A stretch of 64,000 bases of DNA, taken from positions 96,001 through 160,000 of the forward strand of contig RDOB01000002.1 in the NCBI GenBank assembly GCA_011364965.1, in the 5' to 3' direction. Position 1 is the stretch's first letter. Each line of letters begins with the position of its first letter. The notes beneath the pieces are model-generated. The model worked only from the letters and a program-made list of their open reading frames with translations, was not told where the DNA came from and did no database searches. This DNA comes from Candidatus Heimdallarchaeota archaeon (lineage in GTDB: Archaea; Asgardarchaeota; Heimdallarchaeia; Hodarchaeales; Hodarchaeaceae). The position numbers were made by a program, and so were the translations under genes. Of the stretch, positions 1 through 64,000 are shown one piece after another.

Positions 1-1019
1 AGAATAGAAAATTTCTCGCAGAGGTTAAAGGAGAAAAGGCTGAAACAGAGAAAGCGATAAAAGAAGTAAGGAACTGGATTTCCTTAAGTCAAAATATGAG
101 CTTGTCTAAATGTATAGTTTGTGGACGTCCCTATACTGAAAAACATGCAAAAACTAGGGAAGATAAGCTCTTAGTGGAGGATTCACACCTCAATCGACGA
201 GTTCGCGAACTGGAATTTCAAATTGATGATCTCGAGCGCTCCAAAGAGGATTTGGAAGTCCTCATTCATAAAATTAAAAATGATAATCAAATCAAAATAA
301 GTAAATCGAAGCAGGAATTACGTAGATTGCACAAGGAGGTCTCAACTAAACAAAAGGAGATTCAGAGTTCAGAGGAGAAATATGTTCAAAAAGAATCTGA
401 ATTGGCAATATTGGCCAAATCCATCGATCAAGGCAGAGCTGATTCAATTAAACTTATTACAGAATTGGATGCTAAAATTCAACGAATTATTGGCAAAATC
501 GAACAATTAGATAAACAAATGGCAGAAAAATCTCAGAGGATCGATCAAACGGATTTAGTTCAATCTGAATTCGATTTTTATAGCGTTCTTTTAAATCATA
601 TCGAGAAAAGAGAGGCAGTCGTAAAACTAGGAGTAATCGAGAACTTTAATGCTCAAATCGAAAAAGTTTACCAATTAATGTCTTATCAAGACTTTGAGGA
701 AATACGATTTAATCCAGATTTTAAATTGATTGTACGAAGAAAGCGAAAAGGCAAATCTATTGACCAACCTATTGAATCTTTAAGCGATAGTGAACGTATC
801 ACCATTGCTTTGATAGTTATGTTAGCTGGGCGAGAAGAATACATTGCTGACTATCCACTCTTTGTCTTAGATAAGGTGACTCTGGATTATGATCCTACTC
901 GATTTGAAATGATATTAGATTATCTAACTCAAAGAAAAGTACCTTATATTATCGTAACTTTAGCGCAAAGTATCGAAGAAGCGAGTGGGAATTTAGAAGT
1001 TGAATATCTAACAAGTTAA
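1..1019 (+). CDS. Archaea-specific SMC-related protein (Sph/ClsN-like), C-terminal half; 5' end lies outside the window
   Basis: The frame is open from base 3 to the track ATG at 96. It has a CIVC zinc-hook-like motif, a long coiled coil, an ABC signature-like LSDSE and a Walker B-like PLFVLDK. Confidence 0.75.
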   Translation, partial: NRKFLAEVKGEKAETEKAIKEVRNWISLSQNMSLSKCIVCGRPYTEKHAKTREDKLLVEDSHLNRRVRELEFQIDDLERSKEDLEVLIHKIKNDNQIKISKSKQELRRLHKEVSTKQKEIQSSEEKYVQKESELAILAKSIDQGRADSIKLITELDAKIQRIIGKIEQLDKQMAEKSQRIDQTDLVQSEFDFYSVLLNHIEKREAVVKLGVIENFNAQIEKVYQLMSYQDFEEIRFNPDFKLIVRRKRKGKSIDQPIESLSDSERITIALIVMLAGREEYIADYPLFVLDKVTLDYDPTRFEMILDYLTQRKVPYIIVTLAQSIEEASGNLEVEYLTS

Positions 1020-1384
1020 TCCTCTAAATCTCGAATAGCTACCGCTTCGATCATAATCTTTGCTCCTAATGGAAGTGCAACTGCTTGTAATGTTGCTCTT
1101 GCAGGTGGATCACTTGGAAAATAACTTGCATAGATTTCATTGACTTTACTAAATTGATTGATATCCGTAAGATAGATCGTCGTTTTAACTATATCACTTA
1201 AGTATGCATCTGCTGCTGTTAATATGCTTTCAATTTTCTCCATGACCTGTTTCGTTTGTGATGCAATATCAGAGTTGAGATCAGCCCCTATCTGTCCTGA
1301 AACATAAATAAATTTGGCGCCTGAACATTCTATTGCTGGAGAATATGGTCCAACAGGTTTTCCAACAGAAATCACTTTTTTCAT
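1016..1384 (-). CDS. ridA: RidA/YjgF/UK114 family enamine-imine deaminase
   Basis: Motifs GPYSPA, YVSGQIG, VNEIYASYF, PPARA and LPLGAKIMIEAVA. Confidence 0.9.
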   Translation of the reverse strand: MKKVISVGKPVGPYSPAIECSGAKFIYVSGQIGADLNSDIASQTKQVMEKIESILTAADAYLSDIVKTTIYLTDINQFSKVNEIYASYFPSDPPARATLQAVALPLGAKIMIEAVAIRDLED

Positions 1385-1404
1385 TATTATTCACCGATAT
1401 TTCG

Positions 1405-1833
1405 TTAATTTTCATTTGGAAGATCAAGTAAATTTAAGTTTGTGTCCGGATCCAATTTTCTGAGAACTCCAGGTTCTGTCGCAAAAATTGTAATCTCGCA
1501 TGTAAAGGACACTATACATCCTGAAAAGATGTGGCCTCCAATACAGGAGCTATCGATTCTACTAAATATACCGTGTGTGTGGACAATTTTGCCTTCTGTA
1601 ATATTTCCCAAGAGAGATAGAATTTCTAGATTTTCGGTAAATCTAGTTTTTAAATACTTATTTCCATCATAAAATCCAATTACAGCCGATGAGACTGCTC
1701 CAATTCCATTAATATAACCAGATTTAATACTCGGTTTGAATTCCAAGAAATCTATGACTGATTCCATGATATCATCCCCATTATTAAGACGAATTAAATA
1801 AATCTTGGATAAGTCTTGTTTTATGAATTTCAT
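1405..1833 (-). CDS. PPC domain (DUF296) putative DNA/Zn-binding protein
   Basis: Motifs RLNNGDDI, GIGAV, EILSLLGNI, HTH and GGHI. Confidence 0.85.
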   Translation of the reverse strand: MKFIKQDLSKIYLIRLNNGDDIMESVIDFLEFKPSIKSGYINGIGAVSSAVIGFYDGNKYLKTRFTENLEILSLLGNITEGKIVHTHGIFSRIDSSCIGGHIFSGCIVSFTCEITIFATEPGVLRKLDPDTNLNLLDLPNEN

Positions 1834-2005
1834 CCTATTTCATCACCTCTGTTTGGAAATATTTGAGATTAAATTTATAGTTATATTAAGTATATACTTC
1901 TTGCGTTCAGATTTTAGAAACTTAAGATCGATTCTGATAAATCGTTTAATAGCATTTGATTCTTTTTAAATCTGAAATTAAATATAATCCTATGGTAATC
2001 ATCAG

Positions 2006-2335
2006 ATGAAAAATCATAAGAATTTTGAATATTCTCACTCCAATATGACTCAAAAGCGAGTTGAAGAAGCTGAGAGCGTTTTAAAGGAAATGTACTTTGA
2101 ATTATGTATAAGTTCGCGTATTTTTGAAGAATGTGAAAGGAATATTCATGATTTCTATGTTCTTTGCCCTGATTCTACAATAACTTCCTTTACATTAGTT
2201 GGATGCCTTATTTATTTAAATTCATCAAAATTAAATGAGCATATATCTCTAAATACAATTTCAGAGAAGATAGGAGTATCTACTTCTTGGTTATCAAAAA
2301 AAAAGAGAATAATTGCTTCTATTTTAAAAATATAA
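2006..2335 (+). CDS. Stand-alone TFIIB/cyclin-fold repeat protein
   Basis: GCLIYL...ISLNTISEKIGVSTSWL resembles the second TFB cyclin repeat with its HTH; there is no Zn ribbon. Confidence 0.55.
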   Translation: MKNHKNFEYSHSNMTQKRVEEAESVLKEMYFELCISSRIFEECERNIHDFYVLCPDSTITSFTLVGCLIYLNSSKLNEHISLNTISEKIGVSTSWLSKKKRIIASILKI

Positions 2336-2478
2336 ATGCTTATGAAAGAGTGATTTCTCTCTCAATATAAAAAATCTTATATTATTAGTAGGCTTAGTTA
2401 TTCTAATCGAATTTTGTATTTGAAAGAATTTTTATAACCCAAAATAAATTGACCTTAGAGAGATTTTCGAAGCATTAA

Positions 2479-3483
2479 ATGAGGTTCTATCAGGTGAAAA
2501 TTTATTGTGATAGTCATTGTCGTCCTTGTATCTTAGATGGTGGCCCAAGCAGGAATATTGATGATATATCATTTTCAGCCTTTTTTTGTCCTGCTTGTAG
2601 ATCAGCCTTTTTTTGTGAAGTAGGGGTCGTACAGCAATTTTCACGTCAAAATCGGATACATTATTCTTGCTTTGAATGTGGAACTACGCTAGAAACAAAA
2701 ACCCTAGAAGAAATTGGGCTGGAAAAAGCTCGGTTTTTAATGGATAGTAAAAAGTTAAGTAGCAGTGGAAAATTCAGATCTACTTTAATTCCTAAAAAAC
2801 CCCTCCGTACAATGAAGAATCTCTCTATGCTCTTCGAGACGAAAACTATTAGCGCTTTTCACAGATCTCTTATCACAGAAATTTTGGGTATTACAGGGTT
2901 AACCCCTCAGGTTATCAGCAATTTTGCTAGGGACTTTGGAATTAGTGAAAACGTTATTTCAAGTTTGGCTGGTGATACTGAATCAACTCTCCTTACTCTA
3001 TCAAGCATTTCTCCAAATTTCATTGAAATTCTTCATTCAATATTAATAGGACGGGATCCAACCATTCAGGGAGGTTTAGCTCTTCGATTTTCTGTTTTTT
3101 CAAGTAATATCTCTGAAATTGTTTTTATCCAACCATCGCGATCTTTGATAGAATCTGGTCCCTATGACTTACTTGCATACGATAATCAAGGTATGCGAAT
3201 CTGGGTTTTTTGCGTTTCAGGAATTATTGACGCTTCAGACATTGAAACGATTATAGGTCCAATTTTAGATCTATTTCAAGACCCAAATCAATTTAAAGGT
3301 GTATCACAAATTTATATTGTTGGACAAGGGTTTAGCTGGGTTGCTAAGCAAATCTTGAGAAAATATCGTGGTATCGTTGTCACAGAGTCTAATCAAAAGA
3401 CAAGATCAATCCCCTTTGTACTCTGGCAGGAAAAAATCCTCGGAGAGGATCTTAACATTACATTTGAGAATATTAAATTCTAA
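2479..3483 (+). CDS. Hypothetical protein: N-terminal multi-Cys Zn finger plus possible degenerate restriction-endonuclease-like domain
   Basis: CDSHC/CRPC, CPAC and CFEC motifs, followed by a C-terminal alpha/beta region with YDLLAYD..IWVFC. Confidence 0.5.
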   Translation: MRFYQVKIYCDSHCRPCILDGGPSRNIDDISFSAFFCPACRSAFFCEVGVVQQFSRQNRIHYSCFECGTTLETKTLEEIGLEKARFLMDSKKLSSSGKFRSTLIPKKPLRTMKNLSMLFETKTISAFHRSLITEILGITGLTPQVISNFARDFGISENVISSLAGDTESTLLTLSSISPNFIEILHSILIGRDPTIQGGLALRFSVFSSNISEIVFIQPSRSLIESGPYDLLAYDNQGMRIWVFCVSGIIDASDIETIIGPILDLFQDPNQFKGVSQIYIVGQGFSWVAKQILRKYRGIVVTESNQKTRSIPFVLWQEKILGEDLNITFENIKF

Positions 3484-3498
3484 TTTTGAGGTAAGAAA

Positions 3499-4056
3499 TT
3501 GAGTAAAAGCAGCGAATTATCTGATTTTTCTCGCTATTACAAAATAGTATTTATTGGTATGAGTAGAGTTGGTAAAACTTCAATTGTAAACCGACTATTG
3601 GATATAAATCCTCTTACAGAGTATATCCCAACTATTGGATATAGATATTACAACTTAGATATTAATGAAGAGGATGAGCAATTTTACCTGCAGCTTTGGG
3701 ATGTCTCAGGAAATGAAATCTATTCATCATTCCTCGAATCTTATATAAAAAATGCAGCATTTTGCGTTTTAATTTTTGACTATAATAATCTAGAATCCCA
3801 GACTAAGATGGTAAATTTATACCCTACAATTAATAAGTATTTGAAAGATTCCCACATAATTCTAGTTGGAAATAAGGCTGAAAAAGTAAAATTAGAAGTT
3901 CCGAAGAAATTAAAATCTTGGGTTGAAGAAAAAAATCAAGCTATCTATCCAGTATCTGCAACTAAAAACACTGGAGTCACATTGATTTTACAAACTATTT
4001 TGAGGGTAATTAAAGAAGATTTGAGCGAAGAAATACAAAATTCACAAGCAGGTTAA
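3499..4056 (+). CDS. Rab/Ras-like small GTPase
   Basis: G1 GMSRVGKTS, G2 PTIG, G3 WDVSG, G4 NKAE, G5 SAT; TTG start after GAGG. Confidence 0.9.
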   Translation: MSKSSELSDFSRYYKIVFIGMSRVGKTSIVNRLLDINPLTEYIPTIGYRYYNLDINEEDEQFYLQLWDVSGNEIYSSFLESYIKNAAFCVLIFDYNNLESQTKMVNLYPTINKYLKDSHIILVGNKAEKVKLEVPKKLKSWVEEKNQAIYPVSATKNTGVTLILQTILRVIKEDLSEEIQNSQAG

Positions 4057-4062
4057 TATTAT

Positions 4063-4461
4063 TCATTTCCATTCTTCTGAATCCCCCTGACATGAAGATT
4101 GGACGATTTCACATTTCCACCATAAGGATCTGTCTTGAAATAGACAAATATCATTAGTAACTTGGCACTGATTTTCCTCTGTGAGATACAAACACTGACT
4201 AGTAATGACTAGTTTGAGGTTCAATTTACCTGGGGGTGTTCCAGTCTGTAAGCTCGATGTTAAGTGCTCTCTGATGTCTTGATAATTCTGCACTTGGACT
4301 GATGTTAATATACTTCCCGTTTTGAATGATATTCCTCCTACAAGGGTGTCATCGAGCTCTAAAAATTGGAAAAGTTGACGCTGTAGGGAATCCAACATTT
4401 CATCATCGATCTCATCTATTCCCATCATCTTCAACATCTCTCTAAGCTTTTTGCGAAACAT
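4063..4461 (-). CDS. Hypothetical protein with Cys-rich C-terminus
   Basis: 132-aa ATG ORF, convergent with the GTPase, with five Cys in the last ~45 aa. Confidence 0.55.
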   Translation of the reverse strand: MFRKKLREMLKMMGIDEIDDEMLDSLQRQLFQFLELDDTLVGGISFKTGSILTSVQVQNYQDIREHLTSSLQTGTPPGKLNLKLVITSQCLYLTEENQCQVTNDICLFQDRSLWWKCEIVQSSCQGDSEEWK

Positions 4462-4636
4462 TGCGATACCCTAATCGTTCCAAGACAATTCTCAGATATT
4501 AAACAAATATTCCTTTTCACTGCAGATATAAAGACATTAGGTTTCATATATTAATGCTAGGAGACAAGCATGGATATAGCAGATTCAAAATCTGTTTTTG
4601 CTCAAAATTTGTTCGATTTACTTGGTGTTTAATTTA

Positions 4637-7522
4637 ATGTCAGACATTGAATATAATCCCGTTGTTTGGGTAAGTTTAGCTTCTGTTTCAGGTCTCAGCT
4701 TAATTAGCCTTGGACAACCTGGTTTACGAACCGATCTGGATGAACAGGTATATACTGGGGGTTTAACAGCAGTTCAAGCGATGCTTGGAGGTGAAGTGGG
4801 AGGTGACACCGATCGATTTGTTGGAGGGAGTCACAGTAATCGAACTGGAAGGTTTTTGGTACGAAATGATAAAGGAGGAGAACTTGTAGGGCAAGTCCTA
4901 CTCATTTCAGCACAAAATCTGCCTGTAGCAAATGAGTTATTTGATCATTACGAAGTATTAGTAACAAATTTCGCTGATAGAACCCTCAATTCTGAACTTT
5001 ATACTCGCATAGAGCGTGAGTTTCGCACCCTTGGTGTAAATGATGTATTGGATATATTTTTTGAAAGCATAAAAGACGCTCGAAAGAAAAAATCAATAAA
5101 TCTTAATGGTAGTCTATTTTCTGAAGCTTTAACAAAATCCACAGTAAAGTCCGTTAATGATTTTGAGTATTCCTCCACATTAGTAAAAATAGCAGAGTTT
5201 AAAGGAAAATATAATGAGCTTAGTCGAACCGTTAAGGAAGAACGTGATCAGCTTTTACAAGAGTTTACGGTCGATATTCTTGAGCTTCTTACAAGTGATC
5301 ATCCTCATGCGCTTGTTATGTACCCAAAGCTTAGTTCACTGAAGAAGGATTTATATAAACTAGTAAGAAGCGAGGTAAGCAATCTAGAAGTGACTCCAGC
5401 ACTGAAGGAAATAATTCAAGACTTTGAAGAGAATGATTTGGTACGAGTTCTTGCAGATTTCGCTTTACATGAAGTAAATAAAGCTAATCTGAGAAAAAGA
5501 TTAGAATTGGAAATCTTCAAGAAATTTCAGAAGGAATTCCCACTCTTATTCCTTGTTGATCCTGAAATCTCTGGATTTAAAGAAGCGATAGAAAATCTAA
5601 CAGTTAAGATTAATGAAAATTATGATCTAGCTGGAACATTGACGCGCTTAACACATAATTTAATGAAAGGCCGCGAGGCGGAAGAAGCCCTAATATCGCC
5701 ATTTATCCGACATTTCTGCGAACAGTTTTCAACAGGTCTAACTCTTTCAGCGTGGAAATATATGCAAATAATTTTCGCCTTAATGACGGGAGATTCCAAT
5801 ATTGATGTAGCAGACCTCCTACCAAACATAAAGGACGAAATTCCCGAATCTCACTTTAAAATTCTAGAACGAATGATGACCAAATATAAGATAACAAAAA
5901 TTGACCCAGTTTCTTTCAATGTAAAAACCGCTACGGATATTTTACCTTTCTATCGTGCTTTATTATCATCTTTAGGTTTTGGAATAAATACATTAATTTC
6001 AGATATCGCTTTGAGTGAAAATAATCCAAATAATCTCTTAAGGCATACAGTTAGAAATTTTAAAGATTTCTCTGTAATAATCTTCAATACTTATGCCATA
6101 TTTGAAGTTTATTTATTCCTTGAATCTGTTAGATCTAAGTTTAAATCAAGTTTGACCTTCCCCCATCTGAGTGACTTTGAAACAAATTTTGATTTGAGTA
6201 CAATGGATCCAGAAATTTTATTGAAGGCTCTTATTAGTGCTAACATTACGAATCAAGGGAAAGAGCACGATTTGGTTAAAATGAAGGTAACGGAATTTGA
6301 CACAGCCTTTAAAGATCGAATAAAGGACATAGAGAGATTTCTAAATAAATCCCCTCGGACAATTTCAACTGGATATAAGTTTGATTCAACGGAAGTTAGT
6401 AAATTAAATTTCTCAAATAACATCTCTCCTTCAGTAAAAGAAGATGTGGAGGCTCTGATCTCAGAATATGAAAAAATAAAATCGCAAATAACTTCTGATC
6501 TAGATAATATGCAGTTAATGGCAAAAGCTTTTACTGAGGGGGAAAAAGATGAGAAGAAATTAAATTCAACGTTAAAAGATACAAAATTTTTATCCAAATC
6601 TGAGCAGAATATAGAAAAAGCGATATCAAAGTTATTAGATAATATTGATAAGAAATATTCCAGTTTTCCTGCAGATGTTGAGAAACAGTTAAAAGGATAT
6701 GAGAAAGAAATCACAAAACGTTATTATAGATCTTGTCAATTTCTTAATATTGATCGAAAAGCTTTTCAAAAACAAAATAAAGATTCTTTACCTAAATCCT
6801 CCGGAATTCGAAATGATATTCAATCTTCAATAAATCAAATCATGAAAAAGAACTCCCTTTTTACATTCGATGATTTAGGTTACAATTACTTCTATGCAAG
6901 AAATCGGTTTTTACCCCTTAATCTCGAAACAGAAGTCACTAATGCAATAATACATAAAAAATCCTTGCCCTTTTTAAGGGAAGCATTAGATTCCATGAAA
7001 GAAGATGAAAATTTAACTTTATATAAAGCCTACGCTGAAATTATGGAAAATTATGCAAAATCTCTTCTTTCAGAACTTTTAGGAGAAGTAACTATAAGAA
7101 TGGGGAAAAATTTTCTACGATCTGATCCCGATGTATATTTTATTGAACGTGAACAAATTCCCATCCCCACAATGGAACTAGGAGTATTAACTTCACCTGA
7201 GGCAATGGATTCTCTTCGGAATATTCTTGGCCAAAATGTTGCAGTTGAATCAGAAACTGTTGATAATAACAATATATTCCATGTATCTGCTGTTATTCCG
7301 AGCTTTAATTGCAAATTCAGTGATTTAAAAAAGGTTTGGAAAAATAGAGAATGGACTCTTCGGAAAGTTTTACTATTATTAAGCTGGTACTCCTTACTTT
7401 ATGATACAAATCTTCTTTATACTAATGTTCTGAGATATTCAGCTCAATTCTACTCTGAACATGTAAAAGAGTCTGTTGATGATATTATCTATCAGATATC
7501 GAAGTATCTCACATCTACCTGA
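4637..7522 (+). CDS. Large hypothetical protein: N-terminal longin-like domain plus long alpha-helical region
   Basis: ATG at 4637 follows a GGTG RBS (track start is 4598). The N-terminus SGLSL...DEQVYTGGLTAVQAML..E resembles archaeal longin domains. Confidence 0.55.
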   Translation: MSDIEYNPVVWVSLASVSGLSLISLGQPGLRTDLDEQVYTGGLTAVQAMLGGEVGGDTDRFVGGSHSNRTGRFLVRNDKGGELVGQVLLISAQNLPVANELFDHYEVLVTNFADRTLNSELYTRIEREFRTLGVNDVLDIFFESIKDARKKKSINLNGSLFSEALTKSTVKSVNDFEYSSTLVKIAEFKGKYNELSRTVKEERDQLLQEFTVDILELLTSDHPHALVMYPKLSSLKKDLYKLVRSEVSNLEVTPALKEIIQDFEENDLVRVLADFALHEVNKANLRKRLELEIFKKFQKEFPLLFLVDPEISGFKEAIENLTVKINENYDLAGTLTRLTHNLMKGREAEEALISPFIRHFCEQFSTGLTLSAWKYMQIIFALMTGDSNIDVADLLPNIKDEIPESHFKILERMMTKYKITKIDPVSFNVKTATDILPFYRALLSSLGFGINTLISDIALSENNPNNLLRHTVRNFKDFSVIIFNTYAIFEVYLFLESVRSKFKSSLTFPHLSDFETNFDLSTMDPEILLKALISANITNQGKEHDLVKMKVTEFDTAFKDRIKDIERFLNKSPRTISTGYKFDSTEVSKLNFSNNISPSVKEDVEALISEYEKIKSQITSDLDNMQLMAKAFTEGEKDEKKLNSTLKDTKFLSKSEQNIEKAISKLLDNIDKKYSSFPADVEKQLKGYEKEITKRYYRSCQFLNIDRKAFQKQNKDSLPKSSGIRNDIQSSINQIMKKNSLFTFDDLGYNYFYARNRFLPLNLETEVTNAIIHKKSLPFLREALDSMKEDENLTLYKAYAEIMENYAKSLLSELLGEVTIRMGKNFLRSDPDVYFIEREQIPIPTMELGVLTSPEAMDSLRNILGQNVAVESETVDNNNIFHVSAVIPSFNCKFSDLKKVWKNREWTLRKVLLLLSWYSLLYDTNLLYTNVLRYSAQFYSEHVKESVDDIIYQISKYLTST

Positions 7523-7538
7523 CGGATTTTTAAGTTAA

Positions 7539-8159
7539 ATGAATAGTAAAAAACCATTCAAGATTCTAAAAGAATCTGAAGTATATCCTCCCAGTGAAGA
7601 TTCATGGTTTTTCGCAGATGTGTTGTTAGAAGAAGTTCGTGGATTATCATTTTCAAAAGTATATTTTATTTGTGAGATTGGAACAGGTACAGGATACATA
7701 TCGGCGAAACTATTGTCTCACTTCGCTGATATCAGAATTCTTGGGATTGATTTATCGTGGTCTGCTGTGAAGTCAACAAGAGAATGTTTTGGAAAGTATG
7801 CAGCTTCTAGGTCTGATCTAATCTGTGGAAATCTGCTTTGTCCTTTGAATTCTCGAAAAGCTGTTTTTGATATCATATTTTTTAACCCCCCTTATGTTAG
7901 AACAGATATACATGAATATAAGAGTCCTAGTACTGAATTAGTACGTACCTGGGCGGGAGGACCAGATGGAACTTTTATGATTCGTGATTTTTTAACAAAA
8001 TTACTAGAATTTCGATTTGAAATTGCATATTTTCTAAGTTCATCATTAAATGACAATGATAAGCTAATAGCTGATTTTCCTCTTCTAGATTTTGATTTGA
8101 TTGCAGAACGACACGTAGCGGATGAAACATTGATAATTTACGGAATACATTCCAAATAA
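7539..8159 (+). CDS. HemK2/PrmC-like (N6AMT1 family) SAM-dependent methyltransferase
   Basis: Motifs VYPPSEDS, EIGTGTG, FNPPY and WAGGPDG. Confidence 0.85.
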   Translation: MNSKKPFKILKESEVYPPSEDSWFFADVLLEEVRGLSFSKVYFICEIGTGTGYISAKLLSHFADIRILGIDLSWSAVKSTRECFGKYAASRSDLICGNLLCPLNSRKAVFDIIFFNPPYVRTDIHEYKSPSTELVRTWAGGPDGTFMIRDFLTKLLEFRFEIAYFLSSSLNDNDKLIADFPLLDFDLIAERHVADETLIIYGIHSK

Positions 8160-8171
8160 TTTGAAATCTCT

Positions 8172-8879
8172 TTATCTTTCTAAATAATCAATCAAACTTC
8201 TCATTGATATTTCAGGCTTTTCCAAATAGAGAAGAATACGATCATCTTCTTGGCTTATTTCTTCTACTGAAAATATTTTCTGTTTTGAATCTTCTCTTAA
8301 GACACCTAAGACTCTAATGTTAGGAATTTTAATTTCTTCCACTGATTTATTAATTAAATTCTTGGGTACTGGAATTGCTATAACTGGTGGTTTTGATAAT
8401 TGAAGATTCATTCTGTTATATAGGGCATTAACAATTTGGTTTAGATTGTCAACTATAATGATTTGCCCCTGTTTTTGGTTTGCTAGATATTGAACAAAGG
8501 GTGGAGCAAATTGTGCTAATAAAATAACTTTTAGATCCTGTCGAGGAAGGAATGAAAAAATATTTTGAATTACTATTGGATCCTCGTGGAGGATTATAAC
8601 CTTTTCAGCATTCTGAAAACCTATTGTCTCATATAAATTTCGTTTTCCATATTCCTCTTTTTCTTCCTCATAAAGGACGTTAATCTTATCCTTAACTTCT
8701 TCAATCCAAGCTAATTTTTTATCAGAGATGAGGGCAAACTTGGTTTCCGCACCAATTGAAATAATTTGTTCAATGAATGCTTCTGCAAAAATATTGCTTC
8801 CAAAAACGAAGATATTGCTTTCTTGTTCTTCTGCTTTTTCAGCAAATTTTCTAATTCGTCGTCTTTTAAAGAAACTCAT
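8172..8879 (-). CDS. Soluble RCK (TrkA-N/TrkA-C-like) domain protein
   Basis: IFVFGSN..AE and IGFQNAEKVIIL motifs; clear paralogue of the C-terminal part of the upstream gene; TAATG overlap. Confidence 0.6.
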   Translation of the reverse strand: MSFFKRRRIRKFAEKAEEQESNIFVFGSNIFAEAFIEQIISIGAETKFALISDKKLAWIEEVKDKINVLYEEEKEEYGKRNLYETIGFQNAEKVIILHEDPIVIQNIFSFLPRQDLKVILLAQFAPPFVQYLANQKQGQIIIVDNLNQIVNALYNRMNLQLSKPPVIAIPVPKNLINKSVEEIKIPNIRVLGVLREDSKQKIFSVEEISQEDDRILLYLEKPEISMRSLIDYLER

Positions 8880-10090
8880 TAAATTTCCTCACCTTTGTCT
8901 ACTATTGCGATAATGGAGTTTTCTGCTGTTTTTTTCTCTTTTTTATTTTTCTTCTTGGTTTTAGGATGTGAGGGGAGTTCTGTAACCACACGATTTGTTA
9001 GTTTCATATAATAATTTGTATAGTAGTAGATTAGAACCCGATCTCCTAATTTCAAAGTTTCAGATGGGTTAAGAAAGTCCTCTCCTCTTTTTATCATTAA
9101 TACTTTCTGTTTTATTAAATCTGATGTCATAGTTTCTCCTGTATGACCAATATAATTTCTCGGTACATCAATTTCAACAACGGGGGGATATTGAAAATCT
9201 AAACTAAGGGATATAACTAGTCCTTGAATTGTCGTATCAAGATCTTCAATGATTGTCAGGTTTTCATCGTTGACAAGTTCACTAAAAACAAATGCTGGAG
9301 CATATTGTGATAAGAGAATAATCTCCACATCGGGTCTTACTCGTCGAATATTGGTAAGAATATTTTGATTCAATTCCACATTTTCTGTTAAAATCATAAC
9401 TCGACTCGCATTTTTGAATCCAATTATTTCATACAAATTTGGCTTTTCTATCTCCTTCAAATTCTCAACGATATATATATCAATAAGTGATTTTAATTTT
9501 CTAACCCACAATAAATCCACATCTGCTATTAGGGATACTCTTTCTTCATAACCGAATTGATGGACCATCTCAAACAAAAACTGTTCAGCGGGTCGTGATG
9601 TACCAAATATGTACGTTACGTCTTTTCTTGTATTTACTTTATCGCGATATTTCATTATGGGGGATTTAACCATTAATCGAATAATTACAGTTCCAACTCC
9701 TATTAAACCCGCAGCCCATCTAAGAACTGTACCATTGAAAATCCAACCATTTGGTTTTATGAGATTAATATGTAGGTAATCCCATGCGAGGAATGGATCT
9801 CCAGGAATAAGGCCCAAGAGAAATGGGACTCCCCAAATTAATAATATCAGGAATACTGCAAGAATGGCTCCTATCATTAAAAATAGAATGAATAGATCTT
9901 GTAAAGGAAGAAAATACTTTAGCTCACGAATCACAACTCTAAATACAAATCTAATATTTGCATTAATAGTTGTTAAATTAAAATTTAGTTGACGTAAGTT
10001 ATCTTTCAATGTTCTTTTTGGGAGTTTCTTCTTTCCCTCTTGTTTCTTATCTATTGTTTCACCATAAGAGATGGATTCAACTTCATTCAT
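8879..10090 (-). CDS. Membrane-anchored RCK-domain protein (about 2 TM plus TrkA-N/TrkA-C-like)
   Basis: Two hydrophobic segments, then YIFGTS..AE, IGFKNASRVMILTENVELN and IKRGEDFLNPSETLKLGDRVLI. Confidence 0.65.
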   Translation of the reverse strand: MNEVESISYGETIDKKQEGKKKLPKRTLKDNLRQLNFNLTTINANIRFVFRVVIRELKYFLPLQDLFILFLMIGAILAVFLILLIWGVPFLLGLIPGDPFLAWDYLHINLIKPNGWIFNGTVLRWAAGLIGVGTVIIRLMVKSPIMKYRDKVNTRKDVTYIFGTSRPAEQFLFEMVHQFGYEERVSLIADVDLLWVRKLKSLIDIYIVENLKEIEKPNLYEIIGFKNASRVMILTENVELNQNILTNIRRVRPDVEIILLSQYAPAFVFSELVNDENLTIIEDLDTTIQGLVISLSLDFQYPPVVEIDVPRNYIGHTGETMTSDLIKQKVLMIKRGEDFLNPSETLKLGDRVLIYYYTNYYMKLTNRVVTELPSHPKTKKKNKKEKKTAENSIIAIVDKGEEI

Positions 10091-10278
10091 GTTGATACGT
10101 CCTTTAATGTTTCAATAGTTTTCCGAGGCGTTGAAACATTATTTACATGTGAAATTTTTTCCTATTATACTAGGATTTATTACTGATTGAGGAATTAGAC
10201 ATCAATTAAAAATTTTGGCTATTAATGAAATAAATTATCATGTAGAATTTCTTGCAAAAAACAAATCTCTTGTATCCT

Positions 10279-10458
10279 TTAATCGGTTTCGCGGACTAAG
10301 GCGGGAGAATTTCCAGCTCCCCATTCTAATTCACGCTTCAACAGATCGCGAATAGCAATTCGTATCGCTTCTGAACGGCTGCTATATACTCCAGCTCTAA
10401 CTAATTCATCTAGTCCCTCTAAGTAAGTACTCGGAGCTTTAAAAGATATTAATTTCAT
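10279..10458 (-). CDS. Ribbon-helix-helix (CopG/Arc/MetJ, CdrS-like) regulator, 59 aa, absent from the ORF track
   Basis: Manual translation gives MKLISFKAPSTYLEGLDELVRAGVYSSRSEAIRIAIRDLLKRELEWGAGNSPALVRETD, with an RBS-like GTGTGA upstream. Confidence 0.85.
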   Translation of the reverse strand: MKLISFKAPSTYLEGLDELVRAGVYSSRSEAIRIAIRDLLKRELEWGAGNSPALVRETD

Positions 10459-11005
10459 ATATCACACGCTCATGACTTTCTATGGTTGATTTTTGGCAGG
10501 TAACCCCTTTAGCATCACATTCTAAGTTTTGGAATGTTTGGAAAAGGATATGGGTATTCCAAACCAGTTAAATCAGGTTTCATCTGTACTTGCTCTTTGC
10601 TTATATTATTTTGGCCTTTATAAAATATAGATTAAAAATAAATTTAGGTTCAGCAATAGATTGTGATTTTAATCACTTTCTTTTCCTCTTAATTTCTTGC
10701 TTTAATTGTTTTACATTAGGATCGTAAAGAATCCACATTCCTTCGTTTGCTACTGAGAGAGATTTTCGGGAAGTTCAAAAAAAATAGTACAGTCACTAAA
10801 ATTTCATTAAATTGTAGGAAAATATTCCATTCTAAAGGGTATAGTGAGATAATTTCCATAATAGTCCTTTTCTTTGAGGATTTTCCATGCCAAAAAATTG
10901 TAAAATCATGTTACACAGCAAAAGGTACCCTTCAAGCAGTTTTTTTCAGTGAAGAAAAAATGCTATAAAGGAGAGAATTAATTCCCATAAATATGGTGTT
11001 TTTGT

Positions 11006-11407
11006 ATGCCAGGTACATTTGAACGAATTAATGAAGAGATGTCACAATCACAAAAAAATCTTGATCAGGCATCCGATATTGCTCAGAATCTCTCTGAAAA
11101 GATATCCCAGTTACTTACAGAAAAAGCAAAAATTCAAACTCTAGCTAACGAGCTATCCAACAAAAATAAAGAACTAGAAGATCAAGTGAATAAGTTAAAA
11201 TCGAAATTAGCTGACGAGAAAGATAAATTTGAGAAAGAAACAGCTACTAGTGAAAATAAAATCGTTTCTCTTGAAAGAGAGCTGAGTTTATTGAGAGACG
11301 ACAAGGAGAAGCTTGAAAGGAAAGTAAAAGATAAGGATGAGAGAATAAAAACGCTTGAATCTCAAAAAGAGGAATTAACTAACGTTTTGAGGCAGAAAGA
11401 GTTTTAA
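11006..11407 (+). CDS. Small all-coiled-coil protein
   Basis: Continuous heptad, E/K/L-rich sequence with a GGTG RBS. Confidence 0.7.
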   Translation: MPGTFERINEEMSQSQKNLDQASDIAQNLSEKISQLLTEKAKIQTLANELSNKNKELEDQVNKLKSKLADEKDKFEKETATSENKIVSLERELSLLRDDKEKLERKVKDKDERIKTLESQKEELTNVLRQKEF

Positions 11408-11428
11408 ACGCCTTTAGGACGAGTTAAC

Positions 11429-12166
11429 GTGAGGATTGCATTCATTTCCGACATTCATGGAAATTTAGAAGCACTCAAGGCTGTTATAGAGGATATAGAT
11501 CAGACTCGATCTGTAGATTATATTTATTGCAATGGAGATATTGTTGGATATTATCCTAATCCTGTAGAGTGTATTGATATCATAAAAGAACGATGTGAAT
11601 ACACCATTCAGGGAAATCATGACGCTGCAATCACCACTCGAAATTTTTCAAAGAGAATTGAATGGTTCAATCCAATTGCAGCGAAAGCGTTGACATGGAC
11701 ACGGAATCGACTTTTGAAACCTGATGCAGATGTCCAGTTTCAATTTTTGAAATCCTTAAAACCTAGAAAGGAATTTCAATTGGAAAACAGACAGGTTTTG
11801 CTAGCTCACGGGACACCAGAGAAAAAATGGGAATATTTTCTCTATCCGTACTGGATTGATGAACCGTTGCTTGAACAGAAAGTTCGTATAAGTCAATGGT
11901 TAAAAAAATGGGATCTCGTTGTTTTAGGACATACACATTGGGCATTTTATTATAAAAATCGCGGAAAAATTACGTTAAATCCCGGTAGTGTTGGCCAACC
12001 GCGAGATGAAGATTCAAGAGCAAGCTATGCAATCGTAGATTTCACTAAAACAACAATGAAGCCACAAATAATCCGATTAAAATATGATATCTCAAAAACT
12101 TGTAGTGCTCTCTCATCAACTAATTTACCTGAAATTCTATGTGAACGACTTTATTTGGGAAAATAA
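11429..12166 (+). CDS. Calcineurin-like metallophosphoesterase
   Basis: Motifs SDIHGN, GDIVGY, GNHD, HG, GHTH and NPGSVGQPRD. Confidence 0.9.
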   Translation: MRIAFISDIHGNLEALKAVIEDIDQTRSVDYIYCNGDIVGYYPNPVECIDIIKERCEYTIQGNHDAAITTRNFSKRIEWFNPIAAKALTWTRNRLLKPDADVQFQFLKSLKPRKEFQLENRQVLLAHGTPEKKWEYFLYPYWIDEPLLEQKVRISQWLKKWDLVVLGHTHWAFYYKNRGKITLNPGSVGQPRDEDSRASYAIVDFTKTTMKPQIIRLKYDISKTCSALSSTNLPEILCERLYLGK

Positions 12167-12300
12167 TCCCTTTTTATGATTTATTTCATACCAAATTAAT
12201 GAAAAAACAATTTTTCATAATCTTTCCCCATCTCTAATAAACTGGTTAATATTTAAGGGTTGGGAGTAAAATAAATCAATACTGAAAGGTTTTAATTCTT

Positions 12301-12318
12301 AAGAAAAAGTTTAAATAA
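12301..12318 (+). promoter_or_regulatory. Candidate BRE/TATA promoter of the gyrB operon
   Basis: Purine-rich AAGAAAAAG followed by TTTAAATA about 110 bp upstream of gyrB. The AT-rich background weakens this call. Confidence 0.3.
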
Positions 12319-12426
12319 ACTCAAATTGCTAGTCTAATTAAGGTAAATTTAGTTCTTACACCTTATTGTTTATATTAAACAATTAAATCAGCAGAAAAAA
12401 TTTTTTAAAATTTTCGGTGTTCAATT

Positions 12427-14421
12427 TTGTCTTCAGAATATGGTGCAAGCTCAATTCAAGTACTTGAGGGGCTCGAAGCTGTTCGACGGCGTCCTGCCAT
12501 GTATATTGGCAGCATTGATGATTACGGTCTACATCACTTAGTTTGGGAGATCGTTGACAATTCAATCGATGAAGCTATGGCAGGTTTCTGTGATAGAATC
12601 AAAGTAATTCTTGGTCAGACTGAACGAGGACTTGAATCTGTTACAGTTCAAGATAATGGGCGTGGAATTCCTACTGAACCACATCCTCATTATAATATGT
12701 CATCCTTGGAATTGGTTACAACTCGACTTCACTCTGGAGGGAAATTCGATCATTCCTCTTATAAAGTAAGTGGAGGATTGCATGGGGTTGGAATTGCGGT
12801 TGTTAATGCATTATCCAGTTGGATGCAAGTAAAAGTAAAAAGAAATGGTAAAATTTTAATGCAAGAATACGTCCGTGGTGAAACTATTTCTCATGGTTTA
12901 ATCGAAGTGAAGGAAAACTGGGATTACAAGAGTGGTACACATACAACTTTCATCCCAGATCCTGATATATTTGAGACAGTACATTTTGATATAAACCCTA
13001 TTCGAAATCGTCTTAGAGAATTAGCTTTTCTTAATAAAGGCCTCACTATAACTCTTATTGATGAAAGAAAACCTAGAGATGATGATAAGGAGGAATCGAA
13101 ATCAGATATTCCTGATGAAGTTACTGAAGAAACTGAAAAACAAAACCGATGGATTTTTCACTATGATGGAGGAATAAAAGCTTATGTAGAACAGCTCGCC
13201 ACGAATCGCTTACATGAAGACTTACCTTATTTTGATGAGACAATAGAAACTACACAAGTTGAAGTTTCTCTTGCATACGATAATTCCGAACGCGATCTAA
13301 TCTATACATTTACAAATAACATTAATACACGTCATGGGGGAACTCATTTATCTGGATTTAAATCGGGTTTAACAAGAGCGATTAATTCTTATGCTTTGAA
13401 AAATGACCAATTAGTTAAAAATTCTCATTTAAAAAAGGAGCTTAAAGATAAAAGAAGTATATTTACTGGGAATGATGTTAGAGAGGGATTAGTTGCTGTT
13501 GTTTCTGTCAAAGTAATAAATCCACAATTTGAAGGACAAACTAAAACTAAGTTAGGAAATAGTGAAGTGAAAGGAGCAGTAGAAAGCTGTTCCTATGAGA
13601 ATATCTTGAAATTCCTTGAAGAACATCCATTAAGCGCTAAAGCAATAATCGAAAAATGCGAAGCTGCAGCTACATTAAGAATGAAGTATCGACAACTTCG
13701 TGATGCGGTACGAAAAACTCAAGTTAAAGGTACTGGGAAATTAGTTGATTGTGCTGTTACTGATCCTGCTCAAAGAGAGTTATTTTTAGTGGAGGGCGAT
13801 TCTGCTGGAGGAAGCGCAATTGAAGGCCGATTTAGCGAGTTTCAAGCGATCCTTCCTCTTCGTGGAAAAGTAATTAATGTAGAAAAAGCTAGATTAGAGA
13901 AAGCGATGAGAAATAAAGAAATTTTGGAAATTATTCGCGCGGTGGGAGGAGGATATAGGGAAAATTTTCAAATAGAAAATGTACGTTATCATAAAGTGAT
14001 TTTATTGATGGATGCGGATATTGATGGTCATCATATTGTTTGTTTATTACTTACATTTTTCTTCCGTTATATGCCCGAGCTTATTGACGAAGGTTATTTG
14101 TACATCGCTCAACCTCCATTATTCCGACTGAAAAAGGGAAATAAAGAAGTATATGTGCTTTCAGAGAAAGAAAAAAATGAAATCACAACAGAATGGGGAA
14201 GTAGGGTTGAAATTAGTCGATTCAAGGGACTCGGAGAAATGAATCCTATTCAATTAAGAAATACTGTAATGGATCCCAGTAATCGAACTCTTCTCCAAGT
14301 TACTAGGGAAAATATCATTGACGCAGAACACATATTTAAAACATTAATGGGCGATGAAGTTGCACCTAGAAGGGAGTTCATCGAATCACATGCCTTAGAG
14401 GCGGAAAATCTAGACTTTTAA
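12427..14421 (+). CDS. gyrB: DNA gyrase subunit B
   Basis: Motifs LEGLEAVRRRPAMYIG, EIVDNSIDE, DNGRGIP, GGLHGVG, VEGDSAGG, PLRGK, MDADIDG and RFKGLGEM. Confidence 0.97.
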   Translation: MSSEYGASSIQVLEGLEAVRRRPAMYIGSIDDYGLHHLVWEIVDNSIDEAMAGFCDRIKVILGQTERGLESVTVQDNGRGIPTEPHPHYNMSSLELVTTRLHSGGKFDHSSYKVSGGLHGVGIAVVNALSSWMQVKVKRNGKILMQEYVRGETISHGLIEVKENWDYKSGTHTTFIPDPDIFETVHFDINPIRNRLRELAFLNKGLTITLIDERKPRDDDKEESKSDIPDEVTEETEKQNRWIFHYDGGIKAYVEQLATNRLHEDLPYFDETIETTQVEVSLAYDNSERDLIYTFTNNINTRHGGTHLSGFKSGLTRAINSYALKNDQLVKNSHLKKELKDKRSIFTGNDVREGLVAVVSVKVINPQFEGQTKTKLGNSEVKGAVESCSYENILKFLEEHPLSAKAIIEKCEAAATLRMKYRQLRDAVRKTQVKGTGKLVDCAVTDPAQRELFLVEGDSAGGSAIEGRFSEFQAILPLRGKVINVEKARLEKAMRNKEILEIIRAVGGGYRENFQIENVRYHKVILLMDADIDGHHIVCLLLTFFFRYMPELIDEGYLYIAQPPLFRLKKGNKEVYVLSEKEKNEITTEWGSRVEISRFKGLGEMNPIQLRNTVMDPSNRTLLQVTRENIIDAEHIFKTLMGDEVAPRREFIESHALEAENLDF

Positions 14422-14426
14422 TAAAA

Positions 14427-16940
14427 TTGGTTGAGAATAACATGAGTAGCAATATTAAAATTACTCCTATTGAAAAAACAATGTCAAAAAGCTATTTAGA
14501 GTATTCGATGTCAGTTATAACTAGTAGAGCCTTGCCCCACGTTCGAGATGGACTAAAACCAGTTCATCGACGAATTTTCTGGGCTATGCATAATTTGGGT
14601 TTGGTTCATTCGAAACCACCAAGAAAGTGCGCTCGTACAATAGGAGAGACACATGCTAAATATCACCCACATGGAGAAACAGCAGTTTATGATGCATTAG
14701 TGCGAATGGCCCAACCTTTTTCATTAAGATATCCATTAATCGAGGGTCAGGGAAATTTTGGAAGCATGGATGGACAACCTCCTGCTGCCCAACGGTATAC
14801 TGAAGCAAGAATGCAGGAAATTGCTGGTGAATTGTTAAAAGATATCGAAAAAGAAACTGTTGACTTTGTTGATAATTTTGACGGTTTAGATAAAGAACCA
14901 GTGGTCTTACCTGCTAGAATTCCAAATCTATTAATTAATGGAGTGATGGGGATTGCAGTAGGTATGGCAACATCAATGCCTCCCCATAATCTGAGTGAGA
15001 TCTTAAATGGTGTAATTGCAACAATTAAAAATCCTGATATCACGATTAAAGAGTTGATGAATCACATACCTGGTCCAGACTTTCCTACTGGAGGGGTTAT
15101 TTATGGTACAGCTGGGATAAAAGAGGCCTATCATACAGGCACTGGAAGTGTAATTCTCCGAGCTAAGTATGAAATTGTCGAGACCAAATCAAAAACCCAA
15201 ATTATAGTAACTGAAGTTCCTTATCTTGTTAAACGTCAAGATACGATTGAACAGAGAGGATTGGTCGATGTAGTACAAAAATTAAAGGATGATGGAAAAT
15301 TTCCTGAACTTGGGAAGATTAAAAATGAATCGAATATCATTCATGGTACTAGAATAGTAATCAACGTAAAACAAACTGCTAATTTAGATATTGTCCTCAA
15401 TCAATTATTTAAATATACGCCAATGCAGACATCCTATTCTATCAGAAATATGGTTCTTGTTGATGAGCGTGTAGGGGATGAGATAAAGTTTAGGCCAAAA
15501 AATCTGAATATAAAGGAATTAATAACTCAATTTATTGATCATAGGAAGGAAGTTGTATATCGAAGAACTCAATTTGATTTAAGAAAGGCGCGCGAGAGAG
15601 CTCATATATTAGAAGGGAGAAAAGTAGTTGTGGAAAACATTGATGAGGTAATTCGAATTATACGTGGTTCTGCTACTGGTTCCGATGCTCAAGAAGCATT
15701 AATTGAAAAATATTCATTCACCGAAATACAAGCCAGAGACATTCTTTCTTTACCTCTACGTAGTTTGACACGATTTGATAGAGAAAAGATTATTCAGGAA
15801 TACGAGGAAGTACTTAAGGCGATTCAAGAATACGAGGAAATTTTAGCTAGTGAACAGCGCGTGTTAGATATAATAATCACAGAAACAGAGGAAATAATAA
15901 AGAGATATGGGGATGCTCGTAAAACTGAAATTCTCCGAGATGATTCTGAAGATTTTCAGGATTGGACTGGGAAAACAGAGGAAGATTTTATTACCAAAGA
16001 GGATATTGTAGTTACGTTAACTCAAAATGGTTATATTAAAGCAATCTCTGCTGAAGTATATAACAGCCAAAGAAGAGGAGGGAAGGGGATAAAATCTATG
16101 GAGCTAGGGAAGGATGATTTTTTGCTAGAGATGATAGTTGCTTCAACTCATGATACAATTCTATTCTTTACAACAAGCGGAAAAGTCTACCGAGCTAGAG
16201 GATTTGAAATTCCTCGGTCAAAACAAAGAGTAACCAAGGGTACAAATATTGTAAATCTTTTAAAGATGGAACCAGACGAGGAAATTGAAACATTAATTCC
16301 TATTTCGGATTTTGATGAAACAAAATATTTGATATTAGCAACGAAAAATGGATTGATTAAAAAAACATCATTAACTGATTATTCTAACATTCGAACCACA
16401 GGTATTATTGCAATTCAGCTTCGGGAGGATGATCAAATCGTTGGGGTAAAAATAACAAACGGAAATGATGCAATTATACTAGCAACCGCTGATGGAAAAG
16501 CAATACGATTCCCGGAGAAGGATGTTCGTCCTGTTGGCCGAGGAAGTATTGGAGTTCTTGGCATACGTCTAAATGAAGGAGATTCGGTAGTAGATATAGC
16601 AATTGTTGATGAAACAAAAACTTTACTTACTGTGTGTCAAAACGGATATGGAAAAAGATCTAAATATGACCAATACAGAACAACTCGTCGTAATGGAAAA
16701 GGAATCATTAATATCAAGACTACTGAAAGGAACGGACCTGTTATTGCAGTGAAAAGTGTATCAAATAAAGATCAGCTTCTTATGGTAGCAACTGATGGCA
16801 AATTAATCCAGATTCCAATCAAAGGAATACGAACTATCGGAAGAGCTACTTCTGGAGTTACTCTGATGAAATTAGATTACGAAGAAGGTGTTAGTATTTC
16901 CTCGATTGCTATACTCTCTGATGAGGAAGGTGCTGAATGA
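14427..16940 (+). CDS. gyrA: DNA gyrase subunit A (start may be ATG 14442)
   Basis: DGLKPVHRR, YHPHG, catalytic AAQRYTEAR, GyrA-box QRRGGKG and beta-pinwheel CTD repeats. Confidence 0.97.
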   Translation: MVENNMSSNIKITPIEKTMSKSYLEYSMSVITSRALPHVRDGLKPVHRRIFWAMHNLGLVHSKPPRKCARTIGETHAKYHPHGETAVYDALVRMAQPFSLRYPLIEGQGNFGSMDGQPPAAQRYTEARMQEIAGELLKDIEKETVDFVDNFDGLDKEPVVLPARIPNLLINGVMGIAVGMATSMPPHNLSEILNGVIATIKNPDITIKELMNHIPGPDFPTGGVIYGTAGIKEAYHTGTGSVILRAKYEIVETKSKTQIIVTEVPYLVKRQDTIEQRGLVDVVQKLKDDGKFPELGKIKNESNIIHGTRIVINVKQTANLDIVLNQLFKYTPMQTSYSIRNMVLVDERVGDEIKFRPKNLNIKELITQFIDHRKEVVYRRTQFDLRKARERAHILEGRKVVVENIDEVIRIIRGSATGSDAQEALIEKYSFTEIQARDILSLPLRSLTRFDREKIIQEYEEVLKAIQEYEEILASEQRVLDIIITETEEIIKRYGDARKTEILRDDSEDFQDWTGKTEEDFITKEDIVVTLTQNGYIKAISAEVYNSQRRGGKGIKSMELGKDDFLLEMIVASTHDTILFFTTSGKVYRARGFEIPRSKQRVTKGTNIVNLLKMEPDEEIETLIPISDFDETKYLILATKNGLIKKTSLTDYSNIRTTGIIAIQLREDDQIVGVKITNGNDAIILATADGKAIRFPEKDVRPVGRGSIGVLGIRLNEGDSVVDIAIVDETKTLLTVCQNGYGKRSKYDQYRTTRRNGKGIINIKTTERNGPVIAVKSVSNKDQLLMVATDGKLIQIPIKGIRTIGRATSGVTLMKLDYEEGVSISSIAILSDEEGAE

Positions 16941-19900
16941 TGACTGACGCTGTTAAATCATCAAAAAAAGGGAAAATAACAAAGGAAAAGGTTGTAAAAA
17001 GATCTGCAGCTGATTTCTTTCAAGATAATAAAGCAATTGCGGGTTTCGACAACACCATGCGTGTAGTTTTCACCAGCGTTAGAGAACTTGTTGAAAATGG
17101 GTTGGATGCTGCAGAAAGAATAGGGAAACTTCCAGAACTTATTATTACAATCTCAAGACTCAAAAAGGAGGAAATTGCAAAGCTATTAAATGTTAGTTCT
17201 TTTGATTCATCAGAGAAACTTGATTTCATTCGACTTACTGTGCGAGATAATGGAAGTGGAGTTCAATCTGAATTTGTGCCTCCTTTATTTGGAAGAGTGT
17301 TGACAGGGAGCAATTATGGCGCTAGACAGTCACGCGGTCGATTTGGTTTAGGTGCCAAAATGGTGTTGCTTAATGCCATGTCCTCCGTTGATTTACCTCT
17401 TATCGTCAAATCGAAACATATGAACGAAGATTTTACTAGTTATCATGAAATTATGATAAATTTAGCCGAAAATGAGCCAATTATTCTCTTGAAACGAGAG
17501 ATCCCTCAAGAAACTCCTGAAGCAATCCCTGAATCAGGGACGGAAGTGAGTGTTACTTTCACTGGTTCTTGGAATTTAGCCTCCCGTTGGATAAGGGAAT
17601 ACTTCTCTCAACTTAGTTTAATAACACCTTACGCAAGGATTCTTGTTACTTATCCTGATAGTGAATCTCCTGAAGAAATGCCCCGAGTAGTTGAGGATAT
17701 GCCTGGTTATCCCCAAATTGCCAAAGTTCATCCTTGGGGAACAGATATAACACAATTTAAACGGGAAATTGCTGTTACTAAAAGTCCAACCGTGGAAGAG
17801 TTTTTACAAGATCATTTTCAAGGGATTGGGAAAAAAACAGCCCAAGAATTTCTTGAGTACGTTAAAATTGATAACACTAAATCGCCACATGACCTTAGTG
17901 CTAGTGATATTCGCCGAATTGTGCATGAAGGTTTTGTTATGCCAGATTCTGACCCTAAAAAGCGCCGAGATCAGAAATATTTCCCTTTCAAAAGGCCATC
18001 TGGGGATTCATTGAGTCCTCTAAGCGCAGAATTACTTGCGAAAGGGATTCAAAAAGAATTGGATCCTCAATTTGTAAGATCAGCAACTGGTGATATTTCT
18101 GCATATTCTGGTCATCCATTTATTGTTGAAGCAGCTTTAGCTTATGGGGGTCCTATACTTTCTAAGGAAGAGGGGAGCAAATCAGGAACACCAAGAATTT
18201 ATAGATATGCAAACCGTATACCATTATTATTCGGAGCAGGTAATGATATTATCACAAAATGCGTTCAAAAAATGAACTGGAGAAACTACAAGATTAACAT
18301 CAATAAAGCTCCAATAGCAATCGTAGTATCTGTTGTTTCATCCAAAATTCCTTTTCCCGAGACAAGTAAAGAATATATCGCTGATGTTGATGAGTTAAGA
18401 AAAGAAATTTACAAAGTGCTGAAGAAACTAGCCCGTGGGCTTGGAACGCACTTAGGAAAAGCTGAGAGGGAACGAAGGGAGAAACAAAGGCAATCTAGAT
18501 TCGAGAGTGCAGCGCCTAAGGTTATAGACAATCTTAGTAAAATTCTTGAGACAACGGATACCCCTTTTCTTCTCAAATCTCCAGAAGAAATAGCTAAATT
18601 AGAAAAAGCTCTTGCTTCTGCAGAAACCAAGCTTATACGTCGAAAATATCCCCCTAGCCCTGCGATTTCCAGTATTGGTGAGTGGTTACCGATGACCACA
18701 TACGCCACATTAGTGGAAAATGGTATACAAACTATTTACCAGTTTTTAAGGGCACCAAACGTTGAATTAATGTCTATTACTGGTTTATCAGAAAAAAGAG
18801 TAGCAGAAATAAAACGTTTAACTGTTACTAGCCAAAATCGTGCTACTCAGTCCCCTTCTCTCCGTGAGTTTGAGATATTTGATAAACGACTAGAAAACGA
18901 CTTTAATAAATATCTCGAGGCACCTAGGATCCATAGAGCTTTAACTAAGCGCTGGTTGGTGTCAGCGCTTGATTTATTTGCTACACCTATTACGCAACTC
19001 CGAATGGTGGAATCATTAGCTGAAAAGTTAATCTACGAATCCAAGATTCAAATGATTAACACTTTAATCGCTGAGAGTACAATACCAGAGATCGAATTCG
19101 ATACACTTCCTTGGATGACAAACGATCTCCAAAAATCTTTAAAATCTGCAAAAATTCACACATTATTTGAATATTTAGCTAGTTTCCCTGAGAAATTGGC
19201 CGATTTACCTTACCTAAATGAAATATTGATTGAAAAAATAAAACAAGAGATACGGGAAGGAATTAAACAAGGATATATTGATGGAGAAAAGGTAATTGGT
19301 GCAGCTACTTTTGAGTGGATGGACTACCGTGTCACACCTAGATTGAGAGGGAGGAAGGTTTCTAAAATTATAGAATTCCTTGAAACATCTAATGAAAAAC
19401 TATCAGAGCTTTCAGAACTGACTGAAAATTTAATTAATAAGTCAAAAGATGAAATCAAACCTCATCTAGCTCGATTCAATGATGAGAATTCATTGAACAC
19501 TCTTCCAGGTATTAATGAAACCATGAAAGCTGATTTTATGCGAGTAGAGGTAATCGGATTCATTGATTACTTATCTAAACCTAATTCGGAACTGGTATTT
19601 GTACGGGGGCTAGTTGATAATCTTATTATTCAGAAACAAGATGAAATTATGGATCAGGTAAGTCAGCAACATGAATTATTCCCAATAAAACACGCTTGGT
19701 GGCTGGATAGAGAGTTAGAGAATAAATTAAAATCAATAGGAATTAATTCAGTTTTTGATTTCGTTCGGTATCCCACCCAACAACTAGCAGAAATAAAAAA
19801 TTTGGATTACCAAACCCTTGAGACCATAAAAAATACTTATGGGACTCCTATACCTTTGATAAACGATCAAGATAAGGTAAAACTAGACAATCAGCAGATA

Positions 19901-22900
19901 ATCTGCCTAGAAGAATTAGAATTTATAGATGATTTCTCAAAAATCAAACCTGAAGAACTCTCGAAGAAATTAAAAGATTTGATGATATATATTCAAGCTC
20001 CAATTTGTTACTTGCCTATTCCAAGTAAATTTTATCAAATTCTTCATCATTTAGGTGTATCTCAAATTTTTGATTTCTTAATCTGGCCTGACCATGATTT
20101 ACACCATAAAGGAGGACTTCCTTACAAATTAATAGAGGAAATCAAAAGTGAAATATCTTTGGACATGATTCAAGACTTAATTAAATCAAAAAGTGTTTTA
20201 GTATCTGCTATTTCAAATAATCTTGACTCAAAATTACTAGATAAAATACCAGCTGATTTTACTTTACAGGAGTTGTATTATAGATTACCATACGCAGATG
20301 ATCGTCTAGCAAACCTTCAGTTAAGTAAGACAGAGATTGAAACTCTTATTGATATTTTTCTTACTCCTATATCAAGGATTCCTTCCATAAAACCCAAATT
20401 TATTAACAAATTAAGAAATATCAGTATAAATACATTTATTGATCTAATAACATGGGAAAGAGAAGTAATTGCTAAAATTATTGGAAGAGATGAGAAATAT
20501 ATTCAATCAATTTTTGAGAATTTTGAACAATTTACTTCTGGAAAACCTCTATTCAATTTAGGAGTTTTTAATCAAACTGAAATCAAAGCGTTAATCTCTC
20601 AAGGATTCAAAACAGTTGAGGATCTTTATTTTCGTGCAAATCATGAAACATTTGGTACTATGGGCGTAAAATGGAAGAAAATTGAAAGATACCAGAGAAT
20701 TCTAGAAACTCCAGTAGCAATGCTTCAAACAAGATCAGAACAAGGTAAAATTTCTCACGATGCGTTGGAAAGATTAGCAGATAATGGTATAGACCAAATA
20801 ATCAAGCTTGTTTATTGGCCAGAGAATGAATTACAATCTATCCTAAAAATACCCGAAAAACGAATTATTGAATTGAAAGATTCTATTGCTATTAAAGAAC
20901 ATGGCATGCCTTTGACCAAGGTGTGTGGGTATAATAAAAAAACTCTGAATACCCTTCTAAGTTACGGTATCGAGACAATTGAGGATCTCTATTTTAGCGC
21001 GTCCGAAGATATGGTTGACGAGGATGATGATATCGAGTGGGATTACGTTAAACAGGCAATTGAAGCACTTGACATACCTATTTCATTTTTAGATGGCATT
21101 ATTGCTACAAAATATATTGAAAAATTACAGGGTAAAAAAATCGACACGATAATACGCTTTTTGATAACATCAGAAGAGGAGCTAAGTGAGATCTTGGGTA
21201 CTCCTATAGACAATGTGGAGAATTTAAGACAGAAAATCAACCTTATTCGTTTTAGGGAATCAACTGAAACTTCTATTTCAATTTTGGAGGGATTAACAAG
21301 AAAACAACTCAGAGTTCTTTCTGAAGAGAATATATCCTCAATTTACGATTTTATAATTGCAAATGACGAATCCTTGGCAAGTATATTAGAGATGGATTTA
21401 GAACAAGTGAGTTCAATGAAAAATAATTTGAATTATGATAGTATTCGCATTATTAAAGAGGAAAAAATGGTTCCTCTAGTCAAGATATCGCTTTTTGATA
21501 AAAGAATCGTAAAGCAGCTAGCACGTATGGGGATTGAAAGTTTAGCTGATCTTTATTATGTAGCTACTCCTAAAACGTTTGAAGAAAGCTCAATAAGTTG
21601 GCAAATGATCCAAGATGCAAGAGCAATACTCGATTTGCCAATAGAAATCATTCCTGAAATCACAAAAAAGGAAATAAATACCTTAAAAAAGGCGAAAATT
21701 AAAATAATATTTGATTTACTCATGGAAAGTCCTGAAGAATTATTTAAAAGAACCAATATAGATGCAGAAACAATTGAATCATTACAGAATTCAATAATTA
21801 TTGATGAACTAATAACAATTCTAAAACGTTTATCAGTAGATAAATTCAATTTTCCTAAAGAGTATTTTGCTGAAATAAAGAAAAATAAGCTTGATTCAGC
21901 TTATGATTTAATTTCTTATGAGAATGAAGATCTTTTTCTCAGTCAAGAAGGAAAGAAAAAAGTAAGAATCGATAAAAATAGTTGGGTGGATGTTTCCTCA
22001 ATCCTATCTATACCTCTTCGTCTTTTTATGAATTTTGAAAATGAAATTATGAAGGGTTTAAAGCGAAAGCGTATTATAAACTTAAGAGATGCATATGCAG
22101 CTTCTGAAGAAAAGTTTGATGGTTTATTTGAGGATGGAGGATTGGATTTCCTGGAAACATTGCGTGTTTTAGATTTTAAAGAAATTAGAGATTTTCTGAG
22201 AATATCAATATGTTTCACACCTCATATCTCTCCTGAATGGCTTTTTTCCTTAATAAACAATTCAATTTATACCATAGAAGACATTTTATCTTGTGAACTA
22301 AGAGATCTTACTAAAATTCTGAATTCTTCTTTACCAAGAACTAGAAACTTCATAAAAGAAATATCTATGAATAGTACATTAAAATGCCTTGAGGAAGAGC
22401 TTATTCCTCTAGATAAACTCTCTTCAATCTTCTCATCAGAAATAATAACCAAATTAGAGAGTATAGGGTATAATTCGTTACAAGACTTTATCATTCGGAT
22501 AACAGATGCTACTGATATCGATGGAGTTTCAGATGTTCTAAAAATCCTTAATTCACCCGTTAATAGATTATCCGATGATATACCCCTTAGCGAAATAAGG
22601 AAACTATCTCAACAAGGAATTTCCACAATTAGAGATTGGTTAATTGTACAAAATTCAGTTATATCAGACATAATTGATATTGAAAAAGACATTATTTACG
22701 AATTAAAGCGTTCATTTGATTTTAAGAGCATAAGTGAAGTTTCAGATGTAGAAACCTCCTTAAATGATTACATTGAGAAAGGGTACATCGATTTTGACGA
22801 ATTAAATAAATTAGGGATTCGTACTATCGAAGATTTGCAATTTATTGAAATAGATACACTCTCTGCTTCAGAAGAATTTTTATCTCGTATAAGATCATTA

Positions 22901-23881
22901 AAAGATGCATTGACCTCCTCACTAGCCTATTATACGCGTCTTCCTCCTGAATATGTTATCCCTTTGGCGTTAAATGGAGTCACATCTGTAGCTCGTCTGA
23001 TTAGAACAGAATACTCTCAAATTGAGAATCCTATAAATATCACAAATGAAAAATATAGTGCAGCAAGAGAAACAGTCAATCTAATTGATATAATTACCCA
23101 TAAGAAAAGTGATTCTGAATTTAGAGTTCGGTTATCATCTCTTAAAGCCTTTACTTCAAAACAGCTTGAACAGATTCAGAAACTTGGCTATGATAATGTG
23201 ATAGACCTTTATTTCATGCTTGATACCGAACAGGTACCTAAGTCTTTAGTAGGGTCAATCGAATCAACAAAAACAGTTTTAGAAAAACCCCTAGCTCTAC
23301 TTCCCTCGGTTCAAGAGGCATTTCCTCAAAAGATACCTCTTCTTCACAATGCTGGAATAACCTCGATAATTGAATTCTTATTCTGGCCAAAAGACGAATT
23401 GGCTGAGCTTCTTGAAATAAAACGATATGAATTGTCGCGCTATAGAAAAATCGACATTGGAGCTCTTAGGAGAAAGAGAAACTTGGGAACACCAATAGAA
23501 AACTTCCCAAGAATTCCAGAAGAGCTTATTGAGACTTTTAAACAGATAGGAGTAGATAATATAGAAGATTTATATTTTCTTTTTACAAAATATCCTAATT
23601 TAATACCAGATGATGTTATCCCAAGAAAAATCATAACTACATGTATCAATGACCTCGAGAGCCCCGTTGTTAAATTACATGGACTACCCATACCAGTGGC
23701 ACAAGAATTAGTAAAAAAAGGGATCACTAGAATCATTGATTTCTTATATTGGCCTATGGACGACCTAAAACCTGTTTATGGTTTATCAGAGGCGAAAATT
23801 AAAAAAATAAAGGACTCAATTAGATTGAGGGAGAAATCTGACGTTGTTGGTAGACTAGACTCTTACATGAGGCAGGATTGA
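16937..23881 (+). CDS. top6B: DNA topoisomerase VI subunit B with a ~1750-aa C-terminal array of HhH-like repeats
   Basis: GHKL motifs RELVENGLDA, DNGSG, QSRGRFGLG and GTEV; H2TH (FQGIGKKTA); transducer RYANRIPLLF and PFPETSKEYIA; then about 28 LxxxGIxTIxDL repeats. Confidence 0.95.
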   Translation: MMTDAVKSSKKGKITKEKVVKRSAADFFQDNKAIAGFDNTMRVVFTSVRELVENGLDAAERIGKLPELIITISRLKKEEIAKLLNVSSFDSSEKLDFIRLTVRDNGSGVQSEFVPPLFGRVLTGSNYGARQSRGRFGLGAKMVLLNAMSSVDLPLIVKSKHMNEDFTSYHEIMINLAENEPIILLKREIPQETPEAIPESGTEVSVTFTGSWNLASRWIREYFSQLSLITPYARILVTYPDSESPEEMPRVVEDMPGYPQIAKVHPWGTDITQFKREIAVTKSPTVEEFLQDHFQGIGKKTAQEFLEYVKIDNTKSPHDLSASDIRRIVHEGFVMPDSDPKKRRDQKYFPFKRPSGDSLSPLSAELLAKGIQKELDPQFVRSATGDISAYSGHPFIVEAALAYGGPILSKEEGSKSGTPRIYRYANRIPLLFGAGNDIITKCVQKMNWRNYKININKAPIAIVVSVVSSKIPFPETSKEYIADVDELRKEIYKVLKKLARGLGTHLGKAERERREKQRQSRFESAAPKVIDNLSKILETTDTPFLLKSPEEIAKLEKALASAETKLIRRKYPPSPAISSIGEWLPMTTYATLVENGIQTIYQFLRAPNVELMSITGLSEKRVAEIKRLTVTSQNRATQSPSLREFEIFDKRLENDFNKYLEAPRIHRALTKRWLVSALDLFATPITQLRMVESLAEKLIYESKIQMINTLIAESTIPEIEFDTLPWMTNDLQKSLKSAKIHTLFEYLASFPEKLADLPYLNEILIEKIKQEIREGIKQGYIDGEKVIGAATFEWMDYRVTPRLRGRKVSKIIEFLETSNEKLSELSELTENLINKSKDEIKPHLARFNDENSLNTLPGINETMKADFMRVEVIGFIDYLSKPNSELVFVRGLVDNLIIQKQDEIMDQVSQQHELFPIKHAWWLDRELENKLKSIGINSVFDFVRYPTQQLAEIKNLDYQTLETIKNTYGTPIPLINDQDKVKLDNQQIICLEELEFIDDFSKIKPEELSKKLKDLMIYIQAPICYLPIPSKFYQILHHLGVSQIFDFLIWPDHDLHHKGGLPYKLIEEIKSEISLDMIQDLIKSKSVLVSAISNNLDSKLLDKIPADFTLQELYYRLPYADDRLANLQLSKTEIETLIDIFLTPISRIPSIKPKFINKLRNISINTFIDLITWEREVIAKIIGRDEKYIQSIFENFEQFTSGKPLFNLGVFNQTEIKALISQGFKTVEDLYFRANHETFGTMGVKWKKIERYQRILETPVAMLQTRSEQGKISHDALERLADNGIDQIIKLVYWPENELQSILKIPEKRIIELKDSIAIKEHGMPLTKVCGYNKKTLNTLLSYGIETIEDLYFSASEDMVDEDDDIEWDYVKQAIEALDIPISFLDGIIATKYIEKLQGKKIDTIIRFLITSEEELSEILGTPIDNVENLRQKINLIRFRESTETSISILEGLTRKQLRVLSEENISSIYDFIIANDESLASILEMDLEQVSSMKNNLNYDSIRIIKEEKMVPLVKISLFDKRIVKQLARMGIESLADLYYVATPKTFEESSISWQMIQDARAILDLPIEIIPEITKKEINTLKKAKIKIIFDLLMESPEELFKRTNIDAETIESLQNSIIIDELITILKRLSVDKFNFPKEYFAEIKKNKLDSAYDLISYENEDLFLSQEGKKKVRIDKNSWVDVSSILSIPLRLFMNFENEIMKGLKRKRIINLRDAYAASEEKFDGLFEDGGLDFLETLRVLDFKEIRDFLRISICFTPHISPEWLFSLINNSIYTIEDILSCELRDLTKILNSSLPRTRNFIKEISMNSTLKCLEEELIPLDKLSSIFSSEIITKLESIGYNSLQDFIIRITDATDIDGVSDVLKILNSPVNRLSDDIPLSEIRKLSQQGISTIRDWLIVQNSVISDIIDIEKDIIYELKRSFDFKSISEVSDVETSLNDYIEKGYIDFDELNKLGIRTIEDLQFIEIDTLSASEEFLSRIRSLKDALTSSLAYYTRLPPEYVIPLALNGVTSVARLIRTEYSQIENPINITNEKYSAARETVNLIDIITHKKSDSEFRVRLSSLKAFTSKQLEQIQKLGYDNVIDLYFMLDTEQVPKSLVGSIESTKTVLEKPLALLPSVQEAFPQKIPLLHNAGITSIIEFLFWPKDELAELLEIKRYELSRYRKIDIGALRRKRNLGTPIENFPRIPEELIETFKQIGVDNIEDLYFLFTKYPNLIPDDVIPRKIITTCINDLESPVVKLHGLPIPVAQELVKKGITRIIDFLYWPMDDLKPVYGLSEAKIKKIKDSIRLREKSDVVGRLDSYMRQD
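18650..23820 (+). repeat. Protein-level tandem array of about 28 degenerate ~55-70 aa HhH-like units in Top6B
   Basis: Recurring [P/S]-hydrophobic start, L-x-x-x-G/K-I-x-[TS]-I-x-[DE]-[LF] core, e.g. ENGIQTIYQFL, SIGINSVFDFV, SQGFKTVEDLY, SYGIETIEDLY, KLGIRTIEDLQ, NAGITSIIEFL, KKGITRIIDFL. Confidence 0.85.
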
Positions 23882-25296
23882 ATAGTATGACTGAAGTACA
23901 AAGAATACCAATTCAATTAGAAGATTATGCTTTTACTGAACAGTTAAAAAAAATCCTTGTTCCAAAAGATGAATCTTTGAAGGGTATAAAGCAAATAGTT
24001 CAAACTGAGTTGAATCTTAAAAGAACGAAATATATCCTATTTTTTGGAGCAAAAAAAGGAAAAAATTTTCAGGAACTTACTAATAAGGATATGAGTCTAT
24101 TTTGGGAGCTAGCAGAGGCTAAAAATGTCGTCATTCGAGTTCGTAAGCTAGTAGATTTGTCAAAGGTCAAGAAATTAAGAGAAAATGCAGTTCAAGAATT
24201 AATTGATCTTCCAGTTTCTGTTTTAAAAGTTGATAATGTTACTCCACGAGAAACTAAAGCCAGATTGATAGATGTTGCTAAAACTTTTTTAGCAGAAATC
24301 GCAGAGGATCCAAAAAGCGCAGCTTTTCGCATTCCTTCACGGAGTTCTGAAAACGTTGGTTATGATGACACCTCAAAAATGGTTTTGCTTGGGTCTCAAG
24401 TTGTTGATCGGCAATTTCGTCATCTTAGTAGTGTTCAGAGCGTTGTACAACTAACAGGATTGATGCGTTATATTATAGAAATTTTGGAGACTGAAAAGCA
24501 TGCTACAAAACGACATCTTTTTTATCGTGATGTGAATCTTTTCAGTAATCAACGAGTTTCTGATAGCTTGATTGAGGATTTAGGGGCATTACTTCGTGTT
24601 TCACGTAATTCAATGAATGTAATTGCCTCTGCAAAAGGAAAAGTAATTGGTCGACTTTCATTTACCGAAGGTGGGGATCGTATTGATTGTACTCAAGGTT
24701 TAGGAGGTCATGCAATTACTCCAATGCTAGATCAAGTAGAGGATTTTGAGAGTGATGCTGAATTTGTTTTGGTCATAGAAAAAGATGCTGTCTTCCAAGA
24801 TCTTGCGGAAGACAAATTTTTTAATTATTTGCCTAGTATTCTAATAACTGCATCAGGACAACCAGATATGGCCACTAGAATGTTTATAAAACAAATTTAT
24901 GAAACCCTACAATTGCCAATACTAGGTTTTCTTGATGCTGATCCCTATGGATTAGATATATTGCGTGTATATTCAATTGGAAGTAAAGCTTTGAGTTTTG
25001 AAAGTGTTGAATTAGCAGTACCTGACATTCGATGGCTAGGTCTGCTTCCTTCAGATATCAAAGAGTATGCAATACCAAAATCTGTCTTGATTAAAATGAC
25101 TGAAAATGACATGAAACGAGCTGATGATCTATTGCAAGAAGATTTCGTCAAGTCTCGTCCACAATGGCAAGAACAAATTGAAATAATGAAAGTAACTGGG
25201 ATGAAAGCCGAGATACAAGCCTTAGCAAGTAAGAATTGGAGATATATGACAGAATCTTACCTACCATCAAAGATTGATGGTGGAAATTTCATATAA
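23878..25296 (+). CDS. top6A: DNA topoisomerase VI subunit A (Spo11 family) with N-terminal extension; start may be ATG 23887
   Basis: Catalytic Tyr region TKRHLFYRD; TOPRIM VIEKDAVF and DADPYG; GQPD; KAEIQAL. Confidence 0.95.
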   Translation: MNSMTEVQRIPIQLEDYAFTEQLKKILVPKDESLKGIKQIVQTELNLKRTKYILFFGAKKGKNFQELTNKDMSLFWELAEAKNVVIRVRKLVDLSKVKKLRENAVQELIDLPVSVLKVDNVTPRETKARLIDVAKTFLAEIAEDPKSAAFRIPSRSSENVGYDDTSKMVLLGSQVVDRQFRHLSSVQSVVQLTGLMRYIIEILETEKHATKRHLFYRDVNLFSNQRVSDSLIEDLGALLRVSRNSMNVIASAKGKVIGRLSFTEGGDRIDCTQGLGGHAITPMLDQVEDFESDAEFVLVIEKDAVFQDLAEDKFFNYLPSILITASGQPDMATRMFIKQIYETLQLPILGFLDADPYGLDILRVYSIGSKALSFESVELAVPDIRWLGLLPSDIKEYAIPKSVLIKMTENDMKRADDLLQEDFVKSRPQWQEQIEIMKVTGMKAEIQALASKNWRYMTESYLPSKIDGGNFI

Positions 25297-25521
25297 TCAA
25301 GCTGAGGAAGGAAATATCCTCTAAGTCTCGATTTATAAAAAAGATTACTATTGAATAGAAAAAAAATGGCATTAAAATTACCTAGATTCACTTTAAAATC
25401 TCATTATTCATTTTTTGAATGAATCGGAGAGGTTAGGAAATTTTCCTAAATCAATCAATTTTAAGTAAGTAATATCTAAAACTCCTTTCACTCCCAATCA
25501 ATCCCGAATTGAGAATTTTTT

Positions 25522-26193
25522 ATGTTGAAAATCTCTTCCTTAATTTTTCCAGATTATAAAGATCAAATTGATAGAGATTTTTTACGTAATAAGTTAAATC
25601 TCGTACAAAATATCATTTTTTCATCAAAGGGGAAAAATTTAAGCGATAAAGATATTCAACAGATTAAATTAAAACTAGGACCGAAGATGGGTGATTCAAA
25701 TCTTTATAAAGGTGGATCAAGTGTTCTTTTTGGATGGAGTTTTGAATTTCCAATTATAGGAAGGGTCATTATTAAGCCTTATTACAAACGCGAGCTCTCT
25801 CATTTGATTATTCACTATTTGACATCCTTAGATTGTATAAAAGATATCAAGGAATTTGCTTTCACCTTAGGGGGAGTTAGATATGAGTTAGCAATACCAG
25901 AAGTTATAGGTTTGGCGAGAATTGAGAACCTATCTTATAATTATCCTGTTCTTCTTACACGAGAGATTTTGGGAAAATCTATTCTCACATATACCCCAAT
26001 TATTACTAAAATAAGTAGTGTGATTCGAGATGTTGCACGAAAAGGAATTATTTGCGATCCATATCCTGCTAATTGGAAAATACGTTCAGAGAATAGGATA
26101 TGGAAGATTTATTATGTTGATTTATTGAGTTCCAATGCTTTAAGTGATATTCATTCACGAATTGCTCAATTAATAGAGGAGCTTGGAGAATAA
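25522..26193 (+). CDS. Protein kinase-like fold protein
   Basis: KGGSSVLF (Gly loop), VIIK, IPEV, REILG, catalytic-loop-like DPYPAN and YYVD. Confidence 0.55.
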   Translation: MLKISSLIFPDYKDQIDRDFLRNKLNLVQNIIFSSKGKNLSDKDIQQIKLKLGPKMGDSNLYKGGSSVLFGWSFEFPIIGRVIIKPYYKRELSHLIIHYLTSLDCIKDIKEFAFTLGGVRYELAIPEVIGLARIENLSYNYPVLLTREILGKSILTYTPIITKISSVIRDVARKGIICDPYPANWKIRSENRIWKIYYVDLLSSNALSDIHSRIAQLIEELGE

Positions 26194-26209
26194 ATCATAA
26201 GGGAATTAG

Positions 26210-26782
26210 TTAGCGCTGATCTCTGTAATATACGGCTCTTCTAATTGCTGAAGCAAATGCAGTTCCAACTCCTTGTGAGGTGACTGCAGATGTTGAGAAA
26301 TATGTAGCTTGCATTTTATCTGCGAATTTTAATCCAATATCATCACTAACTTTCCGTAAGTTTGATAAATCAATTTTATTACCTATGAGAACAGCTGGAG
26401 TATCAGGCAGTGTTTTTTTTACTTCTTTTACCCAACTTGGCAGAGATAATACAGTGTCTTCGCGAGTAACGTCAAATACATAGATAATGGCATGAGCACC
26501 TTCATAAAATAGTGGACGGACTTTATCAAACGCTGGTTGACCTGAAAGATCCCAAAAAATAGCTGTTGTCGTTTTCTCTATATCTTTTGCCGTACGTAAC
26601 TTGATAAATGAGATATCTGCTCCAGCAGTAGGTTTATGTTCGAAATTTCTATTTGTGAAAACAGAAACCAACTGAGTTTTACCAACCAAGGCATCCCCAG
26701 CAACTACTATTTTATATTGAGTGTAATGCGGAATTTCAAAAAGAATATCATCAGCTGACATGATTTGTGAATCTCCAGACAC
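26210..26782 (-). CDS. Rab-like small GTPase
   Basis: Motifs GDALVGKT, PTAG, WDLSGQ, FYEGA, NKID and TSA. Confidence 0.9.
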   Translation of the reverse strand: MSGDSQIMSADDILFEIPHYTQYKIVVAGDALVGKTQLVSVFTNRNFEHKPTAGADISFIKLRTAKDIEKTTTAIFWDLSGQPAFDKVRPLFYEGAHAIIYVFDVTREDTVLSLPSWVKEVKKTLPDTPAVLIGNKIDLSNLRKVSDDIGLKFADKMQATYFSTSAVTSQGVGTAFASAIRRAVYYRDQR

Positions 26783-27035
26783 TTTGTATGTTTCTTAGTG
26801 TAAGAAGTCAAAAAACAACAGTTTTGTACTAGTAAAGTCGGGAGTCTTAAAATACTAACTATTCCAAATTGATGAAGAAGCAAGTTTGTGTACATAGAAT
26901 TAGCGTTGTATCTTTTTTTCTTTTATAAGTACTTCTTTTAAATGATTCACACAATAGTATTTTCCTTTGTAACTTGCATAAAATGGTTCATCGCATTTAC
27001 AACAGGATTTATCTAATTTCATAATATCCTCCCTC

Positions 27036-28244
27036 CTAGCGTGATTCCTTTCTGATAAAAATTCCCAATGCTTCATTAAATCTTTGCAATCCTGTCCTCA
27101 ACAGCTCAATTTTCTCCGTAAAACAAAGACGGATATATTCATTATGTTCTGAAAATTCAGGGATGGAAAAGTATGCGCCTGGTACTGTCAAAACTCCATA
27201 TTGATATTTAAACCACTTAGCAAAATCCGTCATATTAATATTAGGAACTCGAGGAAACAAATAAAAAGCTCCTTGCGGTTCTCTCACCTCAATATGAGGG
27301 TTTTCTTCTAGATATGATACACATTGGCTTTTTCTTTCCCTATAGGTTTGACAAGTCATTGTAATAGCCTCATCCATTTTTTGGGGGTCAGTTAGAGTTT
27401 TATATACTGCATATTGGGCAATTGAGCTTGCACAGATATTCATGGTGTGATGAATAACTTTAATTTGATCAATGAGTGGTTTTGGGGCTGCGATAAACCC
27501 AATTCTAAATCCACACATAGAAAGCATTTTACTGAAGCTCTGGATAATAATAGTCCTTTCGCGAGCTTCATTTACTTGAGACAGAGATTGATAGCTCTTT
27601 GCTGTATATACAATCTGATTATAAATTTCATCAGATATCAATAAAAAATCGAATTCACTGGCTAATTTTACTAATTCAAGTTGAGTTTTATGAGATGTTA
27701 GTACCCCAGTCGGATTTCCAGGGCTTATAATTAGCAGGGCTTTAATTTGTGTGTACTCTAATATCTCTTTGAGTTGTTTAAGGGGAATATCAAAATTATC
27801 AGCTAGTACAGTCTTCAAAGGGATTATCTTTGCTTTATTGTATTTTATTGCATTTATGTAGGGAGGGTAGCTTGGAAAAGGAATAACCACATTATCCCCA
27901 GGAGATAGAATCGCTTTCAATGATGCAAATATAGCACTTTGGCCTCCAGCAGTCACTAATATTTCATCTGGACTATACAATAAATTCTGTTTTCGTTTTA
28001 AAAATTCGCATATCGCTTCTCTCACTTGAAGCGAACCCATTGAATCAGTGTAGCGCGTTTGATTAAATCTTAACGCTTCTATGGTAGCTTCCTTAATAAA
28101 TTCTGGTGTATCTAAATCAGGTTGCCCTATATTCAGTTTAATTTGGGAAGATTGAGGTATTTTTGAGGGCCAATTATTTACTAATCTGATCCCAGAAATT
28201 GGAATATTTTTTACATTAGAATTCAAGTATTTTTCATAATCCAA
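27036..28244 (-). CDS. PLP-dependent aminotransferase class I/II (aspartate aminotransferase-like)
   Basis: Motifs GQPD, NPTG, SDEIY, SFSKMLSMCGFRIG and GAFYLF. Confidence 0.92.
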   Translation of the reverse strand: MDYEKYLNSNVKNIPISGIRLVNNWPSKIPQSSQIKLNIGQPDLDTPEFIKEATIEALRFNQTRYTDSMGSLQVREAICEFLKRKQNLLYSPDEILVTAGGQSAIFASLKAILSPGDNVVIPFPSYPPYINAIKYNKAKIIPLKTVLADNFDIPLKQLKEILEYTQIKALLIISPGNPTGVLTSHKTQLELVKLASEFDFLLISDEIYNQIVYTAKSYQSLSQVNEARERTIIIQSFSKMLSMCGFRIGFIAAPKPLIDQIKVIHHTMNICASSIAQYAVYKTLTDPQKMDEAITMTCQTYRERKSQCVSYLEENPHIEVREPQGAFYLFPRVPNINMTDFAKWFKYQYGVLTVPGAYFSIPEFSEHNEYIRLCFTEKIELLRTGLQRFNEALGIFIRKESR

Positions 28245-28357
28245 GGTTGAATAGCCTCTGGAGTGGCATAAATAATTAAGAAGATGATTAACTACTTACT
28301 TATCATGAGTTATATCAATATTGATTTTAGCAAAAAGGAAGAAGTAATAAGGAATTC

Positions 28358-29026
28358 CTAATCCCATAGAATTCCATCAAGAACAGAGGAAGCAATATTG
28401 ACTCCTAATTCCCCAAGAATAGAATACCCACTTTTCCCACCACCAATTTTTAGAAGCTTTTCATTCTCTGCGATGACAATTCCTTCAACAGGATCAATCA
28501 AAATTAGCTTTGATTCCCCTTTCCGAACTGCAATTTGTTTATCATATATCAAAACAATGTTATTTTCTGAACCAACAAGCAAAAATCTTCTTTTGCCGAA
28601 AATAATATATTTTGCATTAGAATCGTCTTCATCAAAATCTATAGACGCCTTCTTGTCTTTTAAAGTAGACTCCAACTTTGCTATCATAGCATTCGCTTCA
28701 TCATAGAGAAAATGTGTTTCTTCCTCTGTTGGATAATAGTTCATTATAGATTTGGTGATGTTCTCAACTGTAAGGCCAAAAATAACTAAATTTTTACCCG
28801 TAAACTCAACTGTGGTGCCCACATCCCCATGTGTGTTGCTGTAAATCAGAGCATCTACAATTACTTCAACTCTACCAAGAAGTATTACTCCAGTTAGGTC
28901 TTTATCAACGCGTACTTCAATTAGCTTAATTGATTCCTTTCCCTTGACCTTAAAATAAACCGTGGAGAGAATATCAGGAGTATCAATCCATTCATATATT
29001 TCCTCCCCTAGATGAATTCTTTTCAT
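28358..29026 (-). CDS. Hypothetical protein
   Basis: 222-aa ORF 5 bp downstream of the ArsR-like gene, probably co-transcribed. Confidence 0.7.
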   Translation of the reverse strand: MKRIHLGEEIYEWIDTPDILSTVYFKVKGKESIKLIEVRVDKDLTGVILLGRVEVIVDALIYSNTHGDVGTTVEFTGKNLVIFGLTVENITKSIMNYYPTEEETHFLYDEANAMIAKLESTLKDKKASIDFDEDDSNAKYIIFGKRRFLLVGSENNIVLIYDKQIAVRKGESKLILIDPVEGIVIAENEKLLKIGGGKSGYSILGELGVNIASSVLDGILWD

Positions 29027-29031
29027 TGGGA

Positions 29032-29817
29032 TTATTCCGCCTCTTCTGAATTTATATCTTCTTCTGATTTTGCATCCTCTTCGTCATCAATAATAACTGG
29101 AACCTGAAGTCGCCTTTTTCCTCGAATATAAAGAAATTCTACTAACTTTAATGCTTCACGTCCAGCAAAAGTTAACATATATCGTTCCCTGACTCCTTCT
29201 TGGCGAACTAATCCCTGTTCCATAAGGATAGTAATATGATGTTTAAAATTTCCGCCTTTTGTGTTTGTTCGGTCGGATAAATCCGATTGTCTTAAAGGTT
29301 CTTTCTCTAGTTCTTTAAGCATCCTTAATCGTGTTTGATCGGATAATGCAGCCATTATTGCAGACCCTTTATCATAGAAATCCTCAATCTCATCCTTTGA
29401 GATCTCATATGATTCCCTAGCTCTTCGCTCTGCTCTTCCTCGTCTTTTAGGAGGTGAGTGTTGAAAAATAGATCCAATTGATCGATCAATAGAATCTCCT
29501 ATAGAATCTGCGATACTTGTTACAAAATTCTCGATTGTTGTGCCAAAATTCTCACCCCAGTTATCCCATCCTTCATCATGATATTTTCGAGTTCGCTGAG
29601 CTCTTGGCTTTCTATGGGGAGAGGGACGCTCATAATCGAACTCTTTATGCATCTCATCCTTTATTTCATCAATTTCGTCTTTTAAGGTTCCAATTTCTTC
29701 TTTAACGGTACGCTTTAAATCACGAAGCATATCATTTAGATCAATGACCTCTTCTTCATCATCAGGTAAGTCATCATCTCTCTCATCTCTATCTTCGTCA
29801 AAATCCACCTTTAACAC
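29032..29817 (-). CDS. ArsR-family winged-HTH regulator with acidic N-terminal extension
   Basis: ALSDQTRLRMLKEL...GGNFKHHITILMEQGLV...RYMLTFAGREAL. Confidence 0.8.
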   Translation of the reverse strand: MLKVDFDEDRDERDDDLPDDEEEVIDLNDMLRDLKRTVKEEIGTLKDEIDEIKDEMHKEFDYERPSPHRKPRAQRTRKYHDEGWDNWGENFGTTIENFVTSIADSIGDSIDRSIGSIFQHSPPKRRGRAERRARESYEISKDEIEDFYDKGSAIMAALSDQTRLRMLKELEKEPLRQSDLSDRTNTKGGNFKHHITILMEQGLVRQEGVRERYMLTFAGREALKLVEFLYIRGKRRLQVPVIIDDEEDAKSEEDINSEEAE

Positions 29818-30027
29818 CTGTTTTATTAATCATTTAAGCAAAATGTAAATTTCTTACAACTGTAATTAAACTACAATTTTTTGTATTAAAAACTATTTGT
29901 TCGTGGCAAACGAATATAATTAAAATTAAGACCGTTAAAATTCGTTTCTCTTGTCATTTCTCAGATTAAATAACGATTTATTTATTAAAAGAGAAATTAT
30001 GACAATTTTCCCAGTTTTACCGTCTTA

Positions 30028-31380
30028 TTAAATAATAAAAGGAGAAATTATTATTAAATAGATAGTACCTATTAGAAGATGGAGAAAACCAAGTAAAGCT
30101 CCTATCTTTAGAAATTCTATGAATGTAATAGGAGATCCCTCTCTATTTGCTAAATTTATTGCTAAGATATTTGCTGGACTGCCAATCGGAAGAATATACC
30201 CTCCTAAATTAACTGCTATTACTAATCCCCACCAAGCAATATCCCCTATTACCCCTGCCGTTTGTAAGTCTGCGAATACAGGAGCTAAGGCTGCTGAGAT
30301 TGGAATATTATCCACCACTGCAGAAATCATGCCAATTCCAAACGTGATAAATGGTAATGATAAAATCAAGGGTAATTCCAAAAAGGGAGTTAATAGTTCT
30401 CCTAGCAATTCAAGTATTCCTAATATTTCAATAGATCCAACTAAAATGAATAAACCCATTATGAAATAAATTGAGATCCATTCTACATCCTTAAAAATGT
30501 CCTTAGGATGCATCCCTGAGAATAGAAGAAGTAGTGCTGCAACCAATAGAGCAATTTCCGCTGCTTTCAGATGAAATGCTCCTCCGAATATAAAACCTGA
30601 CACTAATATAATTAATCCGATAATTACCACATAAAATGTCCGTCGATTTTCAACCAATACATTAGGATCAAGTAAAAAAATTTCCCTTACCAAAAACTGA
30701 GATGGTTCCTTAAAATCAGCTTTAGAAGTAATATAATATATTGGTAAGGCTGTCAATAGCAATATAACACTTAAGGGCCCCATAACTATGACAAAATCTA
30801 TAAATGAAGCTCCACTCTTGTCTGCTAAAACTATATTCGGAATACTTCCTACAAGAGAAGGTATTGATGCAAAATTAGCTGTTAGAGCTTCAACTATTAA
30901 TGTGGGACGGAAATCAAACTCAAGAATTTTATAGATCTCAACTGTTAACGGCGCTATAATCAGCATTGTTGTTATTACGTCAAATACGAAACTTATGACG
31001 TAAGTTAAAAGAGTTAGGGATATCAATAATGTTTTGGGATTTCCTTTTGTAAACCTGACTATAATAATACTAATATATTGGAATAATCCAGATCGACTAG
31101 AAATAATAGTAATAATCATCATCGCTGTAATAAAGATGATTGTATTCCATTCGACTCTAGAAACAATCGTGTGAAATTCCGTTGCGTGCCCCTCGTATTC
31201 CCATTGTGTTATTATTAATAGGATAGAAATTGCTCCTGCGCCTAGTAAAGCGGAAATTGGTCGATGGAATTTTTCAGTGGAAATTAGAATATATATGCCA
31301 ATAAAGATAATTAATCCTACCAACTGAACTGGATTTAGAGCTGACACAAAACGAACCACCATGACAATTAGAATAGCCAT
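30028..31380 (-). CDS. ArsB/NhaD/SLC13 (IT superfamily) permease
   Basis: About 12 TM; motifs VEWNTIIF, GSIPNI, SAVVDNIP and NLGG..LPIGSPANI. Confidence 0.88.
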   Translation of the reverse strand: MAILIVMVVRFVSALNPVQLVGLIIFIGIYILISTEKFHRPISALLGAGAISILLIITQWEYEGHATEFHTIVSRVEWNTIIFITAMMIITIISSRSGLFQYISIIIVRFTKGNPKTLLISLTLLTYVISFVFDVITTMLIIAPLTVEIYKILEFDFRPTLIVEALTANFASIPSLVGSIPNIVLADKSGASFIDFVIVMGPLSVILLLTALPIYYITSKADFKEPSQFLVREIFLLDPNVLVENRRTFYVVIIGLIILVSGFIFGGAFHLKAAEIALLVAALLLLFSGMHPKDIFKDVEWISIYFIMGLFILVGSIEILGILELLGELLTPFLELPLILSLPFITFGIGMISAVVDNIPISAALAPVFADLQTAGVIGDIAWWGLVIAVNLGGYILPIGSPANILAINLANREGSPITFIEFLKIGALLGFLHLLIGTIYLIIISPFII

Positions 31381-31832
31381 ATTTTATAATTTCGCATTTA
31401 TATAATAGACCACGAAGTTACTGTCCAGTATTACAGAAAAAATTTCATTCATATATAGTATTATATGTCGAACTTTATTGTTTAAAGTGGTTCAAAACTA
31501 CTTGGCACAAATTATAAAATATTTTGTTTCTTCCTTGAATAATCATATTTTATTATTTAATGGCATAGAAATTATATCATATTAAATTAATTTCAAATAC
31601 TTCAAACAAATCCAACACCAAGTTCTTTAGATAAAACGTATTTACATCTTAACTCTTTTCTAACGTTTAGTTCGTTTAACAATTGAAAAGTAGGATCTCA
31701 AGAAATTTATATGAATAAAAACTAAACCTCTTCAGCCAGAAGAACGCAATCCTAAGGAAATTAAGGGGATCATATGTCTAAGTCTCTTAAAATCTCCTTG
31801 GGTGATGGAATTAAAAAGGTGTATGATATTTT

Positions 31833-32873
31833 ATGATACCTAGGTTTATCTCTCAGGAAGCTTTAAAAGAATGGGTAGAGCATTTAATAACACAATTTAG
31901 TGTGTATGCTCCTGTTCAAGAAAAAGGAGACTATGATTTTGCAAAGATTGCACATGCTGAAGAGATTGCATTTGATTTTGATCGTACTCGGATGTCAATC
32001 AAAGGTTTTTTTTTGAAGCCTGAAGAGAAGCTCATGTCCGCATCAGCCTCAAAAGGGGATCCTGTTGCATCATCACCAGATACTAGTAAAAGAATTATTT
32101 TTGGTGCGCGACCTTGTGATATTACAGCCTTAAATTTGACAGATAATGTCTTTGTTAAGGATTTTTATGATCCATATTATATGAAGCGTCGTCAGTCAAC
32201 AATAATAATTGGTATACGTTGTACAGAGAAGTGTCGTACCTGTTTTTGTGGAACAATGGATAGCAATAACCCACTAACTGGATATGATATCATGTTGACT
32301 GAAATGGATACTGGGGAAATTCTGATCCAAGCTGGATCCGATAATGGAGAAAAATTATTTCGGGGAAGTCGTCATCTAACACGCCAATCATCTGAGGAAG
32401 ATCAAAGTCTTATTTTAAAGACATTCAAAAAAATAACTGAAACTTTTACTCCTGATATTCCTACCACTGGCTTAAAAGCGATTATAGATTTAGGAAGGAC
32501 AGAATTTCTTTGGAAAAAATATGAAAAGATCTGTTTGTCTTGTGGGCAATGTGTATTTGTGTGCCCAACTTGCTGGTGTTTTGATGTTAAAGAAATAGTG
32601 GGAGCAGATGAGACGGATTTTGGTAATTTAGATAAAACTGCAAGAATTCGACGATGGGCCTCATGTTTGTATAAAGATTATCATACAGTGTCAGGTGGTC
32701 ACATTTTTATGCCAACTGTTGCTTCTCGTTTAGAAAACTATTACAAACACAAATTACGAGGGATTCCTGAAAAATTCGGGGTATGGGGTTGTGTTGGATG
32801 TGGAAGGTGTGTGAGTACATGTCCTGTGGGAATTGATATTAGAGAGTCATTAAAGGAGTTAACAGGTGATTAA
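31833..32873 (+). CDS. hydB: Group 3b [NiFe]-hydrogenase (sulfhydrogenase) beta subunit, 4Fe-4S
   Basis: Motifs GARPCD, CFC, CLSCGQCVFVCPTCWCF and CVGCGRCVSTCPVGID. Confidence 0.92.
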   Translation: MIPRFISQEALKEWVEHLITQFSVYAPVQEKGDYDFAKIAHAEEIAFDFDRTRMSIKGFFLKPEEKLMSASASKGDPVASSPDTSKRIIFGARPCDITALNLTDNVFVKDFYDPYYMKRRQSTIIIGIRCTEKCRTCFCGTMDSNNPLTGYDIMLTEMDTGEILIQAGSDNGEKLFRGSRHLTRQSSEEDQSLILKTFKKITETFTPDIPTTGLKAIIDLGRTEFLWKKYEKICLSCGQCVFVCPTCWCFDVKEIVGADETDFGNLDKTARIRRWASCLYKDYHTVSGGHIFMPTVASRLENYYKHKLRGIPEKFGVWGCVGCGRCVSTCPVGIDIRESLKELTGD

Positions 32874-33720
32874 AATGCGGAAACCAAGAGAAAATCCATA
32901 TATACCCTTTGATGCTACAATAACAAAAATTGTTGATCTTAATGAAGAATCTAAGAGTTTTCACCTTGATTCTTCGGAATTACGTAAAATGATCTATCAA
33001 CCTGGACAATTCATTCAAGTAACTGTATATGGGGTGGGGGAAGTAGCAATAGGAATAACTGATACAATATATGATGAAGGATTTGAGGTTGCTATAAGGA
33101 ATACTGGTGGACGTGTAACTTCTTATCTTCATACAATGAAAGTTGGAGATATAGTAGGAATTAGGGGGCCACTAGGTAAACCGTTCCCTATGGATGATTT
33201 TAAGGGTAAGAATTTATTATTTATTTGTGCTGGAATTGGTTTCTGGCCAATTAGGGCCTGTATAAAGCATGTTATTAACCACAGGGAAGATTATGGTAAA
33301 CTTTTGGCTATTTTCGGTGTAAGAAATCCTTCTTTATTCACTTACACTGATGAAATTGAATCTTGGATGTCTCGCGAGGATATGAAGGTTCAGAGAACTG
33401 TTGATTCGTGCTCAGATGAAGATTGTTGGGACGAGAATGTAGGACTGATTACTTCATTAACTGATGACTTCAAACCGCAAAATCCCGAAGATTGGATAAT
33501 TTTATGCTGTGGACCTCCAGTTGCATTTAAGTTTATTGGAGAGTCACTCAATAAGAATGGATTCAATGATGATCAAATCTGGGTGAGTTTAGAGCGCAAA
33601 ATGAAGTGTGGTATTGGGAAATGCAACCATTGCTTAATTCATGGTACTAGATACGTCTGCATGGATGGGCCTGTCTTTACGCTAGGAGAAGCTAGGGATA
33701 TGCCAGGAGGATTGGATTAG
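32866..33720 (+). CDS. hydG: Group 3b hydrogenase gamma subunit (FAD/NAD(P)-binding, 2Fe-2S); likely start ATG 32875
   Basis: Motifs PGQF, RGPLG, CGPP, ERKMKCGIGKCNHC and CMDGPVF. Confidence 0.92.
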   Translation: MIKMRKPRENPYIPFDATITKIVDLNEESKSFHLDSSELRKMIYQPGQFIQVTVYGVGEVAIGITDTIYDEGFEVAIRNTGGRVTSYLHTMKVGDIVGIRGPLGKPFPMDDFKGKNLLFICAGIGFWPIRACIKHVINHREDYGKLLAIFGVRNPSLFTYTDEIESWMSREDMKVQRTVDSCSDEDCWDENVGLITSLTDDFKPQNPEDWIILCCGPPVAFKFIGESLNKNGFNDDQIWVSLERKMKCGIGKCNHCLIHGTRYVCMDGPVFTLGEARDMPGGLD

Positions 33721-34503
33721 ATGTCAGAGAAACCACGTGTAGGAATTTTTGGTATGACAAGTTGTTATGGTTGTCAGTTAGAAATAATAAATTTGGAAGA
33801 AAATATCCTCCGCTTACTTGATCATGTGAACATATCTTATTGGAGATTAGCTCTAGAAACTCCATCTGATCCTAAAAATCTTGATATAGCAATTATTGAG
33901 GGTTCTGCATCCAACCAAGAGGAGATTGAGGAACTTAGGGAAATTAGGCAAAATTCCAAGATCGTTATTACAATTGGAGCATGTGCAGCACTCGGAGGAG
34001 TTCAGGGAATGCGGAACTTAATGAATAACGAGAGAGTTATGTCAGCAGCCTATTCTAATTTATCTGGTGTACGAGCAACAGAGGTTAAAGCTATCCATGA
34101 GGTAATCAAAGTGGATTATGCTGTACGAGGTTGTCCTATAAATAAAGAGGAATTTGCTGCAGCAATTCTTCATCTTCTTGCTGGTACACAACCTCCAGCA
34201 TGGAATATGCCAGTGTGTAATGAATGTAAGATTAAAGGTAATGAATGCTTTTTTGAGCGTAAGAAACCATTACCCCATTATCAATCAAGAGTTTGTCTTG
34301 GACCAATTTCGGAAGCTGGATGCGGAGCACGGTGTCCCTCAAATGGAATGCCTTGCGATGGATGTCGTGGATGGACTGAAGACGCTCATGTCAAACAGTG
34401 GATAAAGGAAGGCCTAGAACGAAATCAAACGATAGAGGATCTCGCGATGTTAGTTCACCGGTATTCTGGTGGAACTAAGGATTCAGAAATAGCAAAGGAA
34501 TGA
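33721..34503 (+). CDS. hydD: Group 3b hydrogenase delta (small) subunit
   Basis: Motifs SCYGCQ, IEGS, GACA, GCP, VCNEC, CLGP and CPSNGMPCDGCRG. Confidence 0.92.
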   Translation: MSEKPRVGIFGMTSCYGCQLEIINLEENILRLLDHVNISYWRLALETPSDPKNLDIAIIEGSASNQEEIEELREIRQNSKIVITIGACAALGGVQGMRNLMNNERVMSAAYSNLSGVRATEVKAIHEVIKVDYAVRGCPINKEEFAAAILHLLAGTQPPAWNMPVCNECKIKGNECFFERKKPLPHYQSRVCLGPISEAGCGARCPSNGMPCDGCRGWTEDAHVKQWIKEGLERNQTIEDLAMLVHRYSGGTKDSEIAKE

Positions 34504-35804
34504 GAAAAATGAATGAAACAATAGATCTTAAGCATATTGCTCGTGTAGAGGGCTATGGAAGATTAATCGTTGATATCGATAACAAACAGCTGAAAGATGC
34601 TAAATTTAACGTTTTAGAAGGAGCGCGCTTTTTTGAAGGTATCTTACTTGGAAAAAAATATAATGAGGTTCCTATAATTATTTCTCGTATCTGTGCTATA
34701 TGTTCTGCATCTCATAGTATCGTATCAACATATGCTGTTGAGAATGCACTAAGTATCCGTCCATCAGAGCAAACTCATCTTTTAAGGAAATTACTTGTCT
34801 ATGGAGAGATGATAGAAAGCCATTTATTGCACACTTACTATCTTGCTTTACCTGATTATATCAGACAACCAAGTGTAATTCCACTTGCCTCAAGCCATCC
34901 AGATGTAGTTAAACGTGCATTCTATGGTCATGGTCTTGGTAATGAAATTCAGCGGAAAATCGGGGGTCGGGCAGTTCATCCAATAAGAAATGTCGTGGGT
35001 GGATTCTCTATGTTTCCTTCTCTTGAAGAAATGGAATCAATTCGGAAAAAAATTCCTCTGATGATTGAGGAGACTCTAGAAACTATTAAATTATTCCGTG
35101 ATCTTCCTGATCAACCTACTATCGAATCAAAACGAGATTATGCAGCCATCTGGGATTGTAATGAATATGCTTATTGCTATGCAAAAGAAATTGCACATGG
35201 ATATGGAGATCCTTTCCCAGCGACAGAATATCAAACTCATCTTATTGAAGAAGTTCGACCATATTCGCATACTAAATTTTCATCATTGAATGGAGAATCG
35301 TTTATGGTAGGCGCTCTTCCAAGGTTGAACCTTAATCATCATTTATTGACTAATGTGGGAAAAGAGGCTTTGGAGTTATCCAAGTTAAACCTTCCAGACT
35401 TTGATACTTATCATAATAATATTGCCCAACTAGTTGAGACGGTTGATTGTGCTCAGCGTTCAATAGACATTTTGGATAAATTTATTTCCGATGATTTTGA
35501 ATTTGAGACCTTTGATTTCAATCCTAAACCAGGAAATGGAATTGCAGTTACAGAAGCACCCCGTGGGTTGTTAGTACATCAATACACATTTGATGAAGAT
35601 CTTCGTTGTACATATTGTGATGTTGTGACTCCCACTGCTTACAATCAGCATAAGATGGAAACAGATTGTGTAGATTTGATACCTAGGATTGCACATCGTC
35701 CGCGCGAGGACATAGAGCTGTTCTTAAATATGCTTATTCGAGCATATGATCCATGTATTTCGTGTTCAGCTCATTCTGTTAAGTTAGATGTGAAATTTGT
35801 TTAA
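34500..35804 (+). CDS. hydA: Group 3b [NiFe]-hydrogenase alpha (large) subunit
   Basis: RVEG, L1 RICAICSASH, EAPRG, L2 DPCISCSAH and a cleavable tail SVKLDVKFV. Confidence 0.95.
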   Translation: MRKMNETIDLKHIARVEGYGRLIVDIDNKQLKDAKFNVLEGARFFEGILLGKKYNEVPIIISRICAICSASHSIVSTYAVENALSIRPSEQTHLLRKLLVYGEMIESHLLHTYYLALPDYIRQPSVIPLASSHPDVVKRAFYGHGLGNEIQRKIGGRAVHPIRNVVGGFSMFPSLEEMESIRKKIPLMIEETLETIKLFRDLPDQPTIESKRDYAAIWDCNEYAYCYAKEIAHGYGDPFPATEYQTHLIEEVRPYSHTKFSSLNGESFMVGALPRLNLNHHLLTNVGKEALELSKLNLPDFDTYHNNIAQLVETVDCAQRSIDILDKFISDDFEFETFDFNPKPGNGIAVTEAPRGLLVHQYTFDEDLRCTYCDVVTPTAYNQHKMETDCVDLIPRIAHRPREDIELFLNMLIRAYDPCISCSAHSVKLDVKFV

Positions 35805-35832
35805 GTGATTCAGTAACTCACTTTTTTCCTTT

Positions 35833-36336
35833 TTAATCTTTCTGGTTATGAATAATCACTTTTATTTCATTAATAGCCTTTGGTATTGCATTTATAGCCT
35901 GTTCTGAGAGAGATTCGCCATAACCGATATCAGAAACAATGATTGCTAGGATTTTCAATCTTTTTGGCATTATTTCTGGTCTTAAATCTTTAAGCATTTT
36001 TAAAAATTCAGTGATTCGTATTCCATGTGTAGTAGTAGTTAATTCAGTTTTAGATCCCATAACTGTATCTAATGTAATTTGTATAACAGTACCTACAGGA
36101 TATTCCTTAGAGGTCGCTGCATCTATAAAGAGTGCAAGTTTGAGATTTGGATTCTTTTCCAAAATTGGTTCAACGTCAAATATCCCAATATCAATCTCAT
36201 AAAGTAAAAAATTATTAAAGAAACTGTCCTGATGAAGTGACGCTAATATCCTTAAACCTATCCCATCGTCTTTACGATATCTATTTCCAATTCCAAAAAT
36301 AGCAATACTTTTTTGCTTGGAAGCTCGTTTTGAGAT
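35833..36336 (-). CDS. Hydrogenase maturation endopeptidase (HybD/HycI family), apparent ATC start
   Basis: The frame continues upstream of the track start: SIAIFGIGNRYRKDDGIG...LFIDAA...TTH...LSE. The in-frame stop lies in the AGGTGA RBS, 6 nt before ATC. Confidence 0.85.
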   Translation of the reverse strand: MSKRASKQKSIAIFGIGNRYRKDDGIGLRILASLHQDSFFNNFLLYEIDIGIFDVEPILEKNPNLKLALFIDAATSKEYPVGTVIQITLDTVMGSKTELTTTTHGIRITEFLKMLKDLRPEIMPKRLKILAIIVSDIGYGESLSEQAINAIPKAINEIKVIIHNQKD

Positions 36337-36521
36337 CTTCTTTCACCTTTTCAAGCTGATAACTCGTTCGTTTTGTAGTTTATTGGACGAATATTGTATA
36401 AAATTAACAATGAATACGCCATGGCTACCTAGTAAAATTCAGTAGAATACATCAAAAGGCATTTAAGGGCAATTATTAATATTTAATCTTGTATAAAAAA
36501 ATGGGGCTTTTTTTCTTGAGA

Positions 36522-37916
36522 ATGGAAACGGATATTGCAATTATAGGTGGTGGGCCTGCAGGATATGTAGCTGCCATTCGAGCTTCACAATTAGGAGCAA
36601 AGGTTATATTAGTAGAGAAAGGGGAAATAGGTGGAACTTGTTTAAATAGGGGCTGCATTCCAACAAAATCCCTTTTGGAATCAGCTAAAAGATACAATAT
36701 GCTTTCTGATGCAGGGAAATTTGGATTGAACGTTGAGAATTTTTCATTTGATTACATTAAAATACAAAAAAGGAAAAATCAAATTGTTACGCGACTTGTG
36801 AAAGGAATAGAGTTTTTATTAAAGAATAATAGTGTTCAAATAGTAAGAGGTACCGGGAGTTTTATCGATTCTCATACAATTTCTGTTAAAACCCAAGATG
36901 AGACCTATACAATAATAACAAAAAAAACTATAATTGCTACCGGAAGTAAATCTTCTTCTGTTCCAATTCCTGGAATTCAAGGCGTAAAAGTATTAAATAG
37001 TAATGAGCTATTAATGTTAGATCGAATTCCAGACAGTATATTAATAATTGGGGGAGGTATAATTGGGGATGAATTTGCTTCAATTTTCAATTCTTTTGGA
37101 TGTAAAGTAACTATAGTCGAAATGTTGTCTCATCTGATTCCAATGGAAGATAGGGAAATAAGTATTGAGCTTGAGGCAGCTTTCAAGAGGATGGGAATCA
37201 AAGTGTATACTAATTCCAAAGTTACTGGTATCAGCGACGCAGAAAATGGTGAAAAAGTAGTTAAATTCCTCGATCATGAAGGAGTAGAGCAAATAATACG
37301 CTCAGAATATGTATTAGTATCTGTCGGACGAACTTCGGTTATTGAGGATTTAAATCTTGATGTATTGGAAAGTTTGGACTATGGACGAGGGATAACTGTT
37401 AATTATAAAATGGAAACTACCATACCTGACATTTATGCTATTGGAGACGTCATTCAAGGTGTTCCCTCCCCTATGTTAGCTTATACCGCTTCTCAAGAAG
37501 GCGAGATTGCAGTAGAAAATGCCCTCGGTAATAATATGGAAATGAAATATCATGGTATCCCTAGTGCTATATTTACATTCCCAGAGGTTGCTTCCGCGGG
37601 TTTAACAGAGGATAAAGCCAAAGAAACGCATGAGGTGCTTGTGGGAAAATTTCCATTTCAAGGAAATGGTCGAGCTATTATAGCAGGAGAGAATCGCGGA
37701 TTTGTGAAAGTTATTCTGGATAAGAAAACCACTGAGATTTTAGGAGTTCATATTATTGGGCCTCATGCAACAGAACTAATTGCTGAAGCTTCATTAGCCG
37801 TTACAAACCGTTTACATGCGAAATCTATTATCAAAACAGCGCATGGTCATCCTGTTTTGTATGAAAGTATAAAAGAAGCAGTACTGGATGCATTAGGAAG
37901 AGCAATTCATAAATAA
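36522..37916 (+). CDS. lpdA: Dihydrolipoamide dehydrogenase
   Basis: GGGPAGY, redox GGTCLNRGCIPTK, GGGIIG, GDV and HPVLYE. Start taken at ATG 36522 (track start is 36489). Confidence 0.92.
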   Translation: METDIAIIGGGPAGYVAAIRASQLGAKVILVEKGEIGGTCLNRGCIPTKSLLESAKRYNMLSDAGKFGLNVENFSFDYIKIQKRKNQIVTRLVKGIEFLLKNNSVQIVRGTGSFIDSHTISVKTQDETYTIITKKTIIATGSKSSSVPIPGIQGVKVLNSNELLMLDRIPDSILIIGGGIIGDEFASIFNSFGCKVTIVEMLSHLIPMEDREISIELEAAFKRMGIKVYTNSKVTGISDAENGEKVVKFLDHEGVEQIIRSEYVLVSVGRTSVIEDLNLDVLESLDYGRGITVNYKMETTIPDIYAIGDVIQGVPSPMLAYTASQEGEIAVENALGNNMEMKYHGIPSAIFTFPEVASAGLTEDKAKETHEVLVGKFPFQGNGRAIIAGENRGFVKVILDKKTTEILGVHIIGPHATELIAEASLAVTNRLHAKSIIKTAHGHPVLYESIKEAVLDALGRAIHK

Positions 37917-37923
37917 TTGATGA

Positions 37924-39939
37924 TTAAGTACTCAATCTACTTTTCCCTTTCTTTTCTTTATTTGAGCTTTTTTCATTCTCTGGATTTTGAAGGGAGAAGA
38001 TGAGATCTCGGATTTCAGCTGCTTTTTCAAATTCCAGCTCTTCAGCTGCTAGCTTCATTTCTTCTCTTAAAGCTGATAAATATTGTGGTAATTCATCTGC
38101 TGAGATGGTTTGAGACTTTATATCACTGAATGAGGTATGCATCTCTATCAAAGGTGAGCGAATATCTTTCTTTATTGTTTGAGGCACAATTCCTAAATCT
38201 TGATTATATTTAATTTGTATTTTTCTCCTCCTCTTGGTTTCTGCTATTGCACTCTGCATTGAATCAGATATATCATCTGCATAGAATACCACGCGTCCAT
38301 TTACATTTCTTGCTGCTCGGCCAATTGTTTGTATAAGTGCTCGTTCATTACGAAGGAACCCTTGCTTATCTGCATCTAGAATGGCAACTAAAGAAACTTC
38401 GGGTAAGTCTAATCCCTCGCGTAAAAGATTTATCCCTACTAAGACGTCAAATTCTCCTAATCTAAGAGATCTTAGGATGTCAGTCCGCTCTAGTGTTTTT
38501 ATTTCAGAGTGTAAATACCTTGCTTTGATTCCTATTTCATCAAAATAATCTGCGAGGTTTTCTGCCATTCTTTTAGTTAAAGTTGTCACCAAAGTTCTTT
38601 CATTTCTTTTGGTTGTGTTTTGTATTTCGGTTATAAGGTCATCAATTGGATTTGGAACATTAAGTCTAAGGACGATTTCAGGGTCTATTAATCCTGTGGG
38701 TCTTATAATTTGTTCAACTATTGCCATTTTACTTTTTTTTCTTGCATAAGGACCTGGGGTAGCACTTACAAAAATAGTCTGACCCATTCTTTCTTCAAAT
38801 TCTCTAAAATTCAGGGGACGATGATCATAAGCAGAAGGAAGACGGAAACCATAGTCCACTAGACTTTTTTTCCGTGAGCGATCTCCTTCAAGCATTCCCC
38901 CTATTTGAGGAATAGTCATGTGAGATTCATCTATAACTAATAAATAATCACTTGGAAAGAATTCAAAAAGTGTCGAAGGCGGCTCTCCAGGGTCTCTTCT
39001 ATCAAGATATCTGGAATAGTTCTCCATTCCTGGACAATGACCTAGTTCTTCGATCAACTCCAGATCATATAAAGTACGCTGTTGTAAACGATGTGCTTCA
39101 ATTTGTTTACCTTCAGCGTTCAATTCCTTTAACCGTATTTCTAGCTCCTTTCGAATCTCTTGGATTGCAAACTTTAACTCTTCCTTCTCCCTGACATAAT
39201 GTTTTGCAGGAAAAATATACGCTTTATCTAATATTATTTGGATTTTACCAGAAACAGGATGTATCTCTGCGATCCGATCGATTTCATTACCAAATAATTC
39301 AATTCGAATCGCTGTTTTATCTTCATATACAGGCCATACGTCAATAGTATCCCCCTTTGATCTAATTGTCCCTCTTGTTAAAGCCACCTCATTTCTTTCA
39401 TATAGATTTTCGATTAAACGAGAAAGGATTTCTCCTTTTGTTATTGTCATTCCCTTTTCTACGAATAATCCCATTTTCTTATAAGTTTCAGGCTTCCCTA
39501 ATCCATAAATACAAGAAACAGACGCAATCACGATCACATCCCATCGCTCGAGAAGACTTCGAGTAGCAGATGCACGCATTTTATCTATTTCTTCATTAAT
39601 GTCGAAGTCCTTTTCGATGTATCTATCAGGAGTTGGTAGATATGCTTCTGGTTGATAATAATCATAGAAAGAAACAAAATATTCTACAGCATTATTCGGG
39701 AAATATTCTTTGAATTCTTGATATAATTGCGCTGCAAGAGTTTTATTATGGGAAATTATTAATGTCGGTTTCTGAACTTGTTCTATTACATTAGCTATAG
39801 TAAAAGTTTTCCCCGATCCTGTTACTCCCAGAAGAGTTTGAAATTTATTGTTTTCTTTGATCAATTTTACAAGTGTCTCTATAGCTTTACTTTGATCACC
39901 ACGGGGGCTATAAGATGATTCTAATTTGAATTCAGGCAC
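37924..39939 (-). CDS. uvrB: Excinuclease ABC subunit B
   Basis: GVTGSGKT, HNKTLAAQL, YYQPEAY, DESH, QTIGRAARN and a C-terminal UVR domain. Confidence 0.97.
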   Translation of the reverse strand: MPEFKLESSYSPRGDQSKAIETLVKLIKENNKFQTLLGVTGSGKTFTIANVIEQVQKPTLIISHNKTLAAQLYQEFKEYFPNNAVEYFVSFYDYYQPEAYLPTPDRYIEKDFDINEEIDKMRASATRSLLERWDVIVIASVSCIYGLGKPETYKKMGLFVEKGMTITKGEILSRLIENLYERNEVALTRGTIRSKGDTIDVWPVYEDKTAIRIELFGNEIDRIAEIHPVSGKIQIILDKAYIFPAKHYVREKEELKFAIQEIRKELEIRLKELNAEGKQIEAHRLQQRTLYDLELIEELGHCPGMENYSRYLDRRDPGEPPSTLFEFFPSDYLLVIDESHMTIPQIGGMLEGDRSRKKSLVDYGFRLPSAYDHRPLNFREFEERMGQTIFVSATPGPYARKKSKMAIVEQIIRPTGLIDPEIVLRLNVPNPIDDLITEIQNTTKRNERTLVTTLTKRMAENLADYFDEIGIKARYLHSEIKTLERTDILRSLRLGEFDVLVGINLLREGLDLPEVSLVAILDADKQGFLRNERALIQTIGRAARNVNGRVVFYADDISDSMQSAIAETKRRRKIQIKYNQDLGIVPQTIKKDIRSPLIEMHTSFSDIKSQTISADELPQYLSALREEMKLAAEELEFEKAAEIRDLIFSLQNPENEKSSNKEKKGKSRLST

Positions 39940-40158
39940 GATCTAACACCTGTGTATCAATATCGCATGGATACTGGAAAATACATTGACTTCAAAAGTA
40001 TGTTTCTTCTGGTAAATAAGCAATTATTTTTTTAGTATATATGAGATTCCTTGATATTTTATTTTAGAATTTGAATTGGTTTTTAAATTATGTTGGATTT
40101 TGTTTCAATTGACCATATTCGGGTATAAAAGAATTGTTCTCTGATAAGAGGTTGTAAC

Positions 40159-40833
40159 GTGTTCGATAGAGATATTCGTGTTACTATTTTGGGTAATACT
40201 GGAGTTGGAAAGACAACTCTAATCGAACGTGTGAAGGGTAAAAATGTAGTGAAATTAACACCCGATAAATCATTAGATGTGAATATAGAGGAAAAAAGGA
40301 TTCGATTAAGGAGCTCTGAAGATTCTCCATGGTATTCGTTGGAAGCATATCGAATGTATCGTGTATTCGCCATAGATAACCCCGGGGATTATAAATTACG
40401 TCGAGTTTGGCGTGAATCGATGAGGAAGTATAAAACAAGAGGAATGCTATTTCTTTTAGATCCTAAACAGTCCATTGAAGTCCAAAGGGTAGCCATGGAG
40501 GATAGTTTCAATTATTTTTTGGATTCGTTGGATCTTAATCCTGCAAAAGCTGATAAAAAGGCTCAAAGCACTAAATATGTATTCCATTTCGTTGTAAATA
40601 AATGTGATCTATTATCTAATGTTCAACTCGAAACCCCAACCTTTTTAATGAACCCGGAAGTGAAGGAACAAGCTGTTGACTTCCTTTCAAATTTTGCTCA
40701 TACGATAGATGAATTCAAATCCACATTTCCTTATTCTAATATTGGGATATCCTATTTTTCTGCTTTATATAGCCCATATGAGGATATTGATAAGTTATTC
40801 GAGATTCTAAAGGTTTTTATTTACGAAAGTTGA
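40159..40833 (+). CDS. Divergent small GTPase (Arf/Sar-like features)
   Basis: Motifs GNTGVGKTT, DNPG..LRRVW, NKCD and SAL. Confidence 0.75.
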   Translation: MFDRDIRVTILGNTGVGKTTLIERVKGKNVVKLTPDKSLDVNIEEKRIRLRSSEDSPWYSLEAYRMYRVFAIDNPGDYKLRRVWRESMRKYKTRGMLFLLDPKQSIEVQRVAMEDSFNYFLDSLDLNPAKADKKAQSTKYVFHFVVNKCDLLSNVQLETPTFLMNPEVKEQAVDFLSNFAHTIDEFKSTFPYSNIGISYFSALYSPYEDIDKLFEILKVFIYES

Positions 40834-40842
40834 GGATGGTTG

Positions 40843-41652
40843 TCAAGGTTCCACCAAAGGAATCAATTTTTCTTCAAATCGTTGTGAATCAATTTGGAGG
40901 GGTTTTATAGAAAATTCAATACATTTCTTCTTATACTTAAAAATAACATATTTATCTAATACATTTAACATACGTATCTTTCTCAAAATAGGACTAAAAA
41001 TGTTGAAGGAAAGCTGTTGATTATCAGAAACTTGTTTTGCTTGGGTATATAAGATGGTTAAAAGGTCTCTATGTAACTGGAAAAATCGTGGAAAATCTCT
41101 AGAAAACTGATTTAAAACCAGTTTCGGATCTTTGTTCGTAGAATTATGAATTGCTGATACGAAACGTTGTTTGAAGGGATTATAAACATTTTCATCAAAG
41201 GTGGTTATCGTAGTAGTTATTGTATCCTCTAAAGACATAGTTAATCGGTAGAATTGCTCATATATATCTCTGGGAAGGTATTTTAACTCATAAAATAGTG
41301 CTTCGTAACCCTCAATCGTAAATGGAAGTAAATCTTTGAAGTAAAAGTCCATTAACAATCTTTGAGATTGAAATTTCTGTTCAGAAGTAAGAAAACATAG
41401 CTCTACGATACCTTCACAAATATTGTGTAACACTTGTTCTGTATCAAATTCAGAAGAAGAAGGAAGGTTGTTAATTTGGCCAGAGGATTCAAAAGGGCTG
41501 AATTGAAGAAAATTAGTTTTCGATTTTCCCAGTGTATATTGAATACTATTTTTAGAAATTTCAAATTGGCCTTTTTTAGCAACTACAACACGCTTCTTCC
41601 CACTAATGGATATTGGAGGGCACATCAAAAAGGAATTGAAATTCTGAGCCAA
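40843..41652 (-). CDS. Hypothetical protein
   Basis: 269-aa ORF with TTG start after an AGGT RBS; no motif recognised. Confidence 0.6.
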   Translation of the reverse strand: MAQNFNSFLMCPPISISGKKRVVVAKKGQFEISKNSIQYTLGKSKTNFLQFSPFESSGQINNLPSSSEFDTEQVLHNICEGIVELCFLTSEQKFQSQRLLMDFYFKDLLPFTIEGYEALFYELKYLPRDIYEQFYRLTMSLEDTITTTITTFDENVYNPFKQRFVSAIHNSTNKDPKLVLNQFSRDFPRFFQLHRDLLTILYTQAKQVSDNQQLSFNIFSPILRKIRMLNVLDKYVIFKYKKKCIEFSIKPLQIDSQRFEEKLIPLVEP

Positions 41653-42095
41653 TTTAGATACCTACTGCAATACCAGACAGAATTCTACTAAATAGCTCAA
41701 ATGCTCAGTTTGAGATTATAAAATATTCGAAAAAGAAAATATTACCCTTAATTATGCGCTCATTTCGGGGATTAACCCAAAAGGCCTCAAATTCAACATC
41801 AATCGTTGGTTAAACCTGTAATTCGTTCAAGAAATATTTAATTGTCATTTTTGAGGTCTATTTCAACTAAATTCGCCTATTTTCGCGTAGTTCCATTTCT
41901 TATCCCAATTTTCACATTATGGGTTTGTTTGGATTCTCAATGCAATCTTTCAAAAGTATTAATTCCAGAGTTACAGATAATCTGACTCTTTTCTTCTCTA
42001 ATCTAAAACCTGTATAAAAAAGGAAATTTTAATGAAGGGATTGTTTCTTATCTTAATCACCAAAATTGAATGTAAATCACTAAACAACGGATGAA

Positions 42096-43931
42096 TTGAC
42101 CACAATGAAAGATTTCCCTGAATCTATTAGGTTAACATTAAGTTCATTACCTCAAAAGCCAGGGGTTTATCTAATGATAAACGATCAGGGAAAAGTCATA
42201 TATATTGGAGCAGCTTCGAACCTCAAAAATCGTGTTTCCTCTTATTTTCGCAAAGATATACCAGATCCAAAGACTAGGAAATTAGTTACAAAAATCTCAA
42301 CTCTAGATTATGAGATTCATGAGTCAGAAGAAAGTGCTTTTCTCCGCGAGAGAGATCTAATTAGAATTCATAATCCCCGATTTAATTTAGATTGGAAAGA
42401 TGACAAAGAATATCCGATGATTAGAATCACGAAAGTGTCTGATTCTGAGAAATTTTCTCGATTATTCATTGTCCGTAGTATTGATAACCCTAATGATTGG
42501 CATTTTGGAAGAAAAACTGATGTGAAAGCGCTCCGATCTTCAGTGAGATCTTTAAGGAAAATATTTCCTATTGCAAATAAAAATTATTGCTTTCGTACGA
42601 AAAAACCTTGTTTAGATTATTCAATTCAGCGATGCTCTGCCCCTTGTGTAGGGAAAATCACTTCGAAGGAATATCAAGGCATTGTTACTCAATTAGTACT
42701 CTTTCTTCAGGGTAAACGTCATGATTTAATTTCCTCACTATATAATGAAATGAATTCTGCAAGTGAAGATCTTAACTACGAATATGCAGCGAAGATTAGA
42801 GACAGGATTACACAAATAGAGAAATCCATTGATTCCCAGAAAGGGTTTCCCGAACCACGCGATCAGGACGCTTTAATTCTATTAAATGACAATAATCATT
42901 ATATGATTATTATATTTTGGTTAAAAAATGGAGTTGTTATTAATTTTGAGGAAAGATACCTTGGTATTCTAGAAGCTCTTCCTGATTCTGAAATAATGAA
43001 TTCATTTATTAATCAATATTACATGGTTTCTGATTTCATACCTAATTTAATAGAAATATCAACAAATCTCCTAGAAGAGATCGAGATTCTCGAAATTTGG
43101 TTGTCTAAGAAGCAGGGAAGGACTGTAAAAATAATATCGAATCCAAATATAATTTCCAACTCTATTTTCAAACATAATATCCTTCGTTCACATTTTCATT
43201 TGGGAGAGAAATTTCGGAATGAAGTACGGAAGAATGAATTTCAGGAAAAAGCACTTATTGAATTAAAGGAATATCTTGGATTAGTAAATATCCCTAGAAA
43301 AATAGAAACATTTGATATCTCAAATATTCAGGGTTCATTACCAGTTGGATCAATGGTTGTATTTCGAGATGGAAAACCAGCTAAAAGGGAGTACCGTAAG
43401 TTTAAAATAAAATCTGTCTCACCTGAACCAAATGATGTTGCTATGCTACAAGAGGTTCTTCTTCGTCGATTAACTCATAAAGATGAAGCTTTTTCTGAAT
43501 CCGAACCCGATTTAATTGTGTTAGATGGAGGTAAACCTCAAGTAAATGCTATAAAAAAGATATTAGATAAGTTAGAAAAAGATATTCCTGTTATTGGACT
43601 AGCAAAAAGAGAAGAAGAGGTTTATTCACCTCATAAAAGCAAATCTATACCAATCCCAAAGAATAGTTTTGGTCTACAGTTACTGAAGCAGACACGGGAC
43701 GAAGCCCATAGATTTGCAATAACATATCATAAGAAACGTAGGATTTTGACATCAAAATCAGCTCTGGATCAAATTCCTGGAGTAGGGGTAAAAAGGAGAA
43801 ATGCTTTGCTATCCTTTTTTGGAGATATTTCCTCAATTAAAGCAGCAACCGTTGATGAACTTTGTGAAATCGAAGGAATTAGTAGGAATTTAGCAGAAAA
43901 GATCTTTTTATTCTTTAAATCAAAAAACTAG
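42096..43931 (+). CDS. uvrC: Excinuclease ABC subunit C
   Basis: GIY-YIG (PGVYLM..IYIG), Cys cluster, UVR domain, RNase H-like FDISN/DGGKPQ/RDEAHRFA and C-terminal HhH IPGVG. Confidence 0.96.
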   Translation: MTTMKDFPESIRLTLSSLPQKPGVYLMINDQGKVIYIGAASNLKNRVSSYFRKDIPDPKTRKLVTKISTLDYEIHESEESAFLRERDLIRIHNPRFNLDWKDDKEYPMIRITKVSDSEKFSRLFIVRSIDNPNDWHFGRKTDVKALRSSVRSLRKIFPIANKNYCFRTKKPCLDYSIQRCSAPCVGKITSKEYQGIVTQLVLFLQGKRHDLISSLYNEMNSASEDLNYEYAAKIRDRITQIEKSIDSQKGFPEPRDQDALILLNDNNHYMIIIFWLKNGVVINFEERYLGILEALPDSEIMNSFINQYYMVSDFIPNLIEISTNLLEEIEILEIWLSKKQGRTVKIISNPNIISNSIFKHNILRSHFHLGEKFRNEVRKNEFQEKALIELKEYLGLVNIPRKIETFDISNIQGSLPVGSMVVFRDGKPAKREYRKFKIKSVSPEPNDVAMLQEVLLRRLTHKDEAFSESEPDLIVLDGGKPQVNAIKKILDKLEKDIPVIGLAKREEEVYSPHKSKSIPIPKNSFGLQLLKQTRDEAHRFAITYHKKRRILTSKSALDQIPGVGVKRRNALLSFFGDISSIKAATVDELCEIEGISRNLAEKIFLFFKSKN

Positions 43932-43947
43932 TTTAGTTTGACCAAAT

Positions 43948-46494
43948 TTATTCCTCTTTGGAGGAAATCACACGAAACTTTGCATTTATTTGCGATATTG
44001 TTTCTTTTATTGTTGTTTCAATTAAATGGTTTGGTATATCTTCTTTTGAAGTGATATAAAGATTTATTGTGAGTGAAACATTCAGATTTTCAACTAATAG
44101 AGGATTAATGATACCTTTTACAAATTCATTTAAATGACCAGCATTTAATTCTGTAATTTCAAGATTGAGAAGTTTTGGTATTTTTTTGTCTTGTTTCTGA
44201 TCCCTTACAGACTCTGATTCTGACGGACTAAATGCACGATTAAGAATAAGTCCTTTACCTATGGACTTCAATTTAAAATCACCTCCAAATTTCTTGATAT
44301 ATCCCTTCTCAGTGTCATAAATCGAAAATATTCCTCTAGAAATTCCCTCTATTATGGATAATTCAAAAATCTCAATTGATTTGACTTTTACTAACTCAAC
44401 GTTTAAATAAAACAATTCAACTAAATCCAATATTCTCATTCCCTTCTCAGGTAAAAGATCAAGAAGAATATTCGGATCAATTTTATCAGTAATTACGTCT
44501 CGTCTCATTAGCTCGTTCAAATACCATTTAGTCAATTTCTCCTCTGTCGAATTTGCGGCCTGTAGATAGAGAATTTGGCTTCCATCGTAAACAATTGAAT
44601 AGATTTTTTTGACATAGTGAATTATCAACGGAAAAAGTTTATCTAGTCGTCGTTCAATGACATCCTTATAATTTACTGAATTAGAATCCGCTTTAAGTCT
44701 TTTTAATGCAAGATTTGTCAGTAAAAGATCCTTTAAGCGATCTAAATGTAATTCATCAGCATATATATAGATGATTGCATTTTTATATATCCTAAATCCT
44801 TCACCTTTCTTTTCTAACCATTCTTTTCTTGCTTCTATTTTAAAAATAGGATCCATGATAACTATTCTTAGTTCCATTTCATCAGGTATTTCTTTATTAT
44901 CTTTTGGCCACACAATTGTTTTTACTTCATTTCCAAGTGAGAGCATAATCTGTTTTCGGAATTCCTCATCTATAAAACGAACACATTCGATTTTAATGTC
45001 ATGGATTAAACCATTAATATTCTGCTTTTTTCTAAAAAGATATCGACCGAAATTATGATGAAGGAAGTGGAGAGAGTCAGCTAGTATTTCCACAATATCC
45101 TGTATAAATAAGCTTCCTGACGTATCCCTTAGCATTGCAATTTTTAATTCTGGTAAGGAAATCCCTCGGTTAACATTAGCTTTAGAGAAGGAAGATAAAT
45201 AAATAACTTGAGCAATTTTCCTAGCAGATTGCAATAAATTCTGGTTCTTTATTGCATTGAGATGAGAGGTAGGATTTAATATCTCAGAATTTAAAATTGT
45301 GTCATATTCTGAAGAAAAATGTTTTGTAAATTCATTTCTTAAATTACTAGAATCCAAAGAAATATCAGAGAGCAATATATAGTCAATTTCCATATTTGAA
45401 TTCCAGAGATTTGTTAATATCAAGGCTAAAATTCTTAGGATTCCTCGTGTGCCCTGAAAACTATGCAAAGTAGTCCAATTCTTAGTTAGAAGGTTTATAA
45501 TTTCTGGTTGAAATGGATAAGACACATCCATTAATTTTTTATAGTCAGCAAAATTTGACATACTTGGAATTTCCTTTTGAATGTCATTATGAATTTTGAA
45601 ATAATGTGAAATTATCCAAGTTTTTGCTCTATGATCTACGACCTTTTTCACAAGACGTTTTGAAACTATCCCATAAATTTCATCTGGACGAATTGGGATT
45701 TCAATTGATTCCAATCTTCCCAAAATTTGATTTAATTTAGCTATTGTACTCTCCTGTTGATCATTAAATTCTTCCTGCTGTTGTACGGGAGTTGTGAGTA
45801 CCAATAAAGTATGAGGGATGGAATATAGTGTCTCTGTAAGTTCTTGTAGAAATATGAGGCTTTGTGAACCCAAATTTGATTTATAAATTTCAACACCATA
45901 TGTTTTAGATAAATAATTAACAATTTCATCAAGAAGGATAATACATGGTCCAATTCCTTGAAAAAGAGACAATATCTTCCCCTTTCCTGGAGATATACCT
46001 CTAGAATCATTTTCTTTTATTATGTCGAATTTATTAGTTCCTCCCAATTGTTGAGCTATTTCTCCCCAAAGCGTTCTGATTGTCTCATCTGGAGTTTTAC
46101 GACCTTTTAGAGGATCTAGATAACTTCCACTTATGGCGATTAGCTTGATATTAGGAATAGTTTCAATAAAGGGTAATAAATTTCGAGAATCGTTACCAAT
46201 AGTAGCATAATGATAAATAGCAAGGAGGGAATGTGTTTTTCCTCCGCCAAAAGGGGATTGTAGTTTGATAATTGGAGGACCGATATCTTTTAAAATTTTT
46301 AAATGCACAGCTCGAAGAAGGTTTTTTAGGCCATTTGTCATATAAGTGTATGAAAAAAACAATTTTGCATCTTTATAATCTTCTATACTTCTATTCTCAA
46401 TTACATCTATTAAATCTGCTACAAAAAGTGTTTCGTTGATAATCCCCTCTTTAATCTTTGGATGGGGTTCAATAACATCTCTGAAAGATTTCAT
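43948..46494 (-). CDS. DUF499-family AAA+ ATPase
   Basis: Walker A SPFGGGKTHSL, TLWGEIAQQL, Walker B ILLDE, YPFQPE and FQGTRGILR. Confidence 0.85.
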   Translation of the reverse strand: MKSFRDVIEPHPKIKEGIINETLFVADLIDVIENRSIEDYKDAKLFFSYTYMTNGLKNLLRAVHLKILKDIGPPIIKLQSPFGGGKTHSLLAIYHYATIGNDSRNLLPFIETIPNIKLIAISGSYLDPLKGRKTPDETIRTLWGEIAQQLGGTNKFDIIKENDSRGISPGKGKILSLFQGIGPCIILLDEIVNYLSKTYGVEIYKSNLGSQSLIFLQELTETLYSIPHTLLVLTTPVQQQEEFNDQQESTIAKLNQILGRLESIEIPIRPDEIYGIVSKRLVKKVVDHRAKTWIISHYFKIHNDIQKEIPSMSNFADYKKLMDVSYPFQPEIINLLTKNWTTLHSFQGTRGILRILALILTNLWNSNMEIDYILLSDISLDSSNLRNEFTKHFSSEYDTILNSEILNPTSHLNAIKNQNLLQSARKIAQVIYLSSFSKANVNRGISLPELKIAMLRDTSGSLFIQDIVEILADSLHFLHHNFGRYLFRKKQNINGLIHDIKIECVRFIDEEFRKQIMLSLGNEVKTIVWPKDNKEIPDEMELRIVIMDPIFKIEARKEWLEKKGEGFRIYKNAIIYIYADELHLDRLKDLLLTNLALKRLKADSNSVNYKDVIERRLDKLFPLIIHYVKKIYSIVYDGSQILYLQAANSTEEKLTKWYLNELMRRDVITDKIDPNILLDLLPEKGMRILDLVELFYLNVELVKVKSIEIFELSIIEGISRGIFSIYDTEKGYIKKFGGDFKLKSIGKGLILNRAFSPSESESVRDQKQDKKIPKLLNLEITELNAGHLNEFVKGIINPLLVENLNVSLTINLYITSKEDIPNHLIETTIKETISQINAKFRVISSKEE

Positions 46495-46623
46495 CCTTTG
46501 TATATCCTGAAAATAGTAGAATAAATAGATAAATGTCTATTAATTTACATCCTTATTAGTGCATTTTGTACCCGTATAACCATATTTTTGAAGAGACAAT
46601 ATTAAAGGTTTACTGGGAACAAA

Positions 46624-46818
46624 ATGAAAGATTTAACCAAAAAAATGGTAAATAAGGGATCTAAGGAAGCATTAAATATTACAACTAGAGGTTTAACAGG
46701 TAGTATTGCAGATGTCGCGAAAGAATCAATTAAAGATGAAATACAAAGGAGTGGAGTATCAGATTCAGTTATAAAAAAGATATCAAAATCAATGAAAAAG
46801 TTAGTGAAAGATAAATAG
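46624..46818 (+). CDS. Small basic hypothetical protein
   Basis: 64-aa ATG ORF ending 11 bp before the cupin gene. Confidence 0.4.
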   Translation: MKDLTKKMVNKGSKEALNITTRGLTGSIADVAKESIKDEIQRSGVSDSVIKKISKSMKKLVKDK

Positions 46819-46829
46819 AAAGTAGACAG

Positions 46830-47189
46830 ATGGGAAAACAAATGAAATTAAAGAAGCTACACGATATTCCAGCTGAAGATGTTGCGATGTATGGCTCAAC
46901 TAAAACAAAAATCGAGTGGATTTGGGGAAAAGCTGATAATGTTCCTCACTTTGCGCTTCGTCGTTTCATTATAAAACCTGGTGGAGAAATTGGTTTACAC
47001 GCACATCCAGAGGAACACGAAATTTTCATTTTATCTGGAATGGGTCTTGTTTTTAATGATAAAGGACAAGAAATTGATGTTGCTACAGAAGACTCACTAT
47101 ATGTTCCGCCAGGAGAAGCTCATGGATATAAAAATTCAGGAGATTGTGATCTGATCTTTCTCTGTATAATCCCTCTATTAGCAAAATAG
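46830..47189 (+). CDS. Cupin-2 domain protein
   Basis: Motifs PGGEIGLHAHPEEHEIFILSG and VPPGEAHGYKN. Confidence 0.9.
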   Translation: MGKQMKLKKLHDIPAEDVAMYGSTKTKIEWIWGKADNVPHFALRRFIIKPGGEIGLHAHPEEHEIFILSGMGLVFNDKGQEIDVATEDSLYVPPGEAHGYKNSGDCDLIFLCIIPLLAK

Positions 47190-47218
47190 TAAACAATCAG
47201 TATTGGATCGAATCTAGA

Positions 47219-48580
47219 ATGCCACAAGAACCAAGAAGGGAGTGGCTTGCTCTCTATCATGAAGGTGATTCCCGATTACAAAATAAGCGTCATGGTATCT
47301 TCCGATTAAATAAAAAAAATTCAAGAATTGAATTCGCTGTACAGACAAGTGAATCTGATTCCTCCCCCGTAGTTGTCGTGAATTATCCCCTAAGATTGCT
47401 CAAATCAGTAGATATTGTTGAAAAGCGTCAAAGAATGAAAAAAAAGGAATACATCCAATTAACTATGGGAGAACCTCCAAATGAAATGTTTCCACTCTTT
47501 TCATTTAGTATTGATGATTTAGGTTCAATCAAAGCGGAAATTGAGCGATTCAAGTTGCAGAGTCAAGTTCAGGATATACAAAAAGAGGAGAAGGACGAAG
47601 GAGATGTCCTTGACATGTTTGCAAAGTTATTAATGACTCCAATTGAACAATTCCAACATTTAATAGAGGATATGACTTCACGTATAATCTCGATTACTAA
47701 AAAACCTACCAAAGTAACCCAAACATTTTTCTCGGGGTTAGAACCTAAATCGAGTTATCAAACACGGCAAATTAAACTTAAAGACCGAATCTTTACTTAT
47801 TTTGAATCTCCTAAGATATTTCCAAGAGTTCTCCTATTCCTTTCCCCTCTAGGAGGGAAAATTGAAGATTATTACTCATTGATTCCCTATCTCCAAGGTA
47901 GCTATCAGATAATGATTTTGGGGATTCGGGGTCATGTTCCCCCATTTGAACAAGATTTAGAATACAAATTAAAGGATTTTGTTCAAGATCTGCGAGATTT
48001 CATTGATTTTTTGGGACCTGATAGGCAGATTATATTAACTGCTCATTCTCTAATCTCTGCGGTAATACTTGATGAATTTTTAAAGGACAATTACAGCAAC
48101 ATTGAAAAAATCATATTATTATCAGGTATTCACCGTCCTCCTGACACATTTAAGAAGGGGATAAAAGCTCTCCCCCCGATTATTACATGGGGACCATTTA
48201 AAACTCATGTGAAAAAACTCGCTCCCAAAGTCTTATTTGATAAGAAAACAGATGATGATCTTAAAAAACCTTATATCAATCATGCTTTTGAAATTTCTGA
48301 TAAAGTATATTATGAGATCTTCAAAGATTTTCTTTCTAAATATGATTATTCAGATAATATCGCGATATTAAAAAAACCAATGCTTATAGTTTGGGGATTA
48401 AATGACCATATAATTACCACCGACCTTAAAAAAGAAATGAAAGATAATTTATTATCCTCAAATCTTTCGTTAAGGGAAATTCCAGGTGGACATATGCTTT
48501 TTTTAGATTCTCCTAGAGAATTAAGCAAGGAGATTAACGAATTCATTTTTGGAAAAAGGAGTTCAATTGAAATTGAATGA
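47219..48580 (+). CDS. Alpha/beta-hydrolase fold protein with extra N-terminal (PH-like?) domain
   Basis: IRGH, AHSL nucleophile elbow, PMLIVWGLND and GGH, preceded by a ~170-aa N-terminal extension. Confidence 0.75.
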   Translation: MPQEPRREWLALYHEGDSRLQNKRHGIFRLNKKNSRIEFAVQTSESDSSPVVVVNYPLRLLKSVDIVEKRQRMKKKEYIQLTMGEPPNEMFPLFSFSIDDLGSIKAEIERFKLQSQVQDIQKEEKDEGDVLDMFAKLLMTPIEQFQHLIEDMTSRIISITKKPTKVTQTFFSGLEPKSSYQTRQIKLKDRIFTYFESPKIFPRVLLFLSPLGGKIEDYYSLIPYLQGSYQIMILGIRGHVPPFEQDLEYKLKDFVQDLRDFIDFLGPDRQIILTAHSLISAVILDEFLKDNYSNIEKIILLSGIHRPPDTFKKGIKALPPIITWGPFKTHVKKLAPKVLFDKKTDDDLKKPYINHAFEISDKVYYEIFKDFLSKYDYSDNIAILKKPMLIVWGLNDHIITTDLKKEMKDNLLSSNLSLREIPGGHMLFLDSPRELSKEINEFIFGKRSSIEIE

Positions 48581-48896
48581 ACAAGAGAAAAGAAAATCTT
48601 TTAGTCTTAGATTTCAAGATAGAAATGCTTGGAATACATTCAAGGAAGATTTAAAAGTTATTTTTAGAAATCACCAGATAAAATTTCAGTATTCAGAACA
48701 AAGTCCGAAATTTTATATTCGATATAAAAGTAATTCAATCAATATAATCGTTACTTGGGAAGAAGATTCACTTCTTTTTCTTTTAGAATCTTTCAACTTT
48801 GAACCAGAAACCCTCAACACATGCATTGAGATATATGATCTCTTGATTCTTTTTTCAGGTGAAATTATTGATGGTACTGAACCATATAACTGGTAA
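48549..48896 (+). CDS. Hypothetical protein (likely start TTG 48573)
   Basis: ORF overlapping the hydrolase stop, with a GGAG RBS. Confidence 0.55.
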   Translation: MEKGVQLKLNEQEKRKSFSLRFQDRNAWNTFKEDLKVIFRNHQIKFQYSEQSPKFYIRYKSNSINIIVTWEEDSLLFLLESFNFEPETLNTCIEIYDLLILFSGEIIDGTEPYNW

Positions 48897-48901
48897 ATAA
48901 G

Positions 48902-49069
48902 TTATTCACCATAATCCCTTTCTAATTGCATAACAAATGCTTTTAAATGTGTATAGAATGGTTTCACTATTCCTTGTTCCCATTCTAAGGCAATTTTCCT
49001 GAAAATATTGCCATCGAGACGGATTTCAATACCAACACCTGTATCTCGAATTGAAATTCCTTTTTCCAT
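48902..49069 (-). CDS. Small hypothetical protein, 55 aa, absent from the ORF track
   Basis: Manual translation MEKGISIRDTGVGIEIRLDGNIFRKIALEWEQGIVKPFYTHLKAFVMQLERDYGE; it fills the gap and converges with the upstream ORF. Confidence 0.5.
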   Translation of the reverse strand: MEKGISIRDTGVGIEIRLDGNIFRKIALEWEQGIVKPFYTHLKAFVMQLERDYGE

Positions 49070-49177
49070 GATTTCCACTTCATGTGAAATGTAGATTATT
49101 GACTTGGGATGATTAAAGATTAAAAACTTTACATCAAAAGAAACATTTCATTTTGCTTTGCTTATTAACCTTGAGAA

Positions 49178-49203
49178 ACAAAAAAAAGGAAAAAAGAAAA
49201 AAG
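49178..49203 (-). terminator. Archaeal U-tract terminator after porB
   Basis: Successive T-runs on the minus strand immediately after the porB stop. Confidence 0.55.
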
Positions 49204-49210
49204 GAGTTGT

Positions 49211-50176
49211 TTAATATCCTGTTTTTTCTAACAACTCTTCCCAGCGTTTGTCGACTTCGGTTTGAAAAATGTTGATTAAGTCATCTCGACGAGTAGGTTT
49301 GAAGAAGTGTCTCCAGCGTCCTTCTAGTTTTAAATATTCCTCTAGTGGAAGTTTTTTAGAAGGATCTTTGGCAATTCGTTCACTAGGTCTGCTTAATTTA
49401 TATTCCCCCTCTATCACACTGTAGAGTGGATGAAGACATGTTTCAGTTGCCAACCTTACATATTCAATAGACTTTGCTGGATCGAATCGTTGTCCACGAT
49501 TGCAGGATGACTCTACGTGCAGAAATGCAGGTCCATCTACATCTAATCCTGCTCTTACTTTAGCAATCAAGTCTTCTGGATAAGCAGGGGAAGCTGTAGC
49601 CACAAATTTTATTCGGTGGGCAATAATTATTTCGGTGATTGGCTTCCTGAATTGTGTTTTACCTGGAATTACTGACCCAGCAGGAGAAGTGGTGGTAGAT
49701 GCGCCATAAGGTGTGCCACCAGATCGCTGTATACCTGTATTCATGTATGCTCCATTATCATACAATATGTAAAGAAGGTCGTGACCTCTTTCTAGAGCTC
49801 CTGAGAGTGCTTGAATTCCTATATCATAGGTACCCCCATCTCCACCAAAAACTACAATATCGGTCTTTCCATCTTTGTATATTCCTTTACGAGTCATAGC
49901 TTTGATTGCACCTTCAACTCCAGAAGCTACAGCAGAAGCATTCTCGAAAGCAACATGAAGCCATGGTACTTTCCAAGCAGAGAAAGGATAAATAGTACTA
50001 GCAACTTCTAAACACCCTGTTGCATTAAAAATCATCGTTGGTTTATTGAAGGCCATAGTGACCTGTCGAGCCATACTACCTGCAGCACAACCAGCACATA
50101 AGCGATGACCTCCAGCAAAATAAGTTGGTTTATCAACTACATCTTTTAATTTAATATTTGGCAATTCTGTACTCAT
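49211..50176 (-). CDS. porB: Pyruvate/2-oxoacid:ferredoxin oxidoreductase beta subunit
   Basis: Motifs GHRLCAGC, TGCLEV, TPP motif GGDGGTYDIG and YMNTGIQRS. Confidence 0.93.
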   Translation of the reverse strand: MSTELPNIKLKDVVDKPTYFAGGHRLCAGCAAGSMARQVTMAFNKPTMIFNATGCLEVASTIYPFSAWKVPWLHVAFENASAVASGVEGAIKAMTRKGIYKDGKTDIVVFGGDGGTYDIGIQALSGALERGHDLLYILYDNGAYMNTGIQRSGGTPYGASTTTSPAGSVIPGKTQFRKPITEIIIAHRIKFVATASPAYPEDLIAKVRAGLDVDGPAFLHVESSCNRGQRFDPAKSIEYVRLATETCLHPLYSVIEGEYKLSRPSERIAKDPSKKLPLEEYLKLEGRWRHFFKPTRRDDLINIFQTEVDKRWEELLEKTGY

Positions 50177-50188
50177 TACTATTCCTCC

Positions 50189-51364
50189 TTATTCTCGCAA
50201 GCCCCACCAGTATATAGGTAAGTTTTTACCTTCGTTAAAAGCGTCTTTTGCCCTGTAATACATATTATGATAGTCCTTAATGAGAGTATCACGACCACCG
50301 AGACCTATTGTATATTCTGCTACATTGGGTGATAATCCAGTATTGAATAATGCGGATTTAATATCCGTACTAAAAATTCCGCCAGGACCACCGAATGAAT
50401 GTGCCCGTTCAATAGTAATTATTCCTTTAAGATTTGTACATAATTTAGTAATTTCATCACCGAAAAAAGGCCTATATACTCGGATTTTAATTAATCCTAC
50501 CTTTTCACCTTTCGCTCGTAGTTCATCGACAGTAGTTCGTGCATTTCCAGCTGATGATCCCATAGTAATGAAAGCATATTCCGCATCATCCATCATATAG
50601 GATTCTACTGGTTTATACTTCCTACCAGTCAATTTTTCCCATTCATTAAAAACTTCGACTATAATTTGTCTTGAACGTTCTTGTGCATCTCTTATTTGGG
50701 CTCTTGCTTCCATATAATAATCTTGTAAATGAAGCAAACCGATAGAAATAGGATCTTTAGTATCAAGTTTCAATTCGGCCGTTCTTTCTCCACCAATGAA
50801 CTTTAATGCTTCTTCACGGGAAACTGCTTCTATTCCCTCAATAGCATGGGAAAGAATGAATCCATCGAGTCCAATTGCTACTGGGAGTAAAACATCTGGA
50901 TGTTCGCCAATCTTGAAAGCCATAATAGTTTGATCGTGTGCTTCTTGGTTATCTTCTGAGAAAAGACTTATCCATCCCGAATCTCGGAACAGCATTTGAT
51001 CTGTCATTTCCCCATGAATATTAATTGGGCCGCTAATAGCACGATTTGCTATCGCCATGACAATAGGTGTTCTTGAAGAAGCTGCTATAAAGATAATTTC
51101 ATACATGAGCATAAGTCCAGCACTAGCACTGCTAGTAAACACACGAGCTCCAGCTGAGCTGGCGCCAACACATGCGGACATCGCACTGTGCTCAGATTCT
51201 ACTGTAATGAATTCAGTATCCACTTCGCCATCAGCAACAAAATCAGCAAATCGTTCGACAATAATTGTTTGGGGAGTGATAGGATAAGCCGCAACTACAT
51301 CTGGGTTGACTGCTTTGGCAGCTAATGCAACTGCGTCGTCTCCTGTAACTGCAATTCTAGCCAT
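50189..51364 (-). CDS. porA: Pyruvate/2-oxoacid:ferredoxin oxidoreductase alpha subunit
   Basis: Motifs AAYPITPQT, VESEHSAMS, NRAISGPINIH and GLGGRD. Confidence 0.93.
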   Translation of the reverse strand: MARIAVTGDDAVALAAKAVNPDVVAAYPITPQTIIVERFADFVADGEVDTEFITVESEHSAMSACVGASSAGARVFTSSASAGLMLMYEIIFIAASSRTPIVMAIANRAISGPINIHGEMTDQMLFRDSGWISLFSEDNQEAHDQTIMAFKIGEHPDVLLPVAIGLDGFILSHAIEGIEAVSREEALKFIGGERTAELKLDTKDPISIGLLHLQDYYMEARAQIRDAQERSRQIIVEVFNEWEKLTGRKYKPVESYMMDDAEYAFITMGSSAGNARTTVDELRAKGEKVGLIKIRVYRPFFGDEITKLCTNLKGIITIERAHSFGGPGGIFSTDIKSALFNTGLSPNVAEYTIGLGGRDTLIKDYHNMYYRAKDAFNEGKNLPIYWWGLRE

Positions 51365-51712
51365 TTAGAGATCCTCCATATAAATTGCTTTTTCGCCTTT
51401 TCGGCCAGGACATTCATTTGAACATACCCCACAGCCTTTACAATAGAAATAATCAAATTCTGGACGAAGTTTTCCGTCATTTCCCGGTTTCATTGTAATA
51501 GCACTGTCGGGACAGAAAAAGTAACATTTTAAACAGGATATACAATTATCAGCATTAAGTTTAGGTTGTTTAGCTGCCCAATCTCCTGTGCGAAAGAATC
51601 TAGAAGAACCAGGGGGAGTACTTCCAGCCATAGGTAGCTTTTTATAACCCCATTTTTCTTTTACCCAAGTTTTAAAATCATCATCTGAAACTTCATTTGG
51701 TAAAGCTGGCAT
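51365..51712 (-). CDS. porD: 2-oxoacid:ferredoxin oxidoreductase delta subunit
   Basis: Motifs TGDW, CISCLKCYFFCPD and YCKGCGVCSNECP. Confidence 0.92.
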   Translation of the reverse strand: MPALPNEVSDDDFKTWVKEKWGYKKLPMAGSTPPGSSRFFRTGDWAAKQPKLNADNCISCLKCYFFCPDSAITMKPGNDGKLRPEFDYFYCKGCGVCSNECPGRKGEKAIYMEDL

Positions 51713-51714
51713 AA

Positions 51715-52284
51715 TTAGCTCACCTCATTAAACGAACGCTCGACAGCTTTAATATTCTTATCAGCGCCTTTATGTTTGAATCGCTCATTGATAGCACTAA
51801 TTACCGAATCAAGCTTAATTATATTGCCATTAGTTAGTTTAACCAATGCACCCAAAATGGCGGTATTCGTCTGTCTGATTCCAATCTCTTCTGCTGCGAT
51901 TTTTGTTGCATCAACAGTCGCAAATCTTGCACCTGGAGGAAGAGAATTTCTCAGTTTGACAACAGCTTCAGAATTTGGATTATCAGTATTCACAATGACG
52001 ATACCACCTTCTTTCAATCCTGCTGCCACATCGACTTGCCCTAATAATGTAGGGTCTTGAACCACCACAATATCGGGGTAATATATTTCCGTCTTTATGT
52101 AGAACCTTTCATCCGAAACACGAGCGAACGCAGCGATGGGCGCGCCACTCCTTTCAGGTCCAAAAGATGGAAATGCGTGTACATATTTATTCTCCAGTAG
52201 AGCGGCCTCTGCAATCAAATAACTACTAGTCATGACGCCTTGACCACCTCTACCATGCAATCGTATATCAATAATTTCAGCCAA
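51715..52284 (-). CDS. porG: 2-oxoacid:ferredoxin oxidoreductase gamma subunit
   Basis: Motifs IRLHGRGGQG, FGPERSGAP and NTAILGA. Confidence 0.93.
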   Translation of the reverse strand: MAEIIDIRLHGRGGQGVMTSSYLIAEAALLENKYVHAFPSFGPERSGAPIAAFARVSDERFYIKTEIYYPDIVVVQDPTLLGQVDVAAGLKEGGIVIVNTDNPNSEAVVKLRNSLPPGARFATVDATKIAAEEIGIRQTNTAILGALVKLTNGNIIKLDSVISAINERFKHKGADKNIKAVERSFNEVS

Positions 52285-52566
52285 ATAATAACAACTCCTA
52301 GTTTAATACTTCAGAAGTTTTTTATAAGATTGTTTGGTTAAAATCAAGATCATTTAACCTTACTAGGCAAATCCTCCTATTTCAAAAACCTCCTATTTTA
52401 TCTTGCTTAACAATAATAAAGCACCATAAAGTTGAAATGAATTCACTGAAAAAGAGATATAGTTAAAAAACATGAAGAAATCTATTTTTCAGAAGTTGGT
52501 TAATTTATGGTTTTGTCATCTATTTATCCTCCTGAGCGGACGTTTTAGTCAAAGAGGGATTTTCAT

Positions 52567-53088
52567 ATGCGTGACGAATGGGTTTTAAAAATCTGTGCTG
52601 CTGGATCATTTCAGGTCGGTAAAACGTCTCTCATTAGACGATACGCTGAAAATAAATTCTCTGAATCTTATACACCTACAATTGGGGTAGATGTAACAGT
52701 TAAAAAAATAGTCGTAGATAATCAACCAGTAAAGTTATTACTTTGGGATACCGCTGGGCAAGAGGTTTTCGGTAGGATACGTAGAACATACTTCGAGGGG
52801 GCTTTTGGATGTATTGTTGTTTATGATATAACAAGAGAGGAAACTTTCAAAGAATTAAATAGATGGATTTCTGATTTTCGTAATGTTGCTGGTGACAATT
52901 CCTCCATCGCTGTCTTGGGTAATAAAGCTGATCTTGAAACTCTTAGAAAAGTAACAAAGGTGGATGGGGAGAATTTTGCGAAGAAATTTAATGTACCTTT
53001 TAAGGAATGCTCCGCAAAAATTGGTGGGGATGAAATAACAGAAATTTATACCCACCTTGTCAAAAAATACCTAGATTCACTATCTTAA
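52567..53088 (+). CDS. Rab-like small GTPase
   Basis: Motifs GSFQVGKTS, YTPTIGVD, WDTAGQE, YFEGA, NKAD and CSAK. Confidence 0.93.
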   Translation: MRDEWVLKICAAGSFQVGKTSLIRRYAENKFSESYTPTIGVDVTVKKIVVDNQPVKLLLWDTAGQEVFGRIRRTYFEGAFGCIVVYDITREETFKELNRWISDFRNVAGDNSSIAVLGNKADLETLRKVTKVDGENFAKKFNVPFKECSAKIGGDEITEIYTHLVKKYLDSLS

Positions 53089-53096
53089 TCTCTTTC

Positions 53097-54335
53097 TCAT
53101 TCTTCCTCTTCACCCTTAAGAAAAGAAATTTTGCCAATAACAGCCTGATTTAAGTCATCATCAGCGTTTTTTTCACTTTCTTCGTCTTTTTCCTCCTCCT
53201 CTTCTGCTTCGGGTTCTACTTCAGCAGTTTCACTTTCTTCGTCTTTTTCCTCCTCCTCTTCTGCTTCGGGTTCTACTTCAGCAGTTTCACTTTCTTCGTC
53301 TTTTTCCTCCTCCTCTTCTGCTTCGGGTTCTACTTCAGCAGTTTCACTTTCTTCGTCTTTTTCCTCCTCCTCTTCTGATACTGTTTCAATATCTTCTTCC
53401 TCTTCTGATTCCCAATCACCCATCAATCTTCGTAATCTCCAAAGCATTTGAAGTTTTAAACGTCGACTTTCATTGTCAAATCCAAAATCATGAGCAAATT
53501 TTGGTGTTGTTGTGTATACTGATGATCTTGCCCGTGTTTCACCTATTATGTATTCTCTATCTTCAAGCTGTTTACATATTTCATTTATTCGAAGTGGCCC
53601 AATACCTTTTACGATTTTTTTGACCATTGCGACAGATATTGGTTGTCGATAGGCTATCTCGGTTAAGATTCTTCTTACATCTTCTTCCATGAATAGGTGA
53701 GGAACTTGCATTTGAAAAAAATCATGATATAAGGGATTTAATTGAAGCACCCATCGATCCTTTGAAATTTCTTCGATAACTATTGGAGAGTTCTTTTTAC
53801 GATTTCTTGATACTTTTCGGATCGCTCTTTTGACAACAGGGGATTCTTCTTGTAAAAACTCAATTAACTCATCAGCATGAATGGGTCTTCCAATTGAGAA
53901 AAGTGCTCCTTCAATTCTTTCTTCAAGAGTGATTGGCGGTAGTATTCTCTTGGGTTTGAAATATAATTCCAATTTATCTTCTTTTTCTTTCGTTGATTCC
54001 ATAAACATTTCAGGTGAAATGAAATCATCATAAGAGTCAATTTCATTATTTAAGATGCTTTCAATATACCTAGGAGGTGATAAATACTCTGAAACTATGG
54101 ATGTATCTTCTACTATGGTTTCTGGGGAAACTTTTTTTAGGATTTCAAATTTCTCTTCGAATGGCTTTTCTGATGGTAGACTTAAAACTTCATTCGACTC
54201 TTGTGTTGATTCAATTTGAGTAGTACCTTCAGTAGAAACTGGAGATATAACCTCTTTAATAGATTCCTCATCCTCTTCTTTTTTCTTGCTTATTTCTTTC
54301 TTTTCTTTTCCCTTACGTCGAAATAAACGAAACAT
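53097..54335 (-). CDS. scpB: ScpB/Kite-family protein (paralogue 2) with long N-terminal extension and acidic repeat tail
   Basis: Motifs RIEGALFSIGRPI, ILTEIAYRQPIS and YTTTPKFAHDFG. Confidence 0.85.
   Translation of the reverse strand: MFRLFRRKGKEKKEISKKKEEDEESIKEVISPVSTEGTTQIESTQESNEVLSLPSEKPFEEKFEILKKVSPETIVEDTSIVSEYLSPPRYIESILNNEIDSYDDFISPEMFMESTKEKEDKLELYFKPKRILPPITLEERIEGALFSIGRPIHADELIEFLQEESPVVKRAIRKVSRNRKKNSPIVIEEISKDRWVLQLNPLYHDFFQMQVPHLFMEEDVRRILTEIAYRQPISVAMVKKIVKGIGPLRINEICKQLEDREYIIGETRARSSVYTTTPKFAHDFGFDNESRRLKLQMLWRLRRLMGDWESEEEEDIETVSEEEEEKDEESETAEVEPEAEEEEEKDEESETAEVEPEAEEEEEKDEESETAEVEPEAEEEEEKDEESEKNADDDLNQAVIGKISFLKGEEEE
53171..53377. repeat. Perfect 57-bp tandem repeat, about 3.6 copies (encodes EEEEEKDEESETAEVEPEA)
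   Basis: The unit starting tttcactttcttcgtctttttcctcc recurs at 53171, 53228, 53285 and 53342. Confidence 0.95.
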
Positions 54336-54354
54336 AATACATCACTACAATAAA

Positions 54355-54915
54355 TCACTCGAATTGTAATTGACCAAGGGCATATTCCCTAAGACCACCT
54401 TGAATGGCTTTTTTTATTTGATTTGGATCTTTAGGTAATTTGAAAAGTGCTAGAAAATCTTCTGTGACATTAAGTATTCTTTTATTTCCTTTAGGAGTGA
54501 AAGTTACAAGGTTCATTGCTTGTAATTCTTCTATATCATCTACTGCCCTTTTTCCAAAAATTTTTTGCAATTTACTGGGCGTAACTTGCTCATTTAGAAC
54601 ATACTCTTTAAAAGCAAGAAGACTTAATACCTTTAAGAGATGTCTAGGCACCTCTGAGCGTTTGATGAAAGGCCAGTGGAGTCTTGTGGTAACTTCTTCA
54701 CGTAATTTCAGTTGAAATTTACCCTTGTCAACTTCAAAAATAGAATATGCCTTTTTTTGATCCATATGGCTATCTCGTATTTCCTCTATATATTTTTCAA
54801 CATCTGCTTCATCTTTCTGAATTAAGGTGGATAGCTCGGATAGAGAACATGGTCTATCAAATAAATAAAGGGCTGCTTCTATAATTTCCTTTTCCTTGAG
54901 AGCTCCTAAGTCCAT
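54355..54915 (-). CDS. scpB: ScpB/Kite-family protein (paralogue 1)
   Basis: Motifs IIEAALYLFDRP, FQLKL, LKVLSLLAFK and VTEDFLALFKL. Confidence 0.8.
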   Translation of the reverse strand: MDLGALKEKEIIEAALYLFDRPCSLSELSTLIQKDEADVEKYIEEIRDSHMDQKKAYSIFEVDKGKFQLKLREEVTTRLHWPFIKRSEVPRHLLKVLSLLAFKEYVLNEQVTPSKLQKIFGKRAVDDIEELQAMNLVTFTPKGNKRILNVTEDFLALFKLPKDPNQIKKAIQGGLREYALGQLQFE

Positions 54916-55069
54916 ATGTTAGTCAAATCCCAAGATTTTTTATCTTGCAAAGTATACTTAAATTTAAAGTTTATATTGCTGTTGTTACAAAATCAGCTTA
55001 ATGAAAGCAAAGGTTAATTTATACTCGGTTTTTACCATTGACTTAATGATTTTCAAAATATTTTAGGAA

Positions 55070-57481
55070 GTGAATATAACATTGACTCTAGGATTAGATA
55101 CTCTTAATCTCACTCATCAAGAAAGTAAAGTATACATCACATTATTAGCACTCGGACCGTTGTCATTAGGGGAAATTATACAGCATACTGGATTTTCTCT
55201 CGATGATACAACCCAATGCATAGATGTGTTAAAAAATAAAGGATATTTACATGTGATTCCAGGAGTTGCAATTCGATATAGGGTAATTCTTCCACTGGAC
55301 GACTTGAAATCTTCAACTGAAGCAACTATCTCTAAAATGGAAGATTTAGCAGCTCAACTTGATGAACATATCTCTAAAAAATTAGGTGTAATTATTACCA
55401 AGTTAAGGGAAGAAGCTAAGAAAGTGAAGGATGGTGTTGCTCATTCTCAAGAAAATATAAATCAATCTGAAATGAAAGCAGAGAATGAAGTTGAAGCTCG
55501 CATAGCAAAGTTTTCACTAGATGTCGAAGAAAGCACTGGGCAAACAAAGCAAGAAATTTCTTCTACAATGGATGAGAAGAAATCTGAACACCAAAATCTA
55601 ATCGAGGGATTAGAAGATTCCTTTAAAATTGAATCCAATAGAATTAAAGACGGCCAACAAGCTGTTAATAAAAATCTAATGGATAAATTTCATTCTGGGT
55701 TAGATGAGTTAGTTACACAAGAATCAGAGAGAGTAAAATCTCTCACGGATGAACAAAATGATATTTCTGAAACAACTGGCAATTTGGTTGTCGAAGGCAT
55801 TGAAAATGTCCGTCAAGCTGTCAATCAAACCGGAACATCTCTCTTTAGCTCAATTGATCAGAGAAATGAGAGGTTAACAAGTTCTATTAATACAGCTAGT
55901 ACCGAAATTTCCACTGCAGTTTCTGAATTCTCTACTGAAAACCAAGAGAGAATCATCTCATCTTTAAAGACGTATAATGATAAAATCCAGCAACAGATTG
56001 GTATAAGCTCTAAAGAAGCAACAGATATCTTCTCTACAACAGGCGAAGAGGTTAAAACAAAAACAGCTGAAAGTGTTCAAAATCTTCAACAAGCCTTAAA
56101 TACTACTCTTAAAGAAACTCAGACACAAATAGCAGAGATATTGACAAAAACAAAGGAAAATTTTGAACAGAAGATTGTAGAAACACAAAATCAAATTGAA
56201 ACGAAGATGAATGAGCTAACTACAAACGTTCAAAACCAAACTGATGACAAAATTTTGAAAGTTATCACTAATTCTGAAACTATGTTTAAGGATTTTGCTC
56301 AAGAATCAGACTCAATGTTTGAAATCACACAGAATGAGGTTAATACCGCTTTCACTAATTTGGTGTCAACAAGTAGTGATAGCGTTACTAATATAAAAAA
56401 TCAATCTTTAACTGAGTTAAATCGAATTGTAGATGCTTTAAAAACAGAAGTAAAGCTTCAGATTGATAGTTTTAACGAAGCTTTGAAACCTCAAGAACTA
56501 AAAATCCGTGAGGAATTCTCTAATTTTAGAAAACAATTAAGTTTATCGCAAGATCAAGGTCTTGCGTCATTCAATCAAGTTATGACGGCTTTTAAAACTT
56601 CGATTGATCAAAAGCATCAGGAATTAAATGATTTAGTAAGTAAAGAGAGTCAGAGTCTTATTGAGAGTGTCAATCAATATTTAAAAAGCGTGGAAGAACA
56701 GCTTACTGGGTATGATTCAAGATATAGGGAAACTCTTGTTGATTCTGCAGTTAGAAATTCAGAAAAATTAATTGCACAAACTCGCGATATTCAAGAGCAA
56801 ATGAAATCTACTGTAGGAGAATTTAGCAAGATTGCCTCCGAAGAATTATCAATGATTGTTGAAGTGGTTACCCAGAGTGTCGATGCAGAAGTTAAAACCT
56901 TAGAGAATGAATTAACAGATTATTCCTACAAATTTAATGAAGTTACTCAAGCTAATCAAGAGATTTTTAGGAATTATCTTCATTCAATAGAGAAAATTGA
57001 TTCTTTAATTAAAGACACGAAACAACCTGTTGTTGAAACAGCTCCAATTGTGTCAAAAGAAGCAACTCTTACGTATGTAAAGGATATGTTCTCTCGAATA
57101 ACATCAGGGATTACTCTTCTAATTCCAAAAATAGAAGATGTTCCCATAGATTTAATTTTAGCAACAAAAACATCTCAAAGGGTCAGCTTGGTGACTATTT
57201 GTAAACCTGAAAAGGATAAGGACTTTCTGCAAAAATTGCTACAGAAACCTAACGTTAGAATCCGTGCAGTTGATCCTGTAAAATTCGAGGACGTTGATAA
57301 ATATATAGCTGCAGATCGAGATGGTGAAGAAGTGATTATTGGAGTAACAGAGGATTCTGGAGAAGTATTAGCAATTGCTAGCCTCGCTGATTCCTTTATC
57401 AAATTGATGGGAAAGATAGTGTTAGGAGATTATTTCCTAGCTCGTTCCCAAGAAATTCAACGCAGTGACTTAGGCCTATAA
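55070..57481 (+). CDS. TrmB-type wHTH plus ~580-aa coiled-coil/amphipathic helix plus C-terminal alpha/beta domain protein
   Basis: LTHQESKVYITLLALGPLSLGEI..LKNKGYL, a Pro-poor helical middle, and a C-terminal domain with ADRDGEEVIIG. Confidence 0.75.
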   Translation: MNITLTLGLDTLNLTHQESKVYITLLALGPLSLGEIIQHTGFSLDDTTQCIDVLKNKGYLHVIPGVAIRYRVILPLDDLKSSTEATISKMEDLAAQLDEHISKKLGVIITKLREEAKKVKDGVAHSQENINQSEMKAENEVEARIAKFSLDVEESTGQTKQEISSTMDEKKSEHQNLIEGLEDSFKIESNRIKDGQQAVNKNLMDKFHSGLDELVTQESERVKSLTDEQNDISETTGNLVVEGIENVRQAVNQTGTSLFSSIDQRNERLTSSINTASTEISTAVSEFSTENQERIISSLKTYNDKIQQQIGISSKEATDIFSTTGEEVKTKTAESVQNLQQALNTTLKETQTQIAEILTKTKENFEQKIVETQNQIETKMNELTTNVQNQTDDKILKVITNSETMFKDFAQESDSMFEITQNEVNTAFTNLVSTSSDSVTNIKNQSLTELNRIVDALKTEVKLQIDSFNEALKPQELKIREEFSNFRKQLSLSQDQGLASFNQVMTAFKTSIDQKHQELNDLVSKESQSLIESVNQYLKSVEEQLTGYDSRYRETLVDSAVRNSEKLIAQTRDIQEQMKSTVGEFSKIASEELSMIVEVVTQSVDAEVKTLENELTDYSYKFNEVTQANQEIFRNYLHSIEKIDSLIKDTKQPVVETAPIVSKEATLTYVKDMFSRITSGITLLIPKIEDVPIDLILATKTSQRVSLVTICKPEKDKDFLQKLLQKPNVRIRAVDPVKFEDVDKYIAADRDGEEVIIGVTEDSGEVLAIASLADSFIKLMGKIVLGDYFLARSQEIQRSDLGL

Positions 57482-57483
57482 AT

Positions 57484-58371
57484 CTAGTTTTCTATTTTAT
57501 TCTTCTTCTCTTTTTTATCTGTTACTTGGATATAAATTTCGTAAGGGGGATTCAATTCTTGTTCTGCAGTGATTAATTCGTCCCTAAATAAATACAAGCA
57601 TGAAATGAGAACTCGAGCTCTCGTTAATCGCCTCTGTTCATCAGAACCCGCTTTTGGTTCCATTTCCCTTACAATCTTGGAAAATTCAGCTTCATTATTT
57701 TTATCCATTTCAGCTATTCTTTTAATTATTTCCAGAATATTTTTTACCATATCTTCTATTGCAACACGATCTAAATCTAGCTCATAGTCAAAGCTCTCAA
57801 AATCTGCTAAAGCAAGCTTTCTCCTTCGTTTTCTTTCTTGAGCAGTTCCTGCAAGTTCAGCTTTTTCTGCTTTGATTTTTTCTAATTTCTTCTTTTCATC
57901 CTCTTCTTGAAGAGCTAGTAATAATTCCGCATAGAAAGCATCAGGGTCAGCTGATTCCGCTAGGGAGAGCATTTGACGAGTCACATAGAAGTGAAGAGGA
58001 ATTTTAAATTGAAATTCACGTCTTTTTGCTCTAATTGCTAATTTTTCTTCTTGTTTCTTTTCATATTGAATAGCCATACTAACTTTTTTCTTTAAAATTC
58101 TGGAAGCAGAATAAATTGCTTGTCCTAAAATTCGAAAATCTAACCCTTGATCATTTAATTTTTTATAAAAGTCAGGAAGTATTTCCTTGATATTGAATTC
58201 TCTGATATAAGAGACTCTTTCTGGAAAGAGATCAGGATTAATTAAATAAACATATGGCTCCTCCAAGAAAAATTGACCACTATGACTCATCATACGAATA
58301 TAATCGTCATCATCATCGTCATCTTCTTGGTCTTCTTCATCAGGGGCTTTTGTTCCAAACAATCTAGACAC
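57484..58371 (-). CDS. scpA: ScpA/kleisin-like protein (divergent)
   Basis: Directly downstream of smc; LDFRILGQAIYSASRILKKK N-domain; C-terminal wHTH with ISCLYL..ITAEQELNPPYEIYI. Confidence 0.75.
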   Translation of the reverse strand: MSRLFGTKAPDEEDQEDDDDDDDYIRMMSHSGQFFLEEPYVYLINPDLFPERVSYIREFNIKEILPDFYKKLNDQGLDFRILGQAIYSASRILKKKVSMAIQYEKKQEEKLAIRAKRREFQFKIPLHFYVTRQMLSLAESADPDAFYAELLLALQEEDEKKKLEKIKAEKAELAGTAQERKRRRKLALADFESFDYELDLDRVAIEDMVKNILEIIKRIAEMDKNNEAEFSKIVREMEPKAGSDEQRRLTRARVLISCLYLFRDELITAEQELNPPYEIYIQVTDKKEKKNKIEN

Positions 58372-58381
58372 TTTAAATACC

Positions 58382-61300
58382 TCAGAAGCTCGTGGCTCGT
58401 TCTAATTGCTTATCTTCACTCATTTGAATTGAAAATATTGAGCTAAGTCCTTTAACATTTGTACAGCCATATAATCTATCAGCCCATGCCATTAGAATGT
58501 CACGATGACTAATAACTAGAAATTGAGCTCCAGGGGTGGATTTTTTCTTTCGTTGATCTTCATCACCTTCATCCTGACCAACACTTCGACTCATTCGATG
58601 AAGCAATTTAGCTACTCTTCTTACATTCATAGGATCTAAAGCGGCATCAATTTCGTCTAAGATGTAAAAGGGCTGTACATCAACTGTTTGAACTGCGAAT
58701 ATAAAAGCTAATGCAGTAAGAGCTTTTTCGCCGCCTGACATTGCTTCTAGTGAGGCAACCCTTTTTCCAGCAGGATGTGCTTCAATAAATAATCCTCCCT
58801 CAAAGATATCTTCCCCCTTTTTCGGATCTTTTTCCAATATTAATCTTGCGTCCCCTCCAGATAGCTCATTAAAGATAGATCCAAAATGCTTGTTCACAGA
58901 TCTGAAGGTTTTCATGAAAACTGTATATTTTTCAGTTTCAATATCCTCTATGAAATCTAAAATCACTTGACGTTCTTCAATCAGAATATCTCGTCGATCC
59001 AACAGCTCAATATATCTCGAATTTTCCTCCTGAAACTCTTTTAATGCGCGCATATTTACTGGTTCGAGGCGTTTCTTTTCAGCACTTTTGCTCTCAATAT
59101 CCTCTGTAATTTTACTTTCTTTAATTTTCTTTAATTCTTCAGCATCTGCTGAAAGAATTTCAATATTATTTGCGACTGCTTCATTTTGCAGATTTTCGAT
59201 TTCTACTGAAAAACGTTCACGTTGTAACTTAATCGAGGTAATTTTCTCTTCAAGTTGAGTAATTTTTTCGTTTAAGCGTTCTTTGTCTTTTACAAGTTGG
59301 CCTTGGTATTTTTTCTGGGTAGAAAGATCAGATTTTACTTCTTTCATTTCATCGGTTATGGAATCTTCTTTTTCTAAAATCTGTTTTAATTGAATACCAA
59401 TTTGCTCTTTTTGCTCTGATATCGCTTCAAGTTCCCCTTCAAGGTTTGCATTTTCTACTTTGAGCGCGTTTATTTCTTCTTGAGTCTCTAATATTCTGGC
59501 TTCTCTTTCTTCTTTGCTCTTAGTTAAGCTTTCGATCCTTGAGTCAATACCAGTCAATCTACCTTGTAATTTGCCTAATTTTTGTTCAATTTGATTCATT
59601 TGTTCTAAAAGGGGGCGTGTATCTGCAGCTTCTAAACGCGTTTCGATCTCATTCATTTCTTGTGCAATTTCCTCGATAGTTTTTTCGTATTGGTGCATCT
59701 CCTGCTCTTGTTCGTCACGAGACCTTGTTCTATCTGCTAATTGTTGCAGTAATGGTTTAATTTCTCCTTTATTCTTCTCAATGTTTTCTCTGTACAATTT
59801 AATTTCATTTTCTTGTTGATTTAAGGCAATAGTATTGTTTTGGATATTTTTTTCGAGTTTTTCAAGGGATTTTACTATAACATTTTCTAGATCATTGAGT
59901 TTCTTTAGACTGGTCTGGACCTCTTTCAGTTCATTCTTCTTTAAGTTTAATTTTTCTTCTGTTTCATCTCTCTCTATTATTAACTGGTTAATTGTTTCTT
60001 GTGCAGAAACTAAATGAAAACCACCAAAAATAATACCATTTGAGTAAAATACATCTCCATCAGTTGTTGTTACAGTTTGCTTTCCTTTACGCCAAATATT
60101 CACTGCCTCATTTAGATTATCAATAATTTCGTTCTGTTCCTTTATTTTTTTGACAATATTGGAAAATTTATCCTCTAATTTTAGTTTAAATTGCTCTAAA
60201 GGTATAAAGTTAGCAGCACCTATCGCATTTTCTTTTAACATCTTAATACAGAAAATTGCAGTATCGATTGTATCAGTTATTATGGCATCAGAGAGATGTC
60301 CGACCTCTGAGGGTAATGTTTCACCTTCTCTGGAAATATTTTGAAATTCCCCCAAAACACCTGAAATTTCTCCAGAGTTGGCTTTCTCACTTATGAAGGA
60401 TACTGCGGGGTTTTCTTTTCCTGACTCCGCTTTGAGAAAAGATGAGATTGTATCGATTCTTGCCTTCTTTACAATATACTGATCATTTAGCTGTCTAGTT
60501 TCTGAATCTAAGGTTAGAATTGTGTTCTCAATATTCTGTTTCTTCTCTTGGATCTCCTCCATCCTTTGTTGGGTTTCAGAGGTTTTGGTAGTATCTTCCT
60601 CAATTATCTGCTTTAATTCATTAAGTTTTGTTTGATTAATATTGATCTGTTCATCTAATTCTTTTTGACGTTTTTCATATTCATTTACATTATTTTGAAA
60701 TGCTGTGACCATATTCTGAGAAACTTCAAATGATACTTGGGTTTTTGTCAGCCGATCATTCTCTATACGGTATCTTCGCTCTGCATCATCATATTCATTT
60801 TTTATATCATCATACTCTTCGTTTTTTGCTTCGAGATCTTTCTCAACTGAAGATTTTTGAGTTTGTGTTTCTTCAATTTTAGCAATTAACTCTCTTTTAC
60901 CTTCTTCTAATTGACTTTTTGTTTGAAGATCCTCTTCTTTCTTTTTCTCAATTTGAATAAGTCGTTCTTCTAATTGTTTCATACGGTTTTCGTTTGTTTG
61001 GAGCGTTTTATTGTTATATTCTGTCTTTTCATCAATTTTTGCTTTCTCAATATTCTTTTCTTCAATATTCGATCTAATTTCTTTTAATGAGGTTTCTAAT
61101 CTGATGGTTTGATCTTCAAGATTTCTTATTTTTTCAGTCGTTTCATCAATATTTGCTGTTTTTCCATCTCGTTCGGTTATTAATGCTTCTTGATTAGTTC
61201 TAAATTCAGAGATTTCATCATCAAATTTCTTTATTCCCTCACTATTTTTATGAAATGCAAAGGAAATGAGTAATGCTTTAAGTTTTTTCACCTCGTTATC

Positions 61301-61963
61301 TAGCTGAGTCCAATGTTCTGCGTCATCTTTTTCTTTTCTTAGCGATTCAACTCGTTTTGAAACCTCACTCACTAATAACTGGAGTTCATCCATTCGTCTA
61401 TTAGCTTCATCCAATTCCACTAACGCTGATTGCTTCTTCTCATCAAATTGTCCCACACCTGCTAGATTTTCCATTAACTTTCTTCGTTCAATTGGATTCA
61501 TTCCGACTATCTCCCCCACTTGACCTTGAGCAATAATATTATATGAATTTATTACATCAATCCCAGCGATTCTCAATTTGTCCAAAATATCTGTCCTTGT
61601 TGTCCTTTTACCATTTAATCTATAAGTACTTGACCCATTACGTTTCAACTCACGAGAAACTATAATCTCTTTCTCCTTTAAAGGAATCAAAAAATCAGAA
61701 TTATCAAATATTATTTCAACAGTTGCTTTATCTGCTGGTTTTTTCCCTCCTATCCCGTTATAAATCAAACCAATCATTTTATCGGCACGCATGCTTTTCT
61801 TAGACATTGCTCCTAAGCAGAAATTTATACCATCAATACTATTTGATTTTCCACTTCCATTAGGGCCAACAATGACAGTAAAGCCTGTGGCAAGGGGCAT
61901 ACGCACTGTTCCAGGACCATAAGATTTCCAACCAGTCATTTTGATTTCTTTGATGTGAACCAT
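58382..61963 (-). CDS. smc: Chromosome segregation protein SMC
   Basis: Walker A GPNGSGKSN, Q-loop AQG, hinge GX6GX3GG (GDVFYSNGIIFGG), PVNMRA, signature MSGGEK and Walker B LDEIDAALD. Confidence 0.96.
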   Translation of the reverse strand: MVHIKEIKMTGWKSYGPGTVRMPLATGFTVIVGPNGSGKSNSIDGINFCLGAMSKKSMRADKMIGLIYNGIGGKKPADKATVEIIFDNSDFLIPLKEKEIIVSRELKRNGSSTYRLNGKRTTRTDILDKLRIAGIDVINSYNIIAQGQVGEIVGMNPIERRKLMENLAGVGQFDEKKQSALVELDEANRRMDELQLLVSEVSKRVESLRKEKDDAEHWTQLDNEVKKLKALLISFAFHKNSEGIKKFDDEISEFRTNQEALITERDGKTANIDETTEKIRNLEDQTIRLETSLKEIRSNIEEKNIEKAKIDEKTEYNNKTLQTNENRMKQLEERLIQIEKKKEEDLQTKSQLEEGKRELIAKIEETQTQKSSVEKDLEAKNEEYDDIKNEYDDAERRYRIENDRLTKTQVSFEVSQNMVTAFQNNVNEYEKRQKELDEQININQTKLNELKQIIEEDTTKTSETQQRMEEIQEKKQNIENTILTLDSETRQLNDQYIVKKARIDTISSFLKAESGKENPAVSFISEKANSGEISGVLGEFQNISREGETLPSEVGHLSDAIITDTIDTAIFCIKMLKENAIGAANFIPLEQFKLKLEDKFSNIVKKIKEQNEIIDNLNEAVNIWRKGKQTVTTTDGDVFYSNGIIFGGFHLVSAQETINQLIIERDETEEKLNLKKNELKEVQTSLKKLNDLENVIVKSLEKLEKNIQNNTIALNQQENEIKLYRENIEKNKGEIKPLLQQLADRTRSRDEQEQEMHQYEKTIEEIAQEMNEIETRLEAADTRPLLEQMNQIEQKLGKLQGRLTGIDSRIESLTKSKEEREARILETQEEINALKVENANLEGELEAISEQKEQIGIQLKQILEKEDSITDEMKEVKSDLSTQKKYQGQLVKDKERLNEKITQLEEKITSIKLQRERFSVEIENLQNEAVANNIEILSADAEELKKIKESKITEDIESKSAEKKRLEPVNMRALKEFQEENSRYIELLDRRDILIEERQVILDFIEDIETEKYTVFMKTFRSVNKHFGSIFNELSGGDARLILEKDPKKGEDIFEGGLFIEAHPAGKRVASLEAMSGGEKALTALAFIFAVQTVDVQPFYILDEIDAALDPMNVRRVAKLLHRMSRSVGQDEGDEDQRKKKSTPGAQFLVISHRDILMAWADRLYGCTNVKGLSSIFSIQMSEDKQLERATSF

Positions 61964-62398
61964 TGCATATGCCTCAATCTATGGTTTTTTAGTGATGGTT
62001 TTTTACTATTAAGAAATAACTAACCGCAATTTTACCAATTTCAATGTATTGATTAAAGGCATTCCTTTTGGAATTTTGCTGATAAGTAAGGAATCAGTGT
62101 TTGAATCCATTATAAATCTATTCTAACATAACTTATGGAATATAAAGAGATACAATCTATGATTTGTATGGAATTTCTGTAACAATGGATTAAGGAATCT
62201 ATATCAAGTTTTTTACTATTCTGAATATAGTTTGATTGTGCTAATTTACCCTATTAAAATGAATTCGATTTTTCTTAGTAAAATATGGAAAGATGTCCCG
62301 GGTTTTTTAATTTGCTAAAAGATCTAGAATGATATAAAATAGGATAAGAAATAAAATTCCTTTACTATTTTCGGTTAAACACTTCAGGAGTGCTATAA

Positions 62399-63877
62399 AT
62401 GGAAGTAAAAGCTAGTGAAGATAATGGATGTAAGGTAAAAAAGAAACTAGATTTTCTTACGACTGAGCATTTAAGAGAAAACAGATCTACGAGTCAGAAA
62501 GTCAGAAATATTATTGGTATGGGTCTTTTTGCCTCTGCTAATTCTATTTTAATCTCTTTTATTATAGCCTACTTTAATTCAGCTTATTTGCAAGGTTTAT
62601 TGAAATTAGAGGCATCCATTGCCGAAACTATTTTTTCTTACTCCGTTGCTGCGGGGAGTGTCGCCTTTCTTGGGACTGTTATCATTGGAGGGGCATTTTC
62701 TGATGATTATCGTTCTAAATATGGTGCGAGAGCGCCTTTTATTTTGGGGGGGTGTCTTCTTGCGGGAATAATGTTAATAGTCACTCCTTTTTTTGCAGGT
62801 AGTTCTAATGATCCCGAATTAATGAAAATTTTATTCCCAATATGCTTCTTTTTAATTTACGCGGGGTTAGGACTTGCTAGTTCACCATATGGTGCCCTAT
62901 TATCTGAACTATTCACAAAAGAACAGAGGGGATGGGTTGGCATTGTTTTAGCAGGTTTTACAACTCTTGGTTCTTTCTTGGGTTTAGTATTATTTAAAGA
63001 AATAACAAAAATTCTTCTAGGAGTCGCAGAACTATTTCAGATGAGCTTAGTTCTAGAAGTTAGTTTTTTCATTTTTCCTGCTTTAGTAATAGCCATATCT
63101 GGAATTTTTATCTTTTTTTTGGTTGAAAAAGCCAATCCCCCATATCCACCCATTGATTCAGTTATTACAGATATAATACAGACTCCTACATATCTACTTA
63201 ACTTTTCTGGCTCCGATTTTGGCAAAATGTTCTTTGTTCAATCTTTTTGGGGTTTTGCAGGAGAAACAGTATCTATATATCTGATAATTCATATTTCAAA
63301 AGCTTCCAGTATTTCTCTTGATGAAGCACCTACGGCTTTGGTAATTTTAGCCGTTGTTTCTGCTTTAATGGTTATACCTGCTGGTTTTTTTATTCAAAAA
63401 TTTGGAAAAGTTAACACTGCAATAGTTGGATCAATAGCATATTCACTTTTCTGTCTTCTTCTAGGTGGAATGGAAATCGGTGGATATTCTTGGGCCTTGA
63501 TAATAATAGCAGCCTTAGGTGGCTTGGGCGCGGTATTTGTAGAATCAGTTCGTGTATCTCTACCAGCTGATTTGGTACCAGAGGGAAAGGAGGCTCAATT
63601 CATGGGATTGAATAAATTTGGAGCAACTTGGACTCAACCTTTAGTTGCTTTAGCAGGTGGATTCATTTTATCAGCTTTTGCGGATTGGAATTACTCCGCA
63701 ACCGCGGTTATGTTTTTAGTTGCTGGCATTGCTTCCATTATTGCTACTATACTTCTATTCCTGATAACTTATGAGAAAATGGTACGATCCGAATACCAAA
63801 AGTTTTACAAACGTTACTTACAAGCAAAAGGATTTTTCGAGGGCAAATTAGATAGTTTGGTTGATTCCATAGTATAG
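62399..63877 (+). CDS. MFS transporter
   Basis: About 12 TM; motifs GAFSDDYRSKYGARAPF, ALLSELFTKEQRG and ADLVPEGKEAQFMG. Confidence 0.88.
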   Translation: MEVKASEDNGCKVKKKLDFLTTEHLRENRSTSQKVRNIIGMGLFASANSILISFIIAYFNSAYLQGLLKLEASIAETIFSYSVAAGSVAFLGTVIIGGAFSDDYRSKYGARAPFILGGCLLAGIMLIVTPFFAGSSNDPELMKILFPICFFLIYAGLGLASSPYGALLSELFTKEQRGWVGIVLAGFTTLGSFLGLVLFKEITKILLGVAELFQMSLVLEVSFFIFPALVIAISGIFIFFLVEKANPPYPPIDSVITDIIQTPTYLLNFSGSDFGKMFFVQSFWGFAGETVSIYLIIHISKASSISLDEAPTALVILAVVSALMVIPAGFFIQKFGKVNTAIVGSIAYSLFCLLLGGMEIGGYSWALIIIAALGGLGAVFVESVRVSLPADLVPEGKEAQFMGLNKFGATWTQPLVALAGGFILSAFADWNYSATAVMFLVAGIASIIATILLFLITYEKMVRSEYQKFYKRYLQAKGFFEGKLDSLVDSIV

Positions 63878-64000
63878 AAATAAAATTCTTTTTCCTAATA
63901 TTCAGATTTGCCCTTTTCTCTTTTTATTTTCAATTATTAGAATTCCAAGATGCGAAAATGGAGATTCCATCCCTTCACCAGACTTAGCAGAGCATAAATA

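Follow-up and report, generated by a model that had tools for sequence, protein, structure and literature searches.

A topoisomerase VI B subunit extended by 28 tandem HhH-fold domains in a Heimdallarchaeota archaeon

Introduction

Canonical B subunits of topoisomerase VI (Top6B), such as those of S. shibatae (2zbk_B, 530 aa) and M. mazei (2q2e_B, 621 aa), share a GHKL-H2TH-transducer core with its ATPase motifs and are encoded next to top6A. Beyond this core they have nothing or, in the M. mazei CTD, a single Ig-like domain of about 100 aa. In the canonical Topo VI structures (2zbk, 2q2e), the N-terminus of Top6A adjoins the C-terminus of Top6B, beside the DNA gate. The plant Topo VI core is accompanied by extra factors, RHL1 and BIN4. 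Topoisomerase V (Topo V) of Methanopyrus kandleri, a type IC enzyme, has a long arm of 12 tandem (HhH)2, which binds DNA and carries lyase sites. Single units of an HhH fold are found, in one or two copies per protein, in the N-domains of RAD51 paralogues, in Rad51/RadA, in the RNAP alphaCTD and in NusA AR1/AR2 (Pfam RAD51D_N, RNA_pol_A_CTD and HHH_XRCC3_RpoA); members of this fold class, such as NusA AR1/AR2 and SAM domains, can be solely protein-binding. The extra C-terminal domain of M. mazei Top6B occurs in a gyrase-encoding lineage (PMC9348778), and Villain et al. 2022 reported that Asgard archaea which encode gyrase have a Top6B with lineage-specific C-terminal extensions, a 28-unit array not being described among them (PMC9348778).

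Here we describe a Heimdallarchaeota genome of the Hodarchaeales type in which the sole Top6B is four times the normal size because 28 HhH-fold domains follow a normal core. The protein shares core, ATPase motifs and top6A adjacency with the canonical proteins, and differs from them by about 1,740 extra residues. Its units have the fold and profile of the RAD51-N, alphaCTD and NusA-AR domains, here 28 in tandem on a type IIB topoisomerase. No description of this architecture was found in the literature searched, as the preliminary description of this DNA had supposed; the giant sequences are public, annotated only as 'DNA topoisomerase VI subunit B'.

Results

The top6B gene and its operon

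The top6B ORF (16937-23881, + strand) is uninterrupted and encodes 2,314 aa. Given the base composition of the window (the whole 64-kb stretch that was analysed), the probability of 2,314 stop-free codons is about 1e-81. The gene stands third in one operon order, gyrB-gyrA-top6B-top6A, all on the + strand. The first gene, gyrB (12427..14421), matches Pfam DNA_gyraseB, Toprim, DNA_gyraseB_C and HATPase_c, and gyrA (14427..16940) matches DNA_topoisoIV (497 bits) and contains six DNA_gyraseA_C blades. The TGA stop of gyrA overlaps the ATG of top6B (ATGA at 16937-16940), while the ATG of top6A (23887..25296, 469 aa) lies 5 nt past the top6B stop. According to their coordinates, gyrA and top6B are neighbours in 13 or more genomes of the genus. 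The 2.97-Mb genome (87% complete) has a single match to PF09239, so that this is the sole Top6B found. A scan for sigma-70 promoters and terminators gave no enrichment compared with shuffled sequences; a sigma-70 model is not valid for archaeal DNA.

Logan contigs from separate studies cover 16800-24000 with zero differences, and the core/arm junction (17900-20070) is bridged, also with zero differences, by an independent mangrove run. In one further sequencing run, 20174-24000 was mostly without coverage, a hole that carries no weight as evidence. Because independent metagenome assemblies reproduce the gene, the giant top6B is not an assembly artefact. This answers the concern, raised in the preliminary description, that assembly might be chimeric at the junction, across which the frame is open. 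The repeat tail of about 1750 aa that had been read in the same ORF is thus a real fusion.

A complete Top6B core

Residues 1-571 (16937..18649, +) comprise the GHKL ATPase, H2TH and transducer domains and a C-terminal helix/linker. PRK04184, the NCBIfam equivalog model for Top6B, matches residues 13-558 with 442 bits (cut-off 274), and the transducer (aa 354-518) matches Pfam Topo-VIb_trans with 174 bits. S. shibatae Top6B (2zbk_B) aligns with aa 15-556 (E = 2e-80) and M. mazei Top6B (2q2e_B) with the core at E = 1e-63. The alignment on 2zbk_B places the GHKL Glu and Asn, the DNGxG box, the GxxGxG ATP lid, the H2TH segment and the switch lysine; ELVENGLDA, DNGSG and GRFGLG stand at the matching motifs, and the Lys of 'TSKEY' is aligned to K427 of S. 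shibatae. The helix/linker (aa ~498-571), which corresponds in the alignment to the last part of S. shibatae Top6B, is nearly invariant across 26 orthologues and has a low pLDDT if modelled alone. These matches indicate that the core is a complete Top6B, partner of the topoisomerase VI A subunit, as had been proposed for the first ~550 aa.

The A subunit and an HhH-Top6A fusion in another family

The top6A product matches Pfam TOP6A-Spo11_Toprim (210 bits) and TP6A_N (65 bits). Its translation shows the FYRD and DADPYG motifs, and the 5Y-CAP tyrosine region and Toprim domain of a Top6B partner are both found. TP6A_N and Toprim are preceded by an extra, ubiquitin-like N-terminal domain (aa 1 to ~118), whose profile matches ubiquitin. 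This domain is present in the giant-Top6B lineages f1, f4, f5, f6 and f28 (our family numbers), and was not found in two f7 genomes.

In another family, f31, a long Top6A ORF (658-863 aa) was found in each of the five genomes sampled. We read one of them in detail (L035:913-3480, 855 aa). Its N-terminal 560 aa contain seven h-x-G-h-G hairpins (LPG[VI]G, V[DE]G[IV]G), match HHH_5 with 148 bits and have a net charge of +52 (pI 9.9); they form about four canonical (HhH)2 modules separated by K/S/T-rich linkers. No sequence homology was detectable between this array and the Top6B arm. In f31, then, an HhH array was independently joined to the N-terminal end of Top6A. The Atlas cluster matching f31 is labelled Thorarchaeota.

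Twenty-eight units of a RAD51-N/alphaCTD-like fold

The arm (aa 572-2299; 18650..23833, +) is made of tandem units of about 62 aa. Twenty-eight units with a mean period of 61.7 aa were counted from a recurring helix-hairpin-helix signature in two AlphaFold2 models and from an anchored sequence stack. We relied on the structure models for this count because an iterated self-HMM shrank to a 38-aa core and recovered only 16 units. The units fall into at least two subtypes and are very diverged (16-27% identity from unit to unit). Self-BLAST of the Top6B protein gave no significant internal matches, because BLAST culls these and the repeats are too diverged, and Tandem Repeats Finder detected no tandem array in the DNA. 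The preliminary count of about 28 repeats was therefore right, while the consensus proposed with it fits only the commoner unit type. Searching the genome with the unit profile revealed neither a donor gene nor a second protein with the unit, except for a weak match to a 445-aa canonical HHH_5 protein.

The models had a pLDDT of 76-77 overall and of 80-90 inside the units. The unit profile matched the T. thermophilus alphaCTD (1doq, E = 1e-6), NusA-AR (1u9l, E = 1e-4) and RAD51D-N, and Pfam reported RAD51D_N (111 bits) and RNA_pol_A_CTD (36.8 bits) on the arm. In VIA superpositions, a single unit fitted the N-terminal domains of RAD51C (8faz_C, Z 9.1) and RAD51D (9q25_D, Z 9.0) with an rmsd of 1.2-1.4 Å, the best superposition covering 54 aa at 1.2 Å. 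DNA-repair HhH domains, namely the N-domains of RAD51 paralogues and the thumbs of Y-family polymerases, were the best structural matches; others were NusA-AR2 and many SAM domains (Z 5-7). By profile and by fold, the unit belongs with the five-helix domains of about 60 aa in PF21794, PF03118 and PF26169. Models and profiles thus indicate that the arm units are of the RAD51-N/RNAP alphaCTD/NusA-AR type of HhH fold, in agreement with the preliminary assignment.

How the units are arranged, as a rod or as a solenoid, is modelled with a pTM of only 0.50-0.54. A Foldseek search of the PDB with the whole model returned nothing with E < 0.04; the Topo V structures 5hm5, 4gfj, 8df9 and 2csb were matched with E values of 0.05-0.7 and a TM of 0.08, the model being too long for a fair test. 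In the ESM Atlas, the shape search gave TM values of only 0.14-0.31 and the lead to the HhH-Top6A cluster, while all leads of the feature search were below 0.9.

Charge, hairpins and the C-terminal peptide

The tail has a net charge of -51 (pI 5.1), i.e. -2.9 per 100 aa, as compared with a window median of -1.1. Individual units range from -9 to +3, and none of the 28 is strongly basic. The h-x-G-h-G hairpin pattern has no match in aa 572-2314, its only match in Top6B being in the H2TH domain of the core. The first hairpin Gly is kept in 15 of the 28 units and the second, as judged by eye, in about 6. Pfam HHH_5 scored 65 bits, summed from stretches none of which was individually significant. 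The arm thus lacks the canonical DNA-binding HhH motif (PF00633, HHH_5; paired (HhH)2).

In place of a basic surface along the whole array, there are only four short conserved basic patches (aa 658-672, 798-812, 2168-2182 and 2287-2301), with mean net charges of +5.0 to +7.6 over 26 orthologues. The patch in unit 4 (aa 798-812, RVTPRLRGRKVSKII; 19328..19372, +) has a mean of +6.1 in these orthologues and invariant T, P, L, R and G; the one where units 26 and 27 meet (aa 2168-2182; 23438..23482, +) has a mean of +6.4 and invariant K and R residues. The last one, the basic end of unit 28 (aa 2287-2301; mean +7.6), runs into the peptide that ends at aa 2314 (together 23795..23878, +).

This conserved 15-aa peptide closes Top6B. 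The motif RLRRK-x-DV[VL]G[RQK]LD[SA]YM is kept in 26 orthologues, and the peptide is modelled as a helix with a pLDDT of 34-39. Compared with a PIP box (Q-x-x-[LIM]-x-x-[FY]-[FYLM]), the C-terminus [VL]-G-[RQK]-L-D-[SA]-Y-M fits at the hydrophobic and aromatic positions, with V/L replacing Gln. Some larger Heimdall-group forms have QKSLNAF or QKSLDEYS at their C-terminus, and larger forms of this group end in long, basic K/S/T-rich tails. Predicting a complex between the last 80 aa of Top6B and PCNA of this genome (aa 1-258) gave a score of 0.02, which speaks neither for nor against PCNA binding.

Conservation and distribution

Over 26 orthologues, identity was 80% in the core and 54% in the arm. 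In the 2,348-column alignment, which has 34 insert columns overall, the gap fraction of the arm was about 0, and most orthologues had a length of 2,311-2,318 aa. Each unit scored 75-252 against its own orthologue and only 29-85 against its best paralogue. Conservation was lowest in the middle of the arm (aa ~1620-1920), where orthologues were only 33-39% identical. More distant forms of 2,350-2,460 aa (30-34% identity) were collinear with this Top6B from end to end. The alignment indicates that the arm is under strong constraint.

About 78 giant homologues, full-length or partial, were found in many samples. Families f1-f6 of Heimdallarchaeia, and one family of another class (f28), have giant ORFs of 2.2-4.3 kaa. 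Only f7, among the families sampled, had no giant form; its Top6B ORFs are of ~500 and ~1,105 aa. A GyrA-CTD was found in 20 of 21 f1 genomes, 2/2 in f2, 1/1 in f3, 28/31 in f4, 3/3 in f5 and 8/12 in f6, and in none of 12 in f7. As judged from these genes, the giant size of Top6B goes, within the class, with gyrase and with the ubiquitin-like domain on Top6A, both correlations resting on few independent evolutionary events.

Discussion

The gene and its intact core, the fold and conservation of the units, and the co-inheritance patterns are established. Among the systems with which this protein may be compared, Topo V is likewise a topoisomerase with a long HhH-type array; it belongs to another enzyme class and gave no significant structural match (E >= 0.05), and the Top6B arm is acidic and without canonical GxG hairpins. 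The f31 HhH-Top6A likewise places an HhH array on Topo VI, at the subunit end that adjoins the C-terminus of Top6B; it differs in the subunit concerned and in having about four canonical (HhH)2 modules with a net charge of +52, as against 28 units and -51. This fusion shows that an HhH array can be of use at the A/B junction, not that the Top6B arm has the same role. RHL1 and BIN4 are separate polypeptides, likened to the arm only as extra factors of a Topo VI core.

As to what the arm may bind and what it does for the cell, we infer the following. The giant Top6B would serve as the functional B subunit in the one topoisomerase VI of this organism and, with the Top6A encoded downstream, would form an A2B2 enzyme of about 640 kDa, in which an ATP-driven strand-passage core bears two long, length-constrained arms of 28 HhH-fold domains each. 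Each arm leaves the core where the transducer helix ends, a point which in the solved structures faces the N-terminus of Top6A beside the DNA gate. It would be a mostly acidic structural rod or solenoid and not a continuous DNA wrapper; candidate sites for binding DNA or a partner are a few conserved basic patches, near the base in units 2 and 4, and at the tip in units 25-28 and the C-terminal peptide. Through them, the arm may anchor the enzyme to another stretch of DNA, to chromatin or to a partner protein, and so bias Topo VI toward DNA crossings (decatenation or bridging) in lineages whose supercoiling has passed under the control of gyrase. This tether is, on balance, the best explanation of the whole, and we favour it slightly.

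It is also possible, if on the unlikely side, that the arm is a protein-protein scaffold or spacer without DNA contact, whose SAM-like or NusA-AR-like domains recruit or position factors, or form dimers that shut an additional gate. The factors might be proteins of the replisome, of chromatin or of segregation, or perhaps gyrase or the N-terminal domain of Top6A. The net acidity, the lost hairpin glycines and the matches to NusA-AR2 and SAM domains agree with such a role, as do the individual conservation of every unit, which distinct docking surfaces would show, the C-terminal short linear motif of low pLDDT, and the co-inheritance of the ubiquitin-like domain. However, basic patches are conserved at base and tip, lysine-rich tails end related giant forms, and the top structural matches are DNA-repair HhH domains.

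The preliminary description had inferred a DNA-wrapping or bridging tail and cited Topo V. It is improbable that the whole array serves, in the manner of Topo V, to bind and wrap DNA and to confer processivity, perhaps along with AP/dRP-lyase activity, because the arm is mildly acidic and lacks the canonical GxG hairpin. Fragments of Topo V did come up at Foldseek ranks 2, 5, 13 and 15, tandem HhH-fold domains are indeed fused to a topoisomerase, and the Asgard family f31 fuses a basic canonical (HhH)2 array to Top6A. Yet the Topo V matches were insignificant, like the single HHH_5 stretches, strongly basic units are absent, and no lyase site was identified in the arm; in the form given, the claim was not supported. 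That the protein results from chimeric assembly, from read-through of two genes or from a neutrally drifting repeat expansion has a negligible probability. The extreme size and the low identity of the mid-arm might suggest it, but the independent assemblies identical across the junction, the homologues from many samples, the near-constant length with almost no indels in the arm, the absence of a DNA repeat and the minute chance of such an open frame all speak against it.

The tether reading can be extended to a bolder proposal, which we hold to be rather doubtful: giant arm, ubiquitin-like domain on Top6A and the gyrase co-encoded in this genus would together define a distinct type IIB class of about 0.64 MDa, a chromosome-organising decatenase with its arms as rulers or bridges. 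If this were true, each arm would keep another DNA segment, or a partner from chromatin or the replisome, at a set distance from the DNA gate. The enzyme would then carry within itself a counterpart of what eukaryotic type II enzymes have in accessory proteins and in C-terminal regions that tether them to chromatin, and such a class would sit in the archaeal lineage closest to eukaryotes.

In this lineage, an essential enzyme has been quadrupled to octupled in size with its length strictly conserved, and gyrase and a new domain on Top6A accompany this change. Two Asgard lineages may have met a similar problem with different HhH arrays on the adjoining ends of the two subunits. The giant Top6B thus offers a test case for a question that Villain et al. 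2022 (PMC9348778) posed, namely how a type II topoisomerase becomes specialised through its accessory domains after a second one, gyrase, has arrived.

The giant top6B gene and its surroundings

Four closely spaced genes lie on the + strand of the AT-rich window (about 34% G+C), starting with gyrB (12427-14421). It is followed by gyrA (14427-16940), whose stop codon overlaps the giant ORF's start codon in the sequence ATGA, by the giant top6B itself (16937-23881, 2,314 codons) and, directly 3' of it, by top6A, whose likely ATG lies 5 nt past the stop of the giant ORF, a choice of start matched by 469-aa orthologues. At the local base composition, the chance of an open frame as long as the giant ORF is about 1e-81. 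The gyrBA-top6BA linkage is a trait of the window's genus; it was not seen in family f4 of the same class, nor in two loci of other lineages.

The window also encodes a 190-aa small GTPase of the Ras/Roc/Arf family (26210-26782, -; Pfam Ras, 121 bits), a eukaryotic-signature protein of the kind typical for Asgard archaea. Two ORFs, of 974 aa (4598-7522, +) and 403 aa (8879-10090, -), had no Pfam match at E <= 0.001, and the product of a 412-aa ORF (53097-54335, -) is extremely acidic (net charge -13.6 per 100 residues). Outside the window, the PCNA of the same genome (L009:1471-2364, +; contig G000:C9) owes its length of 298 aa to about 40 C-terminal residues, almost all D/E with repeated EDWD motifs; members of the genus share this tail, and two relatives from the same order lack it.

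A complete Top6B core with a conserved arm

As the preliminary description had proposed, the N-terminal part of the giant protein is, judged by its sequence, a complete Top6B. Residues 13-558 matched NCBIfam PRK04184 with 442 bits (cut-off 274), Pfam recognized the transducer domain (174 bits), and residues 15-556 aligned with the Top6B of S. shibatae (2zbk_B, E = 2e-80) and M. mazei (2q2e_B, E = 1e-63). The GHKL Glu/Asn, the DNGxG box, the GxxGxG lid, the H2TH segment and the switch lysine were all found in the alignment to known Top6B. Residues 498-571, near-invariant in orthologues and modeled with low pLDDT, aligned with the C-terminal helix of canonical Top6B. The core is basic (charge +9, pI 9.1), and its gene is the only Top6B gene detected in the genome (2.97 Mb, 87% complete).

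The estimate of about 28 repeats also held, since we counted 28 helix-hairpin-helix (HhH) signatures in residues 572-2299, spaced 61.7 aa apart on average. They are followed by a conserved peptide of low pLDDT (residues 2300-2314, RLRRK-x-DV[VL]G[RQK]LD[SA]YM). At least two subtypes of unit can be told apart: one resembles alphaCTD and has a second hairpin (consensus P-I-x-x-L...L-x-x-x-G-I-x-x-I-x-D-F-L...E-x-L-x-x-I...I-x-x-I-K), and the other is of an 'EDLYF' type. The suggested kinship with RAD51-N, alphaCTD and NusA-AR folds was borne out by a twelve-unit profile, which matched T. thermophilus RNAP alphaCTD (1doq, E = 1e-6), NusA AR domains (E = 1e-4) and RAD51D-N. We folded the arm in two overlapping halves from a 26-orthologue alignment (mean pLDDT 76.6 and 76.4, reaching 80-90 within domains; pTM 0.50 and 0.54). 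Single units superposed on the N-domains of RAD51C and RAD51D (Z 9.1 and 9.0, rmsd 1.2-1.4 A over 54-55 aa), on the AF1548 C-domain (Z 8.6), and on Y-family polymerase thumbs, alphaCTD, NusA-AR2 and SAM domains. The only other match to the arm-unit profile in this genome was a weak one, to a separate 445-aa protein (L032:283-1620, +; G000:C9:644282-645619) that contains three canonical HHH_5 segments (89 bits).

Chimeric assembly had been a concern. The stretch is contained in 20 public sequencing runs from seven studies; independently assembled contigs from two studies cover 16800-24000 with zero differences, and an independent mangrove run, one that carries no flag as a possible source, bridges the core/arm junction (17900-20070), again with zero differences. 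Homologues do exist: about 78, full-length or partial and of 1,300-3,917 aa, are named solely 'DNA topoisomerase VI subunit B' and labeled nearly always as Hodarchaeales, Heimdallarchaeota, Kariarchaeaceae or plain Promethearchaeota. A survey of 400 genomes of the phylum put the transducer-containing open frames of the window's genus at 2,312-2,346 aa. Five other families of its class had frames of 2.2-4.3 kaa, and one family outside the class had frames of about 2,290 aa; elsewhere most measured 500-680 aa.

Identity among the 26 orthologues was 80% in the core and 54% in the arm, which is near indel-free; its conservation is highest in units 4, 11-16 and 24-28 and lowest in units 17-23. Each unit scored 75-252 against its own orthologue versus 29-85 against neighboring units, indicating that the array is old and has not been homogenized. 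Giant forms at 30-34% identity remain collinear along their whole length; in those of 3.5-3.9 kaa, collinearity extends through the core to about the ninth unit. Thus, the giant Top6B with its 28-domain HhH-fold arm is real and conserved.

It is also apparently undescribed, as the preliminary description had supposed: searches of the literature on Topo VI or Top6B in Asgard/Heimdall lineages and on HhH or C-terminal extensions turned up no account of this architecture. Lineage-specific C-terminal extensions, called 'a globular domain', were reported in Top6B of gyrase-encoding Asgard archaea, and Topo VI was proposed to have specialized once gyrase arrived (Villain et al. 2022, PMC9348778). 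A 2025 study of multiple Top6A/B pairs in Asgard archaea does not mention HhH (PMC12680538), nor does the architecture come up in a review (PMC11894792) or a Topo VI survey (PMC11302465), both from 2024.

Possible function of the arm

The arm had been likened to the DNA-binding array of Topo V and proposed to wrap or bridge DNA, a picture that fared less well. Searched whole, the models gave no significant match with Foldseek, Topo V fragments appearing only at E 0.05-0.7. The arm is acidic (charge -51, pI 5.1; -2.9 per 100 aa versus a window median of -1.1), and a pattern search found no canonical h-x-G-h-G hairpin in it. None of its units is strongly basic; units 25, 26 and 28, all distal, are net-positive, and four short basic patches are kept in all orthologues (aa 658-672, 798-812, 2168-2182 and 2287-2301). 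Larger Top6B of the Heimdall group bear long lysine-rich C-terminal tails, some then ending in QKSLNAF or QKSLDEYS. These features count against a continuous wrapper of the Topo V kind and fit a rod that would bind at its two ends, base and tip. We infer, and favor over a wrapper, a length-constrained tether with putative basic binding sites at both places; the main rival is a pure protein scaffold.

Gyrase and Top6A

Within the class, a GyrA-CTD occurred in every family with a giant Top6B (f1, 20/21; f2, 2/2; f3, 1/1; f4, 28/31; f5, 3/3; f6, 8/12) and in none of 12 genomes of f7, where neither gyrase nor giant Top6B was found. Top6B ORFs in f7 are of about 500 and about 1,105 aa; the longer has some eight or nine units, which may be a short or ancestral version of the arm. 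In this 1,105-aa protein (L033:634-3951, +; contig G087:C50) the units are more canonical HhH (HHH_5, 90 bits).

The Top6A of the window begins with an additional domain of about 118 aa (23887-24240, +), which is conserved in Hodarchaeales and recurs in f4, f5, f6 and f28 (the last a family of another class). In two f7 genomes, whose Top6A ORFs measure 376-409 aa, it was not found. The homologous domain of f28 (locus L034) matched Pfam ubiquitin (2.8e-6) and Rad60-SLD (5.4e-7). Both families were matched by 2 of the 11 aligned N-domains, and the family profile matched ubiquitin in the PDB (a single ubiquitin, E ~1e-3). Few independent evolutionary events lie behind the correlations of gyrase and of the Top6A domain with giant Top6B.

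An HhH array on Top6A

Long Top6A proteins were first indicated by an Atlas lead, the matching Atlas cluster being labeled Thorarchaeota. All five genomes sampled from f31, another Asgard family, had a Top6A ORF of 658-863 aa. One of 855 aa (L035:913-3480, +; contig G335:C4), directly 3' of a top6B, contains in its first 560 aa seven h-x-G-h-G hairpins (LPG[VI]G, V[DE]G[IV]G), that make up about four canonical (HhH)2 modules separated by K/S/T-rich linkers (net charge +52, pI 9.9), and then TP6A_N and Toprim. Homology between this array and the giant-Top6B arm was not detectable; this is a second, independent attachment of an HhH array to Topo VI. In canonical Topo VI structures, the C-terminus of Top6B packs against the N-terminus of Top6A; if the same holds here, each of the two fusions would bring its HhH array next to the DNA gate.

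Follow-up and report, generated by a model that had tools for sequence, protein, structure and literature searches.

Introduction

SPO11 is the enzyme that starts meiotic recombination. It pairs with the degenerate TOPOVIBL and makes breaks only. A proposal from species trees makes eukaryotes the sister group of Hodarchaeales, an Asgard archaeal lineage within Heimdallarchaeia. The DNA analyzed here comes from this lineage and is a stretch of 64,000 nucleotides (the window) that spans positions 96,001 to 160,000 of contig RDOB01000002.1 in assembly GCA_011364965.1.

That the topoisomerase VI of Asgard archaea resembles that of eukaryotes has been described before. In its passages on Asgard archaea, one study lists an extra TopoVIA helix and a third TopoVIB transducer helix as modeled structural features common to Asgard archaea and Eukarya (Brinkmeier et al., 2022; PMC9665070). 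The same source, where it treats eukaryotes, has the Topo VI A subunit working with BIN4 and RHL1. A more recent paper (Nat Ecol Evol 2025; PMC12680538), in the parts that deal with Top6A, lists the protein as an Asgard eukaryotic-signature protein, reports Asgard-eukaryote sisterhood from phylogeny with topology tests and from a structural motif common to both, and infers vertical inheritance into LECA.

The window encodes a Top6A that agrees with the conserved Asgard proteins, as these are portrayed in the relevant passages of PMC9665070 and PMC12680538, in its domain order, extra N-terminal helix, catalytic-tyrosine motif and position in the tree. It differs from them in belonging to a long-form subclade of ~470-aa proteins that carry an N-terminal ubiquitin/PB1-like domain.

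Results

top6A is the last gene of a topoisomerase cluster

The features of the locus are as follows; alternative starts are given for top6A, and residue numbers refer to the protein.

12427..16940, + strand: gyrB-gyrA (gyrB 12427-14421, gyrA 14427-16940), assigned from Pfam matches and ORF spacing
16937..23881, + strand: top6B, 2314 aa, with a GHKL-H2TH-transducer core at residues ~1-550 and, C-terminal to it, ~1750 aa of arrayed HhH-type repeats
23887..25296 (469 aa, ATG 23887) or 23878..25296 (472 aa, TTG 23878), + strand: top6A, an ORF that translates without a stop
23887..24150, + strand: ubiquitin-like domain of Top6A (beta-grasp, PB1/Ubl-type), residues ~4-91, from AF2, VIA-align, Foldseek and Pfam matches in homologues
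24148..24306, + strand: extra helix (~91-103), LP..V..V motif and canonical B-subunit-binding helix (123-143), from the secondary structure of the model and the alignment
24442..24621, + strand: 5Y-CAP (winged-helix) domain, with catalytic Tyr216 and Arg212 in the eukaryote-type motif TKRxLFYxDVxLFxxQxxSD
24763..25275, + strand: Toprim domain, with metal-binding E301, D353 and D355 and the motifs GQPDMATR, DADPYGLDIL, IRWLGLLPSD and KAEIQAL

The four genes gyrB-gyrA-top6B-top6A form a cluster on one strand, with gyrB-gyrA immediately 5′ of top6B. The end of top6B at 23881 overlaps or abuts the start of top6A: the TTG at 23878 overlaps the top6B stop codon, and AGGA/GAGG is found 10-15 nt 5′ of the ATG at 23887. 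GC content is uniform across the window (~33%). The assembly from which the window comes (2.97 Mb, 87% complete) has a single copy of the gene, and a database copy of the protein (P0003, 469 aa) is 100% identical. Just 3′ of top6A lies a Ras-family GTPase, also in keeping with an Asgard genome. A conserved 223-aa ORF 3′ of top6A had no match in Pfam or NCBIfam.

The gene product has the domains, catalytic residues and fold of Top6A

A sequence-only reading had assigned the region 24450-25296, which corresponds to Top6A residues ~192-472 and covers the 5Y-CAP and Toprim domains, to a eukaryote-like Top6A. It listed nine motifs, all of which are present in the translation: HATKRHLFYRDVNLF (residues 208-222), NVIASAKG (247-254), LAEDKFF (309-315), GQPDMATR (327-334), DADPYGL (353-359), PDIRWLGLLPSD (382-393), EDFVK (421-425), KAEIQAL (443-449) and YLPSK (461-465). 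Pfam TP6A_N matched residues 189-248 (4e-18, 65.4 bits; cut-off 26), and PF21180 (TOP6A-Spo11_Toprim) matched residues 296-466 (2e-62, 210.5 bits; cut-off 24.1). The columns of R212, Y216, E301, D353 and D355 were invariant in two alignments, one with 17 homologues and one with 58.

The AF2 model of the whole protein had a pLDDT of 90.9. With Foldseek, it matched the solved Top6A of M. mazei, S. shibatae and M. jannaschii (9o8p_A, 2zbk_A and 1d3y; E 1e-25 to 1e-28, target-normalized TM 0.81-0.89) and the structure of yeast Spo11 (E 6e-16). The elements that define a type IIB topoisomerase A subunit are therefore all present, namely the Tyr and Arg of the 5Y-CAP domain, the Glu and DxD of the Toprim domain, and the Top6A fold. 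Classical archaeal Top6A (2zbk_A, 1d3y and 2q2e_A) share this fold and the catalytic residues, but are 26-34% identical to the window protein in Foldseek alignments, carry an insertion behind the catalytic Tyr, and have neither the extra helix nor the ubiquitin-like domain.

The protein scored under the cut-offs of all six NCBIfam Top6A equivalogs (NF003332-NF003337), the best score being 263.7 bits against a cut-off of 465. This is consistent with the label "hypothetical protein" that most homologues carry at NCBI; the JGI pipeline labels these homologues "meiotic recombination protein SPO11". The 120 best homologues came from Hodarchaeales/Heimdallarchaeia, and the closest, 72-89% identical, were mostly labeled Hodarchaeales or Hodarchaeum. 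A scan of GTDB genomes for related loci, with an alignment of six sequences as the query, returned 79 named Asgard loci.

Top6A resembles plant TOP6A and metazoan SPO11

We compared the window Top6A, as a single query, with 1.84 billion cluster representatives in an exhaustive phmmer search and took the scores of PDB entries from the same query. The best match after three Heimdall representatives was a conifer TOP6A (P0124; 327.8 bits, 46% identity) that is 88% identical to Cryptomeria TOP6A. A diatom (Thalassiosira) TOP6A (P0127) scored 312.9 bits, a mammalian SPO11 cluster (P0132) 261.1 bits at 37% identity, and the top-scoring non-Asgard archaeon, from Hydrothermarchaeales (P0133), 255 bits. 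Such scores are far above what chance would give (E = 1e-92 against 1.8 billion library proteins). Among the PDB entries, Top6A of S. shibatae (2zbk_A) scored 204.4 bits, that of M. jannaschii (1d3y) 154.6 bits and that of M. mazei (2q2e) 126.0 bits. The protein is thus, as the sequence-only reading had proposed, closer to plant TOP6A and metazoan SPO11 than to Top6A of Sulfolobus or Methanosarcina (328 and 261 versus 204 and 126 bits). Yeast Spo11 is an exception to this eukaryote-likeness, with only 44.7 bits.

The top matches also included a 70-sequence SPO11 clade of which every sampled member was eukaryotic (spider, annelid, millipede, oyster, slug, bryozoan, sandfly, maize SPO11-1 and Chara). 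When Atlas clusters were searched by language-model features, 19 eukaryotic clusters ranked before the first archaeal one.

The likeness to plant and stramenopile TOP6A (AtSPO11-3 type) extends over ~345 aa at 44-46% identity and takes in the helix at the N terminus as well as the motifs TKRxLFYxDVxLFxDQxxSD, GQPDxATR, DxDPYGLxIL, IKWLG and KAEIQAL. These proteins differ from the window Top6A in that they have no ubiquitin-like domain and fall in a separate clade. Metazoan SPO11 proteins are 33-38% identical (200-261 bits) and have the catalytic Tyr and the Toprim residues; in mammalian SPO11, the segments IRWLGLLPSD and KAEIQAL of the window protein are nearly identical. The difference from metazoan SPO11 lies in the partner, which for the window Top6A is a Top6B with a complete GHKL ATPase.

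Several discrete characters follow the same pattern. In our alignment, TKRxxxYxDVxLF..Q..SD ran uninterrupted past the catalytic Tyr in Asgard archaea and in all eukaryotic paralogues. Most non-Asgard prokaryotic Top6A have an insertion of 7-15 aa after this Tyr, which is absent from the window protein and from Hydrothermarchaeales. Residues 91-118 aligned in all Asgard groups and in eukaryotic TOP6A and SPO11-2, had no counterpart in non-Asgard prokaryotes, and match the Asgard/eukaryote helix alpha1 in the description given by the Asgard passages of PMC9665070. The model places a helix at residues 95-103. Four residues (W386, P391, L359 and L362) were common to eukaryotes and the Heimdall and Njord groups, and were found in neither Loki/Thor nor non-Asgard sequences. 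Taken as sequence comparisons, these results support the placement of the window Top6A in the archaeal Top6A lineage nearest to eukaryotic TOP6A and SPO11.

The closeness to eukaryotes is not specific to Hodarchaeales

In a BLAST matrix, the median identity to eukaryotic TOP6A was 44% for Hodarchaeales, 43% for other long-form Heimdall proteins, 49% for long-form Borr/Sif, 47% for short-form Heimdall, 50% for Njord, 44% for Loki/Thor/Odin/Baldr/Hel and 32% for non-Asgard prokaryotes. Since all Asgard groups are 43-50% identical to eukaryotic TOP6A, closeness to eukaryotes is not special to the window gene. Counts of diagnostic columns gave 31 for Hodarchaeales, 33 for Njord, 34 for short-form Heimdall, 41 for long-form Borr/Sif and 23 for Loki. 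Patristic distances from Amborella TOP6A were 1.58 for Njord, 2.27 for Hodarchaeales and 3.73 for non-Asgard sequences; measured from the window Top6A, they were 2.35 to eukaryotic TOP6A versus 3.99 to non-Asgard prokaryotes. By these measures, eukaryote-likeness is an Asgard-wide trait, with Hodarchaeales among the less eukaryote-like Asgard groups. The description of the protein as a close prokaryotic relative of the meiotic break enzyme therefore holds for the archaeal lineage to which it belongs, and has to be widened to Asgard archaea at large, in which Hodarchaeales are not the closest.

Eukaryotic TOP6A probably falls among Asgard sequences, outside the long-form clade

A preliminary FastTree analysis (191 rows) attached the eukaryotes with supports of 0.23-0.34. 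Two further trees were made. Tree 1 (IQ-TREE, LG+C20+F+G4 PMSF, 77 rows × 381 columns) included the SPO11 branches; in tree 2 (PMSF, LG+C20, 62 rows × 395 columns), the long SPO11 and SPO11-2 branches were removed. A profile search for non-Asgard relatives returned few that were named, these being only Aenigmarchaeota and Planctomycetes. Sampling of the non-Asgard outgroup is biased: it draws on nearest representatives (from Hydrothermarchaeales, DPANN, Planctomycetes and a Thermoprotei-like group, along with metagenome proteins) and contains neither Methanosarcina nor haloarchaeal sequences. Because the scan for related loci gave Asgard loci only, the trees are without named Euryarchaeota or TACK members, whose distance rests on the PDB bit scores.

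In tree 1, the eukaryotes formed one clan (99/97), as did the non-Asgard prokaryotes (100/99). The window Top6A fell in Hodarchaeales (100/98), nested in the long-form clade with other Heimdall and Borr/Sif sequences (100/100), and the eukaryotes joined the Heimdall group weakly (69/39). In tree 2, eukaryotic TOP6A grouped with Njord (87/67), and Njord, eukaryotic TOP6A and the Heimdall group formed a clade (100/96) that excluded Loki/Thor and related sequences as well as the non-Asgard ones. The long-form clade excluded eukaryotes in both trees. The window Top6A thus lies with its Asgard orthologues, and eukaryotes are nearer to it than the non-Asgard sequences are. Placement within the ordinary clades (of TACK, Euryarchaeota, DPANN or bacteria), the outcome that would have spoken against a eukaryote-like Top6A, was not seen in the BLAST matrix or the ML trees.

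Could the Hodarchaeales protein be the specific sister of eukaryotic TOP6A and SPO11, mirroring the species-tree proposal? The sequence-only reading implied such a relationship, and the host is a Hodarchaeales archaeon, plant TOP6A is the top match outside Heimdall, and tree 1 contains the weak join between eukaryotes and the Heimdall group. We regard specific sisterhood as highly improbable. On tree 1, the AU test rejected a clade of eukaryotes and Hodarchaeales (dlnL 106, p = 0.00015); for eukaryotes with the whole long-form clade, the result was borderline (p = 0.06). The fully supported clade that holds the window Top6A contains no eukaryotes, eukaryotic TOP6A is more similar to the proteins of Njord, short-form Heimdall and Borr/Sif, and eukaryotes lack the N-terminal ubiquitin-like domain. 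The pertinent passages of PMC12680538 likewise report little support when eukaryotes and Hodarchaeales were forced to be sisters on six other single-copy replisome genes, a set from which Top6A was left out.

The similarity could also overstate kinship, if Asgard and eukaryotic TOP6A evolved slowly and retained an ancestral state while the other lineages diverged and gained the insertion after the catalytic Tyr. Compatible with retention are the Hydrothermarchaeales protein P0133, which is the nearest non-Asgard sequence and also lacks the insertion, the long non-Asgard branches of tree 1, and the AU test on that tree, which, with SPO11 included, did not reject a single Asgard clan (p = 0.17). 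Against it, the TOP6A-only tree nests eukaryotes within Asgard archaea, and the test on that tree rejected the Asgard clan (p = 0.017); the four residues that eukaryotes have in common with Heimdall and Njord are missing from Loki/Thor; and the published analyses, as set out in the Top6A passages of PMC12680538, agree with the nesting. We therefore consider shared retention unlikely to account for the likeness. For horizontal transfer from a eukaryote to Asgard archaea, or contamination by a eukaryotic contig, the similarity itself is the sole evidence, and gene context and tree effectively exclude both. top6A is the last gene of a tightly packed cluster with overlapping stop and start codons, the contig that carries its database copy is up to 646 kb long, and the GC content is uniform. 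Orthologues occur in all Asgard classes in a tree that broadly follows taxonomy, and the eukaryotes are a single clan that lies within no Asgard subgroup.

Long-form Top6A carries an N-terminal ubiquitin/PB1-like domain

The N-terminal domain was modeled by AF2 with a pLDDT of 88-91 (88 for the isolated domain) and has the element order bb-a-b-a-b. VIA-align superposed it on the PKCiota/Par6 PB1 domain 1wmh_B (Z 10.9, rmsd 2.2 over 79 aa), and Foldseek matched it to PB1, Ubl and UBX domains with a probability of 1.0; with the isolated domain as the query, Foldseek returned zero matches at E <= 0.001. The VIA-align result, together with the uniform list of PB1/Ubl matches, settled the beta-grasp call. 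Among 58 homologues, seven matched Pfam ubiquitin (best 2.8e-6) and four matched Rad60-SLD. The domain was confined to the long-form Heimdall-class clade (~470 aa) and was absent from eukaryotic TOP6A and SPO11 and from other archaea. Searching PMC12680538 by term brought up no ubiquitin-like domain on Top6A, and the passages on Asgard archaea in PMC9665070 do not mention one; a full-text literature search found no paper that joins topoisomerase VI, ubiquitin-like and Heimdallarchaeota. We speculate that the domain could serve in PB1-like oligomerization, or in docking of the B tail or of a partner.

The Top6B partner has an archaeal-looking core and a lineage-specific tail

A complete GHKL ATPase and transducer partner adjoins top6A, as befits a holoenzyme. 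The Top6B core passed the archaeal NCBIfam equivalog NF003218 (445.8 bits; cut-off 274) and, taken as residues 1-560, matched S. shibatae 2zbk_B at 2.6e-80. Its nearest Atlas clusters were archaeal. Judged by these matches, the core looks like that of an ordinary archaeal Top6B. A eukaryote-like Top6B core was considered and is unsupported, given the archaeal Atlas neighbors and the archaeal equivalog passed.

The tail has a different distribution. Where a long-form locus has sufficient flanking sequence upstream, an 850-1000 aa ORF extends past the end of the 3-kb flank before any B core is reached; the exceptions are two ORFs interrupted by a stop codon and a few contigs too short to judge. 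Short-form loci with a readable upstream B gene have a Top6B of 543-625 aa, or a B core inside the flank. The giant Top6B tail therefore co-occurs with the long-form clade and with the ubiquitin-like domain of Top6A. As eukaryotes lie outside the long-form clade, the tail is a lineage-specific addition and lends no support to a link with TOPOVIBL. The suggestion that the unusual B partner is relevant to TOPOVIBL evolution accordingly finds no support: the core looks archaeal, and the tail is tied to a clade that excludes eukaryotes.

Discussion

It is highly probable that the window gene encodes a functional Topo VI A subunit whose eukaryote-likeness reflects common descent, is Asgard-wide and has been published, and that the protein is a member of a derived, long-form subclade and not the specific sister of the eukaryotic proteins. 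By analogy with solved Topo VI structures, Top6A and the adjacent Top6B would pair as an A2B2 enzyme. Both DNA strands would be cut through Tyr216, with Mg2+ held by Toprim residues E301, D353 and D355, and a second duplex would pass through the break upon ATP hydrolysis, leading to relaxation of supercoils and decatenation. The complete GHKL ATPase of the Top6B partner implies a true strand-passage topoisomerase, and the A2B2 enzyme would probably carry out ATP-dependent strand passage alongside gyrase. No evidence points to a meiotic-type, break-only role. In evolutionary terms, eukaryotic TOP6A and SPO11 would have descended from an Asgard-type Top6A near the Njord and Heimdall groups, and the long-form Heimdall-class subclade would have gained the ubiquitin/PB1-like domain at its N terminus.

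The Asgard-eukaryote relationship of Top6A is a correct finding and one already known, since our results agree with PMC9665070 and PMC12680538. The present analysis contributes independent confirmation and a refinement, in that Hodarchaeales are not the Asgard group closest to eukaryotes on Top6A. The origin of SPO11 is a real question, and with 44-46% identity to plant TOP6A, the window protein is a valid data point for it. A practical use would be as a candidate for biochemistry on eukaryote-like Topo VI.

The ubiquitin-like domain on the A subunit and the giant tail on the B subunit are the less expected features of the locus, and they are lineage-specific additions, not eukaryotic traits. 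One tentative reading, which we hold to be doubtful, is that this domain and the HhH tail arose together and mediate self-assembly or the recruitment of partners on chromatin, making the long form a regulated or scaffolded holoenzyme. Were that so, the enzyme, with its 37% identity to mammalian SPO11, would be a tractable one in which to study how a topoisomerase might become a break-maker, and the long form would provide a prokaryotic precedent for control by accessory factors of the kind seen with BIN4 and RHL1 and in SPO11 complexes.

Gene organization and subunit co-occurrence of topoisomerase VI

The genes for gyrase and topoisomerase VI (Topo VI) form a single cluster on one strand of the window; thus, bacterial-type gyrase genes adjoin those of Topo VI. 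The features discussed here are:

12427-25296, + strand: gyrB-gyrA-top6B-top6A cluster, tightly spaced
16937-23881, + strand: giant-tailed Top6B
23887-24150, + strand: ubiquitin/PB1-like beta-grasp domain (Ubl) of ~90 aa at the Top6A N terminus
25522-26193, + strand: 223-aa ORF directly 3′ of top6A
26210-26782, − strand: Ras/Rab-family small GTPase gene (Pfam Ras, 3.9e-35)

The Ubl domain was found only in the clade of ~470-aa, long-form Top6A proteins, which comprises those of Hodarchaeales, other Heimdall archaea, and copy 1 of the Borr and Sif genomes. Eukaryotic TOP6A/SPO11 proteins lack an N-terminal ubiquitin/PB1-like domain.

When we examined the upstream flanks of Asgard top6A loci (L002-L054), Ubl-bearing, long-form Top6A and giant-tailed Top6B occurred together. 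Long-form loci with sufficient upstream flank contained an ORF of at least 850 aa that consisted solely of tail, the HhH-type repeat array that follows the Top6B core, and extended past the end of the flank. Short-form loci in which the B gene was readable encoded a Top6B of 543-625 aa or contained the B core inside the flank. As the long-form carriers make up one monophyletic clade, the co-occurrence of the giant Top6B tail with Ubl-bearing Top6A probably had a single origin.

Genes downstream of top6A

The 223-aa ORF, which had no match in Pfam or NCBIfam, is kept at the same position 3′ of top6A in 17 Hodarchaeales loci. It may encode a factor associated with Topo VI; alternatively, the conserved synteny could be no more than a sign of relatedness. 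In 14 Hodarchaeales loci, the GTPase gene is likewise retained beyond this ORF and on the opposite strand. The GTPase is a typical Asgard eukaryotic-signature protein.

Top6A copies and lengths in other archaea

The genomes of Borr and Sif each carry two Top6A genes ~11 kb apart on a single contig (Borrarchaeum weybense, L021/L057, contig JAHQJS010000006.1; Sifarchaeum, L022/L058). In each pair, one gene encodes a Ubl-bearing long-form protein and the other a short form of ~390 aa; both fall within the Heimdall group in the tree.

Some Thor and Loki homologues are far longer, with 370-590 additional N-terminal residues ahead of the Top6A core (P0125, 746 aa; P0126, 950 aa; and the 845-aa ORF at the Thorarchaeota locus L079). 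Some TACK-like representatives (the Thermoprotei cluster P0159, 609-844 aa; P0200; and P0259) also stood out. Their lengths of 750-900 aa, together with matches that fall in two or three separate stretches, suggest an insertion inside Top6A, possibly an intein.
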